This document shows, one piece after another, positions 1-64,000 of a stretch of 64,000 nucleotides of DNA. The position numbers were made by a program, and so were the translations under genes. Below the pieces are notes generated by a model, which made no database searches, was not told the origin of the DNA, and saw only the letters and a list, made by a program, of their open reading frames with translations. Source of the DNA: Gammaproteobacteria bacterium. GTDB taxonomy: Bacteria > Pseudomonadota > Gammaproteobacteria > QZLD01. The DNA is taken from positions 7,830 to 71,829 of the forward strand of contig JAWSVA010000004.1 of the NCBI GenBank assembly GCA_033852155.1, read 5' to 3'. Positions within the stretch are counted from its first letter, which is position 1; the number at the start of each line of letters is the position of its first letter.

Positions 1-626
1 ATCCCTGATGTAACCATATCTTTGACTTGTGCCGAACTTAGCATCATATCCTGCGGCAATTCTACCCCGGCTATCTCAGCGAGTTTGGCAACCAGGTCTT
101 TACGCTGAGACATCTCTAGGTATTTAACTCCTAGGCGTATTTTATTAGCTACATTAATTCTTTTATTTTGTGTAGATAGGTCATAATTACCAGCAAACTC
201 AGCAGGAAATCCATCTGACTCAAACAGTTCAATGGTTTCATATTCTGTTCTGCGAATTGTTTCTATTATTGAATCATTCCACATTATGCCGCCATCAATG
301 AACCCGGAAGCGATAAAAAAGGTTGCAGGGAGATCCCATTTTTTAAGTATTGGCAGTGCAAGCGTGTAGTTATTGGCGTAGCCATCGTCAAAGGTCATTA
401 CGACACTTCTCGGTGGAAGCTGCCCTTTTTGCAACAACTCTACGGCTTGCTTTAAAGATAGGACATTAAAGTGTTTTGCTAGTATGGAGCATTGCCAATC
501 AAGCTCTGCCTGTGTAAAAGAGTCTACGTAAGGATCATTTTCTGAAGTTATGCGGTGGTAGTCGATAATACTCAAACGGCATCGACTCCCCCCTCTTAGT
601 GACAACTCAAGAATTTTATTTATCAT
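1..626 (-). CDS. Polysaccharide deacetylase (NodB/CE4 family), 3' end truncated by the window edge. The start codon is at 624-626.
   Basis: Manual minus-strand translation from the ATG at 626 gives MINKILELSLRGG...VVMTFDDGYANNYTLALPILKKWDLPATFFIASGFIDGG. The TFDDG motif is typical of NodB deacetylases. It is not in the ORF track because the 3' end runs off the window. Confidence 0.6.
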   Translation of the reverse strand, partial: MINKILELSLRGGSRCRLSIIDYHRITSENDPYVDSFTQAELDWQCSILAKHFNVLSLKQAVELLQKGQLPPRSVVMTFDDGYANNYTLALPILKKWDLPATFFIASGFIDGGIMWNDSIIETIRRTEYETIELFESDGFPAEFAGNYDLSTQNKRINVANKIRLGVKYLEMSQRKDLVAKLAEIAGVELPQDMMLSSAQVKDMVTSG

Positions 627-662
627 TTTCCAAACATTTTATACTATATTACACAATGTATA

Positions 663-1985
663 TTAAACCAGTTTAGCACGCTTAAGCCCTTTTATTCCTC
701 GGCTTTTCCCTTGACGTTCATTTTCAATTGTTTTCTTAGACTCAAGCTGCTTTTTTACAATGCTCTCTGCAATTACCATAATGGCTATATAATGATAAGG
801 AAGGTCCCAATAAGCCATCCCTTTAAATGCACCGCCGATGGCCCAGCAGATCATGGCTATCTGCAGCATTGTCGCAAGATCCTTAGCCCAGGCTAAGTCT
901 TTATGCTCTCCAGCCAACTTTCTAATCTTGCCCCCTGTTATAAAACCAAAAAAGTTTAATAACAGGTACAGAATCAACCCTATAAATCCATGTTCACCTA
1001 AAACTTCAAAATAAATACTATGGGCATCACGCGCTATCTCCATCTCTTTATTATATTTTTCATAGGTTTTAAACGTGAACATCCTATAACCACCGCCAGT
1101 TAACGGGTGGTCTGTTGCAACCCATGTGGCAAGATACCAGGCATCGTAGCGCCCTTGCATTGAGAGATCCTCTTCATAGTCACCGATACTATCCATTCGT
1201 TGAAACCACTGCTGCGGCAAGACGTTATATGCTCCAATAGCTCCAATAGCAACCAGTAAAAAAATAACTTTTCTATGTTTGCTTAAATAAACCATCATGA
1301 AAAAACATGGGATTAAGGATATAAAAGCTCCTCGAGAATAAGATGCAATCACTGCCGCTGTACACAATCCCATGAACCCAAATAAACCAAAACGGATCCA
1401 TTTGTTATATGGTTGCAATTGTAAGTACCTGACCAAGGGAAGGATTAAAACTAACGCAATCGCTAACTCATTATTACCCGATATAAATGTATAATCAGGC
1501 CCCCAAACAAGATAATTCCCCCCTGTTGCTATCGCAAACAAACCACCTTTAACACCATAAAAACCTATGGATAAAACAATAACCCAAACCAATTGATTCA
1601 ATCTGTCTTTAGTATTTATTAGATATAAAGTAAGAAAAATTGCCAACTGTATTTTTAGCACCCTCATCCACTCTACATGTGCTAATTTTGGTTCAAAGGC
1701 GAACTGTGTGGTAATTGACATCCACACAACAAATAACAACAAAATAACAATCGCAGGTGTCCATGGTATCTTACGTTTCTCCATTTTATCTGGGCAAAAA
1801 ATAGCTGCAGCAATAGTAACTACGGCTATTACTAATGCGAATGGGAATGAATAAGCGAACCCATAGGTGAGGCGATGGGGACTCATATATCCAATCCAAG
1901 ACCACATTATTATTCCCAAATAGGGGCGATAAAAGATAAAGGGGATAGAACCAAAAACCGCCAGAAGAACTATTAGATCTCTCAT
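663..1985 (-). CDS. Polytopic membrane protein, O-antigen-ligase/Wzy_C-like. Resembles the exosortase-A-associated putative O-glycosylation ligase.
   Basis: 440 aa and highly hydrophobic, with about 10 or more predicted TM segments. It has a periplasmic loop of the kind seen in Wzy_C proteins. Its stop overlaps the upstream glycosyltransferase start by 4 nt, suggesting coupling. It is the last gene in the XrtA locus. Confidence 0.55.
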   Translation of the reverse strand: MRDLIVLLAVFGSIPFIFYRPYLGIIMWSWIGYMSPHRLTYGFAYSFPFALVIAVVTIAAAIFCPDKMEKRKIPWTPAIVILLLFVVWMSITTQFAFEPKLAHVEWMRVLKIQLAIFLTLYLINTKDRLNQLVWVIVLSIGFYGVKGGLFAIATGGNYLVWGPDYTFISGNNELAIALVLILPLVRYLQLQPYNKWIRFGLFGFMGLCTAAVIASYSRGAFISLIPCFFMMVYLSKHRKVIFLLVAIGAIGAYNVLPQQWFQRMDSIGDYEEDLSMQGRYDAWYLATWVATDHPLTGGGYRMFTFKTYEKYNKEMEIARDAHSIYFEVLGEHGFIGLILYLLLNFFGFITGGKIRKLAGEHKDLAWAKDLATMLQIAMICWAIGGAFKGMAYWDLPYHYIAIMVIAESIVKKQLESKKTIENERQGKSRGIKGLKRAKLV

Positions 1986-3208
1986 GAGCTTAATTTCCCA
2001 TCAATAATAGAAGTAAAGATATCCAGCTGGCCCTGAGTTGTTTGTCTCCAGCAATTTTCAGATCCAATCGCAGCCACTGTTTTCCTTTTCAACCCTTTAT
2101 TAAGCATTGTTCGTATTGCTTTGGTTAAAGCAGCATCGGTTCTATCATTTACTATTGTTCCGCATTCATCCGACAAGATCTCCGACACCCCACCTACATT
2201 TGTCGCCACTACTGGCGTTCCGCATGCAAGTGACTCTAATACTACATTGGGCATCCCCTCTCTACTAGATGCCAGCACCAATAGATCCGCTGAAGTATAA
2301 TAATCCCGTAACTGACTTTGTGATAAGTTTGAAATAAATCTTACACTATCAGATATCCTTAGATCAGCAGCCTGTTGTTGCAGGTTCTGCCTCTCCTCTC
2401 CATCACCAATTATAATTAAATTCACATTAGGTATTAGATTCGCATCAGACAATTTGGCAAGAGCAGCTATTACCAGATCAAATCCTTTTAACTTAGTAAG
2501 ATTACCAACAGATAAGATAGTATTTGGTTTGATATTTAACTTATTTCGTAAAATATTACGTTCATCAACCGATATGGGATGAAAAATTTCCTTATCCACT
2601 CCATTACGTAAAACATGGATTTTTTCCGCATCAACCCCTTTCGCAATTAGCTTTTGCCGTAGAGAATCTGCAACGGTAATTATGCTGTTGCTTTGTAGTG
2701 CTGATTTTTTAATCAATCTACCTGCTAACTGATAATCAGCAAATAGATTAACATCAGTTCCACGAGCCGTGATAACCAAAGGCTTATTTAGTTTTTTTGC
2801 CAAAATCGCAGCGGCAACACCATCTGGATAAAAATAGTGTGCATCGATAATATCAAAGTCAAAACCTTGGTTTATAAGACTTTTAACAACAGGTAGAGCA
2901 GCCCTTGCCATCATCATCGGGGTGATCGCGCCACCAAATTTTGGCAGGATAAAATACCTCGGATGATAAACATCTATACCGTTTAACGTTTCATGTTTTG
3001 GAACAGAATCAGATTCAGCATAACGTTTAAAAGCACCAGTTTTTATCGGAAAGGTTGCTATCGGAGCAACCACTTTGGTCTCTACCTGCTCTGATTTTAA
3101 TAGCTGACGCAGGCGTGTCTCAACGAATATGCCATGCCTGGGGCGCTGTGAATTTGGGTAGAGGGAGCTGAAAAGCAAGGTTTTGATCATTATACTCCTG
3201 AGCTCCAA
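1982..3208 (-). CDS. GT4-family (GT-B fold) glycosyltransferase
   Basis: 408 aa with a C-terminal EX7E-like region (SSREGMPNVVLESLACGTPVVATNVGG) typical of the RfaG/GT1 superfamily. Confidence 0.75.
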   Translation of the reverse strand: MELRSIMIKTLLFSSLYPNSQRPRHGIFVETRLRQLLKSEQVETKVVAPIATFPIKTGAFKRYAESDSVPKHETLNGIDVYHPRYFILPKFGGAITPMMMARAALPVVKSLINQGFDFDIIDAHYFYPDGVAAAILAKKLNKPLVITARGTDVNLFADYQLAGRLIKKSALQSNSIITVADSLRQKLIAKGVDAEKIHVLRNGVDKEIFHPISVDERNILRNKLNIKPNTILSVGNLTKLKGFDLVIAALAKLSDANLIPNVNLIIIGDGEERQNLQQQAADLRISDSVRFISNLSQSQLRDYYTSADLLVLASSREGMPNVVLESLACGTPVVATNVGGVSEILSDECGTIVNDRTDAALTKAIRTMLNKGLKRKTVAAIGSENCWRQTTQGQLDIFTSIIDGKLSS

Positions 3209-3416
3209 AGAAGTTTTTCAGGATAATAGGCTTTATATGCATTCCCACGCAGAGCATGGGAACGAGAAAAGTTCCCTGAGCGTAGCCGAAGGGTCGCCAT
3301 TCGTCCTGAGCCTGTCGAAGCATGATCAATGGGGTCAGAGTCAATGATTTTAAGATCCCTGAGCGTAGCCGAAGGGTCGAAAGAAAAAACATTGACTCTG
3401 ACCCCATTGATCTTAA
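3209..3416. repeat. Composite extragenic repeat element. It has a 23-bp perfect inverted repeat (3324-3346 and 3390-3412) and two direct copies of the 23-mer ccctgagcgtagccgaagggtcg (3274-3296 and 3357-3379), plus a degenerate third copy at 3301-3320.
   Basis: Read directly from the sequence. The element fills the gap between the asnB-like stop and the glycosyltransferase start. A related degenerate copy lies at 36203-36237. Confidence 0.7.
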
Positions 3417-5324
3417 TCATGCAAAAGTCTTCCTGCAAAATGCTTCAAACATTAACAGTGACCATAGCAGTGTACTAAAGTCACGCATTCCAGACTGGTG
3501 TTGTTCAACCAACCATTTAATATATTCCATATCAAATATTTCGGTATCAGCTAAAACTGGCCCCAACAGAGAATCACGCAAACGCTGTTTTAATGGGCCA
3601 CGAAACCACTCTGCCAACGGCACTGAAAACCCCATCTTTGGTCGATATAAAATTGAATCTGGAACCATTGGCTCTAGGGCTTTTTTAAAGATATATTTGC
3701 CTTCATTCCCTTTTACTTTGTATTCCGGCTTTATCCCAGATATCCACTCCACAAACTTGTGATCTAGAATAGGTACCCGCACTTCTAAACTGTGAGCCAT
3801 GCTGGCACGATCCACCTTAGTTAAAATATCACCAGGCAGGTAAGTTTTTAAATCGACATATTGAATACGGGAAAGGGAATCATCTTTTGGGCATTTATCC
3901 ATCTGTTCACGGAAAAACTGTTTAACGCTGTAGCCATTCAGATCTTGCTTAAACTTATTCGAGAATAACTTTCCACGCCATGCCTCTGGCACAAATGAAA
4001 CAGCATGCAGGTAGCCCTCTGCATCATCCATTGCCAATGACTGAAATGTAGATTTGGCACGAAACATCTGCGGCAACCAATCAAATTTAGGGTAGATTTT
4101 ACCCAAGAAACTAAATAACGGTCTTCGAATACAAGTAGGAATCTTATTGCGCACTTTGTTTTCATAAAATGCAAAACGATGGCGGCGATAACCAGACATC
4201 AGCTCATCTGCACCATCTCCTGAAAGAGATACGGTTACATGCTTACGCGCAAGTTCACAAACGCGATAGGTTGGAATAGCCGAGCTATCAGCATATGGTT
4301 CATCATAAATCGCTGCCAACTCATCGATCAGATCAAAATCATCAGCACCAACATGCTCAGAGTGATGATTAGTCTTATAGCGATCCGCTATCATCTGCGC
4401 ATATTCAGACTCATTAAATTTTTTACTTCCAAACGCAATCGAGCAGGTTTCTACCGGTTTGTCCGAAATCTTTGACATCAGAGCTACGATACCACTCGAA
4501 TCTACACCGCCTGATAAAAAAGCTCCAAGCGGTACATCAGCAATCATCCGCCCCTCAATTGCCTCACTTAACTTCTCAATGAGTTCTTTTTGGATCTCTT
4601 GCTCAGAAAGCTCAGAACCATTTTCTCCTACAAGATCTGCAAACGGAACATCCCAGTATTGGGTGATCTGCGGCTGTTTATCACCTAGTTTTATCTGCAA
4701 TAAATTACCAGGAGGCAGCTTATATACCCCGGTAAAAATAGTTTTGGGGTCTGGGATGTAACCAAGGGCAAAATAGTCCTCTACCGCTTGTATATCCATC
4801 TCACGTGAAACTGTTTTTTCAACCAGAAGAGATTTTAGCTCTGAGGCAAATAAAAAACGTCCATCTTCTAATACCGTATAAAAAATGGGCTTGATACCTA
4901 AACGGTCCCGAACTAGTGTGAGCTTTTGATCCCGTTTATCCCAAATTGCAAAGGCAAACATACCACGGAAGTGCTGAATACAATCCTCTTTCCAGGCATG
5001 CCAGGCATTTAGCATAACTTCGGTGTCCGACTTGGTATTAAACGCGTAACCTAGCTCTATTAACTCCTGCCTGACATCAGCAAAATTATAGGCCTCGCCG
5101 TTATAGACGAGAACCACTTGGTCATCCGCCGAGATCATGGGCTGCACGCCCCCGACTATATCTATAATAGAAAGGCGCCTATGCCCTAAAGCAATGCCTT
5201 GTTCCTGAAACACACCTTCGCCATCAGGACCTCGGTGAGTTTGAACATCATTCATCGCTTGCAACAAAGTGATATCGACCTGGCTTTCAGGTCTGGTCGC
5301 AAATATTCCTACAATCCCACACAC
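3417..5324 (-). CDS. Asparagine synthase (glutamine-hydrolysing) paralogue. This is the amidotransferase typically associated with XrtA/PEP-CTERM loci.
   Basis: It has the N-terminal MCGIVGI class-II glutamine amidotransferase Cys nucleophile and the SGGVDSS PP-loop ATP pyrophosphatase motif. It is 635 aa. It sits between glycosyltransferases in the exosortase locus. Confidence 0.8.
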   Translation of the reverse strand: MCGIVGIFATRPESQVDITLLQAMNDVQTHRGPDGEGVFQEQGIALGHRRLSIIDIVGGVQPMISADDQVVLVYNGEAYNFADVRQELIELGYAFNTKSDTEVMLNAWHAWKEDCIQHFRGMFAFAIWDKRDQKLTLVRDRLGIKPIFYTVLEDGRFLFASELKSLLVEKTVSREMDIQAVEDYFALGYIPDPKTIFTGVYKLPPGNLLQIKLGDKQPQITQYWDVPFADLVGENGSELSEQEIQKELIEKLSEAIEGRMIADVPLGAFLSGGVDSSGIVALMSKISDKPVETCSIAFGSKKFNESEYAQMIADRYKTNHHSEHVGADDFDLIDELAAIYDEPYADSSAIPTYRVCELARKHVTVSLSGDGADELMSGYRRHRFAFYENKVRNKIPTCIRRPLFSFLGKIYPKFDWLPQMFRAKSTFQSLAMDDAEGYLHAVSFVPEAWRGKLFSNKFKQDLNGYSVKQFFREQMDKCPKDDSLSRIQYVDLKTYLPGDILTKVDRASMAHSLEVRVPILDHKFVEWISGIKPEYKVKGNEGKYIFKKALEPMVPDSILYRPKMGFSVPLAEWFRGPLKQRLRDSLLGPVLADTEIFDMEYIKWLVEQHQSGMRDFSTLLWSLLMFEAFCRKTFA

Positions 5325-6535
5325 TATATTATTTTCCTTTGTGCAGTTTTCCCCTTCTCTTTTTCCAATACGCTTGAATAGAGATTGTCATATTTTGCTA
5401 CCATTGCAGCAAAACTAAAATTCTGTTGTATTCGCTCAATTGCATTCTTACCATGCTGCTGGCGTAACTGATCATCTTCTACATATTTATTCATTGCATC
5501 AGCCATCCACTTAGAATCAGAAGCCGGCACTATATATCCTGTTTTGCCATCATCAACTAGCTCGCGGTTACCACCAACATCAGTTGCAATTACTGGCAGT
5601 CCAGTAGCCATAGACTCTAATATAGTATTTGATATACCTTCAGCTAATGATGGTAAAACAAAAATATCTAGCTTATGTAAAATTGCTGGCACGTCATCTC
5701 TAGCCCCTGGCATCCAAACTAAATCTTGAATTGCGTTATCTTCAATAAGTTTTTCTGCAGGTGCAAACAAATTGCCATTCCCCACAAGAACCAAACGCAC
5801 TTTTTCTCTATGCTGCGGATGATTCTCAATAAAATGAACAAAGGCTCTGACCAATAGAAGGGTGTCCTTCACTTCCTCCATTCTGCCAACTGTTCCTATA
5901 ACAATTTTATCATCAAACTCTGCAGGATAACCTGCTACATTTGTTGTAACAGAAGGACTGAACCTTTCCGTGTCTACACCATTACATATACGCACAACTT
6001 TTTTAGAACTAATACCGACATCCTTAATCAACCAATTTTCTAAATCCATCGATAGAGCTGCGAAGCGATCAATAACTGGCGATAATAAACGACGTAAAAG
6101 CCGGTATTTTTTATTTGAGCCATCTATATCAATAGTATCTCTGCCATGCTCACTATGAATAATATATGGCACACCGGCTAAAAAGGCTGGCATTACAGCA
6201 TCCAGTGCTGGCAGGTTTCTGGTGTGTACAACCTTTGGCTTTAACTTTTTTAACATCCGATAAAGCTTAATGTAAATTTTTATATCTTTACCTGGGTGCT
6301 TATGCAGAGATATATATTCAACCTCACGGTTGGTTATACGATCTTTAAAGTGGGTGATCTCAGTGAGTGAAATCACAATATGACGATACTTATCCTGTGG
6401 CAGATTATTCAAAAGATTTACCACGCCGTTTTCCAACCCACCTACGTCGAGCCGAAAAAGCACGTGCGCAATTATTGGCCTGCTATCCACAATTTTTTTA
6501 TTTGCTATTATGCTTCCTGCACTACTACTATCCAT
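5324..6535 (-). CDS. GT4-family glycosyltransferase. This is a sugar transferase of the PEP-CTERM/EpsH1-associated type.
   Basis: 403 aa with a C-terminal PSLAEGISNTILESMATGLPVIATDVGG GT-B motif. Its start overlaps the xrtA stop. Confidence 0.75.
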   Translation of the reverse strand: MDSSSAGSIIANKKIVDSRPIIAHVLFRLDVGGLENGVVNLLNNLPQDKYRHIVISLTEITHFKDRITNREVEYISLHKHPGKDIKIYIKLYRMLKKLKPKVVHTRNLPALDAVMPAFLAGVPYIIHSEHGRDTIDIDGSNKKYRLLRRLLSPVIDRFAALSMDLENWLIKDVGISSKKVVRICNGVDTERFSPSVTTNVAGYPAEFDDKIVIGTVGRMEEVKDTLLLVRAFVHFIENHPQHREKVRLVLVGNGNLFAPAEKLIEDNAIQDLVWMPGARDDVPAILHKLDIFVLPSLAEGISNTILESMATGLPVIATDVGGNRELVDDGKTGYIVPASDSKWMADAMNKYVEDDQLRQQHGKNAIERIQQNFSFAAMVAKYDNLYSSVLEKEKGKTAQRKII

Positions 6536-8136
6536 TATCCATCCCTGCTAACTGTGAAAAGCAATGATTTAAGCTTATCTCTTGCCTCTTCAGCAGAAGA
6601 TTCAAGCTTTATGGTTAATACCTCGATGATCGCATCCGATCTTCTATCTAATACTATAGATCTCACCTGATTTAATTTAGTTCTAAGTTTTCCAGACGAG
6701 TTATATTTACCTGTTTTAATCCAGCTCCATACCAGCATCACACCCGAATTGCTTTTTAAGGTATTTTCCTGCACCTTAACATTAACTTCTCCAGCGCTGG
6801 TTTGCATTGGTACGTTAACTCCCCTTTCTGAGATGTTTTTCCAGACATCATCATCAAAAAGTTTATTGTTAACGTTTATTAGCTCTTTATTCTGGTTTTG
6901 CACAAAGTATTGAGCATTAGCATACCCAATCATAACTCCGTCTATAGCAAAACATCCAGCCTCCAACATATCGGCATTACGATGATTAAGGCCTATGCTA
7001 TTACATGGCTTTGCCACAAAATCAAGTTTACCTGCTGTATCATCAACAGGCCCTATCTTAGATATACTAATCTGTGCCTGTGGTTTTGACTTATCAACAT
7101 TAATCAACAATAGCAGGATCGTAGGCACTAATAAGATAACCGTGCAAATAGCAATGGATGTCTTAATTATTCCTCTTCTATTTGAAGCGAAATCATCTTG
7201 AGTTAATGACGCGGATTTATTGGCATCACCAGCAATATTTGAACTATTTCCACTTTCGCTATCTGTTGGTTTACCATCTTCGCGCCAAAAAGATCCAATC
7301 CAGAACATGACTAACATAACAACACCAAACCAAACCCAGCCATATATTATATGATCAAATCCGGTTGCATACTCCATGTCACTCAAATGGGCAATCATAA
7401 CTATGCCATAGGCGCGCAAACCATTAGCTACAATGGGGAATATTATCGAAAGGGCAATAAAAAGCAGGCGCCTTTTGGTTGATCTATAAGTAAGAAATGC
7501 ATAGAAATAACCTAACGCAATAGATGCTATAAGATAGCGTATACCACTACACGCTTTTACCACTTCAAAATTCCCAGAAGGGATCTCAAACATTAACCCC
7601 TCCCAATAAACTGGGATTCCGGTCAACTGTAACCCTTTTACTGCAAACCAAGCTGTGAATTGCATCAGCGAAGGAATAAGAAACTCACCCATCGGCACTG
7701 CAAATAACAGATATAACAATGGGTACCATACAGTGCGCGCAACTCTACAACCAAATACAGATAAAACCAACATTGGTAACATTGCAAATAATGAAAGCTG
7801 TTGTCCAACCGCAATTCCAGCAATACTAGCGAAAATCCAGAACAGCCCAAATATGGCAACTCCCAACACACCAAGATAACTAGTTGATGGGGTAAGTTTT
7901 AAACAATCAGATCGTTGACTCCAGATCATCCACGCTACGGCAGGTACAACAAACATACCGTGAATATAAGTATCTGATGCATCCCACCAGATCATCGCAG
8001 TAGCAATAATTGTCTGATGAAAAGCTACTATCAATAGTAATAACAATGCCACAAACACCTTGGCACTTATACTCCATGCCATGATATTTTTCCCGGCTAA
8101 CTCTGAAACTTCTTGTTTGGTTTGCATATTATCCAC
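6535..8136 (-). CDS. xrtA: Exosortase A (XrtA) fused to a C-terminal EpsI-family periplasmic domain.
   Basis: 533 aa. The N-terminal ~290 aa are a polytopic membrane domain carrying exosortase signature residues: a conserved Cys in VKACSGIRY, and Arg and His in the IVANGLRAYGIVMIAHL region. After that come one TM segment and a ~200 aa soluble domain, as in EpsI. A PEP-CTERM substrate gene lies 10 kb away in the same locus. Confidence 0.8.
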   Translation of the reverse strand: MDNMQTKQEVSELAGKNIMAWSISAKVFVALLLLLIVAFHQTIIATAMIWWDASDTYIHGMFVVPAVAWMIWSQRSDCLKLTPSTSYLGVLGVAIFGLFWIFASIAGIAVGQQLSLFAMLPMLVLSVFGCRVARTVWYPLLYLLFAVPMGEFLIPSLMQFTAWFAVKGLQLTGIPVYWEGLMFEIPSGNFEVVKACSGIRYLIASIALGYFYAFLTYRSTKRRLLFIALSIIFPIVANGLRAYGIVMIAHLSDMEYATGFDHIIYGWVWFGVVMLVMFWIGSFWREDGKPTDSESGNSSNIAGDANKSASLTQDDFASNRRGIIKTSIAICTVILLVPTILLLLINVDKSKPQAQISISKIGPVDDTAGKLDFVAKPCNSIGLNHRNADMLEAGCFAIDGVMIGYANAQYFVQNQNKELINVNNKLFDDDVWKNISERGVNVPMQTSAGEVNVKVQENTLKSNSGVMLVWSWIKTGKYNSSGKLRTKLNQVRSIVLDRRSDAIIEVLTIKLESSAEEARDKLKSLLFTVSRDG

Positions 8137-8190
8137 GCTAGGCTGTTACGCTATCCATTTTGTAAAACTGTATTATCTATACTCATAGAC

Positions 8191-9387
8191 TTAACCTTCT
8201 AGTAGGTCCACAACTTTGGCAACGTTACTTTGCCAGTTATAATTTTTCAAGATCATCTCGCGCCCTTTATCACCCCAAGACTTAGCTTGTGCATCATCTT
8301 GTAATAGTTCAGCTACTTTGTCTGCGTAGGTTTGAGCATCATCTATAGTTAGCTCAGAAAACTGTTCAATATCTTTAATCCCTTCCATAGCCTGGCTAGT
8401 TGCAACAACTGCTTTGCCCATCGACATAGCCTCCAGCACTTTATTTTGTACTCCGCGAGCAATTCGAAGTGGAGCAACAGATAGGTTAGAGTATTGAATA
8501 TAAGGGCGAACATCCTCCACTCTTCCAGTAACAGTTACTCCGGCAATATTACTTAAGGCATTTACTTTCGCAGTTGGCTTTGACCCAACGATAAAAAACT
8601 CCAAACCGGATATTTTTTGCTGTACTAACGGAAGAACTTCTTCAGCAAACCAAACAACAGCATCAACATTAGCCCAATAATCCATGGCCCCTGTAAATAC
8701 AATTTTAGGCGCTGCATTTACATATAGATTTCCTACATCAGAATTTGCAGTAAAAAATTCATAATCGACACCGTTATCAATGCTATGTACCTTCTCTGCC
8801 ACAGCTGGAACAAGCTCACGAAACAAAGCGCTCTCTTTTTCTGACACAAACAGGCTGTGATCGGCCTGCTGCGCAACCATCTTTTCCCATTCAAATAATT
8901 TTTTATATTCACGTTTATACAACCAACTGGCAGGCCATTTTTTGCGGCTACTATATTGGCGCCACTTGTCCGAATCAATATCAACAAAATCAACGACCAT
9001 TTTCAGATCAAAGCGGGTTGATGAAACAAATTGAGCCATTGCAGATGAGAAAACCAGAGTTTTATTGACCCCTTTTGCAATAACTTGCTCTACATAATCG
9101 GATAGCTCTTTACTTTGGTAGTATGGAATAGATAACGCATCTGCGGTAAGAAAACCTTTTAAGGATTTAATCTTGCTTACAAATGGATCAATCTCTATCG
9201 CACAAAAAGACTCGCACAAAGATGCAACATGCTCTTTATATTGCAGATCTTCTTTATCATCTATGAAGGTCGCTAAGTGAATCTTGTACTCTTTTCGCAA
9301 CTCATTTAAGAGATGATAAGACCTAATCTTATCTCCTTTATTTGGCGGATATGGAATACGGTGCGCAAGAAACAGCAACTCTTTCAT
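8191..9387 (-). CDS. Glycosyltransferase (GT-B fold) of the type associated with PEP-CTERM/exosortase systems.
   Basis: 398 aa. Position and fold-level motifs only; family recognition is weak. Confidence 0.6.
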   Translation of the reverse strand: MKELLFLAHRIPYPPNKGDKIRSYHLLNELRKEYKIHLATFIDDKEDLQYKEHVASLCESFCAIEIDPFVSKIKSLKGFLTADALSIPYYQSKELSDYVEQVIAKGVNKTLVFSSAMAQFVSSTRFDLKMVVDFVDIDSDKWRQYSSRKKWPASWLYKREYKKLFEWEKMVAQQADHSLFVSEKESALFRELVPAVAEKVHSIDNGVDYEFFTANSDVGNLYVNAAPKIVFTGAMDYWANVDAVVWFAEEVLPLVQQKISGLEFFIVGSKPTAKVNALSNIAGVTVTGRVEDVRPYIQYSNLSVAPLRIARGVQNKVLEAMSMGKAVVATSQAMEGIKDIEQFSELTIDDAQTYADKVAELLQDDAQAKSWGDKGREMILKNYNWQSNVAKVVDLLEG

Positions 9388-9420
9388 TTGACTACCCCTA
9401 ATAATATTTAAGGTTTAGGA

Positions 9421-10473
9421 TTATCCAAGATTTTTAGAGATCATTGGGCCAATAACGCGACAAAGACCAAGAGGCAACTTCTTCCAAGTATCGATAAAAA
9501 ATTTATACTTTGGATTATTAGGGTTAATCTCTGGCATCTTATCTGCTTTTACCAAATAGTATTGATACGGAAGCGGTTCTGGTACAAATCCCCAGTTCTT
9601 TTTAAAACTATAGGCCCCAGTTCCCTCTTTACTACGGCCAAAATCAAAAATTCTACACCCTTTTTCTGCTGCGCGACGCATCACTTCCCAATACATAAAA
9701 TCATTGCCTGCAAGTGATCGAGCAGAATCTTTACCACCGCCGTAATAAGGCAATACTGCATCACGAAAATAAAAATTCATAACACTGGCAACCACTTCAC
9801 CTTCATGGGTAATAGTTACTATTTCACACTTATCTTTAAATACATCTTTAAGAATCTGGAAATATTTTTTCGCAAAGACTGGAGTTCCCAATCTCCAAAC
9901 ACTAAAGGAATACGCATCAAAAAAACGTTCAATATCTTCGTCAATCTCACTTTGTAAGCCAGCTTTAATACCCTTACGCACCATCGCCCTTTGCTTGCGA
10001 GGGATAGCTGACATATTCTCATCGTCATCAGAGCTTATCTCTTTACTAAAGGTTACATACAGCTCTTTAGTTGGCCATTCTGGATTATTTATTTTCCGTT
10101 CACGCAGTTCAAGACTATCTACCTTTAGCTGATCCGCCAGTTTACAAGCCTGCTGTTCCAGTAATTCCCTTACATCATCAGAATCTGCTATTGCCCCACC
10201 ATATACAGTAAAAGGCATACTCACTAAATTATTACCAAATAACATACTCTTTACATGGCCGAGAGGAAGCACACCTACTATCTTGCCACTAGATTCTCCA
10301 TCCGCAACAGATTCGGCATAATACATATAAGTCTTATGACCAAAGGCCTTTTCAATAACTGCTTGCCACTCCGCTAAATGGAAAAAAGTGCCATCAGCAT
10401 TATTAGTGACGTATTGATTCCAATCCGCATATTTATCTTTAGTAAGTAGTTTTATCGCTAATGCTTCGTTCAT
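9421..10473 (-). CDS. FemAB-family (GNAT-fold) protein of the type associated with XrtA/PEP-CTERM systems.
   Basis: 350 aa cytoplasmic protein. It is the expected size and occupies the locus position of the exosortase-associated FemAB-like proteins. Recognition is by context and general composition and is moderate. Confidence 0.55.
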   Translation of the reverse strand: MNEALAIKLLTKDKYADWNQYVTNNADGTFFHLAEWQAVIEKAFGHKTYMYYAESVADGESSGKIVGVLPLGHVKSMLFGNNLVSMPFTVYGGAIADSDDVRELLEQQACKLADQLKVDSLELRERKINNPEWPTKELYVTFSKEISSDDDENMSAIPRKQRAMVRKGIKAGLQSEIDEDIERFFDAYSFSVWRLGTPVFAKKYFQILKDVFKDKCEIVTITHEGEVVASVMNFYFRDAVLPYYGGGKDSARSLAGNDFMYWEVMRRAAEKGCRIFDFGRSKEGTGAYSFKKNWGFVPEPLPYQYYLVKADKMPEINPNNPKYKFFIDTWKKLPLGLCRVIGPMISKNLG

Positions 10474-10485
10474 TCTAATCCTAAT

Positions 10486-11343
10486 TTATTTATTAAGGTC
10501 TACGCGCGGCTTATCTTCTGGCTGTAAGAAAATATTATCCATCCGGTCCCAATCAAAATCCTGTAACAATCTACCTAATCTTTTTTCCATTCGACTAAGA
10601 TTAGTATAGTGCCTAAACTTAGTCTTAAAGTTAGTTCCTTCTTGTCTTGGCTGCTCAGGGTCTATCTCCCACGGATGAAAATAGAAAACAGACGCCTGTT
10701 TATCAACTTTATTTACTTTATTTATTGCGCGCTTAGACCAAAAATATGGCAACAAGCGAAAATAACCTCCGCCACCACAAGGAAAATTATTCCCCAACAC
10801 CTTAGTTGTAGTTACTGGAACTTCGATAAGATCCAGATCATTTGGTAAAAATGCAAAGCGTGGTGCATCAGGCATCCCATAAAGATCGTGGTGAATCGGA
10901 TATATACTTGAGCTATATTTATGCCCAGTTTCCTGCAATATATCTAATGCCCACAAATTCTTTGTTCCAATGGAGTAGCTCGGAGCCCTATAACCTTTTA
11001 TCTCTGTACCAGATAAATCCTCCAACAGCTTTTTGGTCTTTATAATATCTTCTCTAAATTCATCTTTAGTCATCTTGATGATACGAACATGATCCCAACC
11101 ATGACTAGCAAGCTCATGCCCCTGCTCAACAATTCTTTTAATTAACTGAGGATATCTATGGGCCACCCAACCAAGTACGAAAAATGTTGCTTTAACACCA
11201 TGCTGTGAAAATAGCTGCAGCGCTTTATCGGTATTTTGCTCTACACGACATGGTAATCTCTCCCAATCAGATCGATCGATTACATTTTCAAAGGCTGAAA
11301 CCTGAAAATAATCTTCTATATCAATGGTCATAGCATTTTTCAT
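10486..11343 (-). CDS. Polysaccharide deacetylase (NodB family) of the XrtA-locus type.
   Basis: 285 aa. MTIDIEDYFQ at the N-terminus and the HGWDH motif match the NodB/CE4 catalytic motifs. Confidence 0.7.
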   Translation of the reverse strand: MKNAMTIDIEDYFQVSAFENVIDRSDWERLPCRVEQNTDKALQLFSQHGVKATFFVLGWVAHRYPQLIKRIVEQGHELASHGWDHVRIIKMTKDEFREDIIKTKKLLEDLSGTEIKGYRAPSYSIGTKNLWALDILQETGHKYSSSIYPIHHDLYGMPDAPRFAFLPNDLDLIEVPVTTTKVLGNNFPCGGGGYFRLLPYFWSKRAINKVNKVDKQASVFYFHPWEIDPEQPRQEGTNFKTKFRHYTNLSRMEKRLGRLLQDFDWDRMDNIFLQPEDKPRVDLNK

Positions 11344-11397
11344 GATTTCAGCTTCGCTTGATTTATGTACAAAGTTATAAATACTTTTAAAAAAAGA

Positions 11398-12534
11398 TTA
11401 AGACAATTGCTCTAACCACTGCGATAGGTGTGCAGCAATACGTTTAGCAGTATTTCCATCCCAATATTCTGGAATACGCCCTGCCTTTCCTTTTCCTTCC
11501 ATCACCTGGTCAAAAGTTTTAAGTATCAGCTCACGATCTGTACCAACAATTGTATTGGTACCATCGGTAGCGGTAATAGGTCTTTCAGTGGATTCTCGCA
11601 GAGTTACACAAGGTACACCAAGAGCCGTTGTCTCCTCCTGAATCCCTCCAGAATCAGTCAATACAACCTTTGCCCCTTGCATCAATCCCAGCATATCTAG
11701 ATATCCAGCTGGAGGTATTCGCAGGATAGAATCAGTCTGTAATAACCCCTCTAACCCAAATATCTCAATTTTTGATGCTGTACGCGGATGAACTGGAAAT
11801 ACGATAGGGATGCGTTTACTGATTGTATTCATTGTTTCCAATAAACCACGTAAAGTAGCCTCATCATCCACATTAGATGGGCGATGCAGGGTTAAAATCG
11901 CATAACTTCCATTTTCCCCTGTGAATTTTTCCCCTCCACCGTTGTTTGCAAATATTTGCTGCGCTGGAGTTGCCTGTTCTAAGTTATTACGCAAGGTATC
12001 AATCATCACATTACCAACGAACTGCACTTTCTTGCCAGCAATCCCCTCTTGAGCTAGGTTATCTGCTGCTTCACGCTCAGTGGTATAAAGTAAGTCAGAT
12101 AGTTGATCTGTAAGTATTCTATTAATCTCTTCCGGCATAGTGCGATCGCGACTACGCAATCCTGCCTCAACATGAATAACAGGAATATTTTTTTTCGCAG
12201 CGACTAAACCACAAGCAACAGTTGAATTAACATCCCCGACAACTAACACTGCTGCAGGATTATGTTTATCAACTTCGGGCTCAAATCTTTTCATTATATC
12301 TGCAGTTTGTACTGCATGAGAGCCTGAACCAACACCAAGATCAACATCAGGTTTTGGAATTCCAAGTTGATCAAAAAATGTTTTTTTCATCGCCTCATCA
12401 TAGTGCTGTCCTGTATGTACCAAAACAGCGTTTATTTGACTATTTTCTCTATTAAATTCAGCCATTAATGGAGCTATTTTCATAAAATTTGGTCTAGCTC
12501 CAACCACACACATAACTGTTTTATTTTTTTCCAC
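11398..12534 (-). CDS. wecB: UDP-N-acetylglucosamine 2-epimerase (non-hydrolysing)
   Basis: 378 aa with the characteristic MKIAPL...HTGQHYD...RPNFMK and HVEAGLRS motifs. Confidence 0.85.
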   Translation of the reverse strand: MEKNKTVMCVVGARPNFMKIAPLMAEFNRENSQINAVLVHTGQHYDEAMKKTFFDQLGIPKPDVDLGVGSGSHAVQTADIMKRFEPEVDKHNPAAVLVVGDVNSTVACGLVAAKKNIPVIHVEAGLRSRDRTMPEEINRILTDQLSDLLYTTEREAADNLAQEGIAGKKVQFVGNVMIDTLRNNLEQATPAQQIFANNGGGEKFTGENGSYAILTLHRPSNVDDEATLRGLLETMNTISKRIPIVFPVHPRTASKIEIFGLEGLLQTDSILRIPPAGYLDMLGLMQGAKVVLTDSGGIQEETTALGVPCVTLRESTERPITATDGTNTIVGTDRELILKTFDQVMEGKGKAGRIPEYWDGNTAKRIAAHLSQWLEQLS

Positions 12535-12590
12535 GTCGTCCTTCCCAGGAATTAACTCATGCTATTTAAATTTTGGGGGTGGCAGATTAA

Positions 12591-13694
12591 TTAATTACCG
12601 CCATCTTGGTTAGAGCCAAACTGTTTGCGAATATTTCCAAATAAGATTTCATGAAGATATTCAATTTTCATCTCCAGTTTATTAACTTTTTTCTCTAATC
12701 CTTCTATCTTTTCTTCAGCCCCTTCAAGTGCTGCTGAAGTTATGGCCTTATATTCATCGTAATTTCTTTGCGGTGTACCAGGCTTGGTCTTTTTACTTGA
12801 TTCAGATGATTCCGCAATACACTTATCAAAAAACCGCTCCGAAATATCTACATCATCTTTTTGTGACTCATGAGTTATAGCAAGCATTTCCCCTTTTAGC
12901 TCATTAACAACTCTTATCGTTACATCGCTATTAAAGTGATCAAGCTCTTCAATCGCACCAAGCAATAGCAGCCTATTACACAATCTATTAATTTTACGAG
13001 GGATACCGCCAGAGTTTTCAAAAATTGACCTTAAAGCATCATCAGCAAACTCTGGCCTACTCTTCCAGCCAGATTTAATTAAACGATAAAGAATATAGTC
13101 CTTTGTCTCTTCTGAACTTAATGGTTCTAGATGGCAAGAAGCTATTATTCTTTGCCGAAACTGCTCCATAGATTCATGCCCAAGCAAATACTGTAGTTCA
13201 ATCTGCCCCAATAAAAAGCACTGTAATACTGGCTTACCTTTATAACTTATATTAGAAAGCATACGCAGCTCTTCTAAACCTGATAACGACAAATTCTGAG
13301 CTTCGTCAATTACAAGCAATACTCTCTTTCCATCTTTAGAAACCTTAAACAGATACTCTTCAAGCTTGCCAATTGCTTGAGGTTTTGTCAGCCCTTTACT
13401 ATCAATTTTCAAGGCTGAGCAAACCATATATGGGATATCATCCCCATCTAACTGAGTTGTAACAATTCTTGAAGCTATAACTGGACCAAACTCTAATACT
13501 GAAAACAACCTTTCAACCAAGGTTGTTTTACCAGTACCAATATCGCCAGTAATAACAATAAAACCTTCACCTTGCTTTAATCCATATTGGAGATAAGCGA
13601 ACCCTTGCTTATGTACCTTGCTACCAAAAAACAGGTCCATATTTGGAGTTAGTTGAAAAGGGTTGCCTTTAAATCCGTAAAAATCTTCGTACAT
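12591..13694 (-). CDS. AAA-type ATPase (ExeA-like) of the XrtA/PEP-CTERM-associated type.
   Basis: 367 aa. The Walker A motif is GDIGTGKTT and Walker B is LLVIDEAQNL. There is a C-terminal coiled-coil tail. Confidence 0.65.
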   Translation of the reverse strand: MYEDFYGFKGNPFQLTPNMDLFFGSKVHKQGFAYLQYGLKQGEGFIVITGDIGTGKTTLVERLFSVLEFGPVIASRIVTTQLDGDDIPYMVCSALKIDSKGLTKPQAIGKLEEYLFKVSKDGKRVLLVIDEAQNLSLSGLEELRMLSNISYKGKPVLQCFLLGQIELQYLLGHESMEQFRQRIIASCHLEPLSSEETKDYILYRLIKSGWKSRPEFADDALRSIFENSGGIPRKINRLCNRLLLLGAIEELDHFNSDVTIRVVNELKGEMLAITHESQKDDVDISERFFDKCIAESSESSKKTKPGTPQRNYDEYKAITSAALEGAEEKIEGLEKKVNKLEMKIEYLHEILFGNIRKQFGSNQDGGN

Positions 13695-13739
13695 ATTTGT
13701 TCCGCAAGCAATAGTCTGAATGCTTTATGATTAATACAA

Positions 13740-15182
13740 TTAATATTTCAGCTCAGCCCCAACAGTAAATTTTGCCTGTTTATATTCAAAAGCGGCTTCT
13801 GTGCCATCACGAATTCCTGCTTGAACAGCAGTATACCAGATTGCTTTTTTACTCATGTTTCTAGTGTATTTCAATGAGTAAGTGCTCATATCATCTAATC
13901 TATCATTTAAATCATCTCCAAGCCTCCACCATCTTAGGTTAGCTCTGATATTTGATTTACTTGATAGGGTATAATCCCACTGAATATCTGCCCCAATAAA
14001 AATCTCATTCTGCCCTAAATTTCTATAAATTCGATCTTCGTATTTCAAGGTTAAATCGATACTGTTTTTTACACCCTCAACATTCCAGGTGAGACGTGTT
14101 TTTTTCTGTACATAGACATCACTTTCTCCACGATAAAACTTATATAAACGTTCATCAACAAGCTGATCTGTAATATCCTGAGTTACTCGATTTACCTGCT
14201 GTTCGCTATAACTTAGGCTTAATGCAGTTTTATTATTTTCATAGCTGAAACTTGCAAGATATGTGTCACCATAAAGGTCTTCCCCACCACCAAACTCAAG
14301 CTTTGTTCTAGTTGATAGCGAGTAAGCAATTTTTGCATCCCAAACATTACCTTCAAACCAGGAATAATTGGTAGATGAGCTAAGCCGCTCCCATTTCTTC
14401 CCAAGCATAATATAAAATATAGCTCTATTAAAAATAGGGTAACTAGATACCAAATCTACTTGTCTATATTCTGAAGCATTAAAGCCTTCAGTTTGTATAT
14501 ATTCGAAGCTGGAATTAATATTCCAATTAAACAATGCTGATCTAGATGCTGTGCCAAATGATACAATCGCATCATGCTCTTCAACATCATCGATTCCTCG
14601 ATCATAATATATTTTTCCGTGCGACGATGAATAACTAACGCCTAAATCACCAGATATCGGCAGTACAAACCTAGGCTTAATCTGCCCAGTATATTTATTA
14701 GCGCTGTTGGCGCCATAGATCAATCCATCAAATGATATTGCATCTTCAGCATCTATTACTTCACTTTCATGTGAGACATAAAAATCAGTAAAAAACCTAT
14801 CCCTGATTAACTCAACCCCAAGATCACCTCTTAGCAGATGTTGCATGTCATTCATACCGCTATTTTTGGCGTACATATACCCCGAAGCTCTATAATCCAT
14901 ATAGGCATTAACTCTACGGCCTTGGCTCTTAAGGTTCACAAAAGGCGAAACTAATAGATAGCTATCTGATTCACGTTGCGCAGCCCCAATATCAACATTA
15001 TCTGTAAAAACATATTCTGAGGTAACCCCAGCATTAAGCTCCAACTTTTTTGCATATATGGTTGTTGAAAATAAAAGCAGTAAAACCACAACTGATTTAT
15101 TAACGAATACAAATGGGTTTTTAATTAAATAAACCACGGCATTCCCTCGTCTATTTATATTGTCTTCTATATGATGAACCAT
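13740..15182 (-). CDS. Putative outer-membrane beta-barrel protein of the PEP-CTERM-system-associated type.
   Basis: 480 aa. A hydrophobic signal-like segment VVVLLLLFSTTIYA lies near the N-terminus. The composition is rich in alternating aromatic residues and ends in a terminal ...AELKY (aromatic C-terminus). The annotated start overlaps the upstream gene by 32 nt, so the true start may be further downstream. Confidence 0.5.
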   Translation of the reverse strand: MVHHIEDNINRRGNAVVYLIKNPFVFVNKSVVVLLLLFSTTIYAKKLELNAGVTSEYVFTDNVDIGAAQRESDSYLLVSPFVNLKSQGRRVNAYMDYRASGYMYAKNSGMNDMQHLLRGDLGVELIRDRFFTDFYVSHESEVIDAEDAISFDGLIYGANSANKYTGQIKPRFVLPISGDLGVSYSSSHGKIYYDRGIDDVEEHDAIVSFGTASRSALFNWNINSSFEYIQTEGFNASEYRQVDLVSSYPIFNRAIFYIMLGKKWERLSSSTNYSWFEGNVWDAKIAYSLSTRTKLEFGGGEDLYGDTYLASFSYENNKTALSLSYSEQQVNRVTQDITDQLVDERLYKFYRGESDVYVQKKTRLTWNVEGVKNSIDLTLKYEDRIYRNLGQNEIFIGADIQWDYTLSSKSNIRANLRWWRLGDDLNDRLDDMSTYSLKYTRNMSKKAIWYTAVQAGIRDGTEAAFEYKQAKFTVGAELKY

Positions 15183-16134
15183 AGTAAGGATTTGAATTTC
15201 TTGTCCTTGATTTATTTAAAACAAGATTAACAATATCGTTATCATCCAGTATATCAACTGCTTTTTTTACATTTTCATGAGAGGTTGAGTAAGACTCAAC
15301 AACCAATACAACCTGCCCAACAATGTCAGCTAAAACCTTTGCTTCACTTGTAATAAGAAGAGGAGGTGAATCCAGAATAACAGCACGATCATTATATCTT
15401 TGTGAAATCTCATCTATAAGCGATAGCATTGCGCTACTTGCAAGAATTTCAGTTGCTTTTTCATGCCCGCTTCCTGCTGGTAGTATTACTAGGTTTTCAA
15501 TATTAGTTTTAACCAATACGTCGGTCATTTTAATAGTGTCATCAACCAATAAATCAATTAGCCCCGGTAAATCAGGGTCCAAACCAAGATATTCACTTAT
15601 CGATGGTTTAGGAATATCTGCATCGATAAGCAAAACCGTTGTATCCATCTCTGTAGCCATGCTCATAGCCAAGTTAATTGATGTAAAAGTTTTCCCTTCA
15701 CCAGGTAAGGCACTAGTTACCATTATAATATTAGAGTTATCGAACTCTTTAGATGCTGCCCCAAATGCATTATTTAGAATAGGCCTTTTAATAATTCTAA
15801 ACTCTTCAACTAAAGAATTATCATCTCTACTTGAAGTGATAATATTTTTGCTTTCAAGCTTACGCAAATCAATTTTCTGAGGTTTTGCGCTAGTTATGAT
15901 ATTTGATTCGCTTTCAGCCGCAATCTGACTTTGTCTATTAGCCGAATTAGAGTTATCTTTATTTTTGGAAGCTTTTCCCGGCTCATTCCAAAATTCAGCT
16001 GGATTTAACTCATCATTATATTCTTCTTCAATACGTTTACGATAATCTTGCTGATCTTTTTGTTCATCTACACTTGAACTTTCAGCTGAACCACTCTTTT
16101 TTAGTTTGTTAAATGCATTTTCTATAGTGCTCAT
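15151..16134 (-). CDS. BY-kinase ATPase subunit. This is the Wzc C-terminal-like tyrosine autokinase (EpsG type).
   Basis: 327 aa. It has Walker A ALPGEGKTFTSINLA, Walker A' VLLIDADIPKPS and Walker B VILDSPP. The C-terminal tail is Tyr-rich: PYYGSSYRRQYK. Confidence 0.7.
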   Translation of the reverse strand: MSTIENAFNKLKKSGSAESSSVDEQKDQQDYRKRIEEEYNDELNPAEFWNEPGKASKNKDNSNSANRQSQIAAESESNIITSAKPQKIDLRKLESKNIITSSRDDNSLVEEFRIIKRPILNNAFGAASKEFDNSNIIMVTSALPGEGKTFTSINLAMSMATEMDTTVLLIDADIPKPSISEYLGLDPDLPGLIDLLVDDTIKMTDVLVKTNIENLVILPAGSGHEKATEILASSAMLSLIDEISQRYNDRAVILDSPPLLITSEAKVLADIVGQVVLVVESYSTSHENVKKAVDILDDNDIVNLVLNKSRTRNSNPYYGSSYRRQYK

Positions 16135-16135
16135 A

Positions 16136-17752
16136 TTAACCTACCAATTGAGTCAGCTTAGCGGCCAGATCTATTCCAGCATAGTGGATAAAAACAATAG
16201 TTATAAAAAAACAAAAATATATTACAAATCCAAGAGAAAACGTCATTATCTCAAACTTACGTTTTATTTTTCTTCTGCTATCGACTACTAAAGATACAGC
16301 TCCTAAAATAGGTCTATCGGCTATTTTCTCTAACGTCTTTTGACTATCAACTATTGGTTTTATCTGCCCTAAAAAGAAAGCAAAGAAAATACCACAAGCA
16401 AGTGAAGCCAGCATAACCACAGCTGAAAAAATAATTCTCGGGGGACCAGATGGATTAAATCCAACATATGGAGGATCAACAACATCAAAGTTAACGTTAT
16501 CAGTTCTTTGCTCCACATTTTGCGATATTAATGCAGACTCTTTTCGATCGACTAAAGCCTCATAATTTTTCTTATGTATACTATAATCTCTATTCAAGCT
16601 TTTTAATTCTGCTTCTACAGCTGGTATGATATCAATCTTAGCTTTTAACTTCTCTACCCTGTCCTGATATTCCACCAGCCTTGCTTTTGATACCGCTAAA
16701 TCAGCTTCCGTATTTCCATAGGATATCAATAGTTCCTGATAGATCGGGTTGGTATTAAGCATATCAAGAGGATTAGCATTTATTTTTGCAACCACATCTT
16801 GCTCAATTTTTTCCATGTCTGCTGCACGCTTCGATTCCAACTGAGAAAGCATTGCTTGAGCTTGAACTACATCTGGATGCTCATCAGTAAACCGTAGTTT
16901 AAGATTTCTTAAAGTATCCTTGTATTCTTCAATATCACTATCTAAATCGTGTTCAAAATCTTTACTTAATTTTTCACCTGAGCTTCTTTCAGAAACTTTT
17001 TTAGCTTCCTCAATGGCGTCTTTTTTCTGCTTATCTATAAGCTTTTGTAATCTCTTGCGCTTATTTTTCAACTCTGTATTTACAAGTCTATGCTTTTCCA
17101 GGTCATCTAAAGCACGCTGCATTCTGACATAATAGCCACCGCTATCACCAGGCATCTCACCAACATGTTCTCTTTTAAACTCTTTTAAACTGTTTTCAGC
17201 CTCTTCAAGTTTTTCTTTGTATTCATCAATTTGCTGATCAAGAAATGCTTGAGCAACATCAGTATCCTTTCTATTAGCACCCAGAGTGCTCTCAATAAAA
17301 ACTGTTAATATTGAGCTTACTACTTTTTTAGCTACCACTGGATCTTCATGAACATAGATAATTTTGTATTGGTCTTTTTGCAGATATCGACCAATTTTAA
17401 TTTTTTTCTCTAGTTGCTTAAGCAGTTTCTCTTCATCTTCTTCAGAGCTAACCTCAATATCTAAATCCGCCATCCTCGCAATTTGCTGTAGCTTAGGACG
17501 GGTAAATAGACGGATTTTTATCTGGCGCACTCTTTCTGAAAGATTAGTTGTTACTACAAGCCTGCCTAAAAGTGGTTTTAGAATTGATTCAGTATCAGCA
17601 TAAACAGTCGCAGTTGCTTCATACTGATCAGGAAGCTGTGCTACGACCCCCCAGCCTAAAACACCAACAAACCATGCGACAGCCAACATTACCCAGCGAA
17701 AACGCCAGACACTTCTTAGATATGTGAATAACTTATCTATAAATTCAAGCAT
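16136..17752 (-). CDS. Polysaccharide chain-length determinant (Wzz/Wzc N-terminal-like) of the PEP-CTERM locus subfamily (EpsF type).
   Basis: 538 aa. There is an N-terminal TM segment, a long coiled-coil periplasmic region and a C-terminal TM segment. It sits immediately upstream of the split kinase subunit. Confidence 0.7.
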   Translation of the reverse strand: MLEFIDKLFTYLRSVWRFRWVMLAVAWFVGVLGWGVVAQLPDQYEATATVYADTESILKPLLGRLVVTTNLSERVRQIKIRLFTRPKLQQIARMADLDIEVSSEEDEEKLLKQLEKKIKIGRYLQKDQYKIIYVHEDPVVAKKVVSSILTVFIESTLGANRKDTDVAQAFLDQQIDEYKEKLEEAENSLKEFKREHVGEMPGDSGGYYVRMQRALDDLEKHRLVNTELKNKRKRLQKLIDKQKKDAIEEAKKVSERSSGEKLSKDFEHDLDSDIEEYKDTLRNLKLRFTDEHPDVVQAQAMLSQLESKRAADMEKIEQDVVAKINANPLDMLNTNPIYQELLISYGNTEADLAVSKARLVEYQDRVEKLKAKIDIIPAVEAELKSLNRDYSIHKKNYEALVDRKESALISQNVEQRTDNVNFDVVDPPYVGFNPSGPPRIIFSAVVMLASLACGIFFAFFLGQIKPIVDSQKTLEKIADRPILGAVSLVVDSRRKIKRKFEIMTFSLGFVIYFCFFITIVFIHYAGIDLAAKLTQLVG

Positions 17753-17780
17753 TATTTATATACGCTCTCGTTAGAGTATT

Positions 17781-18404
17781 CTAAAACCATGACTCAGGAA
17801 TTATAATTGTATCACCAGGCATCATAGGAACATTTGCTGATATATCACCATCTTTTATCAAATCACCCAGGCGCACTCTATATTGTTTTGAAACTCCATT
17901 TTCTTTTCTAATAATAGAAGCCATATTTCCTGATGCATTGACCGTTAATCCACCAACTGAGATCACAATATCGAGTACTGTCATACCTGACCTGTAAGGA
18001 ATTGCTATGGGCCTTCCTGCCTCACCTATAACGCGAACTAACTGTCCATATTCACCCGCAAACACTTTAACTAATACAGTTACTTGAGGATTCCGAATAT
18101 ACTTTTTAAGTAGTTTTTCAATTTCACGCGCTAAAGCTGAAGGAGTTTTACCCGCTGCAACAAGGTCTTCAATTAATGGGGTGTTTATTTTTCCATCAGG
18201 TCTTACAGGAATTTCAACAGAGAGATCAGCATTCCTCCATACGAATATATCTAGTCCATCTCCTGGACCAATAAGATAATCAATAGATTTACTCTTACCA
18301 ATTGACGTTGGAGCTTCCGGATAACTTGCCACACACCCAGTAATAGCACCAAAAAAAACCAGATAAGCAACTAATTTTGCTATAAAAAATTTCATCATTA
18401 CCAC
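17781..18404 (-). CDS. Polysaccharide export protein (Wza/EpsE-like lipoprotein)
   Basis: 207 aa. The signal peptide carries a lipobox-like ITGC. The PGDGLDIFVW and DGDISANVPMMPGDTIIIP motifs are typical of the Wza/soluble-ligand-binding beta-grasp family. Confidence 0.7.
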   Translation of the reverse strand: MVMMKFFIAKLVAYLVFFGAITGCVASYPEAPTSIGKSKSIDYLIGPGDGLDIFVWRNADLSVEIPVRPDGKINTPLIEDLVAAGKTPSALAREIEKLLKKYIRNPQVTVLVKVFAGEYGQLVRVIGEAGRPIAIPYRSGMTVLDIVISVGGLTVNASGNMASIIRKENGVSKQYRVRLGDLIKDGDISANVPMMPGDTIIIPESWF

Positions 18405-18538
18405 CTACTATACGATAAATGAACAAAAAGAGATTATTTAGCCTACAACATTAACAATAAAAAAGTTACGGACAACATTCCATGATTCTGCCGCACTTAA
18501 TAGAATAAGAATAATTTAGAAATCTACTTTTAGCAATT

Positions 18539-18566
18539 AAAAAAGGCTGCATAAGCAGCCTTTTTA
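18539..18566. terminator. Rho-independent, apparently bidirectional terminator immediately after the PEP-CTERM gene.
   Basis: The hairpin aaggctgc-ataa-gcagcctt is flanked by an A-run (18539-18544) and a T-run (18561-18565). Confidence 0.6.
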
Positions 18567-18585
18567 TTTCAAAGCAGTTAAAGAT

Positions 18586-19344
18586 TTACTTTCTTTTTCT
18601 ACTTACAAATCCAAATGCAGCTAATCCAAGACCAAAAATGGCTAATAAAGCTGGCTCAGGAATAGCTTCAACAGACTCAACCATAACTACAAAGTCAGTA
18701 TAGTCTTTATCTGATGTTGCTAGAGGCATATCTTCCCATGCAAGAATATACTCATCTGCTGTCCAAGTTCCTTTATCAGCTCCTGGCAATTCAATCTCAT
18801 CACCCTGCCCCTGATACGCAACCATGTGATCATCACCTTTCACATCACCATCAGCTGATTCATTTAAAATTGCTTGTGAATAATAAATCTCACCGCTACC
18901 TGAGTTCAGATAATAACCAAAACGATCGCGCTCAAACAAACCAGCCTTATATCCAACAAAAGCATTCTCATCATCTAAAGTTACAACAGAAACCACTCCA
19001 GCTGCATTGATAGATAGCGTAGATTTATAGCCAGCCACATGATCGCCAGCAAATAACTCAATTGAATTAAGTGGGTTTGAATAATCATATACACCAAATG
19101 AGTTTATATTTTCATACCCAGCAAGCTCAATTACCAAAGTAGCAAAAGACCCTCCAGATGCGGTTAACGACCAAAGCTCGTCATTTCTCATCTGGTCAGT
19201 ATGAACGTTTACAGAAGAATCTCCGACAACAGTGATATCATTTAAAACACCTTGCAGGGCATTGCCCTTAACAACAGTAGCTGAAGCAGTGCTCGCTAGC
19301 ACAAGCAAAGTTGTTGCAATTAGTGACGTCAAAAGTTTTTTCAT
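18586..19344 (-). CDS. PEP-CTERM sorting-domain protein. This is the exosortase substrate.
   Basis: 252 aa. It has a signal peptide MKKLLTSLIATTLLVLASTASA. The C-terminus IPEPALLAIFGLGLAAFGFVSRKRK gives the PEP motif, a hydrophobic TM helix and a basic tail. This is the canonical tripartite PEP-CTERM signal. Confidence 0.85.
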   Translation of the reverse strand: MKKLLTSLIATTLLVLASTASATVVKGNALQGVLNDITVVGDSSVNVHTDQMRNDELWSLTASGGSFATLVIELAGYENINSFGVYDYSNPLNSIELFAGDHVAGYKSTLSINAAGVVSVVTLDDENAFVGYKAGLFERDRFGYYLNSGSGEIYYSQAILNESADGDVKGDDHMVAYQGQGDEIELPGADKGTWTADEYILAWEDMPLATSDKDYTDFVVMVESVEAIPEPALLAIFGLGLAAFGFVSRKRK

Positions 19345-19393
19345 TTTATCTACCTTTGTATTGTATGGTAAAACAATTAATTTGAAATCTATT

Positions 19394-19411
19394 TAGCAAC
19401 AACCATACCAA
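19394..19411 (-). promoter_or_regulatory. Candidate sigma-54 (-24/-12) promoter for the PEP-CTERM gene.
   Basis: The minus strand reads TGGTATG-gttg-TTGCT, against the consensus TGGCACG-N4-TTGCW, with exact spacing. It is located about 50 nt upstream of the ATG. Confidence 0.45.
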
Positions 19412-19513
19412 CATTAAAATATTCTTATTTATCAAAATAATAATCAAGCATTGCATATTTCACAAAGCACTCAATGTAAAATATGCTGACACAATTTAAA
19501 AACTATTTTTACG

Positions 19514-22258
19514 TCACTCCCCAATCATCTCCAATAACTCTATGGCCTCTTGCCTAATTTTTGTATTGAATGATTTACCATTTATTGAATCTTTTAATAC
19601 GTCTCGCGCAGTGATCTCATCGCCATTTGCAATTAGTGCCTGCGCATAATGCAACGCAATCTCCTGATCCCCTTTTCTTTTTCTATGCGCCACAACCAAC
19701 TTATCCAATGCTTCTTTAACTTTTCCAGCCTTAAGCAATATAACCCCATATGTATCAATTATCTCTGGTTGATTCTGAGCTAACAAATATGCTTTTTGCG
19801 CATATTCTAAAGCCAATTGAAAATCGTCCTCAATTGATATGAATGCTAAATTATTCAGTGCCAATATATGATTAGGAGCATCTTGCAATATATTTTTAAA
19901 TTCAATTTTAGCTTTTTCAACCATACCTGACTGCAACAAGGAATCTGCTAATATATACCTAACTGCAATATCTCTTGGATTATTCTCCAACCACTTTTGC
20001 AGTACATCAATTCCTTTTCCAGCCTCTTTTATAGTGTAATAAGCCTTTGCTAACTGAACTGCTGCCTTGGGTGATTTGCTTATTGATAAAGCTTGCTCAT
20101 AATAACTTATTGCAGCTTCACTATCCCCTGTTGCAAACTTATACCTACCAAGTAAAACTAGTTTATCTGCATTATTTCCAACCTTTCCAATATCTGCAAT
20201 GAGCTTACCAGCTTTTTTGATTTCACCTTCAGTAATATATATATGGGCTAAACTCAGCTTCGATGGAATATGATTTGGGTTTTCCCTTAAAGCCTTTTTA
20301 ATGTTCAATTTGGCCCTTCGAGAATCCCCCACCCTTTCATAAACCTTTGCCAATAAATAGTACGCTATTGGTGAATTAGGTTGAGCCCCTATCATCTTTC
20401 CATAAGCTGACACGGCACTTGCTGGCGCATTCATAGCAAGATATATATCACCTAAAAACTTTAAAGCAAAAACATTATCAAGATTTAATTGTGGTGGCTT
20501 TCGAAGCACTTCTAAGGCACTAAATGGATCTCTGGATTGTATAAAAAAATTAGCCAAAGCTAATCTTGCCTCTAGCGACTCTGGATAGATTTTAACCCAT
20601 GTTTGCAGATATCCCATCGCGCTATCAAGCCTGCCAGACTTTGCTGCCAAATTCGCAATCTGAGGCAAAATAAGAGGGTGATTTGAAAACTTTTCAAGAC
20701 AATTTAAAAAGACTTTTTCAGCCTCTTGCACCTTATTTTGCTTAACCAACATCTTACCTAGGTGCAGGGTTGCCAGAGGATCCGCTATTCTGTTTTGTAA
20801 CGCGATCAAAAACGATCTCTCTGCCTCTTCATATTTATTGTTTTTTACAAACACCATCCCATTTAAAGTATGAGGTAAGGCGCTTTCAGGAAGTGCATTA
20901 GCAAACTTTGCAGCTTCATCACTGGCTTCTGATAATTTTTCTACCCTGATATAAGCCAATATTAATAATATCTGCGTCTGAATATTTTCTGGATATTCGC
21001 CAATTATAGACTCAAGGGTAGCTTGTTCCGAAACTGCGCCAATAAAATTAGATTGGCCATCAAGATCCCATTGAAGCATAAATGCTTTTTGCAATATTGG
21101 AACAGCATCATTTATCTCACCAAGCCCCATAAGTATTTTGCCATATATAAGTACAACAGAAGGGTCTTCAGGTAACTTCTCAATAACTGGTTTTATTACC
21201 AGTTTTGCTTGCTCTAACTTATTTGCTTTTACCAAAACCTTAGTTAAAATTTTTCTGGCATGATAATTATCTGGATTCTTGACTATAACTTTATTTAGAT
21301 TCTTTTCTGCCTGCTCTAGATTCCCAAGTTCAAAATACACCCCGCCTAAAAAAAGCCAGGTCTCTATTGAGTCTGGAGCAGATTTTAATGAACTTTCAAA
21401 AAAATCTTTTGCATCGATGAAGTTTCCTTTGCGCATTGACAAAAGGCCCTTAGCAAAAAAATACGTGGGGTGATCAAGGATCTTATTTTTAATTTGGGCT
21501 AAATCTAATTCAGCTTTTTCGAGCTCATTTATTCTAATTCTAAGTAAGGCGCGATGCATATAGGCTGTTAATGACAACCCCTCATTATTATCAATTACAA
21601 CCGAATATGATTTTTCAGCTTCTTCATATATTTTTAACCTGCTTTCAACTCTACCTTTTAATAACCAGGCACTATAGTGCTCTGGATATTTAACTACAGT
21701 TTCCTCAAGAAGTTTCTGTGCTGTTTTATAATTCCCCTGATAAACACTGTATTTGATTTGGACCATTTGAATTGAAAGATTTTCAGCATCTAACCCAATA
21801 CCCATTTCAATATAAGTATAGGCCTTACCCCCTTCACCTAGTCCCATATGTGCTTCAGCCATTGCAGCATAAACATTTGCTCTTAGCTTTGTGCTGAAGC
21901 TTTCACTTATCTCTATCTCGTCAATAACCTTTCTATACTCACCCTGTTTTAGAAGGGTCTGCATTAAGGCTGGATAAATTGCTTTTTTGTCAACACCAAG
22001 CTGCAAAGCAGCCTTTAATTCTTTTTCCGAGCTTTCCCACTTAGCAAGATCATTGTATATAAGACCTAATAACCACCTGGCTTCTGCATTTTTAGAGTTA
22101 AACTTCAGCGCATTTTTTAATTCAATTACGCTTGATTCAAGATCTCCCTGCTGTTGAAACCCTTTTGCCTTTCTAATATATTCGATATCAGACAGCTGTT
22201 TTTCCCCACATGATGTTAACAAAATGATTGCCAACATTATTGATGCAATTATTTTCAT
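19514..22258 (-). CDS. prsT: PEP-CTERM-system TPR-repeat lipoprotein (PrsT type)
   Basis: 914 aa. The lipoprotein signal is MKIIASIMLAIILLTSCGE. The protein is almost entirely TPR repeats. It lies adjacent to the PEP-CTERM gene. Confidence 0.75.
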   Translation of the reverse strand: MKIIASIMLAIILLTSCGEKQLSDIEYIRKAKGFQQQGDLESSVIELKNALKFNSKNAEARWLLGLIYNDLAKWESSEKELKAALQLGVDKKAIYPALMQTLLKQGEYRKVIDEIEISESFSTKLRANVYAAMAEAHMGLGEGGKAYTYIEMGIGLDAENLSIQMVQIKYSVYQGNYKTAQKLLEETVVKYPEHYSAWLLKGRVESRLKIYEEAEKSYSVVIDNNEGLSLTAYMHRALLRIRINELEKAELDLAQIKNKILDHPTYFFAKGLLSMRKGNFIDAKDFFESSLKSAPDSIETWLFLGGVYFELGNLEQAEKNLNKVIVKNPDNYHARKILTKVLVKANKLEQAKLVIKPVIEKLPEDPSVVLIYGKILMGLGEINDAVPILQKAFMLQWDLDGQSNFIGAVSEQATLESIIGEYPENIQTQILLILAYIRVEKLSEASDEAAKFANALPESALPHTLNGMVFVKNNKYEEAERSFLIALQNRIADPLATLHLGKMLVKQNKVQEAEKVFLNCLEKFSNHPLILPQIANLAAKSGRLDSAMGYLQTWVKIYPESLEARLALANFFIQSRDPFSALEVLRKPPQLNLDNVFALKFLGDIYLAMNAPASAVSAYGKMIGAQPNSPIAYYLLAKVYERVGDSRRAKLNIKKALRENPNHIPSKLSLAHIYITEGEIKKAGKLIADIGKVGNNADKLVLLGRYKFATGDSEAAISYYEQALSISKSPKAAVQLAKAYYTIKEAGKGIDVLQKWLENNPRDIAVRYILADSLLQSGMVEKAKIEFKNILQDAPNHILALNNLAFISIEDDFQLALEYAQKAYLLAQNQPEIIDTYGVILLKAGKVKEALDKLVVAHRKRKGDQEIALHYAQALIANGDEITARDVLKDSINGKSFNTKIRQEAIELLEMIGE

Positions 22259-22365
22259 GCACTACTTTCCAAGGTTTTATTAATTAATTTAAAAGGTCTG
22301 CCGACCAAACCTATAAAAGAATTTGTTTATGCATACAACATTTTCACTTTAATAAGGCTAAGTAT

Positions 22366-23175
22366 TTATTCAACAACAAAAGTAACTGAAGCAACCTCGC
22401 TCCCGCCCTTGCTATCAAACATCCTTAAATCATACTTACCTTTATATAAATATACCGTAAATACCATAATCCCATTTATTCGGCTATCTATCGTATACTT
22501 TTCCAAATCATGTTTATCATTTAGTTTTTCATCATCGTGCGGTACTGATGAACGTATCAAACCAATCCAAGCATTCTTTCTAAACCATTTTGGAGCTGAA
22601 AACTTAACCTTTATCGCTTCGCCAGTTTTATATTTTTTCTTATTTAGCTCTAGACTACCGCTTGATTCTTTAACCATAAAAGAAACATAAACAACTTCTT
22701 TTCCCATTTCGCTGTCATGCATTCTTATATCATATTTACCATATTTTAATGGTGCCGGAAAAAGCATTGTGCCTTTAGTTTTCCTATCCAAGTATTGATA
22801 AGTTAGCGCATGTAGATCATTTTCTTCTGCCTTACCATGCTTAATATTTGAAGGTATAATTCCTAACCAAGCATTTTCTCCATATCTTTTTGATGCTCTA
22901 AATGAAACTTTAATCTTTTCTCCTGGAGCATAAAGAGTCTTATTAATATATATTTTTGGTTTGAAAGTTTTTTTACTACTATTGCTATTGTTTTGTGCGT
23001 TACTTCTTATTATTTTATCCTGCTCTCTATCCTCAATTTCTTTATTTTGTTGCGTAACAAATTCAGGAGCGCTTCTAGCTGAAGCTGGCCGTCCCACTTC
23101 AGCGTTTACATTCCTCATAGACCCTAATAGCCCAACAGCTATAGTAAACGAGAGTATTAATCCAAAAAACCTCAT
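22366..23175 (-). CDS. Secreted protein of unknown function made of two tandem ~90 aa repeat domains.
   Basis: 269 aa with the signal peptide MRFFGLILSFTIAVGLLGSMRNVNA. It carries an internal duplication with the pattern GE-IKV-F-A-K...NAW(L/I)G(I/L)I...KGKYD(I/L)RM-DS...V-F-V-E. It is the first gene of the EPS gene string. Confidence 0.6.
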   Translation of the reverse strand: MRFFGLILSFTIAVGLLGSMRNVNAEVGRPASARSAPEFVTQQNKEIEDREQDKIIRSNAQNNSNSSKKTFKPKIYINKTLYAPGEKIKVSFRASKRYGENAWLGIIPSNIKHGKAEENDLHALTYQYLDRKTKGTMLFPAPLKYGKYDIRMHDSEMGKEVVYVSFMVKESSGSLELNKKKYKTGEAIKVKFSAPKWFRKNAWIGLIRSSVPHDDEKLNDKHDLEKYTIDSRINGIMVFTVYLYKGKYDLRMFDSKGGSEVASVTFVVE

Positions 23176-23365
23176 GTTTTGCCCTATTCATTTTTATGAT
23201 TCTTACCATCAAGATATGCGAAATCATATGTTTTTACAAAGATCTACCACACATATTTATAACTTTATTCTAGAATATGACACAAAAACCACCAATCAAC
23301 AGCCAGAATGCTCATAAAATACTCAGACTAAGCTTTAATAACCAACGATTGGTGGTAGGTTTTAA

Positions 23366-24415
23366 TTAAGCGATGGTTATGTCTTTTGAAAGATAAACAT
23401 CTTGAATCGCGTTAAGAATCTCAACACCTTCTTGCATTGGTCTTTGAAATGCTTTTCTACCGGAAATAAGTCCCATGCCACCAGCTCTTTTGTTGATTAC
23501 AGCTGTGCGAACCGCTTGCTCCAGGTCATTTTCACCAGAGCCACCACCAGAGTTAATAAGTCCCGCTCTGCCCATATAGCAGTTAGCCACTTGATATCTA
23601 GTTAAGTCAATCGGGTGATCAGTTGTTAGTTCGCTATAAACTTTCTCATGAGTTTTACCAAACTTAATAGCGTTATAGCCCCCATTATTCTCAGGCTGCT
23701 TTTGCTTTACTATGTCGGCATTAATAGTCGCAGCAAGATGATTTGCCTGCCCGGTTAAATCAGCAGAAACATGATAATCAACACCATCTTTTTCAAACGC
23801 TGGATTACGCAGATATGCCCACAAAATAGTGACCAGTCCAAGTTCGTGAGCATAAGCAAAAGCATCGCTTACTTCTTGAATTTGACGACGGCAATCTTCA
23901 GATCCGAAATAAATAGTTGCGCCGACTGCTGTAGCACCCATATCAAACGCCTGCTGCACTGATGCGAACATAGTTTGTTCATATTTTGCAGGGTAGGTCA
24001 AAACCTCATTATGATTTAGCTTTAGAATAAATGGGATTTTATGCGCATATCTTCTTGCAATTGAGCTCATACCACCAAGCGTTGAACAGACAGCATTACA
24101 GCCACCTTCAATAGCTAACTTGATAATATTCTCTGGATCAAAATAGATTGGGTTCGGAGCAAAAGATGCACCCGCAGAATGCTCAATACCTTGATCTACT
24201 GGAAGGATAGAAAGATAACCTGTTCCACCTAATCTACCAGTATCAAACATCTGCTGCATATTTCTTAAAACAACTGGCTTTCTGTCATTTTGAGAAAATA
24301 TGTCGTCGATATAGTTTTTACCTGGAAGGTGAAGTGTATCTTTTGGAATACCGGTACAGGTATAATCAAGTAAGGTTTCAGCTTCAGATCCTAATAGTTT
24401 TTCAATTGTTGTCAT
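23366..24415 (-). CDS. fbaB: Class I fructose-bisphosphate aldolase (DhnA/FbaB type)
   Basis: 349 aa. It is collinear with E. coli FbaB, for example [37 protein letters not shown] and [19 protein letters not shown]. Confidence 0.9.
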
Positions 24416-24804
24416 CTTTCTTTTCCTTTAAAGCCAGATTCAAATATTTTTCTGATACAAAGTGCTGAGCACTTTAATATATTTCCAATCTATAAATATC
24501 ATTTTCTCGGCATCTTAACCTGCAATTAACAGTCTAAAGTTGTTAATTATGCGTCAAAATACCGAAAAATGAGTGAGCAGGATTATAGTGTTTTTTTATC
24601 TGTTAATCACGTAAAAGACTGTAATTTTAGATTTTTCACTTCTCTATGTATAAAACACTATTTTAAATAGCTGCTGTTCGTCGGGAAAAGCAACCATAGT
24701 TTATATATGTGATATTTTTCACAGCTACTATTTTCTCAATATTCTATATTCCATATTGATGAATATTTTAAAGTTGGATATACCATTTTTTTGGGAAAAC
24801 ATAT

Positions 24805-27180
24805 ATGTCGCCTGGACAAAAAGTTGTTTACATAGATAAAGCAAGATCCGAAAAAGCAAGCGGAAATACGCCGTATGCTATTTTCAAAGCAATCCATAAA
24901 CTTTTAATCGACAAAATCAATGTTTCTGTTAATCAGGTTTTTAGTGCTATAGATGACTCTTTATTCACTTTAGCTGAGAAGGCTACAACATCACATGATA
25001 ATCAAGATTATTTTGCGTCTATGCGTGATGTCAGATGCAAGAAAACAGAGGCTATTGGTAAATATTGTCAGTTTATTACCCATGCTAACCAATGTTTTCT
25101 TTCTAATAGTGAAGATGATTGTAAGCAACTTGCTGGTCAGGTTAACTCAAATGATGATTTTTCACTTCTAGAGCATAATCAACTAGAACTAACCCTGGCT
25201 CTTGAAAATATCATCTCAAAAGCAAACTTACGTTCTTCAAAAGATATTGCTGCAATTGAAGCCAGGCTTGGCGAACTTTTTCCAAATAAATTTATTGATG
25301 AAGAAACCAATCCACTAAGTCCTAAAAACCTAACGACGCTTTTCTTTAACGCATGCAGAGATTTTGATGTTGATGGCCAATCTGAGCTAGTTATATATAA
25401 ACAATTTGATAAAGTTATCGCATCAGATTTTCAGGAGCTCTACATAAATATAAACGAGCTGTTTGTAAAAAATGGAGTGTTGCCAGACTTAAAGGGTATA
25501 CAGCAAAAAAAAGACAGTCCGAATACACCAGATAGCCAAAAGAAACCTACCTCTTCAGGGGCAAAAAGTGAATCAGAACCTCTATCAGGTGATGATGAAG
25601 ACTTAATAAATGTTCTGTACGAACTTCTTGCTCAGCGCCGAGGTGGAGAAACCTCTACTGGCTCTAATGGCTCAACAGAGAACACTTCAGGAAGTGGCGT
25701 TCAGCCATCAGCGTTAATCCAATCTCTATCCACCATACAAACAGAGAGATTTCATTCTCAGCATAATGGCATTGACTCTTCAGATAGTATTAAAAACTTT
25801 ATTTCTCATAACATTGAACATGCTGCCAAACATGGGTCATCTATTGCATTTAGTCAGATCCAGAATGATACGATCGACATAACTAGTATGCTATTCGAAT
25901 TTATTCTCGGTGATTCAAATATACCGGATAACATCAAGGCATTAATTGGACGTTTACAGATTCCTGTACTAAAAGTAGCTGTTATCGATAAAACATTCTT
26001 TAATCGAGCAAACCATCCAGCTAGAGCTTTGATAAATGAACTTGCTGGCGCTGCAATTGGAGTGCAATCTGAATCCCTTGCCTCAAAAGACCAACTGCTT
26101 CAAAAAACTGAGGTCATTGTTAATAAAATATTAACTGAATTCACAGATAACGTATCAATTTTTGAAGAAATATTGTTGGATTTTAGAGACTTCTTACTTT
26201 TAGAGCAAAAACGTTTCGAAGCGATTGAAAAGAAGACTAGAGATGCCGAGAAAAGTAAAGTTAAGGTTGAAAATGCCAAGGCGCTTGTGCATACAGAGAC
26301 CTCAAAAAGGATTGAAGATGTAATATTACCTGATTCAATATCCCACCTTATTTCTGATGTTTGGTCAAAGTTCCTCTTTATCTCTTATCTTAAAGAAGGC
26401 GAAGATAGCGAAATCTGGGCAAAAGGACTAAGTACAATTGACACCCTTATTTGGTCATTAACTCCGAAAGATACGGAAGATGGAAAAATAAAGTTATTAT
26501 CCATCATTCCAAAAGTTCAAAGAGAGCTGCGCGAAGGCCTAAACAGCATTCTGTTCAACCCTTTTGAAATAACAAAAATATTCCAAGACCTTGAATCAAA
26601 ACACATCAACAGCCTGACAATAACGAATGATCTTATTGCTGGCATTACAAAGCCAGAAGAAGATCTTGATGATTTCATAGATCCTCAGCCTGCTCCAACA
26701 AAAGAACAAAATAGTATTCGCGAAGCACTACATACATTAAGGATGGATGCTCACACCAAGAAAACACTTAAAGAAGAAAAACCAACTAAAAAACATAGTA
26801 GTGTTGCAACGAAAACAGCAAAAACTGAACCTATAGCTACTGACACTAAAGATAACAAAAAAATTATTGAACAGGCCCCATTACTTAAAGAAGTGAATGG
26901 AATTGAAATTGGTACATGGTTTGAATTTATACAGGGCGATAACGAAAAAATTAGAGCAAAGCTTTCGGCCAGGCTAAGAAATGGAGAGCGTCTAATATTT
27001 GTTAACCGCAGCGGTTTCAAAATGGCAGAAAAGTCATCAGAACAACTTGCTCATGAAATTGAGATCGGATTAACCACTATTCTTAATGATTCATTATTAT
27101 TTGACCGTGCTTTAGAATCAGTCATTACTGATCTCAAAGAGATCAAAAATTCCAGAGATAAAATTCACCCTCTAAGGTAA
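24805..27180 (+). CDS. Large acidic cytoplasmic hypothetical protein, possibly DUF1631-like.
   Basis: 791 aa with no TM segments. A central S/T/G-rich low-complexity linker is present. The conserved-looking C-terminal region includes IGTWFEF...RAKLSARLRNGERLIFVNRSGFK. Family assignment is from memory only. Confidence 0.45.
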   Translation: MSPGQKVVYIDKARSEKASGNTPYAIFKAIHKLLIDKINVSVNQVFSAIDDSLFTLAEKATTSHDNQDYFASMRDVRCKKTEAIGKYCQFITHANQCFLSNSEDDCKQLAGQVNSNDDFSLLEHNQLELTLALENIISKANLRSSKDIAAIEARLGELFPNKFIDEETNPLSPKNLTTLFFNACRDFDVDGQSELVIYKQFDKVIASDFQELYININELFVKNGVLPDLKGIQQKKDSPNTPDSQKKPTSSGAKSESEPLSGDDEDLINVLYELLAQRRGGETSTGSNGSTENTSGSGVQPSALIQSLSTIQTERFHSQHNGIDSSDSIKNFISHNIEHAAKHGSSIAFSQIQNDTIDITSMLFEFILGDSNIPDNIKALIGRLQIPVLKVAVIDKTFFNRANHPARALINELAGAAIGVQSESLASKDQLLQKTEVIVNKILTEFTDNVSIFEEILLDFRDFLLLEQKRFEAIEKKTRDAEKSKVKVENAKALVHTETSKRIEDVILPDSISHLISDVWSKFLFISYLKEGEDSEIWAKGLSTIDTLIWSLTPKDTEDGKIKLLSIIPKVQRELREGLNSILFNPFEITKIFQDLESKHINSLTITNDLIAGITKPEEDLDDFIDPQPAPTKEQNSIREALHTLRMDAHTKKTLKEEKPTKKHSSVATKTAKTEPIATDTKDNKKIIEQAPLLKEVNGIEIGTWFEFIQGDNEKIRAKLSARLRNGERLIFVNRSGFKMAEKSSEQLAHEIEIGLTTILNDSLLFDRALESVITDLKEIKNSRDKIHPLR

Positions 27181-27547
27181 TGCAGTAAGAAACACCACTT
27201 ATCACATCACAAACAACAAACCCACCTTTAACCCAATAACACCTTGATATTAAAGCAACTATTTCCACAGCAATTCAATAAAACCCTAAAGACATCACTG
27301 TAAAACACTCTAATAAATCAATCTCTTTTCCTATGTAGCTACTATACAGTGGCAATCCAATCATTTGGTCCATCACTATTTTTATGATACTTTCTGATAA
27401 ACTAAATAGATCTAAAAATTTAATCTTTATTAGCACCACAAGACACAATTTTAATAGTAAAATTGAAGGATTTGGAGTAGTCAGATCATCACTTGAAACC
27501 GCGCTTTAAATAATCCAATTTTATATCACTTTTAGCAAGGGTAAGAG

Positions 27548-28315
27548 ATGAAGAAATTATACTCATGGAATGTTAATGGAATAAGGGCCTGCCAAAAGAA
27601 AGGGTTAATAGACTGGATCAAAAATGAATCTCCTGACGTATTAGCTATTCAGGAAACCAAGGCTCAAGTTGATCAGCTTGATGATGAACTTATTAACATT
27701 AGTGGTTATAACAGCTATTGGCTTTCAGCCCAAAAAAAAGGTTACAGTGGTGTAGCGATCTATAGCAAAGATGAACCAAACAGCATTGAGTATATGGGCG
27801 AAGATGAGTTCGATAATGAAGGTAGGACCATTATTGCCCACTACGATACTTTCACTCTTATCAACTGCTACTTTCCTAACTCTCAGTCAGAAGGAGCACG
27901 GATTGATTACAAACTAGATTTTTGTAATCAGATACAAGGTATTTGCAATAAATTAGTTACATCAGGTAAAAATGTCGTTCTATGCGGAGACTACAACGTA
28001 GCCCATACCGCAATTGACCTAAAGAATCCAAAAACCAATCAAAAAAACCCTGGGTACCTACCTGAAGAAAGAGAATGGATGGGGAAATTTCTTGAAGATG
28101 GCTACACAGATACATTCAGACAATTCCACCCTGATGAGCCAGGTCATTACAGCTGGTGGTCATATAGATTTCAAGCAAGAGCCAAAGATGCTGGCTGGAG
28201 AATTGACTACTTCTGCGTCAATGATTCATACACTGAAAATGTAGTAGAGGCCAAAATTCATAAAGATGTAATGGGGTCGGATCATTGCCCGGTTAGCATC
28301 GTCATTAATGAGTGA
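27548..28315 (+). CDS. xthA: Exodeoxyribonuclease III
   Basis: 255 aa. The N-terminal SWNVNGIRA...IQETK motif, the internal GDYNVAH motif and the C-terminal MGSDHCPV motif match the ExoIII/APE1 family. Confidence 0.9.
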   Translation: MKKLYSWNVNGIRACQKKGLIDWIKNESPDVLAIQETKAQVDQLDDELINISGYNSYWLSAQKKGYSGVAIYSKDEPNSIEYMGEDEFDNEGRTIIAHYDTFTLINCYFPNSQSEGARIDYKLDFCNQIQGICNKLVTSGKNVVLCGDYNVAHTAIDLKNPKTNQKNPGYLPEEREWMGKFLEDGYTDTFRQFHPDEPGHYSWWSYRFQARAKDAGWRIDYFCVNDSYTENVVEAKIHKDVMGSDHCPVSIVINE

Positions 28316-28336
28316 ATTTTACACCCAATCTGAATA

Positions 28337-28374
28337 TAAAAAGCCGAATAAACTTAGTCTATTCGGCTTTTTTG
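28337..28374. terminator. Bidirectional rho-independent terminator between the convergent genes xthA and sspB.
   Basis: The hairpin aagccgaat-(11 nt loop)-attcggctt is flanked by an A-run and a T-run. Confidence 0.6.
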
Positions 28375-28390
28375 ATAACAGAGGAAAACC

Positions 28391-28798
28391 TTATTTTACA
28401 ACGGTAAGATTTGGTTTCTTTGGCTTAGGCTTATCACCACCACCATCTGGGTTTTCAGGTTCATCTGCGTGCTTAGCAACTGAAACATTTTCAATGTCAC
28501 CGAAAAACATCCCCTGGCCATTTTCACGAGCGTAAATTGCGAAAACATGAAATGTTGGAACCTGAACCTGCATCGGGTTACCGCTAAATCTTGCAGAAAA
28601 ATTGATATAGTCATTACCTAAATCAAGATCCCTTATAGATGAAGGGGCTATATTCAGAACCAGTTTTCCATCTTCAGCAAACTCTAAAGGGGCAAGAATA
28701 CCATCCCCAGTAGCATCTACCAGAATATAAGGGGTCCAATTATTATCAACAATCCATTGATAGTATGCCCTTATTAGGTATGGACGATTAGGTATCAT
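28391..28798 (-). CDS. sspB: ClpXP adaptor, stringent starvation protein B
   Basis: 135 aa. MIPNRPYLIRAYYQWIVDNNWTPYILVD is near-identical to SspB N-termini. sspA lies upstream. Confidence 0.9.
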   Translation of the reverse strand: MIPNRPYLIRAYYQWIVDNNWTPYILVDATGDGILAPLEFAEDGKLVLNIAPSSIRDLDLGNDYINFSARFSGNPMQVQVPTFHVFAIYARENGQGMFFGDIENVSVAKHADEPENPDGGGDKPKPKKPNLTVVK

Positions 28799-28885
28799 AA
28801 TAATTCCTTAATATTTGCACTCTGCCAAAATCATTAATAATTCACAATGATAATTATCAGATATATTAACAACCCGTATGAGGCA

Positions 28886-29515
28886 CTATAGTCCGCGAAT
28901 CTCTTTTTCTGCTTCAGTAAGACTTTCTTGGAAAGCTTCTCTGGCAAAAACGCGATCAGCGTACTCTTCAATCACAGCACCTTCAACAGGAAGATCAATT
29001 CCATATTTCGGTAGGCGCCATAACAATGGTGCAATTGTCGCATCCATAACTGTAAAATCATCACTAAGGAAGAATTTTCTTGATGCGAACACATCAGCGC
29101 TGGATATTAATGCCTCTTTAAGACCTTTTTTAGCCTTACTGATTTTTCTGTCACTTCCATTCTCAAGATCATCAACAAAAACATAAAGATCAGAAAGTAT
29201 ACGACAAACAGCTAAGCGACACTGAGCCCTTGAAACAGGATCAACAGGCATCAAAGGAGGATGAGGAAAACGTTCATCAAGATATTCAATCATCACTTGA
29301 GGATCGTATAAAACCAAATCTCTATCAACAAGAGTTGGTACCGATCCATACGGATTAAGAGCCAGAAGGTCTTCAGAAGGAGCCTCTTCAGAAGTCATTT
29401 CAACATCAACACCAATCCCTTTCTCGCCTAAAACAATACGTACGCGGTGACTATGAACACACATAGGACCAGTAAATAAAGTCATCACTGACCTTTTTCC
29501 TGTAACAGCAGCCAT
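28886..29515 (-). CDS. sspA: Stringent starvation protein A (GST-like)
   Basis: 209 aa. The region MTLF.G....SH.VRIVL.EKG...V is collinear with SspA. Confidence 0.9.
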   Translation of the reverse strand: MAAVTGKRSVMTLFTGPMCVHSHRVRIVLGEKGIGVDVEMTSEEAPSEDLLALNPYGSVPTLVDRDLVLYDPQVMIEYLDERFPHPPLMPVDPVSRAQCRLAVCRILSDLYVFVDDLENGSDRKISKAKKGLKEALISSADVFASRKFFLSDDFTVMDATIAPLLWRLPKYGIDLPVEGAVIEEYADRVFAREAFQESLTEAEKEIRGL

Positions 29516-29617
29516 TTTATCTCCAAAACAGAATAACTAGAATTTAGCAGCAGATAATCCACTAAAACCGACAAAAGGTCAAGCTTTTTATGAAAATCCC
29601 TTTATATTTCAACAGCT

Positions 29618-30376
29618 TCAAGCGTTATTTTCAATATCAATAAATTCAACTTCAACTTCAAAATTTTCTGCCAAATATTCACCTAAAGCCTGAATACCAA
29701 ATTTTTCTGTTGCGTGATGCCCTGCTGCAAAATAGCTAATGCCCAGTTCTTTAGCCATATGAGGAGTTCTTTCAGAAATCTCACCGGAAATAAATGCATC
29801 AACACCAGCCAATGCAGCTTCCTCGATAAAATCCTGAGCGGCACCAGTACATATGCCTACACTTGAAATTAACTTGTCACTAGAACCTGTAATTTCAGGT
29901 TTACGCCCCAAAATCGACGCAATTTTTTTCTGTAAATCAACCGCTGATAACTTAGTTGCTAACCTACCATAAATTCCAAGATCAATATTACCTGCTCTGC
30001 CAAAACCACCCTCAACTGTAACCTCTAGCCTCTTAGCCAATAGTGCGTTATTTCCCACCCCTGAATGTATATCTAACGGAAGATGGTATACCAGCAAATT
30101 TAAATTATTTTTAATTAACGATCGAATTCTCCCCCCCTTAACCCCAGTTATTGTCGGCTCCTCTCCTTTCCAAAAAAAACCATGGTGCACCAATATAGTA
30201 TCAGCACCTCTTGATACTGCTGCATCAATCAAATCAATATTTGCCGATACACCCGTAATAATTTTATTAACTTCAGTTGTGGATTCAATTTGTAAACCAT
30301 TAGGACAATAATCTCTAACCTTATCAACCGCTAGAAATTCATCTAAATGAGCTATCACATCTACCAACTTTATCAT
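29618..30376 (-). CDS. Nif3-family dinuclear-metal-centre protein (YbgI-like)
   Basis: 252 aa. It has the N-terminal CPNGLQIE motif and a C-terminal HHATE motif. Confidence 0.85.
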   Translation of the reverse strand: MIKLVDVIAHLDEFLAVDKVRDYCPNGLQIESTTEVNKIITGVSANIDLIDAAVSRGADTILVHHGFFWKGEEPTITGVKGGRIRSLIKNNLNLLVYHLPLDIHSGVGNNALLAKRLEVTVEGGFGRAGNIDLGIYGRLATKLSAVDLQKKIASILGRKPEITGSSDKLISSVGICTGAAQDFIEEAALAGVDAFISGEISERTPHMAKELGISYFAAGHHATEKFGIQALGEYLAENFEVEVEFIDIENNA

Positions 30377-30541
30377 TAATTAACTTCCTTATAACTCAGT
30401 GATACCTAACTATGCCTTTATCCATAACCAATGCACGTATGTATGCTAATATTGAAGCATACATACTAGTCTACGGCTAATATATTTCAGCCAAAGATTA
30501 TAGCTAAATTTTCATCCAAAACTTTTGCAGCTGGACTACAC

Positions 30542-31717
30542 ATGAAAACGCCACGTTTTGTTAAGCATATAATAAGTTATATTGCTGTTGGATTTGCTGC
30601 CGCAATTTTAACAATAATATATTTACCAAGTGATTCAGAAGAAAATAGTAATTCTATTAAGGGCAACAAATACACTTCTGTTATCTCAGAGCAAATAACC
30701 CCAACTAGCAAGTCAAACATATATGAACCTGTCTCATATGCAGAAGCAGTAAAGAAAGCAGCTCCGGCAGTTGTAAATATTCATACAGCTAAAATGGTGC
30801 AGCAACAAAATAGATTTTTTTCAGACCCATTATTTCGTCAATTTTTCGGTGTTCCAAATCAATCCAAACAAAAGCCAAAATTGCAAACCAGCCTTGGGTC
30901 CGGAGTTATTTTTGAAAGCGATGGGTTCATCGTAACCAACAATCACGTCATTGATGGTGCAGATGAGATTATTGTCGTGCTGCACGATGGACGCTCTGCA
31001 GCAGCCACAGTAGTTGGAACCGATAGCGAAACTGACTTAGCTATTCTTCAAATCAAACTTCCAGACCTACCATCAATATCTATCGGCAATTCTGATAATC
31101 TTGAAGTGGGCGATGTGGTTCTAGCAATTGGCAATCCATTTGGTGTTGGGCAAACGGTTACTCAAGGAATTGTAAGTGCTAAAGGGCGCAATGAGCTTGG
31201 TATAAGCACTTTTGAAAACTTTATCCAAACTGATGCAGCAATCAACCCAGGAAACTCCGGTGGAGCCTTAATAAACGCATATGGTGACTTAACAGGAATT
31301 AATACCGCTATCTTTAGTAAATCCGGTGGTTCACACGGAATCGGTTTTGCCATACCTGTAAACCTGGCAAAAATGGTAAAAGACAACATCACTGAAAGCG
31401 GCTTTGTTAAACGTGGTTGGCTTGGAATTGAACCACAAGAGATCACCTCAAGGCTTGCTGAATCATTCAGCCTTAATTCAACTAACGGGGTAATTATAGC
31501 TGGGGTCTATCGCGGTGGCCCGGCAGACAAAGCTGGCCTCAAACCAGGTGATATTATTTTCAAGATTAACGACATTGAAATAATCAATGCCTCAAAAGCG
31601 ATAAACTACCTGGCTACAATCAAACCTGGAAAAAGCGTTACGATTGAGGGAATTAAAAACAGTAAGGCCTTTACAACACAAGCAATACTTATTCAACGGC
31701 CAAATACCTCTAAATAA
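30542..31717 (+). CDS. Periplasmic serine endoprotease, DegS/AlgW-like (trypsin domain plus a single PDZ).
   Basis: 391 aa. There is an N-terminal membrane anchor. The catalytic triad context is TNNHVI, D and GNSGGAL. One C-terminal PDZ is present. It is divergent from the nif3-like gene, as algW is in Pseudomonas. Confidence 0.8.
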   Translation: MKTPRFVKHIISYIAVGFAAAILTIIYLPSDSEENSNSIKGNKYTSVISEQITPTSKSNIYEPVSYAEAVKKAAPAVVNIHTAKMVQQQNRFFSDPLFRQFFGVPNQSKQKPKLQTSLGSGVIFESDGFIVTNNHVIDGADEIIVVLHDGRSAAATVVGTDSETDLAILQIKLPDLPSISIGNSDNLEVGDVVLAIGNPFGVGQTVTQGIVSAKGRNELGISTFENFIQTDAAINPGNSGGALINAYGDLTGINTAIFSKSGGSHGIGFAIPVNLAKMVKDNITESGFVKRGWLGIEPQEITSRLAESFSLNSTNGVIIAGVYRGGPADKAGLKPGDIIFKINDIEIINASKAINYLATIKPGKSVTIEGIKNSKAFTTQAILIQRPNTSK

Positions 31718-31785
31718 TTGACGTACAAGCATAGCAAGTTAACCCGTTAAATTTTAGATATACACTCCATAGGGATGATCAAGAT

Positions 31786-32757
31786 ATGGCATCACCTTTA
31801 GCAAAATTTTTCATGTATGCTGCACTAATAATATCGACAGCAGTGTCTTCAACATCTTTTAGTATTGACACATCATCACTAAAAGAGGCGAAGATTTTCA
31901 ATCAAAATCTAACCGGTAACATTGAAAGTAGCCTACTTAACGAAGCTAGTGGAATTACTAGATCTGGCTATAGCAACGATATTTTTTGGCTTATTAACGA
32001 CGGTGGTGATGAACCGTTTATCTACGCACTAAATAAACAAGGAAAAGACCTTGGGCGCTATTATATTAAGGGCATTGATAACCGTGATTGGGAAGACATT
32101 AGTAGCTTTAAACTAGATAATCAAAACTATTTAATTATTGCGGATACTGGAGATAACGACTCAAAACACAAACACTCTTTTCTCTATATAATAAAAGAGC
32201 CAAAAATCACCAATAATTATTCAAACAGACTAACTAGATTAAAGCTAAGTTGGAGAATCAGGTTCCAATATCAAAATGGGCCTCGTGACTGCGAATCAAT
32301 AGCCGTTGATACTGAGAACAACCGTATTTTATTGTTAAGTAAGCGCACAATTCCCGCGATTATGTATGAACTACCATTAAAACCAAACAAGAAGCGTCGA
32401 CTTTTAAAAGCCACGCCTATCGCAAAACTTAATAGCATCCCTCAACCAGGAATATTTTTCATTATCACCAACCCAATTTATGGTCGATATGCATCTCAGC
32501 CTACAGCAATAGATATTAGCCTTGATGGAATGGAGCTAGCTGTATTAACTTATAAATTTGGCTACATCTATCAGCGTAATAATAATCAATCATGGGAAGA
32601 GGCTCTAACGAGCTCTCCAGAAGTATTTGATCTACCACAATTGGCCCAAGCTGAGGCTTTAAGCTTCGATATTAATAATGATATATTAATTACCAGCGAA
32701 AAAAGTCATGCCCCCCTATACTTAATCAAGCGCTCAAACGGCACCTCAACAAAATAA
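31786..32757 (+). CDS. Secreted hypothetical protein, possibly of the beta-propeller SdiA-regulated/phytase-like type.
   Basis: 323 aa with an N-terminal signal-like segment. The motifs NEASGIT and IIADTGDND are present. Family recognition is weak. Confidence 0.45.
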   Translation: MASPLAKFFMYAALIISTAVSSTSFSIDTSSLKEAKIFNQNLTGNIESSLLNEASGITRSGYSNDIFWLINDGGDEPFIYALNKQGKDLGRYYIKGIDNRDWEDISSFKLDNQNYLIIADTGDNDSKHKHSFLYIIKEPKITNNYSNRLTRLKLSWRIRFQYQNGPRDCESIAVDTENNRILLLSKRTIPAIMYELPLKPNKKRRLLKATPIAKLNSIPQPGIFFIITNPIYGRYASQPTAIDISLDGMELAVLTYKFGYIYQRNNNQSWEEALTSSPEVFDLPQLAQAEALSFDINNDILITSEKSHAPLYLIKRSNGTSTK

Positions 32758-32970
32758 AACACTTCCTTTAAATCAATATATTAAACCAACAAACCTCATC
32801 TTCAATTGTTCAATCAATATATTTCTAAAGTGCATACGGCAAATAGCACTATTCATAAAGCAAATGCAGACTATACATTTTGCTGCATTGCACAAAACAC
32901 CAGTTTATTATATATTTAAACCATAGAGAGATTATTCTCAATGACAACAACTATTTGTAAGGAGGTTATT

Positions 32971-33153
32971 ATGAACTATACGACAAATAGATATACAGAC
33001 CACAACTATAAAACTGCGAACACCTTTGATGAAAGTCTTAACATCAGACCTTATCAAGCCACTACAAGAGGCGCAAAAGTATTCACAGAATTGAAAAAGG
33101 AAACTTTCATGCAAAACATCCTCAACCACATGAGGAAACCAGAAGGAAGATAA
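32971..33153 (+). CDS. Small hypothetical protein of about 60 aa.
   Basis: A strong Shine-Dalgarno AAGGAGG sits 5 nt upstream of the ATG at 32971. A rho-independent terminator (ctccagc-aactc-gctggag-TTTTT at 33181-33204) follows the stop. Nothing in the protein was recognised. Confidence 0.35.
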   Translation: MNYTTNRYTDHNYKTANTFDESLNIRPYQATTRGAKVFTELKKETFMQNILNHMRKPEGR

Positions 33154-33231
33154 CATGGACGTTACATCATTTATCTAAAACTCCAGCAACTCGCTGGAGT
33201 TTTTCTATTAACTACTGCAAAACAAACTAAT

Positions 33232-34554
33232 CTAATTTTTACGCGCTTTCTTGTCCAGCTCCTGCAACTGATCTAATTTTCCCTTAATCTTAATTTCAAG
33301 CCCTCTTTCAACAGGGTGGTAATATTTCGTCTCCATATGAATGTTATCTGGGAAATATGTTTCACCAGCAGCATATGCACCTGGTTCATCATGAGCATAG
33401 CGATATTCTTTACCGTAACCTAGTTCCTTCATAAGTTTTGTTGGGGAGTTACGCAAATGAATTGGAACTTCAGAGGTACCATTACTCTTAATGTCTTTTC
33501 GCACAGCATTATGCGCCACATAAACAGCATTACTCTTAGGAGCTGCAGCCAAATAAAGCACAGCCTGGCTTAAAGCCAATTCTCCCTCTGGACTTCCAAG
33601 GCGTTCAAATGCATCCCAGGCATTAATAGTAATCTGTAACGCACGAGGATCAGCATTACCAATTTCCTCACTTGCCATACGCACTATACGTCGCGCTAGA
33701 TAGATTGGGTCACATCCACCATCCAACATTCTGTGCAACCAATAAAGAGCAGCATCTGGTGCCGAGCCACGCACAGATTTATGTAATGCTGATATCTGGT
33801 CGTAGAAATATTCTCCACCCTTATCAAACCTACGCCCACCACCAGCAACTATTTCACTAATCGTGTCGGCTTTAATTTTATTAGCGCCTTCAACATGCTC
33901 GGCAAAGTCAGAAGCGATCTCTAACACTGTTAGTGCTCGCCTTGCATCACCATCAGCATTATCGACAATCAGATCAATTGCTCGATCTTCTATCTCCAGC
34001 TGTTTACCCCCAAGACCACGTTCACTATCAGCAACTGCAGATTCTATTACCTGTCTGATCTCCTCATGAGTCAGCGATTTTAAAACGTAGGTTCTTAACC
34101 TGGATAACAGCGCATTATTCAGTTCAAATGATGGATTTTCTGTTGTAGCACCAACAAAAGTGATGGTTCCATCTTCAATAAAAGGTAAAAATGCATCTTG
34201 CTGTGATTTATTAAAACGGTGCACTTCATCAATAAACAAGATGGTTCTCTTTTGGAACATTTGCAGGTTTTGCCGTGCAGAATCAACTGCAGCTCGAATA
34301 TCCTTTACCCCAGACATTACCGCCGAAATAGAGACAAAATCAGCATCACAACAAGTGGCGATTATGCGGGCAATGGTTGTCTTACCCGTTCCTGGAGGCC
34401 CCCAAAAGACCATAGAGTGGACAACGCCGGCATCCAAAATATCTCGCAACGGACGACCTTCAGCTAATAGGTGCGATTGTCCAATATATTCGGTGATATC
34501 ACGCGGGCGCATCCGATCCGCAAGAGGTTTATGCTGCATAGATGGATTATTCAT
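33232..34554 (-). CDS. rarA: Replication-associated recombination protein A (AAA+ ATPase)
   Basis: 440 aa. Walker A is GPPGTGKTT and Walker B is ILFIDEVHRFNK. The C-terminal MgsA tetramerisation region is present. It is adjacent to lolA, as in E. coli. Confidence 0.9.
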   Translation of the reverse strand: MNNPSMQHKPLADRMRPRDITEYIGQSHLLAEGRPLRDILDAGVVHSMVFWGPPGTGKTTIARIIATCCDADFVSISAVMSGVKDIRAAVDSARQNLQMFQKRTILFIDEVHRFNKSQQDAFLPFIEDGTITFVGATTENPSFELNNALLSRLRTYVLKSLTHEEIRQVIESAVADSERGLGGKQLEIEDRAIDLIVDNADGDARRALTVLEIASDFAEHVEGANKIKADTISEIVAGGGRRFDKGGEYFYDQISALHKSVRGSAPDAALYWLHRMLDGGCDPIYLARRIVRMASEEIGNADPRALQITINAWDAFERLGSPEGELALSQAVLYLAAAPKSNAVYVAHNAVRKDIKSNGTSEVPIHLRNSPTKLMKELGYGKEYRYAHDEPGAYAAGETYFPDNIHMETKYYHPVERGLEIKIKGKLDQLQELDKKARKN

Positions 34555-34560
34555 TGCGGG

Positions 34561-35241
34561 TTATTTTTCTATGCCGATAACATCAACACCTTCAGGGGGA
34601 ACAAAGCTAAAAATAGCCTCATCCAAATCAATATTAAGCTGTAGGTTTTCAAATTCAAGATAAGTCAATTGATCAAATTTATCTGCAATCTGCACCACTT
34701 TTAATACATCATCAGCAAAACCAAGCCTAATAGAACCGTACTCGCTGTTTGGATTCTTTGGAGTAAATAATACCCACTTTACCCCCTGAGACTCACCAGC
34801 AAATGAGGTATCAAACTCCTTTTCAACCGCACCAAATCCTTCAGTCAAAATACTAACAGGTGTTGAGTTAATCGCATTCGCTTGCTCACGCACAGTAACC
34901 TGATCCAAATCTTTATCAAACACCCAAAGCTTAGTACCATCTGCCAGAATCATCTGTTCATATGGCTTTTGATAATCCCAACGGAACCGATTAGGGCGAC
35001 TCATAGTTAACACGCCCTCAACCTGCTGCGTTACCTTGCCACCTGCATCAAAAGAAACCTGTTTGAAGTCAGTTTTTACCTGTTTAGCGCTATCAAAAAA
35101 ATTCTTTAATAGCTTTCTCGCCTCACTATTATCAACCAGACCTTGATTGACCGTAGCCTTCTCAGCAGCGATTGCATTAACCTCTGTTAATAAAGAGATT
35201 GCCAGAAAAAAGGCTAAAACAATAGTCTTAAAAATTTTCAT
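34561..35241 (-). CDS. lolA: Outer-membrane lipoprotein carrier protein LolA
   Basis: 226 aa with a signal peptide. The size and synteny (lolA-rarA) fit LolA. Confidence 0.8.
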   Translation of the reverse strand: MKIFKTIVLAFFLAISLLTEVNAIAAEKATVNQGLVDNSEARKLLKNFFDSAKQVKTDFKQVSFDAGGKVTQQVEGVLTMSRPNRFRWDYQKPYEQMILADGTKLWVFDKDLDQVTVREQANAINSTPVSILTEGFGAVEKEFDTSFAGESQGVKWVLFTPKNPNSEYGSIRLGFADDVLKVVQIADKFDQLTYLEFENLQLNIDLDEAIFSFVPPEGVDVIGIEK

Positions 35242-35243
35242 AG

Positions 35244-36020
35244 TTATCTTTTCGCCGGAAATAGTTTAAAAAAGTTCTCTGTTGTATAGGCCGCAACCTG
35301 CTCAAAAGGTTCCCCCCTTAACTGAGCAATATATTCAGCTACATAACGCACGTAAGCAGGAACGTTCTTTTTGCCTCTATGTGGCACAGGAGCAAGAAAT
35401 GGGGAATCAGTCTCTATCAACAATCTATCTTGAGGAATGGTTCGAGCAACCTCTTTGATATCAGCTGCAGAATTAAATGTCACGATGCCAGAGATGCCAA
35501 TATGGAAATTAAGATCGATAACATGCTTAGCATCCTCAACATTGCCGGTAAAGCAGTGAACCACACCACCAATCTCTTCAGCATTCTCTTCTGCCATAAT
35601 CTTTACCGCATCATCATAGGCATCACGAATATGAATAATCAGTGGCTTTTTTGCCTCACGAGCTGCTGCAATATGCGTTCTAAATCTATCACGCTGCCAA
35701 TCTAAATCACCACTACTGCGAAAATAATCAAGGCCAGTTTCACCTATCGCAATCACCTTCTCATCTGCCGCACACTTAACCAGCTCTGCTTTAGTTACTT
35801 CTGGCTGATTATCATCATTTGGGTGTACCCCAACAGAGGCATAGACATTATCAAACCTGTTAGCTATACCCAAAATAGTTGGAAAATCCTGCATATTTAT
35901 CGATACACACTGCATAAAACTGACATCATTTTCCTTAGCTTGCTCGATATAAGCAGCAACAGCACCTTCGCTATACTCTTTTTCCATGATATCTAAATGA
36001 CAATGAGAATCGACTAACAT
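35244..36020 (-). CDS. TatD-family metal-dependent hydrolase (YcfH-like)
   Basis: 258 aa with the N-terminal DSHCHLD motif, plus ETD and HCF motifs. It lies downstream of holB-pilZ, as in Pseudomonas. Confidence 0.85.
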   Translation of the reverse strand: MLVDSHCHLDIMEKEYSEGAVAAYIEQAKENDVSFMQCVSINMQDFPTILGIANRFDNVYASVGVHPNDDNQPEVTKAELVKCAADEKVIAIGETGLDYFRSSGDLDWQRDRFRTHIAAAREAKKPLIIHIRDAYDDAVKIMAEENAEEIGGVVHCFTGNVEDAKHVIDLNFHIGISGIVTFNSAADIKEVARTIPQDRLLIETDSPFLAPVPHRGKKNVPAYVRYVAEYIAQLRGEPFEQVAAYTTENFFKLFPAKR

Positions 36021-36284
36021 AAAAACCTCAAAAAATTCCTACAATTGGTATGGTAGCAGGCAAGAATGCCGCTGCAGATGTGAATTCTAACTTAATTGCC
36101 ATTATTTAGAAAATAAGAGTGTCATTTAATAAATATGGCTATAATTCGCAGGATATTTTTTCAAAGACGCGGCGCAGTGAAGACTTTAGAAGGAGTTGAC
36201 TCCTAGTCAATGACTGCCCTTCGACTACGTTCAGGAACCATGTCTGAAGTTGTAACGCAGTATTCGGAGAAATAAACCAGAATT

Positions 36285-36635
36285 TTACATAGTGTGGGTT
36301 GGACGTTCAGAAGTAGTAGTTCCAGCTAAATAAGTTTCAATCTTAGCGCGAGCAGGCCCACCATCTTTATCAGTAAACTGTAAACCAATTCCTGCGGTTC
36401 TATTGCCCTGAGCACCTTTAGGCGTAATCCAAACAACCTTTCCTACTACTGGTATTTTTTCTGTCTCTTCCATTAGTGTAAGCAGAATAAATACTTCATC
36501 ACCTAGGTTATAGGTATTGTTGGTTGGGACAAATAATCCGCCGTTTTTTATATAAGATAAATATGCCGCATAAAGAGCATTTTTATCTTTTATTGTTAAT
36601 GACAATATTCCTTGTCTTGCTCCAGGTGAACTCAT
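36285..36635 (-). CDS. pilZ: Type IV pilus assembly PilZ-domain protein
   Basis: 116 aa. It sits immediately downstream of holB, as in P. aeruginosa. It has the PilZ fold pattern but lacks intact RxxxR/DxSxxG motifs, like the non-binding PilZ paralogue. Confidence 0.75.
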   Translation of the reverse strand: MSSPGARQGILSLTIKDKNALYAAYLSYIKNGGLFVPTNNTYNLGDEVFILLTLMEETEKIPVVGKVVWITPKGAQGNRTAGIGLQFTDKDGGPARAKIETYLAGTTTSERPTHTM

Positions 36636-36642
36636 ATTTGCC

Positions 36643-37620
36643 CTATTTATCTATATATATCCAACTAACAAAAAGATCTTCTAACACTAATTGTAGATTT
36701 GCTTGACGATCAATCAAGCTTATCGATGTAGAAATTTTATCATAATAACCATATAAGCTTGAAATTGAAATATTTTTCGAGAGAGATCCTAGCCTATTTA
36801 CTAAATCAAAATTCGTTATTTCAGTGATACTTCCAAGCATTTTCAGCTTTATCATATCTTCAATCCAACTCAATACCCATCCTATAGTTCTACGATTTGT
36901 CACCTTACTTAATTTTTCAGCTGCTGTAGTTGCCGTGACCTTTCCTGCCCTTAACCCTTCAAAAAGGGCAAACTGATTTTCCCTTTGCTGTAAATAATCA
37001 CTATCTAAGTATTTTTTCGCCTCTACAGGGCTAGAATCAGCAAGACTAAGAGCTAAATCAATATTATTATAATCACCTTGGGAACTAATCCATCTCACAG
37101 CATCATTGTGTACTGGAGGGTTAAATTCTATCACCTGGCAGCGACTCCTAACAGTGGCAGGCAAATTAGTTGTACTCTCAGCAACTAGAATTATTAGGCT
37201 GTTTTTTGTTGGCTCCTCTAATGTTTTTAACAAACTATTAGATGCATTTCGATTCATCTTGTCAGCAGGACAAATAACCCCAGTCTTATACGATGAAAGC
37301 TGACTACTATAAACAAAAAAACCACAGAAACCGCGAATTTGATCTACGAGTATACTCTTACCCTCATTAGCAGGAAGTATCTCTTTATAGTCTGGATGGG
37401 TATCTGCCCTCAATAACTTACACGTATGACAGACTCCACAAGCCTTACCTTCCAACTTACTTCCACACAATACAAAAGTCGATAGGCTTTTGGCAAATTC
37501 AAATTTACCCAGCCCTTTTGCACCTTGAAGTAATATTGCATGCGGCATCCTATCAGCATCAAACGCGGATATCATCTGTTGCCACTGCTTTTGATTCCAA
37601 GGGTAGATCTGGCTTTCCAA
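36643..37620 (-). CDS. holB: DNA polymerase III delta-prime subunit
   Basis: 325 aa. The Zn module is CGVCHTC. An AAA+ like fold is present. tmk-holB synteny is conserved. Confidence 0.85.
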   Translation of the reverse strand: MESQIYPWNQKQWQQMISAFDADRMPHAILLQGAKGLGKFEFAKSLSTFVLCGSKLEGKACGVCHTCKLLRADTHPDYKEILPANEGKSILVDQIRGFCGFFVYSSQLSSYKTGVICPADKMNRNASNSLLKTLEEPTKNSLIILVAESTTNLPATVRSRCQVIEFNPPVHNDAVRWISSQGDYNNIDLALSLADSSPVEAKKYLDSDYLQQRENQFALFEGLRAGKVTATTAAEKLSKVTNRRTIGWVLSWIEDMIKLKMLGSITEITNFDLVNRLGSLSKNISISSLYGYYDKISTSISLIDRQANLQLVLEDLFVSWIYIDK

Positions 37621-37628
37621 AGTTTTTC

Positions 37629-38303
37629 CTAAGCTGTGTTTAAATCATTACTAGCCTTAATTTTGGCTAATTTTTCTTCCAGAACAGATTTTATCTGCTC
37701 CTGTACCTCATAGATAGTTTTAGATGCATCGATCACCCTAAACCTATCAGGAGATGCATTTGCTCGCCGACGATATATTTCTGCAACTCGATGAAAAAAA
37801 CTCATTTTCTCAACCTCAAAGCGATCAAGTTCACCTCTTCTACTTGCACGCTCCATCCCGACTTCAACAGGAAGATCTAACAACAGGGTCATATCTGGAC
37901 GTAACGCCCCTTGCACCCAATCTTCAATTACTGAAATTCGTTTTGGGTCAATACCCCTCCCCGCCCCTTGATAGGCATAAGTGGCATCAGTAAATCTATC
38001 CGACACCACCCAATTCCCTGCATCTAATGCTGGAGAAATTTTCTTGGCTATGTGCTCAGCTCTAGCTGCAAACATCAATAATAGTTCTGTATCTGCAGAC
38101 ATCCCTAAGTAATCGTTATTTAATAAAATTCCGCGTACATCTTCACCAAGATCTGTCCCCCCTGGCTCTCGAGTAAAAACTGTTTGTATATCATTTTTTT
38201 GAAGAAAATCTTTTATAAAATCCAAGCAAGTTGATTTTCCAGCCCCTTCACCACCCTCAACAGTGATAAACAAACCTTTCTTAATACCAAATTCATTTTT
38301 CAC
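37629..38303 (-). CDS. tmk: Thymidylate kinase
   Basis: 224 aa. The P-loop is FITVEGGEGAGKST and the DRF/DAT motifs are present. Confidence 0.9.
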   Translation of the reverse strand: MKNEFGIKKGLFITVEGGEGAGKSTCLDFIKDFLQKNDIQTVFTREPGGTDLGEDVRGILLNNDYLGMSADTELLLMFAARAEHIAKKISPALDAGNWVVSDRFTDATYAYQGAGRGIDPKRISVIEDWVQGALRPDMTLLLDLPVEVGMERASRRGELDRFEVEKMSFFHRVAEIYRRRANASPDRFRVIDASKTIYEVQEQIKSVLEEKLAKIKASNDLNTA

Positions 38304-39315
38304 CTGTTTTTTTCCTCTTGCGCTGATATTTATCTACTGCTCGATTATGCTCAACTAGTGTTGCTGAAAAGACGTGCGTACCGTCTCCATTTGCGACAAA
38401 GTAAAGTTCCTTTCCTTTTGCTGGATGTAGTACAGCATAGATCGATGCTTCGCCAGGCATAGCTATAGGGGTTGGAGGCAACCCTTTTCTAGTATAGGTG
38501 TTATATGGAGTATCCTTTTTAAGATCTCTGAAGCGGATATCACCTTTATATGCATCGCCCATCCCATAAATCACTGTTGGATCAGTCTGCAATCTAATCC
38601 CTTTTTTTAATCTTCTGGTAAAAACGCCTGCAATTTTATCTCTTTCAGAGCCAACTGCAGTCTCTTTTTCAACGATAGATGCCAGAACTAAGGCCTGATA
38701 CGATTTTTTGAGAGTAGCGCTCTTTTCCCTTTCAGACCAAAGTTTCTCAAGTTTTCTATTCATCACTTTATAAGCTCGCTTAAGAAATTGAGAGTCAGTA
38801 GTTCCTCTTGGAAAGTAATAAGTATCTGGGAAAAACATCCCTTCAGGGTGAATTCCAGCTGCACCTATCTTTTGCATTAACTGAGCATTGGGCAATCCCT
38901 GCAAGTCATGCACTAATATTTTATTTTTATCAATTTCAGCGAGCAGCTGTTTGAAAGACCACCCTTCTACGATAGTAAAGCTGTATTGAAATACTTTACC
39001 TTTTACCAGTAGCTTTAATAAATCTCTTGTGGTCATCCCCGGCAGAAAATCATACTCCCCAGCCTTGATCTTATTTGCAGTTCCGTCAAGGCGTGCCATA
39101 AGAGCAAAATAATGTTTATTGGTAATAATTTGATCATCTTCAAGGCGTTTAGCAAGTGAAGACATTGAGGTTCCAGGTGGCACTAAATATTTAACCGAAT
39201 GCATCCCAATACCAAGAGTTCTATTGGTAAAAAAACTATAATCTAAAACCAGCCATGCCGCTGCAGCGGAAATCAATAAAACCAATACTAATAGTATACC
39301 AAGGCTTTTTTTCAT
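38293..39315 (-). CDS. mltG: Endolytic murein transglycosylase MltG (YceG)
   Basis: 340 aa with an N-terminal TM segment, a LysM-like region and the YceG catalytic region. Synteny is pabC-mltG-tmk. Confidence 0.85.
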   Translation of the reverse strand: MKKSLGILLVLVLLISAAAAWLVLDYSFFTNRTLGIGMHSVKYLVPPGTSMSSLAKRLEDDQIITNKHYFALMARLDGTANKIKAGEYDFLPGMTTRDLLKLLVKGKVFQYSFTIVEGWSFKQLLAEIDKNKILVHDLQGLPNAQLMQKIGAAGIHPEGMFFPDTYYFPRGTTDSQFLKRAYKVMNRKLEKLWSEREKSATLKKSYQALVLASIVEKETAVGSERDKIAGVFTRRLKKGIRLQTDPTVIYGMGDAYKGDIRFRDLKKDTPYNTYTRKGLPPTPIAMPGEASIYAVLHPAKGKELYFVANGDGTHVFSATLVEHNRAVDKYQRKRKKTGEK

Positions 39316-39384
39316 ACCTTTTCCTAATAACTAAACGTTTACCTAACTTTAAAAAAACAGATCAAAGCCACAGCCATGACTATT

Positions 39385-40200
39385 TCACAGAATATTTTCT
39401 TTTATAAGCTCTAATATAGAATCTGCATATTCTCTTTGATATGTTTCTACATCATCAAGATTCTTAACTGACCAAATTCCAATAATACTATTTGTTAAAA
39501 AAAGTTCCTGCGCCAGTTTTAATTCTTCCGACTTTACACTTCTCTCTTCAACATTATAACCTGCCATTTTTGCCGCATTAATTACTTGTTGACGCATGAT
39601 TCCAGCGACACCATAATCAGCAATGATAGGAGTAACAATTACGCCACCAATAACAGCAAAAATATTAGACTTTCCCCCCTCAATTACAAAGCCATGCTCC
39701 GACAAGACTATAGCTTCATCAGCATTCACTTTAGCAGTCTCATTAGCGATTAGAACCTGATCTAAACGATTTAGGTGCTTTATTCCTGCAAGATTAGGGT
39801 TTTTATATAAACGTAGCTTAGATGTAATTACATCGACACCCAAGTCTCGTTTTTCAAAAATACTCTTTGGAAACTGGGAAATTGAAATTATTATATTGGA
39901 TTCGCTGGATAGAGAAGCATAACCCCTTACACCACTACCTCTTGTCAAAGTTATTCTTATAATAGCTTCCGTAAGACCGGTTTTAGATATTATTTGCTGA
40001 ATATCATCACATACTGCTTTCAGGTCTAAACCACTTATAGACAATCTTGTTGCCGAAACTGACAATCTATTTAAATGAGAAGATAGAAGAAGAGGAGTTG
40101 AATTCTTTACAGCAATTGTTTCAAATATGCCATCACCATATAAGAGCCCCCTATCATCGGCCCTTATATAATCTGTCTCAACTCCATTTACCAGGATCAT
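39385..40200 (-). CDS. pabC: Aminodeoxychorismate lyase (class IV aminotransferase fold)
   Basis: 271 aa. Its position between fabF and mltG matches the E. coli and Pseudomonas pabC locus. Confidence 0.7.
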   Translation of the reverse strand: MILVNGVETDYIRADDRGLLYGDGIFETIAVKNSTPLLLSSHLNRLSVSATRLSISGLDLKAVCDDIQQIISKTGLTEAIIRITLTRGSGVRGYASLSSESNIIISISQFPKSIFEKRDLGVDVITSKLRLYKNPNLAGIKHLNRLDQVLIANETAKVNADEAIVLSEHGFVIEGGKSNIFAVIGGVIVTPIIADYGVAGIMRQQVINAAKMAGYNVEERSVKSEELKLAQELFLTNSIIGIWSVKNLDDVETYQREYADSILELIKENIL

Positions 40201-40249
40201 TACATCACCCTATAAACTGGAGCTGAAATAGATTGGTTGATTAGCAGCC

Positions 40250-41491
40250 TTAATCAACCTTTGAGAATAGAAGAGATCCATTCGTTCCACCAAACCCAAA
40301 CGAGTTGGAAAGAGCATGGTTAACACTTGCTTCGCGCGCAGTATGCGGCACGTAATCAAGATCACATCCTTCCCCTGGATTTTCAAGATTAATTGTCGGG
40401 GGTAGTATCTGGTCTCTAATAGCAAGAACAGAAAATATTGCTTCAATACCACCTGCCGCACCAAGCAAATGCCCGGTCATCGATTTTGTAGAGCTTACCG
40501 CAAGCTTATTTGCATGATCACCGAATGCTAACTTAATAGCATTGGTCTCTGCAATATCACCAGCCGGGGTTGATGTTCCATGAGCATTGATATAATCAAC
40601 CTGATCAGGGTTTAAGCCAGCATCTTTTAAAGTTGCCTGCATACATTTACATGCACCACTACCATCTAATGATGGCTGAGTCATGTGGTATGCATCGCTG
40701 TTTGAACCAAAGCCCGTCAATTCAGCATAAATTGTAGCGCCACGCTTTTTAGCAGCTTCATACTCTTCTAAAACAACTACGCCAGCACCTTCACTAAGAA
40801 CAAAACCATCTCTATCTTTGTCCCATGGGCGACTAGCAGTATCAAAGTCATCATTACGTGATGACAAAGCTCTTGCTGCTGCAAAACCACCAAGACCAGT
40901 TGGCGATATTGCCATCTCTGCACCACCAACAAGCATTGCATCGGCATCACCATATTGAATCATGCGCGCACCCATGCCAATACTGTGAGTTGCTGTTGCA
41001 CATGCAGAAACTACAGCAACATTTGGACCTTTCAATCCATATTTAATTGAAAGATTACCAGATACCATATTGATAATACTACTTGGCACAAAGAAAGGTG
41101 AAATTCTGCGTGGTCCGCTTTTATTAACCAGCTCATTGGCTTTTTCAATGGTTTGTACGCCACCAATGCCCGAGCTAACTATTACTCCAAATCTGTCTGC
41201 ATTTTCTTCAGTAACTTCAATACCTGAATCACTCATAGCCTGCATTCCTGCAGCCACTCCATACTGGATGAATGGATCCATCTTTTTAAGGTCTTTAGCT
41301 GGTATATACTCTTTCGGATCGAAATCAGATACCACACCACCAAAACGAGTGGAATACTTTGACACATCAAATGAGGTAATCGGTTTGATGCCACTTTTTC
41401 CCTCAATGATATTCTTCCATGCCGTCGGTATAGTGCTTCCTACTGGCGATACTATGCCAAGCCCTGTAACTACTACACGCCGCTTTTCCAA
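40250..41491 (-). CDS. fabF: Beta-ketoacyl-ACP synthase II
   Basis: The active-site region is [13 protein letters not shown], with HGTST and GHLLGAAG motifs. The ORF-track start at 41548 is an artefactual 5' extension. The likely true start is the TTG at 41491, preceded by AAGAGG and giving [12 protein letters not shown]. Confidence 0.9.
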
Positions 41492-41559
41492 GGTCAAACC
41501 TCTTTTGATTTTTTCAGAATAAAAAATGGGCTGCATTACGCAACCCATTCCATTACAAA

Positions 41560-41799
41560 TTAACTGTCTAGATTAGTATTAATATAATCTATAGCATTTT
41601 GTACTGTTGCGATTTTTTCAGCTTCTTCGTCTGGAATCTCACACTCAAATTCTTCTTCCAAAGCCATTACAAGCTCTACAGTATCAAGAGAGTCAGCACC
41701 AAGATCGTCAACGAAAGATGCTTCATTGGTTACTTCTTCTTCTTGAACACCAAGTTGCTCAACAACAATCTTTTTTACGCGCTCTTCAATATTGCTCAT
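41560..41799 (-). CDS. acpP: Acyl carrier protein
   Basis: 79 aa with the phosphopantetheine site DLGADSLD. The sequence is near-identical to AcpP. Confidence 0.95.
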
Positions 41800-41952
41800 T
41801 TCAAAATTTCCTTTGTTTCAGTTCAATATAGATCAAATTATCTAAATATCTTGGCGGCTATTGTATGTAAAACATAATTGCCAATCCAGCTTTTTTAGTG
41901 AATTTGAGTTATTTGTTTATGCCATTAACGTTGCAAGTATCATTGCAATGCT

Positions 41953-42690
41953 TTATGACATGTACATGCCACCATTTACACTAATGGTTTCACCAGTGAT
42001 AAATCCTGCACCTTTAGAGACCAAAAACGATACAGTCTTGGCAATATCTTCAACTTCACCAAGTCTCGCTAACGGAATTTTTGAGGCTAATGCTTCTCTT
42101 TGTTCATCAGACAAAGCTTTTGTCATCTCAGTGTTGATAAACCCAGGGGCTACAACATTTACTGTAATCCCTCTTGAAGCAACCTCTTGCGCTAGTGATT
42201 TTGAAAAACCAACAACACCAGCCTTAGTGGCACAATAATTCGTTTGCCCAGCATTACCCGACAGACCAACAACAGAACCAATTGTAACAATACGCCCTTT
42301 TTTAGCTTTCATCATGCCTCTTAAGCAAGCACGAGACATGCGAAATACTGAGCTTAAGTTTGTATTAACTACAGCGCCCCACTCTTCATCTTTCATTCTC
42401 ATTAAAAGATTATCTTTAGTAATGCCTGCGTTATTAACCAATACTGTCGGAGCACCTAGCTCTTTTGTAATGCTCTTAATAGATTCATCAATCGTTTCTT
42501 GGTCATTTACATTTAGTACTCGGCCTTCACCTTCAAAACCAGCATCTTTTAAGTAATCAGTTATTGATTGTGCAAATTCTTCATTTATATCAGTTCCAAC
42601 AACATAGAAGCCTTGAGCTGCTAGTTCTAAAACTACAGCTTTACCAATACCTCTGCTACAACCTGTTACTAATGCAATCTCTTTACTCAT
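41953..42690 (-). CDS. fabG: 3-oxoacyl-ACP reductase
   Basis: 245 aa SDR. It has the TGCSRGIGKA cofactor motif and YCATKAG active site. Confidence 0.9.
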   Translation of the reverse strand: MSKEIALVTGCSRGIGKAVVLELAAQGFYVVGTDINEEFAQSITDYLKDAGFEGEGRVLNVNDQETIDESIKSITKELGAPTVLVNNAGITKDNLLMRMKDEEWGAVVNTNLSSVFRMSRACLRGMMKAKKGRIVTIGSVVGLSGNAGQTNYCATKAGVVGFSKSLAQEVASRGITVNVVAPGFINTEMTKALSDEQREALASKIPLARLGEVEDIAKTVSFLVSKGAGFITGETISVNGGMYMS

Positions 42691-42694
42691 TTCC

Positions 42695-43642
42695 TTACTC
42701 TCCTAAAAGCGCAGTTTCTGCCTTTTCCAAGCTTTTATCATCAAATACTGAAAAGGTAGTTACTCCCTTGATAATCCGTTTATTCAATCCAAACAATACT
42801 TTGCCTGGACCAGACTCAACAATACCCTCAACATCATAATCTGCAAATGATGAAACCAGCTTAACCCACTGCACAGGGCAATACAGTTGTTTAACTAGCT
42901 TATCTTTAATTTCAGCTGCATCTTGTGCAATCAGCACATCAACATTGTGAAGAACAGGAATTTCTGGTTTTGTTATCTCAATTTTATCAAGCTCTACAGC
43001 AAGCTTATCTGCAGCATCTTTCATTAAGGCGCAATGTGATGGCACACTAACAGGCAATATAATTGTCTTTTTTGCACCCGCTTCTTTCAACAATTCACAT
43101 GCTCTTTCAACAGCAGCTGCAGCACCAGCAATCACCACCTGACTAGGGGCATTAAAATTAACTGCTGACACAACTTCACCTTGCTCAGCTTCTTTGCAGA
43201 CATCAATAATGACCTGATCTTCCAATCCAAGGATTGCAGCCATCAAGCCCCTCCCTTCAGGGACAGCTTGCTGCATCAATTTTCCTCTAAGCTCTACCAA
43301 TTTAATGGCATCAGCAAATTTCATCGCCCCAGAAGCTACAAGAGCAGTATATTCACCCAAACTATGACCAGCCATTACTACAGGCTCTATACTTGGGTTA
43401 CGTTGTTTCCAACTTTCCCAAACAGCTATACCGGCAGCCAACAGAGCAGGCTGTGTTTTATCAGTGCTATTTAAATCTTCAGCAGGGCCATTTTGAATTA
43501 AATCCCAAAGATCATAACCAAGCACCTTTGATGCCTCAGCATAAACTTCTTTAACTTTAGGATTTGTTTCTGCAAGCTCTGCCAGCATTCCAACTGACTG
43601 AGAACCTTGACCAGGAAAAACGAAAGCTATTTTCTTTGTCAT
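42695..43642 (-). CDS. fabD: Malonyl-CoA:ACP transacylase
   Basis: The GQGSQ and GHSLGE motifs are present. The true start is probably MTKKIAFVFPGQGSQ at 43642, preceded by a GAGAG Shine-Dalgarno. The ORF-track start is 18 nt upstream. Confidence 0.9.
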   Translation of the reverse strand: MTKKIAFVFPGQGSQSVGMLAELAETNPKVKEVYAEASKVLGYDLWDLIQNGPAEDLNSTDKTQPALLAAGIAVWESWKQRNPSIEPVVMAGHSLGEYTALVASGAMKFADAIKLVELRGKLMQQAVPEGRGLMAAILGLEDQVIIDVCKEAEQGEVVSAVNFNAPSQVVIAGAAAAVERACELLKEAGAKKTIILPVSVPSHCALMKDAADKLAVELDKIEITKPEIPVLHNVDVLIAQDAAEIKDKLVKQLYCPVQWVKLVSSFADYDVEGIVESGPGKVLFGLNKRIIKGVTTFSVFDDKSLEKAETALLGE

Positions 43643-43689
43643 AATTTCTCTCTGTAACAATCTTCTGAATAGATTTTAAAGCCAACACC

Positions 43690-44658
43690 TTAGATCTTAA
43701 CTAAAGCTGCACCCCAGGTTAAACCACCACCAAATGCTTCTAACACAGCTAGATCACCAGATTTGATCTTTTGTGATTCTAGCGCTCCATGTAGCGCCAA
43801 AGGAATTGATGCGGCTGAAGTATTTGCATGCTTATCCACGGTAACTATCACCTTGGATTCATCCAACTTCATCTTTTTTGCTGTCGATTTAAGAATCCTA
43901 ATATTTGCCTGATGCGGCACTAACCAATAATCGGTAGTAGCTGGATCAAATCCATTTTCAGCTAAGATATCAAGTGCGATTCGGGAAAGTGTTTTGACTG
44001 CATGCTTGAAAACTTCATTGCCTTTCATATCAAACCATTTTGAATCATCTGTAAGAGCATCATAACCTTGCGATACCCCCCAAGGAATTCCTAATAGATC
44101 CTCATACTCTCCATCTGCATCAATGTTAACTGATAAGATACCGGCCTCTTTAGAAGCTTGAAGAAGAACGCACCCTGCTCCATCTCCAAATAAAATACAT
44201 GTATTCCTATCATTCCAATTCAATATACGACTGTATGTTTCAGCACCAATAACCAAAACATTTTTTGCCGCACCAGAACGAATATAACTATTGCCAATAG
44301 AAAGAGCATATACAAAACCTGAACATGCGGCGGTTATATCAAACGCAGGGCATTTAGCGCCTAGCTTTTTCTGGATAATACAGGCAGTACTTGGAAACAT
44401 TCTATCTGGAGTGGATGTTGCCACTACAATTAAATCAATTTCACTAGCATCAACACCTGCGTTTTCCAGAGCCTGCTTTGCTGCTGAAGCACCTAGATCA
44501 GAACAAAGCTCACCTTCAGCACTTATATGCCTCTGCTCAATACCTGTTCTTTCTCGAATCCACTGGTCGTTTGTATCGACCATATTTTCTAACTGTTTAT
44601 TAGTTAGTATTTTCTCAGGCAGGTATGCGCCTGTTCCTGTGATTTTAGAGTAAATCAA
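43690..44658 (-). CDS. fabH: Beta-ketoacyl-ACP synthase III
   Basis: 322 aa. The active-site Cys lies in AACSGF. The C-terminal HQAN and GFGGG motifs are present. Confidence 0.9.
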
Positions 44659-45716
44659 TTTACTTCACTCTTTAGTAAAATTGAATCAAGCTCTTTATCA
44701 ATTAAGGTTGGTACATCTTTTTCAATTTCAAGTATCGCATTGGTAATTGCGCAAGCATAAGCATCTACACCAGCCCCCCCATGACTTTTAAGCACTATTC
44801 CCTTTAATCCCAATAGACTTGCACCGTTATACTTACCAGGGTCGATCTGATTTTTCAATTTTTTTAACACTGGCATAGCAATCAAACCTGCCAACATTGT
44901 AAAAACGTTTCTTTTAAATTCTTGCTGTAGAAATAAGCTAATCATTTTTGCCAGCCCTTCCATCATTTTTAAAGAGACGTTACCAACAAATCCATCGCAA
45001 ACAACCACATCGGCATCTCCAAAGAAAATTCTATTTCCTTCAACATAACCCGTGTAATTTAGAGCACTCTTAGAAAACAAAGTTGAGGCTTGTTTGACTG
45101 CACTATTCCCTTTCGTATCTTCATGACCAATATTTAGCAAACAAACACGAGGGTTTGGCATATTATCGACTGCTTGGGCATAAACGGATCCCATAACTCC
45201 AAACTGAAATAAGTGGTCAGCAGAGCAATCTACATTTGCACCAAGATCAAGTAAACGCACCACCCCCGTATCAGTGGGCAGAGTTTTCATGATTGCAGGT
45301 CTGTCGATTCCAGGGAGGGTTTTCAGAACAAATCTAGCAATTGCCATTAGCGCACCAGTGTTTCCGGCACTCACACAGGCAGCAGCCTCTTTTTCTTTTA
45401 CTAGATTTATGGCTACACGCATTGACGAATCTTTTTTTGACCTAAGGGCCAAAGCAGGTGATTCATCCATTTCTACTTTTTGAGTCGCATGTTTTACGGT
45501 TATGCGATCTTTAAATTCACTACCCTCACTAGCAGTGAGATGGCTATTTATCTCTTTCTCATCCCCAACTAAGGTAAGATGAAGATTATGATGTTGCTTT
45601 AGAGCTAAGATTGCACCTGGAACAACGACACATGGCCCATGGTCACCGCCCATTGCATCCAAAGCTATCTTTATTGGATTATTCATTAGTCTATTAAGAT
45701 TCCATTTTTCAGACAA
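44655..45716 (-). CDS. plsX: Phosphate acyltransferase PlsX
   Basis: 353 aa. The IALDAMGGD motif is present. It lies downstream of rpmF. The real start may be at the internal Met (MNNPIK...). Confidence 0.9.
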
Positions 45717-45771
45717 ACAAAACCACCTGCCCTAGTGACATTTTATGCCGAGCAGGTGGAGAAAATTTGTT

Positions 45772-45951
45772 TTAATCGAAATCTTTATGAATTACTTTCT
45801 TTCCACGATAGTAGCCATCAGCTGAAACATGATGTCTTCTATGTTTTTCACCAGTTGTATCTTCAACTGATAGAGTTGGACCAGAAAGAGAGTCATGCGA
45901 ACGACGCATGCCACGCTTTGAAGGAGTTTTTCTGCTTTTTTGTACGGCCAT
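45772..45951 (-). CDS. rpmF: 50S ribosomal protein L32
   Basis: Manual translation gives [59 protein letters not shown], which is collinear with E. coli L32. It is absent from the ORF track because it is shorter than 60 aa. The listed + strand ORF 45735..45953 is its antisense artefact. Confidence 0.9.
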
Positions 45952-45968
45952 GACTATTCCTTAAACTT

Positions 45969-46502
45969 CTATTGCTTATTCTTTAATAAATCGCCTAATT
46001 GCGCGAATGGATAAACTCTTTCTTTTCCATTCTCAGACCCTAAATCAGAATCCTCTGCAGCATATTCAGATACATATGATGAACATTTTGTATCTTCATG
46101 CATCGACACTACGGGTAATGCCAATATTATCTCGTCTTCTATTAGCTCCACTAAAGAGATTAACTCTTCAGAAACAACTAAAGGTTCGTACTCACCGGGT
46201 AAGTTTTGCGCCAATGATTCATCTGTAACCAGCCCAAATAAAAACTCGCAATTTACTGCGACATCCACAGGCTGCATACAACGCTGGCACTCAACTGACA
46301 ATACTGCTTCTGCAGTGCCGCTAATATACTTAATCCCTTCGCTGTCAGTATCAAAATTCAGCGATGCCGCAACCTCTCCGGCATTACTCTGTAGTAGCTC
46401 ACTTAGTCGCACCATTTTCGCAATAGACAAAGAGGTTTCAATGGTTCTACCTCTGCTTGCCATTAGGACTGGAGCTATTTTATCTTCAAACTGATTCAGC
46501 AT
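45969..46502 (-). CDS. yceD: YceD-family (DUF177) large-subunit rRNA accumulation protein
   Basis: 177 aa with the CxxC...CxxC pattern. It sits immediately upstream of rpmF, the conserved arrangement. Confidence 0.85.
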   Translation of the reverse strand: MLNQFEDKIAPVLMASRGRTIETSLSIAKMVRLSELLQSNAGEVAASLNFDTDSEGIKYISGTAEAVLSVECQRCMQPVDVAVNCEFLFGLVTDESLAQNLPGEYEPLVVSEELISLVELIEDEIILALPVVSMHEDTKCSSYVSEYAAEDSDLGSENGKERVYPFAQLGDLLKNKQ

Positions 46503-46764
46503 AGCGCGTGAATACTATATTCCAAAACGGCTTGTGTCAAAGATTAAGTAGAAATACTTATGGTAAAAAGCAGGGGGAAACCTATGAAATCATTCACTTC
46601 AATAGTAAATCAACAAAACAACTTGTTTTCCCTCCTCATTTAAGTTCTTTAAAGCCAGGAAAAATGGTGTTTTTTAAGTACTAGCATTTTTTGTATACCC
46701 TCTGCGGTTTTATTGTGGCAAAATTAGCGCATTATTTTCTCCCCATTATTAACGAGGCAAACCT

Positions 46765-47346
46765 GTGTCTTACCCTATTATTCTCGCTTCATCATCACCA
46801 TTTCGCAGAGAAGTTCTAAGCAAGATTATTGAAAAATTCGATATTTGCTCACCAGAAATAGATGAAACAAGGCTTCAAGATGAAAATATTGAAGTTTATG
46901 TTAAACGGCTCGCTATTGAAAAAGCTAAAGCCGTAGCCGTAAAACATGATTCAGGATTAATCATAGGTTCCGACCAGTCAGCTGTTATCGATAACGATAT
47001 AATTGGTAAGCCCAAAAACCACGACGATGCAGTTACTCAGTTATTAAACTCTTCAGGTAAAACAATTACATTTTACACATCAATTTGCCTGCTTGATGCT
47101 TCCAACAATAGCTATCAAGTAGCTATTGACACATTTCATGTGTCATTCCGCCAGTTATCAAAGGAACAGATTGAAAACTATCTATCTATAGAAAAACCAT
47201 ATAACTGTGCCGGAAGTTTCAAATCAGAAGGGCTTGGAATAGCTCTTTTCTCTAAAATGGAGGGGACGGACCCTAACTCACTTATTGGCTTACCATTAAT
47301 AAAACTTATCGACATGCTTAACTCGAAAGGCATAAATATCATTTAA
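46765..47346 (+). CDS. maf: Maf-family nucleoside triphosphate pyrophosphatase (YceF-like)
   Basis: 193 aa with the N-terminal ILASSSPFRRE motif. It is divergent from yceD. Confidence 0.85.
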   Translation: MSYPIILASSSPFRREVLSKIIEKFDICSPEIDETRLQDENIEVYVKRLAIEKAKAVAVKHDSGLIIGSDQSAVIDNDIIGKPKNHDDAVTQLLNSSGKTITFYTSICLLDASNNSYQVAIDTFHVSFRQLSKEQIENYLSIEKPYNCAGSFKSEGLGIALFSKMEGTDPNSLIGLPLIKLIDMLNSKGINII

Positions 47347-47447
47347 CATGTTTTCAAATAACGCTATACAACCAAACAACCCTTAATAAAACCAACATTA
47401 AGGGTATTCGAAAAAACCAGACTAATTAAAGCGCAATCATTGCAGCA

Positions 47448-48431
47448 TTAGTAGCTAACCGATTGCGCAATTTCCTGCAAAACCACTCCAAATTTTTGCG
47501 ATATATTATCTGCAAGACTTTTTCGTGGAGAATAGTCAACTACATTCTCTTGCTTCAATATATCTCTTGTTAACTGCTTAACACTTCCAAGCTGATCTAC
47601 TAACCCCATCTCAACCCCCTGATCACCAGTCCAGATAAGACCGGTAAAGGTATTTTCACTCTCTTTTAGGCGCTGACCACGCCCATTTCTTACCGCGCTT
47701 TTAAACTGCTCGTGCACTTTGGCTACTATCTGTTTAGAATGTTCAATCTCCTTATCTGTTTGAGGGGAAAAAGGATCTCTAAACCCCTTATTCTCACCAG
47801 CTGTTATCAACCTTCGCTCAATACCTAATTTTTTCATCCCTTCCACAAAGCCAAATCCACCCATACGTACACCTATTGACCCAACAATACTGGCTTTATC
47901 AGCATAAATTTCATCAGCTGCCGCAGCTATATAATAAGCCCCCGAAGCACAGATATCTTCAGCTACTGCATAGACCCTCTTTTCCTTATACTTTTCTTTT
48001 AAGCGCATTATCTCGTCATAAACATAACCAGACTGAACGGGGCTTCCACCTGGGCTATCAATTCGCAATACAATTGCAGTAGATTTTTTATTCTCAAACG
48101 CCAGCACCAGTGAATCAATGATATCTTCAGCATTTGCATATGCTCCAGCTGAAATAATGCCTTTTACATCAATCACAGCTATATGACTACTTTTTGCATC
48201 TGCTTGAGATGTTTGACCTATAGGAGATACAAACACCATGAAAATCACACTAACATATACCAATATTGCTAATTTAAAGAATATCCCCCACCTTCTTGCT
48301 TTTTTTTGCTCATCGATAACTGAAAGAGCAATCCCAACCAATGCTTTACGTTCCCAATGCTCTTCGGTGACAAAGTTATCTTTTTCCTGCCTTCCAGCAA
48401 TTGAACCAAAAATACTTCTCTTTCCTACCAT
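47448..48431 (-). CDS. sppA: Signal peptide peptidase SppA (S49 family, 36K type)
   Basis: 327 aa with an N-terminal TM segment. The S49 fold carries a Ser in the GYYIAAAAD region and a Lys in the expected position. Confidence 0.8.
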   Translation of the reverse strand: MVGKRSIFGSIAGRQEKDNFVTEEHWERKALVGIALSVIDEQKKARRWGIFFKLAILVYVSVIFMVFVSPIGQTSQADAKSSHIAVIDVKGIISAGAYANAEDIIDSLVLAFENKKSTAIVLRIDSPGGSPVQSGYVYDEIMRLKEKYKEKRVYAVAEDICASGAYYIAAAADEIYADKASIVGSIGVRMGGFGFVEGMKKLGIERRLITAGENKGFRDPFSPQTDKEIEHSKQIVAKVHEQFKSAVRNGRGQRLKESENTFTGLIWTGDQGVEMGLVDQLGSVKQLTRDILKQENVVDYSPRKSLADNISQKFGVVLQEIAQSVSY

Positions 48432-48466
48432 AATCTTTTCCCCTTTATTTTACTCTTTCTAATCTA

Positions 48467-49114
48467 TTAACCAGCTCGCTGCAACCAATCAACTACCTCA
48501 GGAGTGTAATCCAAAAATGCAGAAGCTGGGTATGCCTCCAGCCTATCTCGCTCATGAACTCCGCAACATACAGCAACAGAATCCACATTGGCATTAACGG
48601 CCATCTCAAGATCAAACTCTGTATCACCTACCATCAGCACCTTATCCTTCATAACTCCTAACCTATCTATCACTTCAAGAAGCATATGAGGATCAGGTTT
48701 GGAATAACTTTCATCAGCACATATTGTTGTATCAAAATATTTTTCAACACCTAGCTTACGCATGGAGCTATCCAAACCACCTCTACTCATACCTGTAGCA
48801 ACTGCCAGCATATACCCCTGTGCAGCTAAATTTTGCAGCATCTGCTCCACACCTTCAAATAGATATGTTTGCGGCAATGTCTTATAAAAATGCTCTCGGT
48901 AAATAACTATAAATCGATCCAAATCAGCAACTGAAATCCCCGGTATAAGTTTTTCTACAGCTGCAACCAACGAAAGCCCAATAATATTCTTCGCATCATC
49001 ACGTTCTAGCTCGAATCCTAGCTCATCAGCTGCTTTGCATAAACCATCAACAATATGTGACTGGGAATCCTTCAAGGTACCATCCCAGTCAAAAACTATT
49101 AATTCATATTTCAC
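48467..49114 (-). CDS. HAD-superfamily hydrolase (phosphoglycolate-phosphatase-like)
   Basis: 215 aa with the FDWDGTL motif I and GD motif IV. Its position between rluC and sppA is as in Pseudomonas. Confidence 0.7.
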   Translation of the reverse strand: MKYELIVFDWDGTLKDSQSHIVDGLCKAADELGFELERDDAKNIIGLSLVAAVEKLIPGISVADLDRFIVIYREHFYKTLPQTYLFEGVEQMLQNLAAQGYMLAVATGMSRGGLDSSMRKLGVEKYFDTTICADESYSKPDPHMLLEVIDRLGVMKDKVLMVGDTEFDLEMAVNANVDSVAVCCGVHERDRLEAYPASAFLDYTPEVVDWLQRAG

Positions 49115-50049
49115 GCGGACTCCAATCTTTCAATCACATCACTAAGCTCTTGCGGCAATGGCGCCTCAATCAAATACTCTTTCCCCGAAGATGGCATTAC
49201 AAATTTAATCTTCGCAGCATGTAAAAATAAACGTTTAAGACCAAAAGACCGCAACCCTTTATTAACTTCTCTATCTCCGTATTTTTCATCACCAGCAACT
49301 GGGTTTCCACAATGTTTACTATGCACTCTAATTTGATGAGTTCTTCCTGTTTTAAGGTCAGCTTCTAATAAAGTAGCGTTATCAAATTTCTTTAATATAC
49401 GAAAGATGGTAAGAGATGATTTACCGTCTTTTGATACCTTCACCATTCTTTCTCCGCCCTGAATAGTGAATTTTTCTAATTTAGCATCAACCTTTGTATT
49501 CCTTTCATCCCATTTATCACACACTAATAATTGATAGTATTTTTCCATTCTTGATTCACGAATCAATTCATGAATTTCACGCAAACGACTTCGCTTCTTA
49601 GCTATAAGAATACAGCCACTAGTATCGCGATCTAATCTATGCACTAACTCTAAAAAAGGAGCATTGGGGAAAATAACTCTGAGCGCCTCGATTAAACCAT
49701 AGTTTAAGCCACTCCCCCCATGAACAGCGAGTCCAGAAGGTTTATTTATCACCATAAGGCCTTCGTCTTCAAAAATTATCGACCTTGAAATAACATCTAA
49801 AATCTTAGAGCCTGGCTTACATGTATTTTCTTCAGACACTCTAATTGGAGGAATTCTGACAACGTCATCAGTTTGAATTCTATAATCAGGCTTCTTCCTC
49901 CCTTTGTTAACGCGAAACTCTCCTTTACGTAACAACCTATATATCCTGGTTTTAGGAACCCCTTTTAAATGACGTACTAAAAAGTTATCTAGACGCTGCC
50001 CTTGATCTTCTTCAGACACAATAATATTTTTTACAGAATCATTACTCAT
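49111..50049 (-). CDS. rluC: 23S rRNA pseudouridine synthase, RluC-like (RluA family plus S4 domain)
   Basis: 312 aa. The N-terminal S4 domain and the HRLDRDTSG catalytic Asp motif are present. It is divergent from rne, as in E. coli. Confidence 0.85.
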   Translation of the reverse strand: MSNDSVKNIIVSEEDQGQRLDNFLVRHLKGVPKTRIYRLLRKGEFRVNKGRKKPDYRIQTDDVVRIPPIRVSEENTCKPGSKILDVISRSIIFEDEGLMVINKPSGLAVHGGSGLNYGLIEALRVIFPNAPFLELVHRLDRDTSGCILIAKKRSRLREIHELIRESRMEKYYQLLVCDKWDERNTKVDAKLEKFTIQGGERMVKVSKDGKSSLTIFRILKKFDNATLLEADLKTGRTHQIRVHSKHCGNPVAGDEKYGDREVNKGLRSFGLKRLFLHAAKIKFVMPSSGKEYLIEAPLPQELSDVIERLESA

Positions 50050-50500
50050 TACTTATTTATAACCCAAAAAAACGTTACTCCACATTCTATATCAAATATA
50101 GATTTAGATCTTCAGATTTAATATTAGGTGTAAGCACAAGATTATTTGATGCCAAGCTACATCACTGCTATAGTGTTGCACAACAGCAGAGCACACTGCT
50201 GATTTGGCGATATTAGGTAACAATTCACGTGCAAATTTACAAAGCAAAAATGCAATACCCACAAATGGATATTGAAAGTTTTTAAGGGTTAAATATTGCT
50301 CGACCCTGAAACTGAGCAATTAAATCAAGCGCTCCCAAAAGCATATATAGTTTGGTTAAGTACGGTGTATTTTTAGTTCTTGCGGCAAAATAAAAGAATG
50401 GCTGAAAGCAGTCAACGTCGCCAGGCATGCAAATCTAACACCCGGAAAAACCTAACCAAAAAAGAAAGGTAGAGCGCTGAATAATAAAGAGATTTACAAA
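50050..50500 (+). promoter_or_regulatory. Long (~450 nt) rne promoter and 5' leader region, presumably carrying the autoregulatory UTR.
   Basis: The rluC-rne intergenic region is unusually long, as for the E. coli rne 5' UTR. The listed ORF 50104..50319 (-) is most likely spurious. Confidence 0.4.
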
Positions 50501-53176
50501 ATGAAAAGACTACTAGTCAACGCGACTCAGCAAGAGGAGTTGCGTGTTGCGATGGTTGACGGCCAAAAATTATACGATTTAGATGTAGAAAGACAAGCCG
50601 TAGCTAGAAAAAAATCTAATATATATAAAGGCAAAATCACTCGCGTTGAGCCCAGTCTCGAAGCTGCGTTTGTTGAGTATGGTTCCAACCGTCACGGTTT
50701 CCTCCCTCTTAAAGAAATTTCAAAAAGTTACTTCAAGCCAAATGTCGATCTTTCTGGAAAAATAAACATTAAAGAGGTTCTCTCTGAAGGGCAAGAAGTT
50801 GTTGTTCAAGTTGAAAAAGAGGAACGTGGTAATAAAGGAGCTGCACTAACCACATTCATCAGCCTTGCAGGACGCTACTTAGTTCTAATGCCAAACAACC
50901 CACGAGCAGGCGGGGTATCTAGGCGTATTGAAGGTGAAGAAAGAGACCAAATAAGAAGCATACTTAAAGCTCTTGAAATTCCTACAGGAATGGGAATGAT
51001 CGTCCGCACAGCAGGTGTTGGTAAATCTCATGATCAGCTTCAGTGGGACCTAGATTACCTTCTAAATATCTGGGAAGCTGTAAAAGATGCTGCAGGCAAG
51101 CAACAGGCTCCATTCCTAATCTATCAAGAGAGCAACGCCATCATCCGCGCCCTGCGAGACAACTTCCGCAATGATGTTGGTGAAATACAAATCGATGATG
51201 AAGACACATACAAAGAAGCATATAGCTTTATGAAGCAGGTTATGCCTCATAATCTTAATAAGCTAAACCAATATACAAATGATATCCCTTTATTCTCTAG
51301 ATATCAGATTGAAAGCCAAATTGAATCGGCCTACCTGCGCGAAGTGCGTCTTCCTTCAGGCGGAGCTATAGTCATTGACCGAACTGAAGCCCTTATATCT
51401 ATAGACATTAACTCTGCTCAAGCAACTAAAGGTAGTGATATTGAAGAAACTGCCCTCAATACTAATCTAGAAGCAGCGGATGAAATTGCAAGACAATTAA
51501 GAATTAGAGATTTAGGTGGTTTAATTGTTATTGACTTCATTGATATGCTAAATACACGCAATCAACGTGAAGTAGAAAATAGACTTAAAGAAGCCCTGCA
51601 AATGGATCGTGCCCGCGTACAGGTTGGCCGCATATCTAGATTTGGTCTTCTGGAGATGTCACGTCAGAGATTACGTTCTGCTCTTGGCGAAGCAACTCAT
51701 ACAATTTGCCCTCATTGCTCAGGTCAAGGCACAATCCGCTCTACAGAGTCAATGGCACTGTCTATTTTCCGCATTTTAGAAGAGCATGCGATTAAAGATT
51801 CAACTGAAAAAGTTATCACCCAAGTTCCTGTTGAAATCGGCACATATCTTTTAAATGAAAAAAGAGCAGCAATTGCCAGCTTAGAAAAAATACACGGAAT
51901 TGAAATTGTCCTTATTCCAAATAAATCATTCACTGCCCCACACTATGAAATAGAACGCATAAAAAGCAATGAACCTAGCAAGAAAAGCTCATCAAGTTAT
52001 GAAATGGCTACCGAATGGAAAGACAAAGAGATTGAACAAATCACTTCGCCCGCTCCAATTAAAGCTGCTCCAACGGAGACACCTGCAGTAAGCAATATAG
52101 AGCCAGGCACCCCAGCTCCTACCCGTAAAGAAGAAAACGGTAAAGGTATTATCAAAAAAATATTCTCTATTTTTTCTGGCGATACAGCAAGCGAAGAGCA
52201 AGCTGCCACTAAAAAACCTGGAACAACCAGACAAAATACTAGCCAACGTAGTAGCTCAACAAATACAACCAGAGGCGGAAATAATCGCAATAGAGCTCAA
52301 AGTAATGAGTCTCGCAGTTCATCCAATGCTTCTGGCGGGCAAAATAAATCTCGCCCTCAACAGAATAGACAGCCAAAAAAGACTAATGAGAGTCAATCTA
52401 CTGAGGCGAAGCCTGCAGCAGTTCGCAAACAGAATAATAAAGTAGTAAAGACAGAAGTTGCAGCAAAAGCAAGCGATAACAGGTCTATCAGTACCGCAAA
52501 CACTACAAAAGATGATGAAATAAAGGGCTCTACAACTAGACGTAGCAAACGTGGAGGCCGACAAAGAAAGCGCAGAACGAATGAAAACACTTCATCAAAC
52601 GTTGTTGAACAGGTCTCTACAGAAGGTACAACCAATATTCAAGAGCCTATAAATACTCCGTCTGTAAATAAAACACCTGCTGCAGAAAATCCTAAAACAA
52701 CAGAGCCTAAAGCACAGGACAAACCCATAGCTGAAGCCAAACCAGCTATTAAGGTTAAAAATGATGCGGTAGTTTCCAATGATACAGCTAAACCTACTGC
52801 TTCGGCTAAGCCAGAGCCAAAACATACTAAAAACTATGAAAAAGTAGAAAAGGTGGTGAAAAACATTGAGCTAGCACAGAAATCCGGCCAGGTAGAAACA
52901 AAACCTATCCATCAGGTTAAAGTTGAGACTGAATCTAAAAAAACAGATGCAAAAAAACCAGCTCCTAAACCAGCTCAGCAAAAAGAGCGTGCGCCAGAAG
53001 CTAAGCCCGCTCAAGCAGCAAAGCCTTCTCCGCAAAATCAAGGCACTAACGAAACTGCTATAACAAAAGCACCTTCACACTCTAATGCTGAAGATGCTTA
53101 CAAAAAGCTTTTAGAAAGAGCTAATAGCAAAATGAAGCAGGTCGAGACAAAGAAGGTTGATTCTGAGGAAAGCTGA
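50501..53176 (+). CDS. rne: Ribonuclease E
   Basis: The N-terminus [30 protein letters not shown] is near-identical to RNase E. The catalytic domain ends with the CPHCSGQG Zn-link. The C-terminal half is a low-complexity scaffold containing the Arg-rich segment [13 protein letters not shown]. Confidence 0.9.
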
Positions 53177-53187
53177 TTATTTACTGT

Positions 53188-53264
53188 GTCCCGGTAGCTC
53201 AGCAGGATAGAGCAACAGATTCCTAATCTGTAGGCCAGAGGTTCGAATCCTCTTCGGGACACCA
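53188..53264 (+). tRNA. tRNA-Arg (anticodon CCU)
   Basis: The cloverleaf was folded by eye. The acceptor stem is GTCCCGG/TCGGGAC and the anticodon loop is TTCCTAA. The T-arm is AGAGG-TTCGAAT-CCTCT. A 3' CCA is encoded. Confidence 0.85.
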
Positions 53265-53303
53265 TTTTGTTTGATGACTGCTTTAAACAATAACATTGAA
53301 TAT

Positions 53304-53332
53304 AAAAAGGGAGGCAACATGCCTCCCTTTTT
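53304..53332. terminator. Bidirectional rho-independent terminator
   Basis: The hairpin gggaggc-aacat-gcctccc is flanked by AAAAA and TTTTT. It lies between the tRNA and the convergent gene at 53354. Confidence 0.6.
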
Positions 53333-53353
53333 ATATTCAACTGCTCTACTTTT

Positions 53354-53638
53354 TTATGTGTCTATATTGAGGTAATGTAAACCTTCATTATTTAACATCA
53401 TGGGATGGCTTCCAGCATTTATCATACGTGTAACAAAGTTATCACACTCAAGTGCCGCTGAAATATCTTTAGCATTTTTCCCTTCAATAAACCCATCAGA
53501 AACCTTAAGAACATAAGAACTCTTACCTTTCTTTATCTGAAAAGAAATAGCGGCATTATCAAAGTCCTCCTGAACATCAACTGCATAGTCTGGTAGCAGA
53601 TCATTGATGCAATCTTTGATATCGGAAATACTAGCCAT
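53354..53638 (-). CDS. Small hypothetical protein of about 94 aa.
   Basis: The likely true start is MASISDIK at 53638, with an AAGGA Shine-Dalgarno 6 nt upstream. The ORF-track start at 53725 looks like an extension. Confidence 0.5.
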   Translation of the reverse strand: MASISDIKDCINDLLPDYAVDVQEDFDNAAISFQIKKGKSSYVLKVSDGFIEGKNAKDISAALECDNFVTRMINAGSHPMMLNNEGLHYLNIDT

Positions 53639-53932
53639 AATTTGTCCTTTTTTGTAACTATGTACGGGGTTGTTTTTCCAAACACTCTTATAACCACCTG
53701 AAGTAGTTATACTTATCCAACCCAAATCGTTTCTTACAAAGTGATTGGGAGCGAATTATAGCAAAAAAATGCCATTCGAACCAATCTGGTTCAAATACAG
53801 TGCAAAAAATTCAACTTGAGTAGTAACTCGCATTTCTTAAATGGATAATAACTAATTAGATGCAATATCTTTAAAGAGTGCTAGATTTAATAGATATATG
53901 AAATTGATTTGAGGTTTGAAGGTAAAAAACAA

Positions 53933-55192
53933 ATGACTGTGATTGCGACTGGTATTTCACCCGAAATTATTGAAAATTTATCCCTATTTAAGGATTTTAG
54001 CGCCGAATCTTTAGAAAATTTGGCTAAAGAATGTTCCATTGAAGAGCATCCTGCAAAAACTGTTGTCTTTCGCAAAGGCAGCTCTAGCGATCATACCCAT
54101 TTTGTTTTATCTGGTGTATTAGTACTAGTTAGCCCAACAGGGGACCAGGAGTCACTAGTTGGCATGGGGGATTCGGGTGTTGTAGATACACCTTTGGGAT
54201 GGGGAAACCCATTTGAAAAATCAGCAATAGCCCAGACAGATATCCGCCTTATTAAAGTCAAAACTGAGACTGTAATACGTTTACTTAAAGAAGCTAAACC
54301 GCCGGAACTTGAAGTTGCTACAGTTGATGAAGATGGGGAAGATATTGGAACAAGGATCTACTTCCGTCTATTTCAGGATCTAATGGAAGATAAGCTTGAT
54401 TTACCAAGCATGCCCGACATTGCTATCAGGGTTAGAGAAGCCGTTTCTAACCCAAAAGCTGGGTCCTATGATGTCTCGCAAATCATCCAATCTGATCCAG
54501 TTGTAACAGCCCGAATTATACAGGCAGCCAATAGCGCGTTATACTCGGGCCAACGCCAAGTAGATAATGTTTCTGCAGCTGTTGTTCGTTTAGGACTTTC
54601 AACCACCAGAGAGCTTGTAATGGCTGTCACTATGCGTGACATCTTTAAATCAAAGTCCCCCCTGTTAAACAAACGAATGGTTGAGCTTTGGATACATAGC
54701 ACTATGGTTGCATCTATTGCATCGGTTTTATCAAAAAAGATTCGCGGTTTTTCTCCAGACAAAGCTCTTTTAGCAGGGTTGGTGCATGATATCGGAATCG
54801 TCCCTATGTTGGTCCATGCTGGAAACTATCCCGAATTAACGCAGGACCCGATGTTGCTGGAAAAAACTATTAATGAATACAAAGGACAAATTGGCACCAT
54901 GATCATGCGTAAGTGGAATTTCCCTGATGATCTATCAAATTTGCCTGCTGATGCTGACTGCTGGATGCGCGATGAAAACCCTAAAGCTGACTACACAGAC
55001 CTTATAATAGTTTCACAACTGCATAATATATCTACTGGGGGTCATGCTGATGAATATCCTGAAATTTCGGAAATACCAGCTTTTTCTAAACTTGGATTAC
55101 AAAAAGATGAAGAATCCCATGCAGGACTATTAATTCGAGATGAAGCTAGAGAAGAGATCGCACAAATTCAAAAATTGCTACTTGGCAATTAA
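53933..55192 (+). CDS. Putative signalling protein with an N-terminal cyclic-nucleotide-binding-like domain and a C-terminal HDOD domain.
   Basis: The HDOD signature is LGLSTTRELVMAVT...LAGLVHDIGIVPML. The N-terminal ~130 aa have the cNMP-binding beta-roll pattern. The probable start is the ATG at 53933, preceded by GAAGG; the track start is 53909. Confidence 0.65.
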   Translation: MTVIATGISPEIIENLSLFKDFSAESLENLAKECSIEEHPAKTVVFRKGSSSDHTHFVLSGVLVLVSPTGDQESLVGMGDSGVVDTPLGWGNPFEKSAIAQTDIRLIKVKTETVIRLLKEAKPPELEVATVDEDGEDIGTRIYFRLFQDLMEDKLDLPSMPDIAIRVREAVSNPKAGSYDVSQIIQSDPVVTARIIQAANSALYSGQRQVDNVSAAVVRLGLSTTRELVMAVTMRDIFKSKSPLLNKRMVELWIHSTMVASIASVLSKKIRGFSPDKALLAGLVHDIGIVPMLVHAGNYPELTQDPMLLEKTINEYKGQIGTMIMRKWNFPDDLSNLPADADCWMRDENPKADYTDLIIVSQLHNISTGGHADEYPEISEIPAFSKLGLQKDEESHAGLLIRDEAREEIAQIQKLLLGN

Positions 55193-55206
55193 CGGCATCT
55201 TCCCAT

Positions 55207-55256
55207 AAAAAACATTCTATACAGGAGGGGGTTACAATCCCCCTTCCATTTTTTCA
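55207..55256. terminator. Bidirectional terminator
   Basis: The hairpin ggaggggg-ttacaat-cccccttcc is flanked by an A-run and a T-run. The ABC-F stop codon sits in the loop. Confidence 0.55.
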
Positions 55257-57127
55257 ATCTTTTCTAAAACGGTCATCCATTCTATTTCTAAATCACAGAC
55301 CTCAACCTTGATTTGCCCCTGCTTCAATAACTTTTCCTTAATTTTAACTTTATTTTCTTCGGAATAGATCTGAGGATCAGCCAATTCATTTTCTAATTGT
55401 GCTAACACTTTTGAATGTTTATCAATTTTCTTCTCTAATCCATCCGCCTCTTTTTTTAGCGGATAAAGCAATTTTCTCTTATCTGCTTCATTTCTACGCA
55501 ATTTTTTACGTGAAACTGTATCAATATTAGTTTTGTTTACAACCTGTTTACTCTTCTTACGTTCAAGCAACCACTTATAATAATCATCTAAATCACCTGC
55601 AAATTCTTGCATCTGGCCTGAATCAACAAGTAAAAATTTGTCGGTAGTAGTATTTAACAAATATCTATCATGGGAAACAATTACCACAGCGCCATCATAG
55701 TCTTGCAAAGCTGCTACCAATGCTTGGCGCATATCAAGATCAAGATGGTTTGTTGGCTCATCAAGCAATAAAAGATTTGGCTTTTGCCAAACTATCATAG
55801 CTAACACTAACCTTGCCTTCTCCCCTCCTGAAAAAGGTGCAACAACAGATTCAACCTTATCACCACAAAATCCGAACCCACCTAAAAAATTCAACAGCTC
55901 TTGATCAGTTGCTTTAGGGGAGATTCTACGCAAATGAAGTAATGGTGATGCAGACAAATCCAACTGCTCCAACTGATGCTGAGCAAAATACCCTATTTGC
56001 ACTCCATCGCTATACACGACCTCTCCAGCAGAAACTTTTAGCTCTTGAGAAAATAATTTAATCAAAGTTGACTTACCGGCTCCATTTAAACCCAATAGAC
56101 CCAGACGATCACCAGGCATAATTGAAATATTTATACCCGCAATAATTTCACTGCCACCCTTATAAGAAAAAGATGAGTCCTCAAACTTAATCATAGGTCT
56201 TGGAGACTTAGGCGATGGTTTAAACTTAAAGAAAAAAGATGAGTCTATATGAGCAGGGAGTATTTTTTCCATTCTGGCAAGAGCTTTGATTCGGCTCTGA
56301 GCCTGCCTTGACTTAGTTGCTTTCGCCTTAAAACGCGTTATAAAGCTGTGCATATGATCTATTTCGCGCTGCTGCTTTTCAAACATAGATTGTTGCTGAG
56401 ATAATTTTTCAGTCCTTGCGTACTCAAAATCAGAATAGTTTCCACTGTAATAATCTAACTTTGAATGTTCGAGAACTGCTATACCATTTACAACTGAGTC
56501 TAAAAAATCCCTATCATGCGAAATTAGCAACACCATCCCTTTGTACCCACGCAACCATCCCTCTAACCAAACTACGGCCTCTAGATCAAGGTGATTAGTC
56601 GGCTCATCCAACAACAACAAGTTTGAACGACAAAATAGCGCCTGAGCAAGATTAAGCCGCATTCGCCAACCACCTGAAAACTCATCCACATACTTATCCA
56701 TTTCCTGAGCAGAAAATCCTAATCCATCTAATAACTCAGCAACTCTGTTTTTACATGTATATCCATTTATCGCATCTATTTTATTATGGAGGTTTGCAAT
56801 CTCCCCGCCACACCCGTTAGATTCCTCAATCTTTAATTTTGTTTGCAACTCCCGCAACTCAATATCACCATCTATGACATAGTCAATTGCAGATTTTTTA
56901 ACTGAGGGTATTTCCTGAGATACGCTTGCAATAACCGTATTACCAGAAAGATCAATTCTTCCAGCATCAAGCACAAGCTCACCTTTTATCATAGAAAAAA
57001 GAGAGCTCTTTCCAGTTCCATTCGAACCAACTAATCCAATGCGTTGATTTGCAAATACAGAAAGGGAAGCATGGTCAAACAACTGCCTCCCTCCTCGAAA
57101 AAGGGATATATCACTAATTTTAAGCAT
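55232..57127 (-). CDS. ABC-F family ATPase with two ABC domains and a C-terminal coiled coil (Uup/YheS-like).
   Basis: Two Walker A motifs are present: GSNGTGKSS and GLNGAGKST. Two LSGG signatures are present: FSGGWRMRL and FSGGEKARL. The N-terminus aligns with Uup from MLKISDISL, so the start is 57127. Confidence 0.85.
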   Translation of the reverse strand: MLKISDISLFRGGRQLFDHASLSVFANQRIGLVGSNGTGKSSLFSMIKGELVLDAGRIDLSGNTVIASVSQEIPSVKKSAIDYVIDGDIELRELQTKLKIEESNGCGGEIANLHNKIDAINGYTCKNRVAELLDGLGFSAQEMDKYVDEFSGGWRMRLNLAQALFCRSNLLLLDEPTNHLDLEAVVWLEGWLRGYKGMVLLISHDRDFLDSVVNGIAVLEHSKLDYYSGNYSDFEYARTEKLSQQQSMFEKQQREIDHMHSFITRFKAKATKSRQAQSRIKALARMEKILPAHIDSSFFFKFKPSPKSPRPMIKFEDSSFSYKGGSEIIAGINISIMPGDRLGLLGLNGAGKSTLIKLFSQELKVSAGEVVYSDGVQIGYFAQHQLEQLDLSASPLLHLRRISPKATDQELLNFLGGFGFCGDKVESVVAPFSGGEKARLVLAMIVWQKPNLLLLDEPTNHLDLDMRQALVAALQDYDGAVVIVSHDRYLLNTTTDKFLLVDSGQMQEFAGDLDDYYKWLLERKKSKQVVNKTNIDTVSRKKLRRNEADKRKLLYPLKKEADGLEKKIDKHSKVLAQLENELADPQIYSEENKVKIKEKLLKQGQIKVEVCDLEIEWMTVLEKIEKMEGGL

Positions 57128-57200
57128 TACAACTTGAACAATTAATAAAAATGGCATTATGCCGCAAAAGGCCCGCTATAAAAACCTGAATTAATTATTT

Positions 57201-58028
57201 TTATTTCTTTTTATAAATAACGCCAGATCTGAACTTAATAAATTCATATGCACTTGCGTGAGCACCAAGAGACTCTGAAGCTCCGAGCACTAGGTAACCA
57301 CCATCGTTTAATATTTGAGTCATGCCACCAATTATCTGATTTCTAACCTCTGTAGAAAAGTAAATCAATACATTTCTACAAAAAATAACGTCAAATTTAC
57401 CCAGCGCTTTGTAACTGTCTAGCAGATTAAAGTTCCGAAAAGAGACATTTCTTCTTATTTCATCTTTTAACTTCCAGATACCGTCTGGTAGCTCAATAAA
57501 ATAACTTTTTTTACGTTCAGGAGATAACCCTCTATCAATCTCTGATAACTGATAAACGCCGCTCTTTGCCTGTTCGATAACGGTTGGAGATATATCTGTG
57601 CCTAAAATTGTTCCAGACATTCTTGATGCAGAAGTTTTTTGGTGTTCTGCCATAGCCATAGCTATTGAATATGGTTCCTGACCAGTAGAGCAAGCAGATG
57701 ACCAAACTTTAACATGGCTTTTTTTAGCTGCCGTAAATCCTGGATAAATAACAGATAAAAGCACAGAAAAAGGATAATCATCCCTAAACCATTGAGTTTC
57801 ATTAGTGGTCATAAGGTCTATAACCCTACCACGCAACTCAGAACTACCTACCCCTTTTAACTTTTCGACAAGCCCCCCTAAATCAGCAAATGAATTCTCA
57901 TTCATAAGCCTAGTAAGTCTGCTAGTAACTAAGTATTGTTTATTCGCACCCAATACAATGCCGCAAAATTCTTCAAGCAGATCACGAAAAGCATCATAAT
58001 GTTTGGGGTTTATTCGCTTAAGTGGCAA
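57201..58028 (-). CDS. cheR: Chemotaxis protein methyltransferase
   Basis: 275 aa. The SAM-binding fold carries VWSSACSTGQEPYS. The N-terminal helical CheR_N is present. Confidence 0.85.
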   Translation of the reverse strand: MPLKRINPKHYDAFRDLLEEFCGIVLGANKQYLVTSRLTRLMNENSFADLGGLVEKLKGVGSSELRGRVIDLMTTNETQWFRDDYPFSVLLSVIYPGFTAAKKSHVKVWSSACSTGQEPYSIAMAMAEHQKTSASRMSGTILGTDISPTVIEQAKSGVYQLSEIDRGLSPERKKSYFIELPDGIWKLKDEIRRNVSFRNFNLLDSYKALGKFDVIFCRNVLIYFSTEVRNQIIGGMTQILNDGGYLVLGASESLGAHASAYEFIKFRSGVIYKKK

Positions 58029-58057
58029 AAGGCCTCCCTATCTCTGATTCATATTAT

Positions 58058-58999
58058 TTATTCGCCTAAAACTTCTTTAAGCCTTTCAATTACCGCTCCA
58101 GCTAAATCATCAGCATTAAATTTAGCAATGAATTTATTAGCCCCTACTGTCTTAATCATATCCTGATTAAAAACACCGCTTAGAGATGTATGTAGCAAAA
58201 CATATAAATCTTTCAACCTTTCATCATCTCTAATCTCTGTTGTTAATGTATAACCATCCATCATTGGCATTTCAATATCAGACAGCACCATTACCAACTT
58301 TTTAAATGAGAATTTAGGGTCATCAGCCCATTTCTTAAGCGTTTCAAGCCCTTCTTTACCGTTCTTAGCCATAGTAACATTCAAGCCCGTAGGCTCAACA
58401 GTCCTCTTTATCTGGTTACGAGCTACTACTGAGTCATCAATTATTAAAATATGATAATCCTTAGCAAGGCTACTTATATTGCGAGTTTGCTCTTCAGCCT
58501 CTTTAGATACATTTAAATTTATTTCGGTAACTTCAGATAAAATCTTCTCTACATCAATAATTTGCACTAAAACGTCATTTAATTTAGTAACTGCCGTAAG
58601 GTAACTATCCAAAGTTGTCTGGCTTGGAGGTGGCATTACATCCTTCCAGTTCATATTTACAATTCTATCTACACTTCCAACCTTAAACCCTTGCACACTG
58701 CGATTATATTCAGTGATAATTACCGACCCGTTCGAATCATCACCCAACACCATTCCACCAACTGCTTTTTGCAAATCAATAATAGAAATGGTTGCCCCTC
58801 GATAATTGGTTATTCCAACAACAGCAGGGTTTGCATGCGGCACCTTAGTTATAACAGGAGCCCTTATAACCTCCCTAACCTTAAATACATTAATTCCAAA
58901 TAACTGCTTTCCAGCAAGAGAAAACAGCAATAGCTCCATACGGTTTCTTCCCGCAAGCTGTGTCCTTTGGTCAACTGATGCCATGAATCCTGTGGCCAT
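58058..58999 (-). CDS. cheV: Chemotaxis coupling protein CheV (CheW domain plus receiver domain)
   Basis: There is an N-terminal CheW-like domain. The C-terminal REC domain carries the IIDDS...LSDIEMPMMDG phospho-acceptor region. Confidence 0.85.
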   Translation of the reverse strand: MATGFMASVDQRTQLAGRNRMELLLFSLAGKQLFGINVFKVREVIRAPVITKVPHANPAVVGITNYRGATISIIDLQKAVGGMVLGDDSNGSVIITEYNRSVQGFKVGSVDRIVNMNWKDVMPPPSQTTLDSYLTAVTKLNDVLVQIIDVEKILSEVTEINLNVSKEAEEQTRNISSLAKDYHILIIDDSVVARNQIKRTVEPTGLNVTMAKNGKEGLETLKKWADDPKFSFKKLVMVLSDIEMPMMDGYTLTTEIRDDERLKDLYVLLHTSLSGVFNQDMIKTVGANKFIAKFNADDLAGAVIERLKEVLGE

Positions 59000-59166
59000 A
59001 CTTACTTACCCTTCTATGTTTTTTTAATGCTCCACTATAAAAATTAGTACAATATAGAGCTAATAGCCACTATCTATAACCAAATTTGTGACGCTAGTAA
59101 TAAAATGGTACTGATAGTGCATAGATATAGTTATATATTAGATGCGTCAAAATTTAGTTGTACTGA

Positions 59167-59907
59167 ATGAAATTACTTTATGAGAAGAAAATGACTGCCA
59201 TTTTTACAAAAATGATTATTATCACCGTATTAATACTATGCATAACAAACAATGCATTATCTCAAGATTCTAACTATGAAGACCTAAATCAGTTAAAAAG
59301 CAAAACAGCCACCTTTTTGAAGCAACAGTATAGTGATCACGATATTTCACCAATAGTAACTATTAACAATATTGACAAAAGATTAAAGCTACAAAAATGC
59401 TCACAAGAGCCAGAATTAAAAATAAAATCGAGCAACAAAAAATTTGGTCCAGTCACAGTCTTTGTAAAATGTACTGGTGAAAAGCCATGGTCTTTATATA
59501 TACCGGCCACAGTAACAGGATACGCAAATATTTTAGTATCGGCTCAAGGAATATTTAGAGGTACCATATTAGAATCAAAGCACATAAAAACTCAAAAAAC
59601 TGATTTATCAAAAGCTTATTATGGATATTATGCAGCCCCAAAAGAAATAATAGGCATGCAAGTTAGTAGGACAATCCCTGCCGGCATAATTATTAATCAA
59701 TCTTTTATAGAGCTGCCTGATATTATTAAAAAAGGGCAAAATGTTTATATCATAGCTTCAGCTAAGGGAATAAATGTTCAATTAAAAGGGGTAGCCTTAA
59801 TGAATGGTAAGCTTGGGCAAATAATTAAAGTAAAAAATTCATCTTCAGGCAAAGCTATACAAGGAAAGGTAATATCATCTTCAAAAGTCATGGTTGCTTT
59901 AGATTAA
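59167..59907 (+). CDS. flgA: Flagellar basal-body P-ring formation chaperone FlgA
   Basis: A signal peptide is present. The C-terminal SAF/FlgA domain includes GKLGQIIKVKNSSSGKAIQGKVIS. Synteny is divergent cheV with flgM-flgN downstream. The start may be the internal MTAIFTK. Confidence 0.8.
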   Translation: MKLLYEKKMTAIFTKMIIITVLILCITNNALSQDSNYEDLNQLKSKTATFLKQQYSDHDISPIVTINNIDKRLKLQKCSQEPELKIKSSNKKFGPVTVFVKCTGEKPWSLYIPATVTGYANILVSAQGIFRGTILESKHIKTQKTDLSKAYYGYYAAPKEIIGMQVSRTIPAGIIINQSFIELPDIIKKGQNVYIIASAKGINVQLKGVALMNGKLGQIIKVKNSSSGKAIQGKVISSSKVMVALD

Positions 59908-60006
59908 ATACATAGGTAACATAATTATTAAGCTGCTGAAATGACTAAAAATTTATCAGCAGGCTGCTCAAAAAAACAAAAAATCAACCTTTTTACATAA
60001 AAACAC

Positions 60007-60033
60007 TAAAGTAATATTTATTGCTGCCGATAA
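60007..60033 (+). promoter_or_regulatory. Sigma-28 (FliA) class promoter upstream of flgM.
   Basis: The sequence TAAAGTAA-N11-GCCGATAA matches the FliA consensus TAAAGTTT-N11-GCCGATAA almost perfectly. It lies about 115 nt upstream of the flgM ATG. Confidence 0.7.
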
Positions 60034-60148
60034 AATATATGATAGCTAGCAAAGGCAACAAGATGCTGCCGAAAATACGTAGTTTTGTTGAGCAAGAATT
60101 ACAGGGAATTTATAGTAAATGCTCCCCAAGACACAGAGGAACTAATCA

Positions 60149-60465
60149 TGAGCAATATAATCGATAGCGGTTCAACCCTTAGAAATATGGGGTTAGCTGA
60201 CAACAAAAAAGCACAGGCCAACAGTAGCCCAAAAGTTGCTCCTGAAAGCAATGTAGCAGCAGTAAACACTGATTCAGCTGACAAAGTTGAGATCTCAACT
60301 GCTTCAGAAAAATTATCACTAGTTAGAGAAACTATTGCATCGACACCTGAAGTTGACACTGCAAGAGTTGAAGATATTAAAGCAAAAATTGCTGCCGGAG
60401 AATACCCTGTAAACCCTGAGCAAATCGCTGACAAGATGATTGACTTGGAGAAATTGCTCTCCTAG
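60149..60465 (+). CDS. flgM: Anti-sigma-28 factor FlgM
   Basis: About 105 aa from the ATG at 60149, preceded by AGAGGAA. The track start at 60085 is an upstream TTG extension. The C-terminal amphipathic region DTARVEDIKAKIAAGEYPVNPEQIADKMI is typical of FlgM. Confidence 0.8.
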
Positions 60466-60479
60466 ATTACAATAACCAG

Positions 60480-60965
60480 ATGAATACAAATAATAAAATT
60501 CAAGAATTTATTGAGTTGCTTCAAGATGCAACATGCGCTTCAACTGATCTTCAAAAACTCTTAAAGCTTGAGATGCAACTTCTAGCGTCTCGCAAATTTG
60601 AAGACCTCAACGAAGTTCTTACCAAAAAAATGAAAATCATCGATCAACTTGAAAGTCAGGATAAGATGCGCTCTGAACTCTTATCCTCTGTAGGCTATAC
60701 AGCAGATGAAACTGGAACAAAGAAGTTTTTATCTGACAATGAAAGCCAAGAACTTGCATCAGCTTGGCAGAAGCTTATGGATATAATCAAAGAGTGCCAA
60801 ATCATAAACCAATCTAATGGAATGGTGGTATCTAAAAATCAAGCTCATATAAAGCAAGCAATGGACATAATTACTGGTGGAAATAATTCTGGCAGCAACG
60901 ATACTTATAATAATAAAGGGGTTCAAAGTTATAGTTCATCTCGCAGAGACATATCTAAAGCTTAA
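60480..60965 (+). CDS. flgN: Flagellar export chaperone FlgN-like
   Basis: 161 aa helical protein. It lies directly downstream of flgM in the conserved flgM-flgN arrangement. Confidence 0.7.
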   Translation: MNTNNKIQEFIELLQDATCASTDLQKLLKLEMQLLASRKFEDLNEVLTKKMKIIDQLESQDKMRSELLSSVGYTADETGTKKFLSDNESQELASAWQKLMDIIKECQIINQSNGMVVSKNQAHIKQAMDIITGGNNSGSNDTYNNKGVQSYSSSRRDISKA

Positions 60966-60989
60966 TACCCACAATTAATTAATCTACGA

Positions 60990-61715
60990 GTGGGGCATTT
61001 CATTAGAATGCACGAAAAAGAATTCACAAAGATCACCAACCGCGGGCAATTACGCAATATTTTAGGTCAAATTTGCAATAAAAATGCAATGCTTAATATT
61101 AGCATTGACGGTAGCAATGATATTTTTTCCAGCGCTCTGCTGGACATTAATGAAAAAAAGAAACTTTTAAAATTAGATGAGCTTAACCCTCAAAATGGAC
61201 ATGATCTAATCAAGAAAAGTTCCATACTAAAGGTGCACTGCAGACACTCAGGAAGTGAATCAATATTTAATCTTAAAATTAAAAATATAGGCATAGAAAA
61301 CGATATTTATTATTACCTAGCCTCAATTCCAGCAGAAATTAATCATTATCAACGCCGCAATTCATTACGTGTTTCCCCAGCACTATCTCTTGAGCCTGAA
61401 ATTGTAATTTTCAGCAACGGTTTTCATACACCAGGTAAAATACATAATATTTCATATTCTGGAGTTGGGGGAATTATAGAAGGCCCCTCCATTCCTGAGC
61501 TTGATGAAACATATTCTATACAGATATCATTTAACACCGAAGCACCAATAATAACCCCTATTAGAATAAAGTTTATTGGGGCCGCAGGACACAAAGGCAT
61601 ACGTCGATTTGGAGCTACTTTCACTAACTTAACTCCAGATGATGAGCAAAGAATAACCAACATGATCAATAAAATTCAACGTTACTATATCCGTCGTGGG
61701 AATATCACTACATAG
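60990..61715 (+). CDS. YcgR/FlgZ-like flagellar brake protein (PilZN plus PilZ, predicted c-di-GMP binding)
   Basis: 241 aa. The c-di-GMP switch motif RRNSLR (RxxxR) and NISYSG (N/DxSxxG) are both intact. Its position after flgN matches Pseudomonas FlgZ. Confidence 0.75.
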   Translation: MGHFIRMHEKEFTKITNRGQLRNILGQICNKNAMLNISIDGSNDIFSSALLDINEKKKLLKLDELNPQNGHDLIKKSSILKVHCRHSGSESIFNLKIKNIGIENDIYYYLASIPAEINHYQRRNSLRVSPALSLEPEIVIFSNGFHTPGKIHNISYSGVGGIIEGPSIPELDETYSIQISFNTEAPIITPIRIKFIGAAGHKGIRRFGATFTNLTPDDEQRITNMINKIQRYYIRRGNITT

Positions 61716-61897
61716 CCCCCCTCATTTTTACAAAAAACACATCAAAAATGTGACACGAGTCTCATTTTTAACTATAATTAAATTCCGTAGAAATAATGTT
61801 GTTGAACAAAGGATTAATACGCATTCAACACCGATACGAGCCAATGCGTCAACTCAGCAGCTAACCAACCCGTAAACAGTGATGTTGTGGAAATAAA

Positions 61898-62086
61898 ATG
61901 AACCTAGAAAATATTACAGCAGAACAAATAGCGGCAAACCGCAGAAGTGACCAACGCAGAACAGAGACAGACAGAAGAACAACCTTCCGTTTTTTAATGG
62001 AGAAGCCTAATCGCAGATCAGGAAGAGACAGACGAGCCAATCAAGACATTTGGAGCGAGCAGCTATTTCTACGCACGGGCAACTAA
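61898..62086 (+). CDS. Arginine-rich small hypothetical protein (62 aa), paralogue of the 62326 ORF.
   Basis: It shares the motif N-R-R-x3-R-R-T-x2-D-R-R-x3-R-F with the ORF at 62326. Most differences between the two are synonymous, including switches between the CGN and AGR Arg codon families. That pattern argues for selection at the protein level. Confidence 0.4.
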   Translation: MNLENITAEQIAANRRSDQRRTETDRRTTFRFLMEKPNRRSGRDRRANQDIWSEQLFLRTGN

Positions 62087-62325
62087 ACATAATACTTTAA
62101 TCATTACAACCGTACCATTAACTATGATTTAATATAATTAAAAGTTTTATTGGCACTTAACTTCATAATTACAATAAAAATACTTTTCCAGAATCAACCT
62201 CACCGCACAATAACATTATACTAAGCCCTGAAATTAATTTTAAGAATGGTCTTTTGTAAAGCTTTTTGCTTGCAATTTATTGCTCAGCAGATGCAGTCGG
62301 CAACTAAAGTAAAAATAGAGCTATT

Positions 62326-62439
62326 ATGAAAAACCTTAAAGATATGGTTCTTAATGAGAGTAACCGTAGACTTAGAGAACGGAGGACTAGCTGTGATCGC
62401 AGAAATCACATCAGGTTCGCGCATCAGGTGAGCATCTAA
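62326..62439 (+). CDS. Arginine-rich micro-ORF (37 aa), paralogue of 61898..62086, possibly frameshifted.
   Basis: It reads MKNLKDMVLNESNRRLRERRTSCDRRNHIRFAHQVSI. A second DRR-containing segment (NDRIVYFDRRDKKALLEPEIL) continues in another frame up to 62500. This mirrors the two-DRR layout of the 61898 ORF. Confidence 0.3.
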   Translation: MKNLKDMVLNESNRRLRERRTSCDRRNHIRFAHQVSI

Positions 62440-62505
62440 ACGACCGTATAGTTTATTTTGACCGCAGAGATAAAAAAGCTCTTCTCGAACCTGAAATTCT
62501 ATAAA

Positions 62506-63834
62506 CTAAGCTTTAATTAACTTCTGACAAATTTTGATAACACTCGCTCCTTTTTCTGCAAATGGTTGGCAGTAACAATATCCAACCATACAAGCTATCT
62601 CACCCCCAATATATATTAAAGGTACTGAGCTTCGTTTCCATGGTGGAATTCGATATTCTTGAAATAATTTCTTCACTTCGTGAGAACTATTGCGACCAAA
62701 AGGACGACAACGTTCACCACCTTGACGGTAGCCTATTGAAATATCTTTTCTATCAATACATTTTTTGCTCAATCCAATGCCTGCCTCATCAATAGCAACA
62801 AGGCTATATCGTTCATTTAAAGCAACGGCAGCATTAAGAGTCCAACTCTTTTCCTCAAATAATCCACTGTTTTCTTTAATGGAGTCGAGATACAACATCC
62901 CTTGATAACGGCGTATAATGCCAAAACCCCAGTCTAAAACAGGATTTTTATCTGCTTTTGCATTCAATAAAGACTCAATTCCAGACTCAAATCGATCAGT
63001 ATTTGGCAAAATAATACCGTTATTACGGATCCACAAACGCAAAATATTTTTTTGCTGCACGAAATCAAGCTGCTTTAGCTCTTCAACGCTAATCAAATTC
63101 TCCGCACAGATAAGTTCTAATTGAATGCGAGCCGAACCATCTATTTGCTCACCCGCCTCCTTACAATGATTTACACTGCGCAACAATGCCTTTTTAGCTC
63201 CAGGCCATCGTTTCTCCAGCAGAGGAATAATCTCATTTCGTAATAAATTGCGATCAAAATCAGACTGCTGATTGGTTGGATCTTCAATCCACTTCAACTG
63301 TTCCTGTTTGGCATATGTTTCGAGTTCTTTACGGGAAATTCCTAAAAGCGGCCTAAACAATTTTCCTTCGCCTAGCTTTCTTGACTCAGGAATACCGCTC
63401 AGCCCCTGCACCCCTGCTCCACGCAATGCTTGTTGTAAAAAGGTCTCAACTTGATCATCAGCATGATGCGCAAATAGCATAGTATCTGTGCATTTATTCA
63501 ATAACTGTTCAAATGCGTTATAGCGAGCATTTCTCGCAGATAGTTCAATACTTTCACCAGGGGCTTTTTCAAGATTTAATTTCACTAATTTAAAATTGAT
63601 TTCATAGCTTTCAGCTAACTCACTACACAAATTTGCCCACTGAGAGGAAGCTTCCTGCAGTCCGTGATCAACATGTACAGCAGTGATTTTCTTGTTGGAT
63701 AATTTCTCTGAATTTTCAGCGATTATATGAAGCAAAACCGAGGAATCCAGTCCACCACTAAAAGCAATCCAAATATCACCAACATTTGGATTCAAAAGGA
63801 TTTTATCGATTATTTGTTGATTAACACTTGGCAT
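62506..63834 (-). CDS. tilS: tRNA(Ile)-lysidine synthetase
   Basis: The PP-loop is AFSGGLDSSVLLHI. The likely start is MPSVNQQ at 63834. The track start at 63945 adds a hydrophobic 37-aa extension with no counterpart in known TilS proteins. Confidence 0.85.
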   Translation of the reverse strand: MPSVNQQIIDKILLNPNVGDIWIAFSGGLDSSVLLHIIAENSEKLSNKKITAVHVDHGLQEASSQWANLCSELAESYEINFKLVKLNLEKAPGESIELSARNARYNAFEQLLNKCTDTMLFAHHADDQVETFLQQALRGAGVQGLSGIPESRKLGEGKLFRPLLGISRKELETYAKQEQLKWIEDPTNQQSDFDRNLLRNEIIPLLEKRWPGAKKALLRSVNHCKEAGEQIDGSARIQLELICAENLISVEELKQLDFVQQKNILRLWIRNNGIILPNTDRFESGIESLLNAKADKNPVLDWGFGIIRRYQGMLYLDSIKENSGLFEEKSWTLNAAVALNERYSLVAIDEAGIGLSKKCIDRKDISIGYRQGGERCRPFGRNSSHEVKKLFQEYRIPPWKRSSVPLIYIGGEIACMVGYCYCQPFAEKGASVIKICQKLIKA

Positions 63835-64000
63835 ATGCAAACAAGTCAACTTGAAAATAAATATATAACAATTGATATAGTGGATTCTGAGCCATGAGAA
63901 GAAATTATTCCAGCATCTATCTAATAAAACAAACAGTCCTACCAAAATAATTTAACCGCATGTAATAATTAAGTCATCATAAAAAAGGTAAGCCTAAAGC

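Follow-up and report, generated by a model that had tools for sequence, protein, structure and literature searches.

Sigma-54 promoters of the NifA/NtrC type carry, about 100 nt ahead of the -24/-12 element, an upstream activator site (UAS) with the sequence TGT-N10-ACA, and their activators act at a distance on the closed sigma-54 complex. For the PEP-CTERM genes, an architecture with a motif 1 and a sigma-54 motif 2 was predicted by Haft et al. in 2006 (BMC Biol 4:29, PMC1569441). Motif 1 is 17 nt long, ends in TTTACA and is the predicted PrsR site; the spacer between motif 1 and motif 2 is 62.8 +/- 10.6 nt (range 32-92), and the element lies 23-221 nt from the start codon. In the same work, this box had exactly the phylogenetic profile of PrsK, PrsR and PrsT in 13/13 proteobacterial genomes. 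Genetic data came later from two organisms. In Zoogloea resiniphila MMB, the PEP-CTERM genes need RpoN and PrsK-PrsR, and polysaccharide synthesis does not (PMC9012009). In Aquincola tertiaricarbonis RN12, expression of pepA requires RpoN1 and begins at a mapped start site that follows TGGCAC/CTGCTT; prsT shows no such dependence (PMC9850573). Both organisms make polysaccharide without a need for PrsK/PrsR or RpoN (PMC9012009, PMC9850573).

The locus described here belongs to an uncultured, low-GC gammaproteobacterium and was analysed within a 64-kb stretch of DNA, hereafter the window. It holds a cargo gene placed inside an XrtA locus, between prsT and an export gene, all co-directional. As judged from sequence, this gene is very probably a single-gene transcription unit activated by PrsR and sigma-54, and insulated from the polysaccharide genes of the locus. 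The arrangement is real but ordinary: its description for genes of this class dates from 2006, and experiments in other bacteria have since confirmed it. Its features are collected in Table 1.

Table 1. Features of the cargo transcription unit and its surroundings (positions in the window).
Feature	Position	Strand	Details
prsT, XrtA/PEP-CTERM system TPR lipoprotein	19514..22258	-	TIGR02917, 565 bits (cut-off 312); immediately upstream of the cargo gene
Upstream activator site, PEP-CTERM box / motif 1	19491..19475	-	TGTCAGCATATTTTACA; predicted PrsR site
Predicted sigma-54 (-24/-12) core promoter	19410..19395	-	TGGTATGGTTGTTGCT; GG 19409-19408, GC 19397-19396
Predicted transcription start	19382..19385	-	~12 nt past the -12 C, from standard sigma-54 geometry
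Cargo gene, DUF4114/PEP-CTERM	18586..19344	-	ORF of 252 aa, ATG at 19344, stop TAA
Intrinsic terminator	18565..18539	-	A5-GGCUGC-UUAU-GCAGCC-U6; 11-bp hairpin and U-run, from fold and conservation
Candidate sigma-70 promoter, downstream export/biosynthesis operon	18508..18536	-	-35 TTGCTA, 17-nt spacer, -10 TATTCT
Exosortase A, XrtA-EpsI fusion	6535..8136	-	TIGR03109, 329 bits (cut-off 208); TIGR02914 EpsI domain

What kind of protein does this unit encode? In Pfam, it scores 27.7 bits for DUF4114 (cut-off 27) and 24.2 bits for PEP-CTERM (PF07589, cut-off 20.7). Its N-terminal sequence looks like a Sec signal peptide, MKKLLTSLIATTLLVLASTASA, and its C-terminal end is a PEP-CTERM sorting signal, IPEPALLAIFGLGLAAFGFVSRKRK; by a tail scan of the six-frame translation, it is the sole PEP-CTERM ORF within the 64-kb window. 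What an exosortase A cargo requires is present here, namely the signal peptide, the PEP-CTERM tail and XrtA within the window. The PepA family model NF033554 matches the C-terminal tail alone, with 27.2 bits and a cut-off of 80 that is not reached, and on its sequence the protein is a member of the DUF4114 family, not of the PepA family. Its homologues number 392.

At the predicted core promoter, the minus strand reads TGGTATG-GTTG-TTGCT, with exact -24/-12 spacing. The element is intergenic, its end lies 50 nt upstream of the cargo ATG, and it agrees with TGGCACG-N4-TTGCW at 10/12 positions, the -24 half-site being degenerate (TGGTAT instead of TGGCAC). How much weight can such a match bear? 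The bare pattern TGG-N9-TGCW has 27 matches in the window vs 20.7 +/- 4.4 expected, which is not beyond chance and thus uninformative. When scored with a general, approximate sigma-54 matrix, the site tops ~128,000 positions with 15.7 bits (runner-up 13.9). A family matrix, for which 57 sites were taken from family members in other genomes, places it just sixth in the window (10.4 bits), the cause being two T residues where TGGCAC is nearly invariant. The top match of the family matrix, at 13809..13788, was discarded: it covers the last codons of an outer-membrane protein gene and resembles coding conservation (GAT GGC ACA). Transcription would start at ~19384 (19383 in the preliminary description), giving a predicted 5' UTR of ~40 nt with the ribosome-binding site AAAGG 9-13 nt ahead of the ATG; an Rfam search of 17500-23500 returned no known RNA element in this 5' UTR.

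The match is significant because of its context, that is, motif 1 64 nt upstream and conservation in orthologous loci. The sequence of motif 1, TGTCAGCATATTTTACA, fits TGTC-N7-TTTACA exactly, includes the partial dyad TGT-N11-ACA and is the best match on both strands of the window (14.8 bits, with a matrix for which 25 sites of other loci served as training set). The predicted start lies ~100 nt downstream of its centre. Inspection by eye of the DNA between enhancer and promoter gave no convincing IHF site, only one-mismatch matches to WATCAANNNNTTR in AT-rich DNA. In the wider family, motif 1 occurs 30-120 nt upstream of a sigma-54 element in 30/68 loci vs 10/1266 controls. Other clades of the cargo family have different upstream motifs, the Steroidobacteraceae loci being an example, and in several Desulfobacterota loci other enhancer-binding proteins adjoin the gene.

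Four syntenic loci are available for comparison, this window and the loci L001, L002 and L003, with cargo proteins 64-74% identical. In their intergenic alignment, motif 1 and the sigma-54 element are the sole conserved blocks, and the spacer between motif 1 and the sigma-54 16-mer is 63-64 nt in L001-L003. L001 has the same 16-mer as the window, TGGTATGGTTGTTGCT; the aligned sequences are TGGCACAGTAGTTGTA for L002 and TGGCACATTAGTTGTA for L003, and these last two have the canonical TGGCAC -24 box, column for column with the element here. The weakness is found on one side or the other: this locus and L001 have it in the -24 box (TGGTAT), and L002, L003 and the homologous locus L050 have it in the -12 box (TTGTA). 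In other genomes, 62/78 cargo homologues are preceded within 250 nt, on the sense strand, by a sigma-54 element scoring 13 bits or more; the controls give 0/78 for the antisense strand, 45/6820 (0.66%) for random segments and 20/890 (2.2%) for the DNA ahead of other ORFs. The preliminary description had proposed a sigma-54 promoter with GG, GC and exact spacing; the elements are read directly at 19410..19395, and both the alignment with TGGCAC in L002/L003 and the sense-strand enrichment over antisense uphold this reading. The activator site that it had suggested might lie within 19420-19513 is there, as motif 1 at the published spacing.

Could the sigma-54-like match be non-functional all the same, with cargo transcripts arising through prsT read-through or at an intergenic sigma-70 promoter? 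The chance-level count of the bare pattern, the degenerate -24 box and the sixth rank with the family matrix would suit this idea, and so would a sigma-70-like TTGTGA-17-TATTAT at 19465..19437 (9/12 positions) and the lack of a terminator between prsT and the cargo control region. However, the region has 12 sigma-70-like sites where shuffles give 11.1, and the one at 19465..19437 has no conserved counterpart in L001-L003, whereas the sigma-54 and motif 1 blocks are kept there. Family-wide sigma-54 enrichment and the exact spacing of motif 1 are hard to explain otherwise, so that a non-functional match appears highly improbable. Some basal expression of the cargo via read-through is possible because no terminator separates it from prsT.

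If the promoter depends on sigma-54, which protein activates it? Searches with NCBIfam on the plausible ORFs of the 64-kb window found no PrsK, PrsR or RpoN, and a six-frame scan of the same 64 kb found neither the GAFTGA signature of enhancer-binding proteins nor an RpoN box; Logan contigs of 4.7 and 6.0 kb, matched via the left-edge gene and the cargo, are also without these regulators. PrsT and the cis motif suggest that this genome encodes all three. Two homologous loci are instructive: prsK-prsR-prsT is immediately upstream of the cargo homologue in L063, and prsK-prsR in L050, with PrsR at 676 and 588 bits, respectively (cut-off 503), and the PEP-CTERM box follows immediately 3' of prsK-prsR in both. 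An NtrC-family protein other than PrsR might be the activator, given that PrsR is not in the window and that the Steroidobacteraceae and Desulfobacterota clades of the cargo family differ in the ways noted above. Such a substitution is very unlikely, though: the upstream site fits the PEP-CTERM box, whose profile is that of PrsK/PrsR/PrsT in 13/13 genomes (PMC1569441), PrsT is present here, and L063 and L050 carry the same box next to prsK-prsR. PrsR remains the probable activator.

On the other side of the gene, the terminator consists of AAAAAGGCUGC-UUAU-GCAGCCUUUUU plus one extra U, and begins 20 nt past the TAA. Its fold has an MFE of -17.3 kcal/mol (z = -3.6), and 0/200 shuffles are as stable. 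The hairpin is kept in 4/4 syntenic loci, with a compensatory C-G to U-A change in L003, and of the 80 family members, this window and 79 homologous loci, 58 have a terminator-like hairpin 3' of the stop codon, vs 5/347 controls. The null result of a terminator scan of 17500-20500 was set aside, since folding and conservation clearly show the hairpin; the scan probably overlooked it because the A/U extension consumes part of the U-run. In the Rfam search of 17500-23500, sub-threshold sRNA matches were confined to this hairpin. Just beyond it, the block holding the candidate sigma-70 promoter is conserved in 4/4 syntenic loci; the candidate has 8/12 consensus positions, and the promoter scan did not report it. 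An ops/JUMPstart element past the terminator was considered and dropped: GCGGCAG occurs in the window and is not conserved in L001-L003.

Is the insulation complete? The hairpin might be leaky as a terminator, or might serve to stabilise the 3' end, so that some sigma-54 transcripts enter the export and chain-length genes and couple the cargo to polysaccharide export. The genes are co-directional, the stem has only six G/C-rich core pairs, and termination can be weakened by the pairing of part of the U-run with the A-run. Leakage of this kind is nonetheless rather unlikely: the conserved hairpin shows a compensatory change, a promoter-like block beyond it is conserved in its own right, most family members with unrelated neighbours have terminators too, and in Zoogloea and Aquincola polysaccharide production proceeds independently of PrsK/PrsR and RpoN (PMC9012009, PMC9850573). 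The strong terminator that the preliminary description placed after the stop is retained, as a conserved 11-bp hairpin with a U-run, and its view that the cargo is controlled separately from the biosynthetic genes agrees with the published experiments (PMC9850573, PMC9012009).

Collectively, a course of events can be proposed. An NtrC-family enhancer-binding protein, most likely PrsR phosphorylated by PrsK, would bind the 17-nt box at 19491..19475 and, from ~100 nt upstream, would contact the closed complex of RNA polymerase and sigma-54 on 19410..19395. ATP hydrolysis by the activator would then open the promoter, with a start at ~19384. The resulting mRNA, predicted to be ~850 nt, would encode the Sec-exported DUF4114 protein and end at the terminator, and the downstream export/biosynthesis genes would use their own promoter, probably sigma-70 dependent, just beyond it. 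Once the cargo is exported, its PEP-CTERM tail is expected to be cleaved by XrtA, the exosortase A encoded 10 kb downstream.

The wider family raises a further point. Just 3/79 homologous loci have gene neighbours in common with the cargo here, yet most keep promoter and terminator, and so the cargo gene appears to travel with its own control elements. On sequence comparison, DUF4114 cargo genes across the family act as a monocistronic module driven by sigma-54. The PEP-CTERM box also occurs in non-proteobacterial MAGs, namely Fibrobacterota MAGs and a Nitrospinota MAG with prsK-prsR adjoining the gene, and the distances from enhancer to promoter group at 48-52, 62-65 and 74 nt, discrete classes separated by about one turn of the helix. 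Are box, sigma-54 promoter and terminator a portable cassette, moved with the DUF4114 cargo far beyond Proteobacteria and with its spacing in discrete classes? The idea is a tentative one, and on balance doubtful. If true, it would imply that the contact between PrsR and sigma-54 has a strict face-of-the-helix need, without a bending protein, and that the reciprocal weakening of the -24 or the -12 box is a means of tuning promoter strength.

These data leave the current understanding unchanged, with the architecture predicted in 2006 and confirmed genetically in Zoogloea and Aquincola. What they offer is a clean annotated case of an XrtA locus that separates the control of the sorted protein from that of polysaccharide synthesis, with exact coordinates for enhancer, promoter and terminator. 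The DUF4114 family module, the box in non-proteobacterial MAGs and the discrete spacing classes are a modest addition.

How close is this locus to the known systems? With NifA/NtrC-type promoters it shares a TGT...ACA dyad-like site ~100 nt from the predicted start; it differs from their UAS in the N11 spacing of the dyad and in the extended, T-rich right half, TTTTTTACA, and no convincing IHF site was seen between enhancer and promoter. The resemblance to the regions described by Haft et al. is closer: a PEP-CTERM gene forming a unit of its own, a 17-nt motif with TTTACA at its end, a 64-nt spacer, and a -24 GG and -12 GC at canonical spacing in non-coding DNA, 50 nt from the start codon, with PrsT encoded here too. 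Unlike those regions, this one has TGGTAT in place of TGGCAC as -24 box, an intergenic region of 169 nt rather than the typical 200 nt or more, a gene that lies within the XrtA locus and does not stand alone, and PrsK and PrsR not found in the 64-kb window. As for pepA of Aquincola and Zoogloea, the cargo here is of the DUF4114 and not the PepA family, and prsT, downstream of pepA in Aquincola, is upstream of the cargo; the common ground is a PEP-CTERM gene beside prsT, with a predicted sigma-54 promoter, an upstream enhancer and regulation apart from polysaccharide synthesis.

The locus at 663..22258 on the minus strand is a textbook XrtA/PEP-CTERM exopolysaccharide locus. Its genes, listed below, were assigned with NCBIfam models against curated cut-offs, and all score above them save the ATPase, which falls slightly below. 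Within the 64 kb, the cargo gene alone encodes a PEP-CTERM protein: its 252 aa begin with a readable Sec signal peptide and end in a PEP-CTERM tail, which, like the DUF4114 domain, exceeds its Pfam gathering score, and the cargo has 392 detectable homologues. At the edges of the locus, the 269-aa ORF preceding prsT matches no family beyond a weak MG2-domain hint (E = 0.007), and its position is kept in the three syntenic relatives (L001-L003; 55-77% identity). In locus L080 (2640..4155, beyond the window's left edge), a polysaccharide deacetylase and a ParE toxin/RHH antitoxin pair lie past the O-ligase-like gene.

Features of the XrtA locus and cargo control region, with genes numbered in transcription order
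Feature	Position	Strand	Family or detail
269-aa ORF	22366..23175	(-)	
1 prsT		(-)	TIGR02917, 565 bits
Motif 1	19491..19475		
Sigma-70-like site	19465..19437		rival promoter
Sigma-54 element	19410..19395	(-)	
2 cargo gene	18586..19344	(-)	DUF4114/PEP-CTERM
Hairpin	18565..18539		
Sigma-70-like promoter	18508..18536	(-)	-35 TTGCTA 18536..18531, 17-nt spacer, -10 TATTCT 18513..18508; predicted from conservation only
3 export protein		(-)	TIGR03027
4 chain-length determinant		(-)	TIGR03007
5 tyrosine autokinase		(-)	TIGR03018
6 outer-membrane protein		(-)	TIGR03016
Family-matrix top match	13788..13809	(-)	TGATGGCACAGAAGCCGCTTTT, 15.7 bits
7 ATPase		(-)	TIGR03015, 319.6 bits (cut-off 324.5)
8 wecB		(-)	
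9 deacetylase		(-)	TIGR03006
10 FemAB-like protein		(-)	TIGR03019
11 stp1		(-)	
12 XrtA-EpsI fusion		(-)	TIGR03109
13 stp2		(-)	
14 amidotransferase		(-)	TIGR03108
15 GT4 glycosyltransferase		(-)	
16 O-ligase-like protein		(-)	TIGR03097

How is the cargo gene controlled? The preliminary description, made from the sequence alone, proposed a sigma-54 promoter, and the observation is confirmed: TGGTATGGTTGTTGCT carries GG and GC at exact -24/-12 spacing and ends 50 nt upstream of the cargo ATG. Taken alone, such a match argues only weakly for a promoter: the window contains 27 copies of the minimal pattern where 20.7 are expected. An approximate general sigma-54 matrix ranks the site top in the window (15.7 bits); a family-derived matrix, trained on the 57 sites that precede homologues in other genomes, places it only sixth (10.4 bits), because two bases of the nearly invariant TGGCAC are T here. 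The top match of the latter matrix lies within the final codons of the outer-membrane protein gene, ~95 nt before the ATPase ATG; it is partly kept in L003, in a manner that looks like coding conservation.

The homologous loci, 79 in a scan of species-representative genomes, are more informative. A sigma-54 element of at least 13 bits lies on the sense strand, within 250 nt upstream, in 62 of the 78 with enough upstream sequence. The antisense strand of these regions has no such element (0/78), and the control rates are 45/6820 among other 250-nt segments and 20/890 upstream of other ORFs in these loci. Only L001-L003 repeat the window's succession of the unassigned 269-aa gene, prsT, the cargo gene and the export, chain-length and kinase genes, and in the four aligned intergenic regions the conserved blocks are motif 1 and the sigma-54 element. 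The window's TTGGTATGGTTGTTGC stands directly over TTGGCACAGTAGTTGT of L002, which makes the degenerate -24 box here orthologous to a canonical one. Transcription of the cargo gene from the sigma-70-like site would be an alternative, but that site is not conserved, and the sigma-54 element is the preferred promoter.

Motif 1 is the predicted enhancer described by Haft et al. (2006, PMC1569441), who found PEP-CTERM genes to be mostly single-gene operons, preceded in Proteobacteria by this 17-nt motif with TTTACA at its end and, further downstream, by a motif 2, also 17 nt long, that shows the -24/-12 pattern of sigma-54 and ends 71 ± 38 nt from the start codon; PrsR was proposed to bind motif 1. 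In the window, TGTCAGCATATTTTACA precedes the sigma-54 element by 64 nt, the published spacer being 62.8 ± 10.6 nt, and lies within the interval previously suggested for an upstream activating site. It is the top-scoring site of the entire window on both strands (14.8 bits) with a matrix built from 25 sites of other loci, the window and its closest relative being left out. Motif 1 occurs 30-120 nt upstream of the sigma-54 site in 30 of 68 loci (window included, sigma-54 site at a looser cut-off), compared with 10 of 1266 control windows. Immediately upstream of the cargo homologue and its box lie prsK-prsR-prsT in Marinobacter sp. F3R11 (L063) and prsK-prsR in a Nitrospinota MAG (L050), PrsR (TIGR02915) scoring 676 and 588 bits, respectively.

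The same loci offer by-products that are more novel. Haft et al. (2006, PMC1569441) found the motifs in Proteobacteria only; a motif-1-like box and a sigma-54 element also precede DUF4114/PEP-CTERM genes in Fibrobacterota MAGs (L006, L020, L024, L027, L028, L030) and in L050. Enhancer-promoter spacers among the 68 loci form discrete classes at 48-52, 62-65 and 74 nt, apart from one spacer each of 98 and 110 nt. A period of ~12 nt fits the spacers best, with relatedness as a confounder since the classes are largely clade-specific. Degeneracy of the promoter is reciprocal: L002, L003 and L050 pair a canonical TGGCAC with a non-canonical -12 TTGTA (GT for GC), and the window and L001 pair TGGTAT with a canonical TTGCT. 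All three by-products are confounded by locus relatedness. Steroidobacteraceae-type homologues (L010, L015, L023, L032-L036, L038, L039, L056) are without the TTTACA box and share GGCTCACATATTGGCACCGG and CCGACATAATCC, which precede an invariant TGGCACAAGCCTTGCT by ~65 and ~25 nt, respectively; these motifs may denote a different enhancer or activator.

The terminator proposed for the cargo gene is also borne out. The hairpin AAAAAGGCUGC-UUAU-GCAGCCUUUUU, with one further U, begins 20 nt past the stop and folds at -17.3 kcal/mol (z = -3.6; 0/200 shuffles as good); a simple terminator scan did not detect it. It is kept in the four syntenic loci with varying loops and, in L003, one compensatory change (GGCUGU...ACAGCC). 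Across the family, 58 of 80 members have a terminator-like hairpin within 150 nt of the stop, against 5 of 347 control windows. Most family genes have unrelated neighbours, so the gene, with its promoter and terminator, behaves as the self-contained module first suggested. Directly after the terminator, a second block conserved in the window and L001-L003 resembles a sigma-70 promoter and could drive the XrtA export and biosynthesis genes. From prsT to the cargo region there is no separating terminator, so some read-through is possible.

Collectively, the best-supported model is that PrsK would signal to PrsR, an NtrC-family protein, which would bind the box, ~100 nt ahead of the transcription start, and activate the closed complex that RNA polymerase-sigma-54 forms at the -24/-12 element; the transcript would begin near 19384 and end at 18540, and the DUF4114 protein would be exported and then processed by XrtA. 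Neither an enhancer-binding protein nor RpoN is encoded within the 64 kb, and a search past its edges yielded only short contigs, which carry no regulators. PrsR and RpoN may lie elsewhere in this genome, judging indirectly from the presence of PrsT and from the finding of Haft et al. (2006, PMC1569441) that it invariably accompanies PrsK, PrsR and the box.

The reading of a sigma-54-controlled cargo unit, regulated apart from biosynthesis, is supported, as a fresh instance of a known, experimentally validated architecture that is not itself new. In Aquincola tertiaricarbonis, pepA, a PEP-CTERM gene adjoining prsT, requires RpoN1, and its start site was mapped behind TGGCAC/CTGCTT with a predicted enhancer upstream, while prsT transcription was unaffected (PMC9850573). 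In Zoogloea resiniphila, according to the summary in PMC9012009, PEP-CTERM genes need RpoN and PrsK-PrsR, and polysaccharide synthesis and secretion are independent of them. The separation of cargo control from biosynthesis seen in these two bacteria is the one that the preliminary description inferred for the window.

Follow-up and report, generated by a model that had tools for sequence, protein, structure and literature searches.

The 64,000-nucleotide stretch of gammaproteobacterial DNA analysed here (hereafter the window) encodes a probably secreted protein of 269 residues that carries two tandem Ig-like domains, and these domains belong to a widespread extracytoplasmic family for which neither Pfam nor NCBIfam holds a model. 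The gene stands directly before prsT at the head of an XrtA/PEP-CTERM locus, an arrangement that is confined to one narrow lineage, and the two-domain gene is therefore at most a local add-on to that locus. With moderate confidence we regard its product as a non-catalytic binding or scaffold protein of the periplasm or cell surface, recruited in this clade as the first gene of the prsT unit.

According to the open reading frame list, the gene starts with ATG and ends with a stop codon at 22366..22368, and its product is identical to a protein already on record (P0001). The initial annotation placed it 107 bp from prsT on the same strand at the head of an exosortase locus, and both statements are borne out, as the TIGR02917 match of PrsT lies far above its cut-off and the adjoining region (663..22258, minus strand) is a textbook, complete XrtA/PEP-CTERM exopolysaccharide locus. 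Following prsT, the locus encodes in order a PEP-CTERM protein, the TIGR03027 exporter, the TIGR03007 chain-length determinant, the TIGR03018 tyrosine kinase, the TIGR03016 outer-membrane protein, the TIGR03015 ATPase (319.6 bits, slightly below the cut-off of 324.5), WecB, the TIGR03006 deacetylase, FemAB, the glycosyltransferases stp1 and stp2, an XrtA-EpsI fusion, an amidotransferase, a GT4 glycosyltransferase and an O-antigen-ligase-like protein. Models specific to XrtA/PEP-CTERM systems match 14 of the 16 other locus ORFs, the sub-cut-off ATPase included; the exceptions are WecB and a generic glycosyltransferase. No PrsK/PrsR pair was found within the window. Upstream of the two-domain gene lies a class I fructose-bisphosphate aldolase gene with a divergent DUF1631/PacR gene beside it, and the other 40 kb of the window consist of housekeeping genes.

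Table 1 Features of the two-domain gene and its surroundings (positions within the window)
Feature	Position	Strand	Evidence or remark
Two-domain secreted protein, CDS	22366..23175	-	ORF list; dN/dS over the domains 0.05-0.14 against five orthologues
prsT, XrtA/PEP-CTERM TPR lipoprotein, first recognised gene of the locus	19514..22258	-	TIGR02917, 565 bits (cut-off 312)
Spacer between two-domain gene and prsT, 107 bp	22259..22365	-	Weak terminator-like hairpin at 22294..22312, not conserved in orthologues
PEP-CTERM protein of the XrtA locus	18586..19344	-	
XrtA-EpsI fusion	6535..8136	-	
Further GT4 glycosyltransferase of the XrtA locus	1982..3208	-	
Class I fructose-bisphosphate aldolase gene, upstream of the two-domain gene	23366..24415	-	
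Predicted signal peptide, residues 1-25 (MRFFGLILSFTIAVGLLGSMRNVNA), predicted cleavage VNA/EV	23101..23175	-	Read from the sequence
Clade-specific conserved mature N-terminus EVGRPASARSAPEF, residues 26-39	23059..23100	-	All nine orthologues
Low-complexity linker, residues 40-70	22966..23058	-	Poorly conserved; pLDDT 47-63
Domain 1, residues 71-170, Ig-like beta-sandwich	22666..22965	-	Almost the whole family signature kept
Domain 2, residues 171-269, diverged copy	22369..22665	-	Internal BLASTP; HMM alignment; pLDDT 80-93
Predicted intrinsic terminator of the aldolase gene, stem ACCACCAATCG...CGATTGGTGG, then a T run	23284..23356	-	Predicted dG -24 kcal/mol
Predicted promoter and 5' leader of the two-domain gene	23176..23283	-	Alignment of six orthologous upstream regions
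TATAAT-like hexamer TAGAAT	23267..23272	-	Within the conserved leader
Invariant 23-nt block ATGTGTGGTAGATCTTTGTAAAA	23232..23254	-	Contains a TTGTAA hexamer
Ribosome-binding site AGGG of the two-domain gene	23182..23185	-	

The N-terminus reads as MRFF followed by a 15-residue hydrophobic core and VNA/EV, which by eye and by rule fits a signal peptidase I site, and the n-h-c layout, the small residue at -1 (an A) and the V or A at -3 are common to all nine orthologues. The signal peptide noted in the initial annotation is thus upheld, as is the low-complexity linker. Residues 5-17 were modelled as a low-confidence helix in the full-length AlphaFold2 prediction. The entire 269-residue protein contains no cysteine and hence no lipobox, ruling out a lipoprotein, and we infer from these features that it is probably exported by the Sec pathway with processing of the signal peptidase I type; this clade differs here from the family elsewhere, where a lipobox is common. 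Immediately after the predicted cleavage site, the motif EVGRPxSA(R/K)(S/N)(A/V)PEF is near-invariant in 9/9 orthologues and missing from distant family members; when all fetched loci and the window were searched with a regular expression, only the orthologues contained it. Residues 20-36 have pLDDT values below 50 in the full-length model, indicating that most of this peptide is disordered and not packed on the domains; docking of the peptide within the same molecule was accordingly rejected. The linker that follows varies freely. Together with the motif it spans 45-92 residues among the orthologues, its dN/dS is 0.28-1.0 where not saturated, and in eight orthologues it is lysine-rich with a net charge of +10 to +21, compared with only +1 in the window copy. 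The C-terminus (...SVTFVVE) has none of the elements of a PEP-CTERM tail (PEP motif, transmembrane helix, basic tail).

The remainder of the protein is an internal duplication. Residues ~70-172 and ~172-269 align by BLASTP over 93 gap-free positions with 41 identities (44%, E 2e-26), far beyond chance, and the hmmsearch profile of the family described below recognises both halves (E 6.3e-73, two domains in the window ORF). The proposed pair of homologous domains therefore stands, although each unit measures ~98-100 residues and not ~90, and every one of the motifs quoted for it (GE-IKV-F-A, NAW-G-I and KGKYD-RM-D) is present in the sequence. An AlphaFold2 model built from a 31-sequence alignment has a mean pLDDT of 91.3 over residues 70-269 and consists of two beta-sandwiches of seven strands, in each of which a single short helix separates strand 3 from strand 4. 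Domain 1 retains the PGE, AWxGIxPS, HG, ND, YxY, G, F-AP, G-YD-RMHD, G-E and F-V elements of the family, whereas domain 2 lacks the conserved P12, P36, G42, Y54, Y56, A69-P70 and the histidine of RMHD while retaining W, G, H41, N47-D48, D51, G63, G74, Y-D-x-R-M and E. Purifying selection acts strongly on the two domains: dN/dS against five orthologues is 0.07-0.14 in domain 1 and 0.054-0.067 in domain 2, such that the diverged copy is the most constrained segment within the clade.

No curated family claims this protein. Pfam returned nothing above threshold, with sub-threshold matches to MG2 (PF01835; 17.2 bits against a cut-off of 32.8, E 0.0067), Arrestin_C, A2M_BRD, bMG6 and Reeler, and no NCBIfam/TIGRFAM family matched at E <= 10; the protein also looks non-catalytic, in agreement with the initial annotation, which had recognised neither a family nor a catalytic motif. 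The same annotation raised the possibility of a carbohydrate-binding module, and no CBM model was present among the Pfam matches of the protein or the 25 most frequent families in 111 relatives. A profile search of PDB sequences gave chance-level matches only (E >= 0.4), and Foldseek against the PDB gave only generic tandem-Ig matches with TM scores of 0.3-0.4. The best matches by fold were to MG domains, namely those of alpha2-macroglobulin, of complement and of bacterial A2M. The fold is a generic Ig-like sandwich that also qualifies as an MG-type beta-sandwich, and taken by itself the window protein is a fairly ordinary-looking hypothetical secreted Ig-like protein of a known class, that of tandem MG/SKICH-type envelope modules.

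The family to which the domains belong is large. A word-indexed search recovered just 46 relatives, and phmmer, run exhaustively against 1.84 billion cluster representatives, identified at least 806 clusters (50% identity) at E <= 1e-3, 497 of them at E <= 1e-10, spread across many phyla, with members of 173 to 3921 residues carrying one to ten matched stretches each. From 192 proteins we extracted 460 full-length domain copies; between one and six tandem copies were detected per protein, usually two (98/192) or three (59/192). The domain consensus begins xxLxLxKxxxxPGExIxVxFxA-7x-AWIGIxPSxxPHGxExxNDxxDxxYxYL and, after five further residues, continues GxxxFxAPxxxGxYDxRMxDxDxxGxExASVxFxV. Conservation is highest at R79 (458/460 copies), G74 (98%), W31 (96%), P70 (95%), E89 (93%) and H41 (91%), a signature that appears sharper than a spacer domain would need. 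An N-terminal hydrophobic run is present in 156 of 193 members, 47 of these 156 having a lipobox, and a regular-expression screen found a PEP-CTERM-like tail in none of the 193. A Pfam census of 111 members yielded weak matches of the domain itself to MG2 (29), Arrestin_C (15), SKICH (9), A2M_BRD (8), bMG6 (5) and HECW_N (4), and partner domains that are all cell-envelope modules, including OmpA (9/111), VWA (5/111, and 6/20 of the individually scanned members), Cu_amine_oxidN1, DUF748 and others. In the member P0060, canonical copies stand beside variant repeats (KDWI[AS]I...YEIRG) that the family HMM matches at E 1e-5 to 1e-8; Pfam SKICH recognises this protein at E 2.9e-11 with its best stretch (125-170) inside one variant repeat, which suggests, without proving it, that P0060 bridges the family and SKICH-type domains. 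A literature search for a bacterial SKICH/MG-like module found nothing relevant. Independently of any XrtA connection, the family merits a curated model given its at least 806 clusters, its invariant arginine, its lipoproteins and its OmpA and VWA fusions.

The initial annotation suggested that the protein may be an accessory component of the XrtA system and named co-occurrence with xrtA loci across genomes as a check; as a general statement, this is not supported by the distribution of the domain. A forward scan using one genome per GTDB species produced 109 confirmed stretches, from which 80 loci were kept; their hosts include Acidobacteriota, Desulfobacterota/Deltaproteobacteria, Bacteroidota (Bacteroidales), WOR-3, Omnitrophota, Chloroflexi, Planctomycetota, Ignavibacteriae, Clostridia, two Sporomusa isolates and one archaeon. 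We searched flanks of up to 10 kb by tblastn with 17 window proteins, comprising 15 from the XrtA locus together with the aldolase and DUF1631 proteins, and 79 of the 80 loci had no XrtA-locus gene near the domain at either E 1e-10 or 1e-2; the sole exception (L010) is a close relative. Distant homologues that were looked up individually likewise had unrelated gene surroundings. The converse comparison agrees, in that the domain is absent from all five PrsT/XrtA loci examined outside the clade (L093, L094, L095, L100 and L097), the last of these being a complete, more distant XrtA locus found by way of the exporter, a scan with which returned four loci. Taken together, the 79/80 and 5/5 results indicate that the XrtA system does not include this domain family in general. 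The initial annotation had named widespread homologues with an unrelated known function outside XrtA-containing genomes as evidence against its proposal; homologues are widespread outside XrtA contexts, but none has a known function.

Adjacency to prsT is instead confined to a single clade. Nine orthologues (P0001-P0009) share 55-100% identity, all from uncultured gammaproteobacteria, and the order DUF1631 gene (opposite strand), aldolase gene, two-domain gene, prsT, PEP-CTERM protein gene, exporter gene is the same in 6/6 readable loci. As housekeeping neighbours (aldolase, DUF1631 and also ComEC) are syntenic as well, this adjacency could represent inherited gene order that has no functional meaning. 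The identity of PrsT itself drops from 56% inside the clade straight to 29% outside, so that there are no intermediate genomes in which the link could be tested.

The noncoding sequences around the gene bear on whether it is expressed with the locus. The aldolase gene ends in a strong predicted intrinsic terminator of which TTGGTGGTTTTT is invariant in six loci, and this would separate the two-domain gene transcriptionally from the aldolase gene. Between this terminator and the start codon lies a conserved leader that, judged by consensus only, probably contains the gene's own promoter; in addition to the TATAAT-like hexamer, a possible second promoter is formed by TTGTAA, a 17-nt gap and a TAnnnT hexamer (23211..23216). 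The 19-nt core of ATGTGTGGTAGATCTTTGTAAAA occurs once in the window, with 0.03 occurrences expected, and the leader has no match in Rfam at E <= 1. On the other side of the gene, the orthologous spacers to prsT are 35-148 bp long and conserve only the prsT ribosome-binding site (GGGGAAA/TGGAAA), with no conserved terminator or promoter among them. The shortest, the 35 bp of L091, leaves little room for a promoter of its own, making co-transcription with prsT, with the two-domain gene as first gene of the unit, plausible and the most economical reading. The two intergenic regions were also searched for a sigma-54 promoter (GG-N10-GC); the window has none, and the single candidate, in L003, was unconvincing. 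The possibility of co-transcription raised in the initial annotation is supported as plausible.

One may postulate an alternative scenario, possible though in our judgement doubtful, in which the protein serves as a general module of the envelope or periplasm whose gene happens to lie between those for the aldolase and PrsT, its function is unrelated to exosortase biology and any read-through into prsT is functionally meaningless. Such a bystander role would agree with the occurrence of the family in many phyla where no XrtA genes are nearby, with the lack of the domain in other XrtA loci and with the absence of PEP-CTERM tails among family members. All-against-all clustering of neighbouring ORFs in the 79 GTDB loci, moreover, revealed no recurrent operon partner of any kind, the clusters consisting of shadow ORFs, Y_Y_Y-type regulators and generic ABC transporters; the syntenic housekeeping genes and the weak hairpin before prsT in the window point in the same direction. 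Several features of the clade speak against a bystander. The gene lies on the same strand as prsT, in one orthologue only 35 bp away, and neither a terminator nor a promoter is conserved between them; it also occupies a place that in two other loci is held by a presumed PrsK/PrsR pair. The clade-specific N-terminal peptide, the linker and the remodelled but constrained domain 2 are, furthermore, what would be expected after recruitment to a new partner.

We therefore return to a recruited binding or scaffold protein as the preferred interpretation. Strands 3, 4, 6 and 7 and the intervening helix carry the polar and aromatic positions that are invariant in the family, and the strand register would place these positions on one face of a sheet, which would make a ligand-binding surface likely; the fold and the tandem arrangement behind a hydrophobic or lipobox signal also fit a binding or scaffolding module. 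Across bacteria the family is a free-standing or fused extracytoplasmic module, typically in two or three copies behind a signal peptide or lipobox and with no fixed genomic partner, and in one isolated gammaproteobacterial clade a two-domain copy may have been taken up at the upstream end of the XrtA/PEP-CTERM locus. Transcription from its own conserved promoter would most likely read through into prsT. The mature protein, comprising a short conserved N-terminal peptide, a flexible and usually lysine-rich linker and two rigid Ig-like modules, would then bind or scaffold in the periplasm, at the cell surface or in the matrix, with each sandwich presenting its W, H-G, N-D, Y-x-Y, D-x-R and E residues to a polymeric envelope or matrix ligand. 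Domain 2 and the N-terminal peptide could supply the lineage-specific interaction, for which PrsT and the exported polysaccharide are candidate partners: a TPR protein such as PrsT could bind an element of the kind seen here, a conserved and disordered N-terminal peptide, and a basic linker could engage an acidic polymer, although the window's own linker is not basic. If this lineage-specific link is true, a generic envelope module would have been captured by an exopolysaccharide locus, and the protein would give uncommon access to the binding partners of the TPR lipoprotein PrsT in the poorly understood pathway of XrtA/PEP-CTERM export.

A bolder, compound form of this proposal seems improbable to us. 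It would hold both that the ~98-residue module is a pan-bacterial relative of SKICH and HECW-N with an arginine-centred ligand face and that the clade copy is a true periplasmic exosortase partner, its N-terminal EVGRPASARSxPEF peptide docking in the TPR groove of PrsT, its basic linker and two sandwiches holding the nascent polysaccharide or PEP-CTERM cargo, and its gene standing in the PrsK/PrsR position.

It also appears unlikely that the protein is a periplasmic binder of metals or small ions, in which the conserved His, Asp, Asn and Glu residues would form a Ca2+, Zn2+ or Cu site serving metal buffering or delivery. The segments H-G-x-E-x-x-N-D-x-H-D and Y-D-x-R-M-H-D are rich in typical metal ligands, and one homologue bears the UniRef name 'DUF4198 domain-containing'; DUF4198 comprises periplasmic Ig-like proteins and was at one time connected with the uptake of nickel. 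The most conserved residue of the family is, however, an arginine, which is not a metal ligand; domain 2, the segment under the strongest constraint, has lost the RMHD histidine along with further positions, and no metal-transport genes are conserved beside family members. Finally, we rejected as very improbable a miniature alpha2-macroglobulin-like protease trap or inhibitor protecting the matrix or periplasm, an idea prompted by the MG domains among the best fold matches, the JGI label 'YfaS (alpha-2-macroglobulin family)' on one homologue and the weak MG2, A2M_BRD and bMG6 matches, given that bacterial A2Ms exceed 1500 residues and this 269-residue protein has just two MG-like domains in place of a large multi-MG architecture, an MG2 score well under the cut-off, no cysteine and hence no CGEQ-type thioester (CxEQ), and no detected thioester domain, bait region or receptor-binding domain.

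Several known systems provide points of comparison. With the MG2 domain (PF01835; MG2 of human alpha2-macroglobulin, PDB 2p9r) the window protein has the MG-type beta-sandwich fold in common. The family modules also resemble SKICH (PF17751; NDP52/CALCOCO2, PDB 7eaa) and the N-terminal domain of HECW1/2 (PF16562; PDB 2lfe), both of them modules for protein-protein interaction in the eukaryotic cytosol; the HG-E-ND helix segment of the family has no counterpart in SKICH, the window protein itself has no Pfam match to SKICH, and homology of the family to SKICH and HECW_N is suggested, not established. RbmA of Vibrio cholerae (PDB 4be5), a secreted biofilm-matrix protein with two tandem Fn3-like domains, may serve as a functional analogy only, as it has no detectable sequence relationship to the window protein. 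Compared with recognised XrtA proteins such as PrsT (TIGR02917), EpsI (TIGR02914), the TIGR03016 protein and PrsK/PrsR, the two-domain protein differs both in matching no NCBIfam/TIGRFAM model and in having relatives that mostly occur away from XrtA loci. Its position is where it comes closest to them: a sensor kinase and sigma-54 activator pair, whose Pfam domains suggest PrsK/PrsR, lies just before prsT in L100 and before a TPR paralogue that precedes prsT in L093, and the two-domain gene, standing directly before prsT in the same slot, thus falls inside the usual boundary of the locus.

A short non-coding block, ATGTGTGGTAGATCTTTGTAAAA, is conserved upstream of the two-domain gene and lies between a TATAAT-like hexamer and its start codon. 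Across the six orthologous loci (the window, L001, L003, L090, L091 and L092) the block is unchanged in four and altered at one to three positions in the remaining two, although the non-coding sequence around it has diverged. It occurs once within the window, and a search of Rfam with the block matched no family. We suggest that the block may serve as an operator, as a promoter element or as a motif in a leader RNA.

Within the encoded protein, the peptide EVGRPASARSAPEF is near-invariant across the nine clade orthologues (P0001–P0009, the first identical to the window copy), while the linker that follows it is free to vary in both length and sequence. In the other eight orthologues this linker is lysine-rich, with a net charge of +10 to +21, and together with the N-terminal motif it reaches up to 92 aa; the linker of the window copy is shorter, rich in Asn, Gln, Ser and Glu, and near-neutral (net +1). 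The peptide is disordered in the AlphaFold model, and one possibility is that it serves as a docking or sorting motif.

Features of the XrtA locus and of the two-domain gene
Feature	Window position	Strand	Remarks
Exosortase fusion, 533 aa	6535..8136	-	XrtA match (TIGR03109, 329 bits), residues 28-286; EpsI domain match (TIGR02914), residues 397-526
XrtA-associated ATPase	12591..13694	-	TIGR03015, 319.6 bits vs 324.5 cut-off
PEP-CTERM protein	18586..19344	-	follows prsT
23-nt conserved block ATGTGTGGTAGATCTTTGTAAAA	23232..23254	-	in all six orthologous loci
Peptide EVGRPASARSAPEF, residues 26-39	23059..23100	-	directly behind predicted signal-peptide cleavage site
Linker of two-domain protein	22966..23058	-	compared with P0002-P0009

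Among more distant proteins that carry the same domain, two types of fusion recur: small lipoproteins in which a single domain precedes a Tudor-knot-like C-terminal domain (P0040, P0044, P0045), and proteins in which an N-terminal VWA domain is followed by three or four domain copies (P0052, P0055, P0056, P0065, P0068, P0075). P0060, a protein of 591 aa from the representative search, contains two canonical copies and, in addition, variant repeats of the pattern KDWI[AS]I...YEIRG, of which three are full and one is truncated. The Pfam SKICH model matches one of these variant repeats (residues 125-170; whole-protein E 2.9e-11). P0060 may bridge, at the level of sequence, the bacterial domain family and the SKICH domains of eukaryotes.

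The ATPase of the XrtA locus falls just below its model cut-off, so automatic annotation might leave it unnamed; its genomic context is unambiguous. A single PEP-CTERM protein was seen in the window, and it is likely an XrtA substrate. Its orthologues, 64-74% identical across the clade, show a weak DUF4114 match and a PEP_exosort_dom tail.

No PrsK/PrsR-like pair of sensor kinase and sigma-54 activator was found beside prsT or among the larger ORFs scanned in the window (1..64000). In two PrsT loci outside the clade (L093 and L100) the TPR gene or genes have a pair of this kind just in front of them, a place that in the clade of the window is taken by the two-domain gene.

Follow-up and report, generated by a model that had tools for sequence, protein, structure and literature searches.

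Two short genes of the window (the whole 64-kb stretch of DNA analysed), here called copy1 and copy2, lie in tandem between a flagellar pilZ gene and tilS and, as judged by comparison with relatives and by profile matches, belong to a widespread unnamed family of arginine-rich micro-proteins, the 5x[D/E]RR family. We give a probability of about 0.7 to the reading as a whole, in which the two genes encode paralogous 5x[D/E]RR micro-proteins, copy2 is broken, and the common core is disordered and binds a nucleotide or RNA. The features on which this reading is based are listed in Table 1.

Table 1. Features of the copy1–copy2 locus, in window coordinates
Feature	Position	Strand	Description and basis
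flgM	60085-60465		Directly upstream of flgN
flgN	60480-60965		Directly upstream of the pilZ gene
pilZ	60990..61715	+	YcgR/FlgZ-type PilZ protein, 241 aa; upstream neighbour, outside the micro-protein family
Palindrome TGTGA-N6-TC(T/A)C(A/G)	61749-61764		Conserved; overlaps the copy1 promoter
Putative sigma-70-type promoter of copy1	61750..61778	+	GTGACA, 17 nt, TATAAT; scan score 11/12
Putative 5' UTR of copy1	61785..61897	+	About 113 nt, conserved hairpins (RNAalifold)
copy1	61898..62086	+	Intact Arg-rich micro-protein gene, 62 aa; ORF and family HMM
Putative promoter-like element of copy2	62187..62222	+	-10 box TATACT at 62217-62222
copy2, 5' part	62326..62439	+	37-aa ORF; first half-module NRR-x3-RR-x3-DRR-x3-RF
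Two-base insertion in copy2	62424-62425	+	Best placed as TC; DNA alignment with L001 and L002
copy2, 3' part	62426..62505	+	Displaced to the +2 frame, ending in GEHLNDRIVYFDRRDKKALLEPEIL and a stop; second half-module
tilS	62506..63834	-	tRNA(Ile)-lysidine synthase; convergent downstream neighbour, context only (ORF list)

Gene arrangement and putative promoters

The gene order flgA–flgM–flgN–pilZ–copy1–copy2–tilS is kept in six related lineages, and orthologs of copy1 and copy2 occur in all six, always between pilZ and the convergent tilS. An earlier sequence-only reading had described two paralogous arginine-rich micro-protein genes beside flgZ and had proposed a check of conservation and synteny in related genomes; its coordinates and gene content were right, and the check came out in its favour. 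The pilZ side of the order is found as in the window in the related sequences L001–L008 and L010, and the tilS orthologs in L003–L009 carry the Pfam domains ATP_bind_3, TilS and TilS_C. The pilZ product has a PilZN+PilZ architecture (PF07317, E = 2.7e-11; PF07238, E = 7.5e-6; Pfam) and, with these two domains and its place downstream of flgM–flgN, is a flagellar brake of the YcgR/FlgZ type.

Both copies probably have a sigma-70-type promoter of their own and a 5' UTR about 100 nt long. The hexamers of the putative copy1 promoter and the palindrome overlapping them are conserved in 7/7 lineages despite saturated synonymous sites within the genes, and the element presumably acts as a promoter. 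In the 5' UTR of copy1, 23 pairs are predicted, 4 of them with compensatory changes (RNAalifold, five lineages), the covariation term being weak (-0.88 kcal/mol), and the final helix (CCGTAAACA / TGTTGTGG) overlaps the ribosome-binding region. A sigma-28 promoter ahead of copy1 was considered and rejected: the candidate CCGATA at 61831-61836 is unconserved in relatives, and no TAAA lies at the proper distance from it.

Paralogy and selection on the encoded proteins

The core of copy1 reads NRR-x3-RR-x3-DRR-x3-RF-x5-NRR-x3-DRR-x5-W, and its identity to the orthologs is 58–87%. Both ORFs contain the motif N-R-R-x3-R-R-T-x2-D-R-R-x3-R-F that the sequence-only reading had pointed out, and BLASTP aligns the two products with E = 3e-5. 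Their Smith–Waterman score of 56 compares with a shuffle mean of 24–26 (s.d. 4.4–5.0); among composition-preserving shuffles it is reached by 0/5000 for the 37-aa ORF and by 1/5000 for the repaired 58-aa product of copy2. When the HMM of the wider family is run against all six frames of the window, it matches only copy1 (E = 1e-19) and the 5' part of copy2 (E = 3e-8), and the next-best match, below threshold, is the displaced 3' piece of copy2 (62397..62501).

At the DNA level the copies have diverged widely. Arginine codons switch between the CGN and AGR families (AGA/CGC and CGT/AGG), as had been claimed, and in the 19-codon core the identities by codon position are 10/19, 13/19 and 7/19. 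The substitution test proposed earlier gives a saturated pS of 0.79–0.91 and a lower pN of 0.39–0.50 between the copies. Therefore, the likeness survives at the amino-acid level only. Among orthologs, dN/dS ranges from 0.06 to 0.35 for copy1 and from 0.11 to 0.25 for copy2 (NG86; dS between 0.5 and saturation), indicating purifying selection on the protein in both cases, and a search of Rfam with 61650-62560 returns nothing better than E = 2. The earlier claim that selection acts on a protein, and not on an RNA or a chance ORF, thus holds. On these comparisons copy1 and copy2 are real protein genes, tandem paralogs from an old duplication, that encode Arg/Asp-rich products of 58–62 aa. Two other assignments were rejected: a toxin–antitoxin pair, since the two genes are paralogs and not partners, and a Tat (twin-arginine) signal peptide, since a hydrophobic h-region is absent.

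Two independent Logan assemblies, L016 and L019, contain the copy1 sequence at 100% identity. Its exact product is not found among about 15 billion predicted proteins, in which the proteins of its neighbours are present; annotation systematically misses small proteins.

Frameshift in copy2

The 5' ORF of copy2 ends at a premature TAA (62437-62439), whereas the orthologs are intact and read in frame to 58–62 aa in every relative. Two extra bases, unique to the window among the lineages compared, account for the difference: because of the TC insertion, a stop arises at 62437 and the second half of the gene lies in the +2 frame, whose own stop (62503-62505) abuts tilS. When the two bases are deleted, the frame reads IRFAQGEH.., with the AQGE of the L003 ortholog, and the product, at 58 aa, has the length of the orthologs. 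Copy2 is therefore disrupted by a 2-nt insertion and truncated after its first half-module, as the earlier description of one copy as apparently frameshifted had it. The companion claim of two DRR segments per copy stands in part: the second segment of copy2 does continue in the +2 frame, but its first unit reads DRI instead of DRR. The truncated 37-aa product could retain some activity.

With the insertion, the 8 bp CATCAGGT occur twice as a perfect direct repeat (62409-62416 and 62422-62429). The displaced 3' part bears two replacements at conserved sites: an Ile (codon ATA, 62448-62450) stands in place of an Arg that is invariant in 92/92 aligned family members, and a Pro stands where 6/6 orthologs have Leu or Ile. 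Owing to the frameshift and the R-to-I change, copy2 of the window fits the family core in its first half only, whereas its orthologs fit the core with the x7 spacing variant. Upstream of copy2, the element CTTTAC-N-GCACAAYAA-N3-TATAMT is conserved in five other lineages and is missing from L003; a 10-nt insertion found in the window only, TCCAGAATCA (62187-62196), splits its conserved -35 box CTTTAC. From its sequence this element would serve as the promoter of copy2.

The sequence-only reading had left three explanations for the frameshift: a decaying pseudogene, a sequencing error and a recoding site. Recoding, in which programmed -1 (+2) ribosomal frameshifting would bypass the stop at 62437, accounts for an open +2 frame downstream in which the second half-module is encoded as expected, but it is very improbable and is rejected, because copy2 has no X_XXY_YYZ slippery heptamer (62326-62440) and every ortholog is a single ORF without the shift; the shift maps, moreover, to a simple 2-nt insertion. 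The other two explanations both still stand. We favour, as the likelier one, a real mutation that has made copy2 a young pseudogene, because the insertion completes a direct repeat as a templated replication slip would, because the invariant Arg and the conserved Leu have been replaced downstream, and because the window-only insertion splits the -35 box. An assembly or sequencing artefact, in which case the organism would have two intact genes and a copy2 product of 58 aa, is considerably less probable. It is in keeping with an intact copy2 in 6/6 related lineages, with a downstream frame that is open up to the ortholog stop, and with the apparently metagenome-type nature of the contig, whose PilZ and FlgN proteins are found on an NCBI contig and in Logan assemblies. 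The branch-specific N:S ratio, with which relaxed selection on copy2 was looked for, is no higher in copy2 (7:7) than in copy1 (4:4). However, two inserted bases away from a homopolymer are not what a read error typically looks like, and the rest of the locus, being 100% identical in two independent assemblies, points to a good consensus. In a check of the frameshift against independent assemblies, none was found that extends to 62326 or beyond: the Logan contigs bearing flgN and pilZ of the window end before copy2, at 62257 and 62293. The exact products of the 37-aa ORF and of tilS had no match, and JGI metagenomes scanned with exact 31-mers gave none either. Young pseudogene or assembly error, the frameshifted copy2 is of local interest only.

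A widespread family with five [D/E]RR units

A search of 1.84e9 representatives with hmmsearch and alignment A2 finds 125 proteins at E <= 1e-3, and the family comprises about 125 clusters at 50% identity, mostly of 50–90 aa. The core of about 40 residues, ERR-x3-RR-x3-DRR-x3-RF-x5(7)-DRR-x3-DRR-x5-W, is built of five [D/E]RR units that stand at fixed distances. We define membership here by the core [DEN]RR-x3(4)-RR-x3-DRR-x3-R[FYW]-x5(7)-[DNP]RR-x3-[DG]RR, with W within 9 residues. The spacing is exact in 81/137 parsed members, and copy1 fits the core exactly (spacings 3,3,3,5,3). An acidic residue precedes four of the five RR pairs (E or D in 125/137; D in 129/137, 95/137 and 114/137).

The statement that the motif could not be placed in a known family proved sound for named families, and a sizeable unnamed one exists. 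Pfam, NCBIfam, PHROGs and PADLOC contain no family for the window proteins, the distant members or 92 aligned members; the stray matches of these 92 are limited to DeaD_C and RNase E, both of them Arg-rich tails that bind RNA, with E > 0.01. A PDB profile search at E <= 10 gave ClpB (E = 0.6) as its sole match, tblastn of one family member against plasmids gave none, and a literature search for the motif strings, the DRR motif and Arg-rich small c-di-GMP binders returned nothing on the 5x[D/E]RR family. An unusually sharp linear motif of fixed spacing is thus without a name in the libraries searched.

No neighbour recurs around the distant members (three long contigs; 72 neighbours from 70 metagenome loci), and GGDEF, EAL, PilZ and flagellar genes are not enriched among these 72 neighbours, in which 83 Pfam families occur. 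Since the neighbours of distant members vary, the adjacency to the flagellar brake is specific to the clade of the window. The link to the brake drawn by the sequence-only reading is therefore confirmed as adjacency to a PilZN+PilZ gene and weakened as a functional connection.

Comparison with known arginine-rich binders

The Caulobacter proteins CleA–E bind c-di-GMP through an arginine-rich peptide, the Cle ARR/CSP (Nesper et al. 2017, PMC5677366; Hee et al. 2020, PMC7382256). An intercalated c-di-GMP dimer (2:1) is enclosed by this peptide of 19–36 residues, which has nM affinity for it and folds when it binds. The consensus reported for the Cle ARR is [Y/F]xGP[D/E][R/K]R in tandem (PMC5677366), and CSP, unfolded while ligand-free, uses two Tyr and the string DRR-x11-[R/K]R-xx-D for binding (PMC7382256). 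The 5x[D/E]RR proteins are likewise short, linear and Arg-rich and, according to structure prediction, apparently disordered alone: AlphaFold2, run on copy1 with a 92-sequence alignment, gives no fold and a core without secondary structure (pTM 0.21). In both groups an acidic residue stands ahead of the Arg pair in the DRR units and conserved aromatic residues surround the Arg units. The DRR-x11-RR spacing occurs in 113/137 members, copy1 included, and many distant members open their core with YxGPERR, which is one [Y/F]xGP[D/E][R/K]R unit. There is also a flagellar tie, in that Cle proteins act on the motor and the window genes adjoin the YcgR/FlgZ brake.

The two also differ. The [YF]xGP-like lead-in before the first ERR is present in 51/137 members, never in tandem, and both copy1 (IAANRR) and copy2 (NESNRR) lack it. 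The exact DRR-x11-[R/K]R-xx-D string occurs in 6/137 members and in neither window protein, the near miss being RR followed by x3-D. The 5x[D/E]RR family has five units and the Cle ARR two; its members are free-standing (50–90 aa) or attached to a TM/4-Cys protein and not to a CheY-like receiver, and no Response_reg match was found in them. The Cle ARR belongs to Alphaproteobacteria, whereas the 5x[D/E]RR family belongs to Gammaproteobacteria and other metagenomic lineages. No homology is detected by the PDB profile search, and none by hhalign with the CleD 140-174 peptide, for which 11 columns align at 5% probability.

The PilZ domain (PF07238) offers a second comparison. Its N-terminal RRxxxR leads into a beta-strand. 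The string RRxxxR occurs three times in the 5x[D/E]RR core (ERRxxxRR, DRRxxxRF and RRxxxDRR), and DRRxxIRFE resembles the start of a PilZ domain. However, the 5x[D/E]RR proteins lack [D/N]xSxxG and have no Pfam PilZ match at E <= 1, and the micro-proteins are too short for a beta-barrel, with no strands predicted. Arginine-rich RNA-binding peptides of the lambda N and HIV Tat–Rev type (ARMs) form a third group; they, the DUF1127 small proteins and the Arg-rich C-terminal regions of DeaD and RNase E share with the family a small size, a high Arg content, predicted disorder and the weak compositional matches to DeaD_C and RNase E, and differ from it in that the family has conserved acidic residues, rigid periodic spacing and no family-level match.

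Proposed function

The core of the family fairly probably binds a guanine-containing nucleotide or RNA, by analogy with these systems; that it binds c-di-GMP specifically is doubtful. In the proposed mechanism the core would be a linear motif, intrinsically disordered until its ligand makes it fold. Guanine edges would be read by the conserved Asp-Arg-Arg triads, with Arg on O6/N7 and Asp on N1/N2, and the ligand bases would be stacked against the conserved Tyr, Phe and Trp, as in the Cle ARR/CSP peptide. Free micro-proteins may buffer the nucleotide or hand it on, and in the membrane-anchored Cys-rich variants the core would be the sensor.

That the repeated likeness reflects a structured RNA or chance ORFs instead of proteins is hardly credible: the two ORFs are very short and the 5' UTR of copy1 has a modest conserved structure, but in both genes dN/dS lies far under 1 while dS is saturated, the paralogs agree at the amino-acid level only, with switches of Arg codon family, Rfam gives no match, and about 125 protein clusters share the motif. 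RNA may come in as the ligand, however. The family would then be an Arg-rich RNA- or nucleic-acid-binding micro-protein, comparable to ARM peptides, DUF1127 and the DeaD and RNase E tails, that acts post-transcriptionally or on the ribosome and not on a second messenger. The proteins are small, basic and predicted to be disordered, their weak family matches (92 members) are to Arg-rich regions of DeaD_C and RNase E only, which an RNA ligand would fit equally well, and their variable monocistronic contexts are like those of many general RNA-binding or stress micro-proteins. Arg-rich small proteins of the DUF1127 type are reported to bind RNA (PMC11380419). On the other hand, acidic residues so strictly conserved ahead of four of the five RR pairs are uncommon in proteins that bind the phosphate backbone and typify readers of guanine bases, Pfam gives no match to DUF1127 or any RNA-binding family, and the rigid core spacing points to one defined ligand geometry. 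We regard a purely RNA-directed role as possible but rather unlikely.

A narrower proposal, and the more tentative one, is that the 5x[D/E]RR proteins are natural free-standing peptides that sequester c-di-GMP or a related guanine nucleotide, folding around stacked dimers or tetramers and buffering or relaying the messenger, in which case the duplicated pair may tune the adjacent YcgR/FlgZ brake. If binding of guanine nucleotides or c-di-GMP is true, the core would be a genetically encoded nucleotide-binding module of about 40 residues, a natural counterpart of engineered c-di-GMP-sequestering peptides; if sequestration of c-di-GMP is true, the family would represent a new c-di-GMP receptor class, widespread and with an origin separate from that of the alphaproteobacterial Cle ARR; and if RNA binding is true, it would count as a new arginine-rich-motif family of bacteria. 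About 20 members have a TM helix, a 4-Cys domain and a C-terminal [D/E]RR module, and under the sequestration proposal this module may act as the cytoplasmic sensor tail of a Cys-rich membrane protein. In an AlphaFold2 model of such a membrane-anchored variant the [D/E]RR tail, like the core of copy1, has no secondary structure and is not predicted with confidence, whereas the TM helix and the Cys domain are.

Copy1 and copy2 encode selected micro-proteins

The two Arg-rich ORFs downstream of the PilZ gene, copy1 and copy2, share the motif N-R-R-x3-R-R-T-x2-D-R-R-x3-R-F, as the sequence-only reading had claimed. The pair gives a BLASTP E value of 3e-5, and its Smith-Waterman score is matched by just 0–1 of 5000 composition-preserving shuffles. 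Within a 19-codon core, the copies are identical at 10/19, 13/19 and 7/19 of codon positions 1, 2 and 3, respectively. The proposed selection test between them, run as pS and pN, yields a pS of 0.79–0.91 and a pN of 0.39–0.50, and the noted changes of Arg codons between the CGN and AGR families are found as AGA/CGC and CGT/AGG switches. Therefore, the likeness of copy1 and copy2 is old and is kept up at the protein level.

Word-indexed protein searches identified four relatives of copy1, 61–87% identical in an alignment of eight clade sequences (A2); for copy2 they returned three relatives, intact and 58–62 aa long. A scan of GTDB species genomes combined with look-ups of encoding contigs gives ten loci in about six lineages, all ten with the order flgA-flgM-flgN-pilZ-copy1-copy2-<tilS-<accA, and so syntenic homologues do exist in other genomes. 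Nei-Gojobori dN/dS between orthologs is 0.06–0.35 for copy1 and 0.11–0.25 for copy2, with dS ranging from about 0.5 to saturation. Since these ratios are low and Rfam contains no family matching the locus, the structured-RNA and chance-ORF readings are rejected. Copy1 and copy2 are real protein genes, in agreement with the earlier argument for protein-level selection. Among named relatives, the nearest are L001 and L002, gammaproteobacterial MAGs that carry the label PJM12_PHB; the PJM12 sample is plastic kept for 369 days at the Yokosuka port site as part of a study on plastic-degrading marine biofilm (PMC10817984).

Over 59119–62257 (L016) and 60949–62293 (L019), the window matches two independent Logan assemblies of the same organism at 100% identity, confirming copy1 base for base. 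The exact copy1 protein is absent from a 15-billion-protein collection, although FlgN and PilZ, encoded alongside it in this organism, are present there; either the micro-gene was missed in gene calling or this particular allele has not been recorded.

Features of the locus in the window and of the membrane-anchored family members
Feature	Position	Remark
flgM	60085-60465	towards the window end, upstream of flgN
flgN	60480-60965	between flgM and the PilZ gene
PilZN+PilZ protein, 241 aa, YcgR/FlgZ type	60990-61715	upstream of copy1
Palindrome TGTGA-N6-TCTCA	61749-61764	overlaps -35 box and spacer of copy1 promoter
Predicted copy1 promoter	61750-61778	GTGACA-17-TATAAT
Inferred copy1 5' UTR	61785-61897	about 113 nt
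copy1 ORF, 62 aa	61898..62086	same strand as PilZ gene
copy2 ORF, 37 aa	62326..62439	same strand; TAA stop 62437-62439
+2-frame continuation of copy2, ..GEHLNDRIVYFDRRDKKALLEPEIL*	to 62505	past the copy2 TAA
tilS	62506-63834	minus strand, convergent; stop abuts +2-frame stop of copy2
Anchored Cys variants (P0013, P0023, P0031, P0044 and others)	L050 3674-4129; L059 1231-1659; L068 33-473; L080 152-568	

An unnamed family with five [D/E]RR units

Of more interest than the frameshift in copy2 is the family to which both copies belong. A hidden Markov model of A2 searched against 1.84 billion cluster representatives retrieved 125 proteins at E ≤ 1e-3, most of them 50–90 aa long, with the consensus (Y-x-G-P)-E-R-R-x3-R-R-x3-D-R-R-x-[MI]-I-R-F-E-P-x-K-x-D-R-R-S-G-K-D-R-R-x5-W. 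Among 137 parsed members, 81 have the exact 3-3-3-5-3 spacing, 125 have E or D before the RR pair of the first unit, and Asp precedes RR in 129, 95 and 114 members at the third, fourth and fifth units, respectively; a Trp follows within 9 residues of the core in 111. Searches of Pfam and NCBIfam with all 92 aligned members gave no family match, only stray hits above E = 0.01 to the Arg-rich tails of DeaD_C and RNase E. PHROGs, PADLOC, PDB sequences and plasmids gave no match, literature searches found nothing on the family, and source annotations read only 'hypothetical protein', consistent with the initial failure to place the motif. Thus, copy1 and copy2 lead to a conserved micro-protein family that has no name and whose 5x[D/E]RR motif is striking for its fixed spacing; a direct test would be cheap.

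About 20 members of 122–161 aa have a second architecture, in which an N-terminal TM helix and a domain with four invariant Cys residues (C-x23-C-x5-C-x-C, after a conserved LPL) precede the Arg-rich module, suggesting that the module also serves as a cytoplasmic tail on membrane proteins. The Cys domain is confidently predicted as a small alpha/beta fold, with no Pfam or structural match. Two long membrane proteins (L054 3896–5485 and L055 2157–3779) begin with looser RRSGKDRR repeats, followed by a TM segment and then by what look by eye like HAMP and class III nucleotidyl cyclase domains; if so, related Arg-rich repeats are also tails on signalling enzymes.

Distant members are encoded by monocistronic genes that have upstream spacers of 100–600 nt and unrelated neighbours. 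Their 72 flanking genes cover 83 Pfam families, the commonest occurring four times, with no enrichment of GGDEF, EAL, PilZ or flagellar genes. Therefore, the position beside a flagellar brake, correctly described for the window, where a PilZN+PilZ gene lies upstream of copy1, is a trait of this clade only and a weak guide to function.

Possible ligands

AlphaFold2 with the 92-sequence alignment predicts no secondary structure for residues 12–50 of copy1 (pLDDT 70–80, pTM 0.21) and a short helix at its C-terminus. A disordered peptide with five rigidly spaced Asp/Glu-Arg-Arg units, three conserved aromatic residues and use as a cytoplasmic tail would be best accounted for by a linear motif that folds on a single, specific ligand. 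Of the systems known in detail, the closest is the c-di-GMP-binding Arg-rich peptide of Caulobacter CleA-E (Cle ARR/CSP). The CSP peptide, unfolded alone, uses DRR-x11-[R/K]R-xx-D and two Tyr residues to bind c-di-GMP as an intercalated dimer (PMC7382256), and the Cle ARR consensus is a tandem [Y/F]xGP[D/E][R/K]R (PMC5677366). The family likewise places Asp ahead of Arg-Arg, and has DRR-x11-RR spacing in 113/137 members, copy1 included, and one YxGPERR unit in 51/137. However, only 6/137 carry the exact CSP motif, and the tandem unit and a receiver domain are both missing. A PDB sequence search and comparison with the CleD peptide detected no profile-level similarity, and the family falls outside Cle ARR by every formal sequence-based membership test.

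By analogy, the family may nevertheless work like an ARR, and c-di-GMP is a tentative candidate ligand. An equally serious rival is that these proteins are Arg-rich binders of RNA or another nucleic acid. The conserved acidic residues beside the Arg pairs speak for base-specific recognition of guanine and against mere backbone contacts, slightly favouring a nucleotide over generic RNA. The rest of the probability lies with something else.

The frameshift in copy2

DNA alignment with L001 and L002 reveals two extra bases in the window copy2, bearing out the apparent frameshift. The site reads ATC AGG TTC GCA CAA GGG GAG CAG in the related locus L003 and ATC AGG TTC GCG CA[TC] AGG TGA GCA in the window, and with TC at 62424–62425 deleted in silico, the frame again reads IRFAQGEH.. 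and the product has 58 aa, in keeping with the orthologs. The two inserted bases complete a direct repeat, CATCAGGT, which is imperfect without them and perfect over 8 bp with them (62409–62416 and 62422–62429), as would be expected of a templated replication slip. Among the three explanations offered earlier, programmed recoding is rejected because copy2 contains no X_XXY_YYZ heptamer and no copy2 ortholog is shifted. The frameshift is an ordinary 2-nt insertion and means that copy2 is a pseudogene or was misassembled.

The window copy2 has Ile (NDRI, ATA at 62448–62450) in place of an Arg invariant in 92/92 aligned family members and Pro in place of a Leu/Ile kept in 6/6 orthologs, and a window-specific 10-nt insertion at 62187–62196 splits the conserved -35 box of its promoter-like element. 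These changes point towards a real, decaying gene, and the insertion is probably a real mutation (about 0.65). However, branch-specific nonsynonymous and synonymous changes are equally frequent (7:7 in copy2, 4:4 in copy1), and searches found no independent assembly or metagenome contig for 62326 onward, so an artefact, although less likely, keeps some weight. The L016 and L019 contigs end 30–70 nt upstream of copy2, which could reflect low coverage or an assembly-graph branch arising from strain variation in copy2.

Predicted regulatory signals

A promoter scan predicts a near-consensus (11/12) copy1 promoter, kept in 7/7 lineages with an overlapping TGTGA-N6-TC(T/A)C(A/G) palindrome, which reads TGTGA-N6-TCACG in L002 and L006. 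The palindrome resembles a CRP/Vfr/Clp-family site, for which the consensus is TGTGA-N6-TCACA; its centre near -28.5 would suggest repression or occlusion. The predicted copy1 5' UTR, which has no Rfam match, contains three conserved helices with compensatory changes at four pairs, and two GGA motifs, ACAAAGGAT at ~61808 and GTGGAAA directly upstream of the ATG. The last of the helices overlaps the ribosome-binding region, suggesting that copy1 translation may be controlled by UTR structure or a CsrA-like binder. Upstream of copy2 lies a separate conserved promoter-like element, CTTTAC..GCACAAYAA..TATAMT, disrupted in the window and missing in L003. The copy1–copy2 spacer of L003 is just 85 nt (L003 5922–6000 vs L001 6187–6353), and since it is short and lacks the promoter-like element, its copy2, intact with a GTG start, is probably co-transcribed with copy1.
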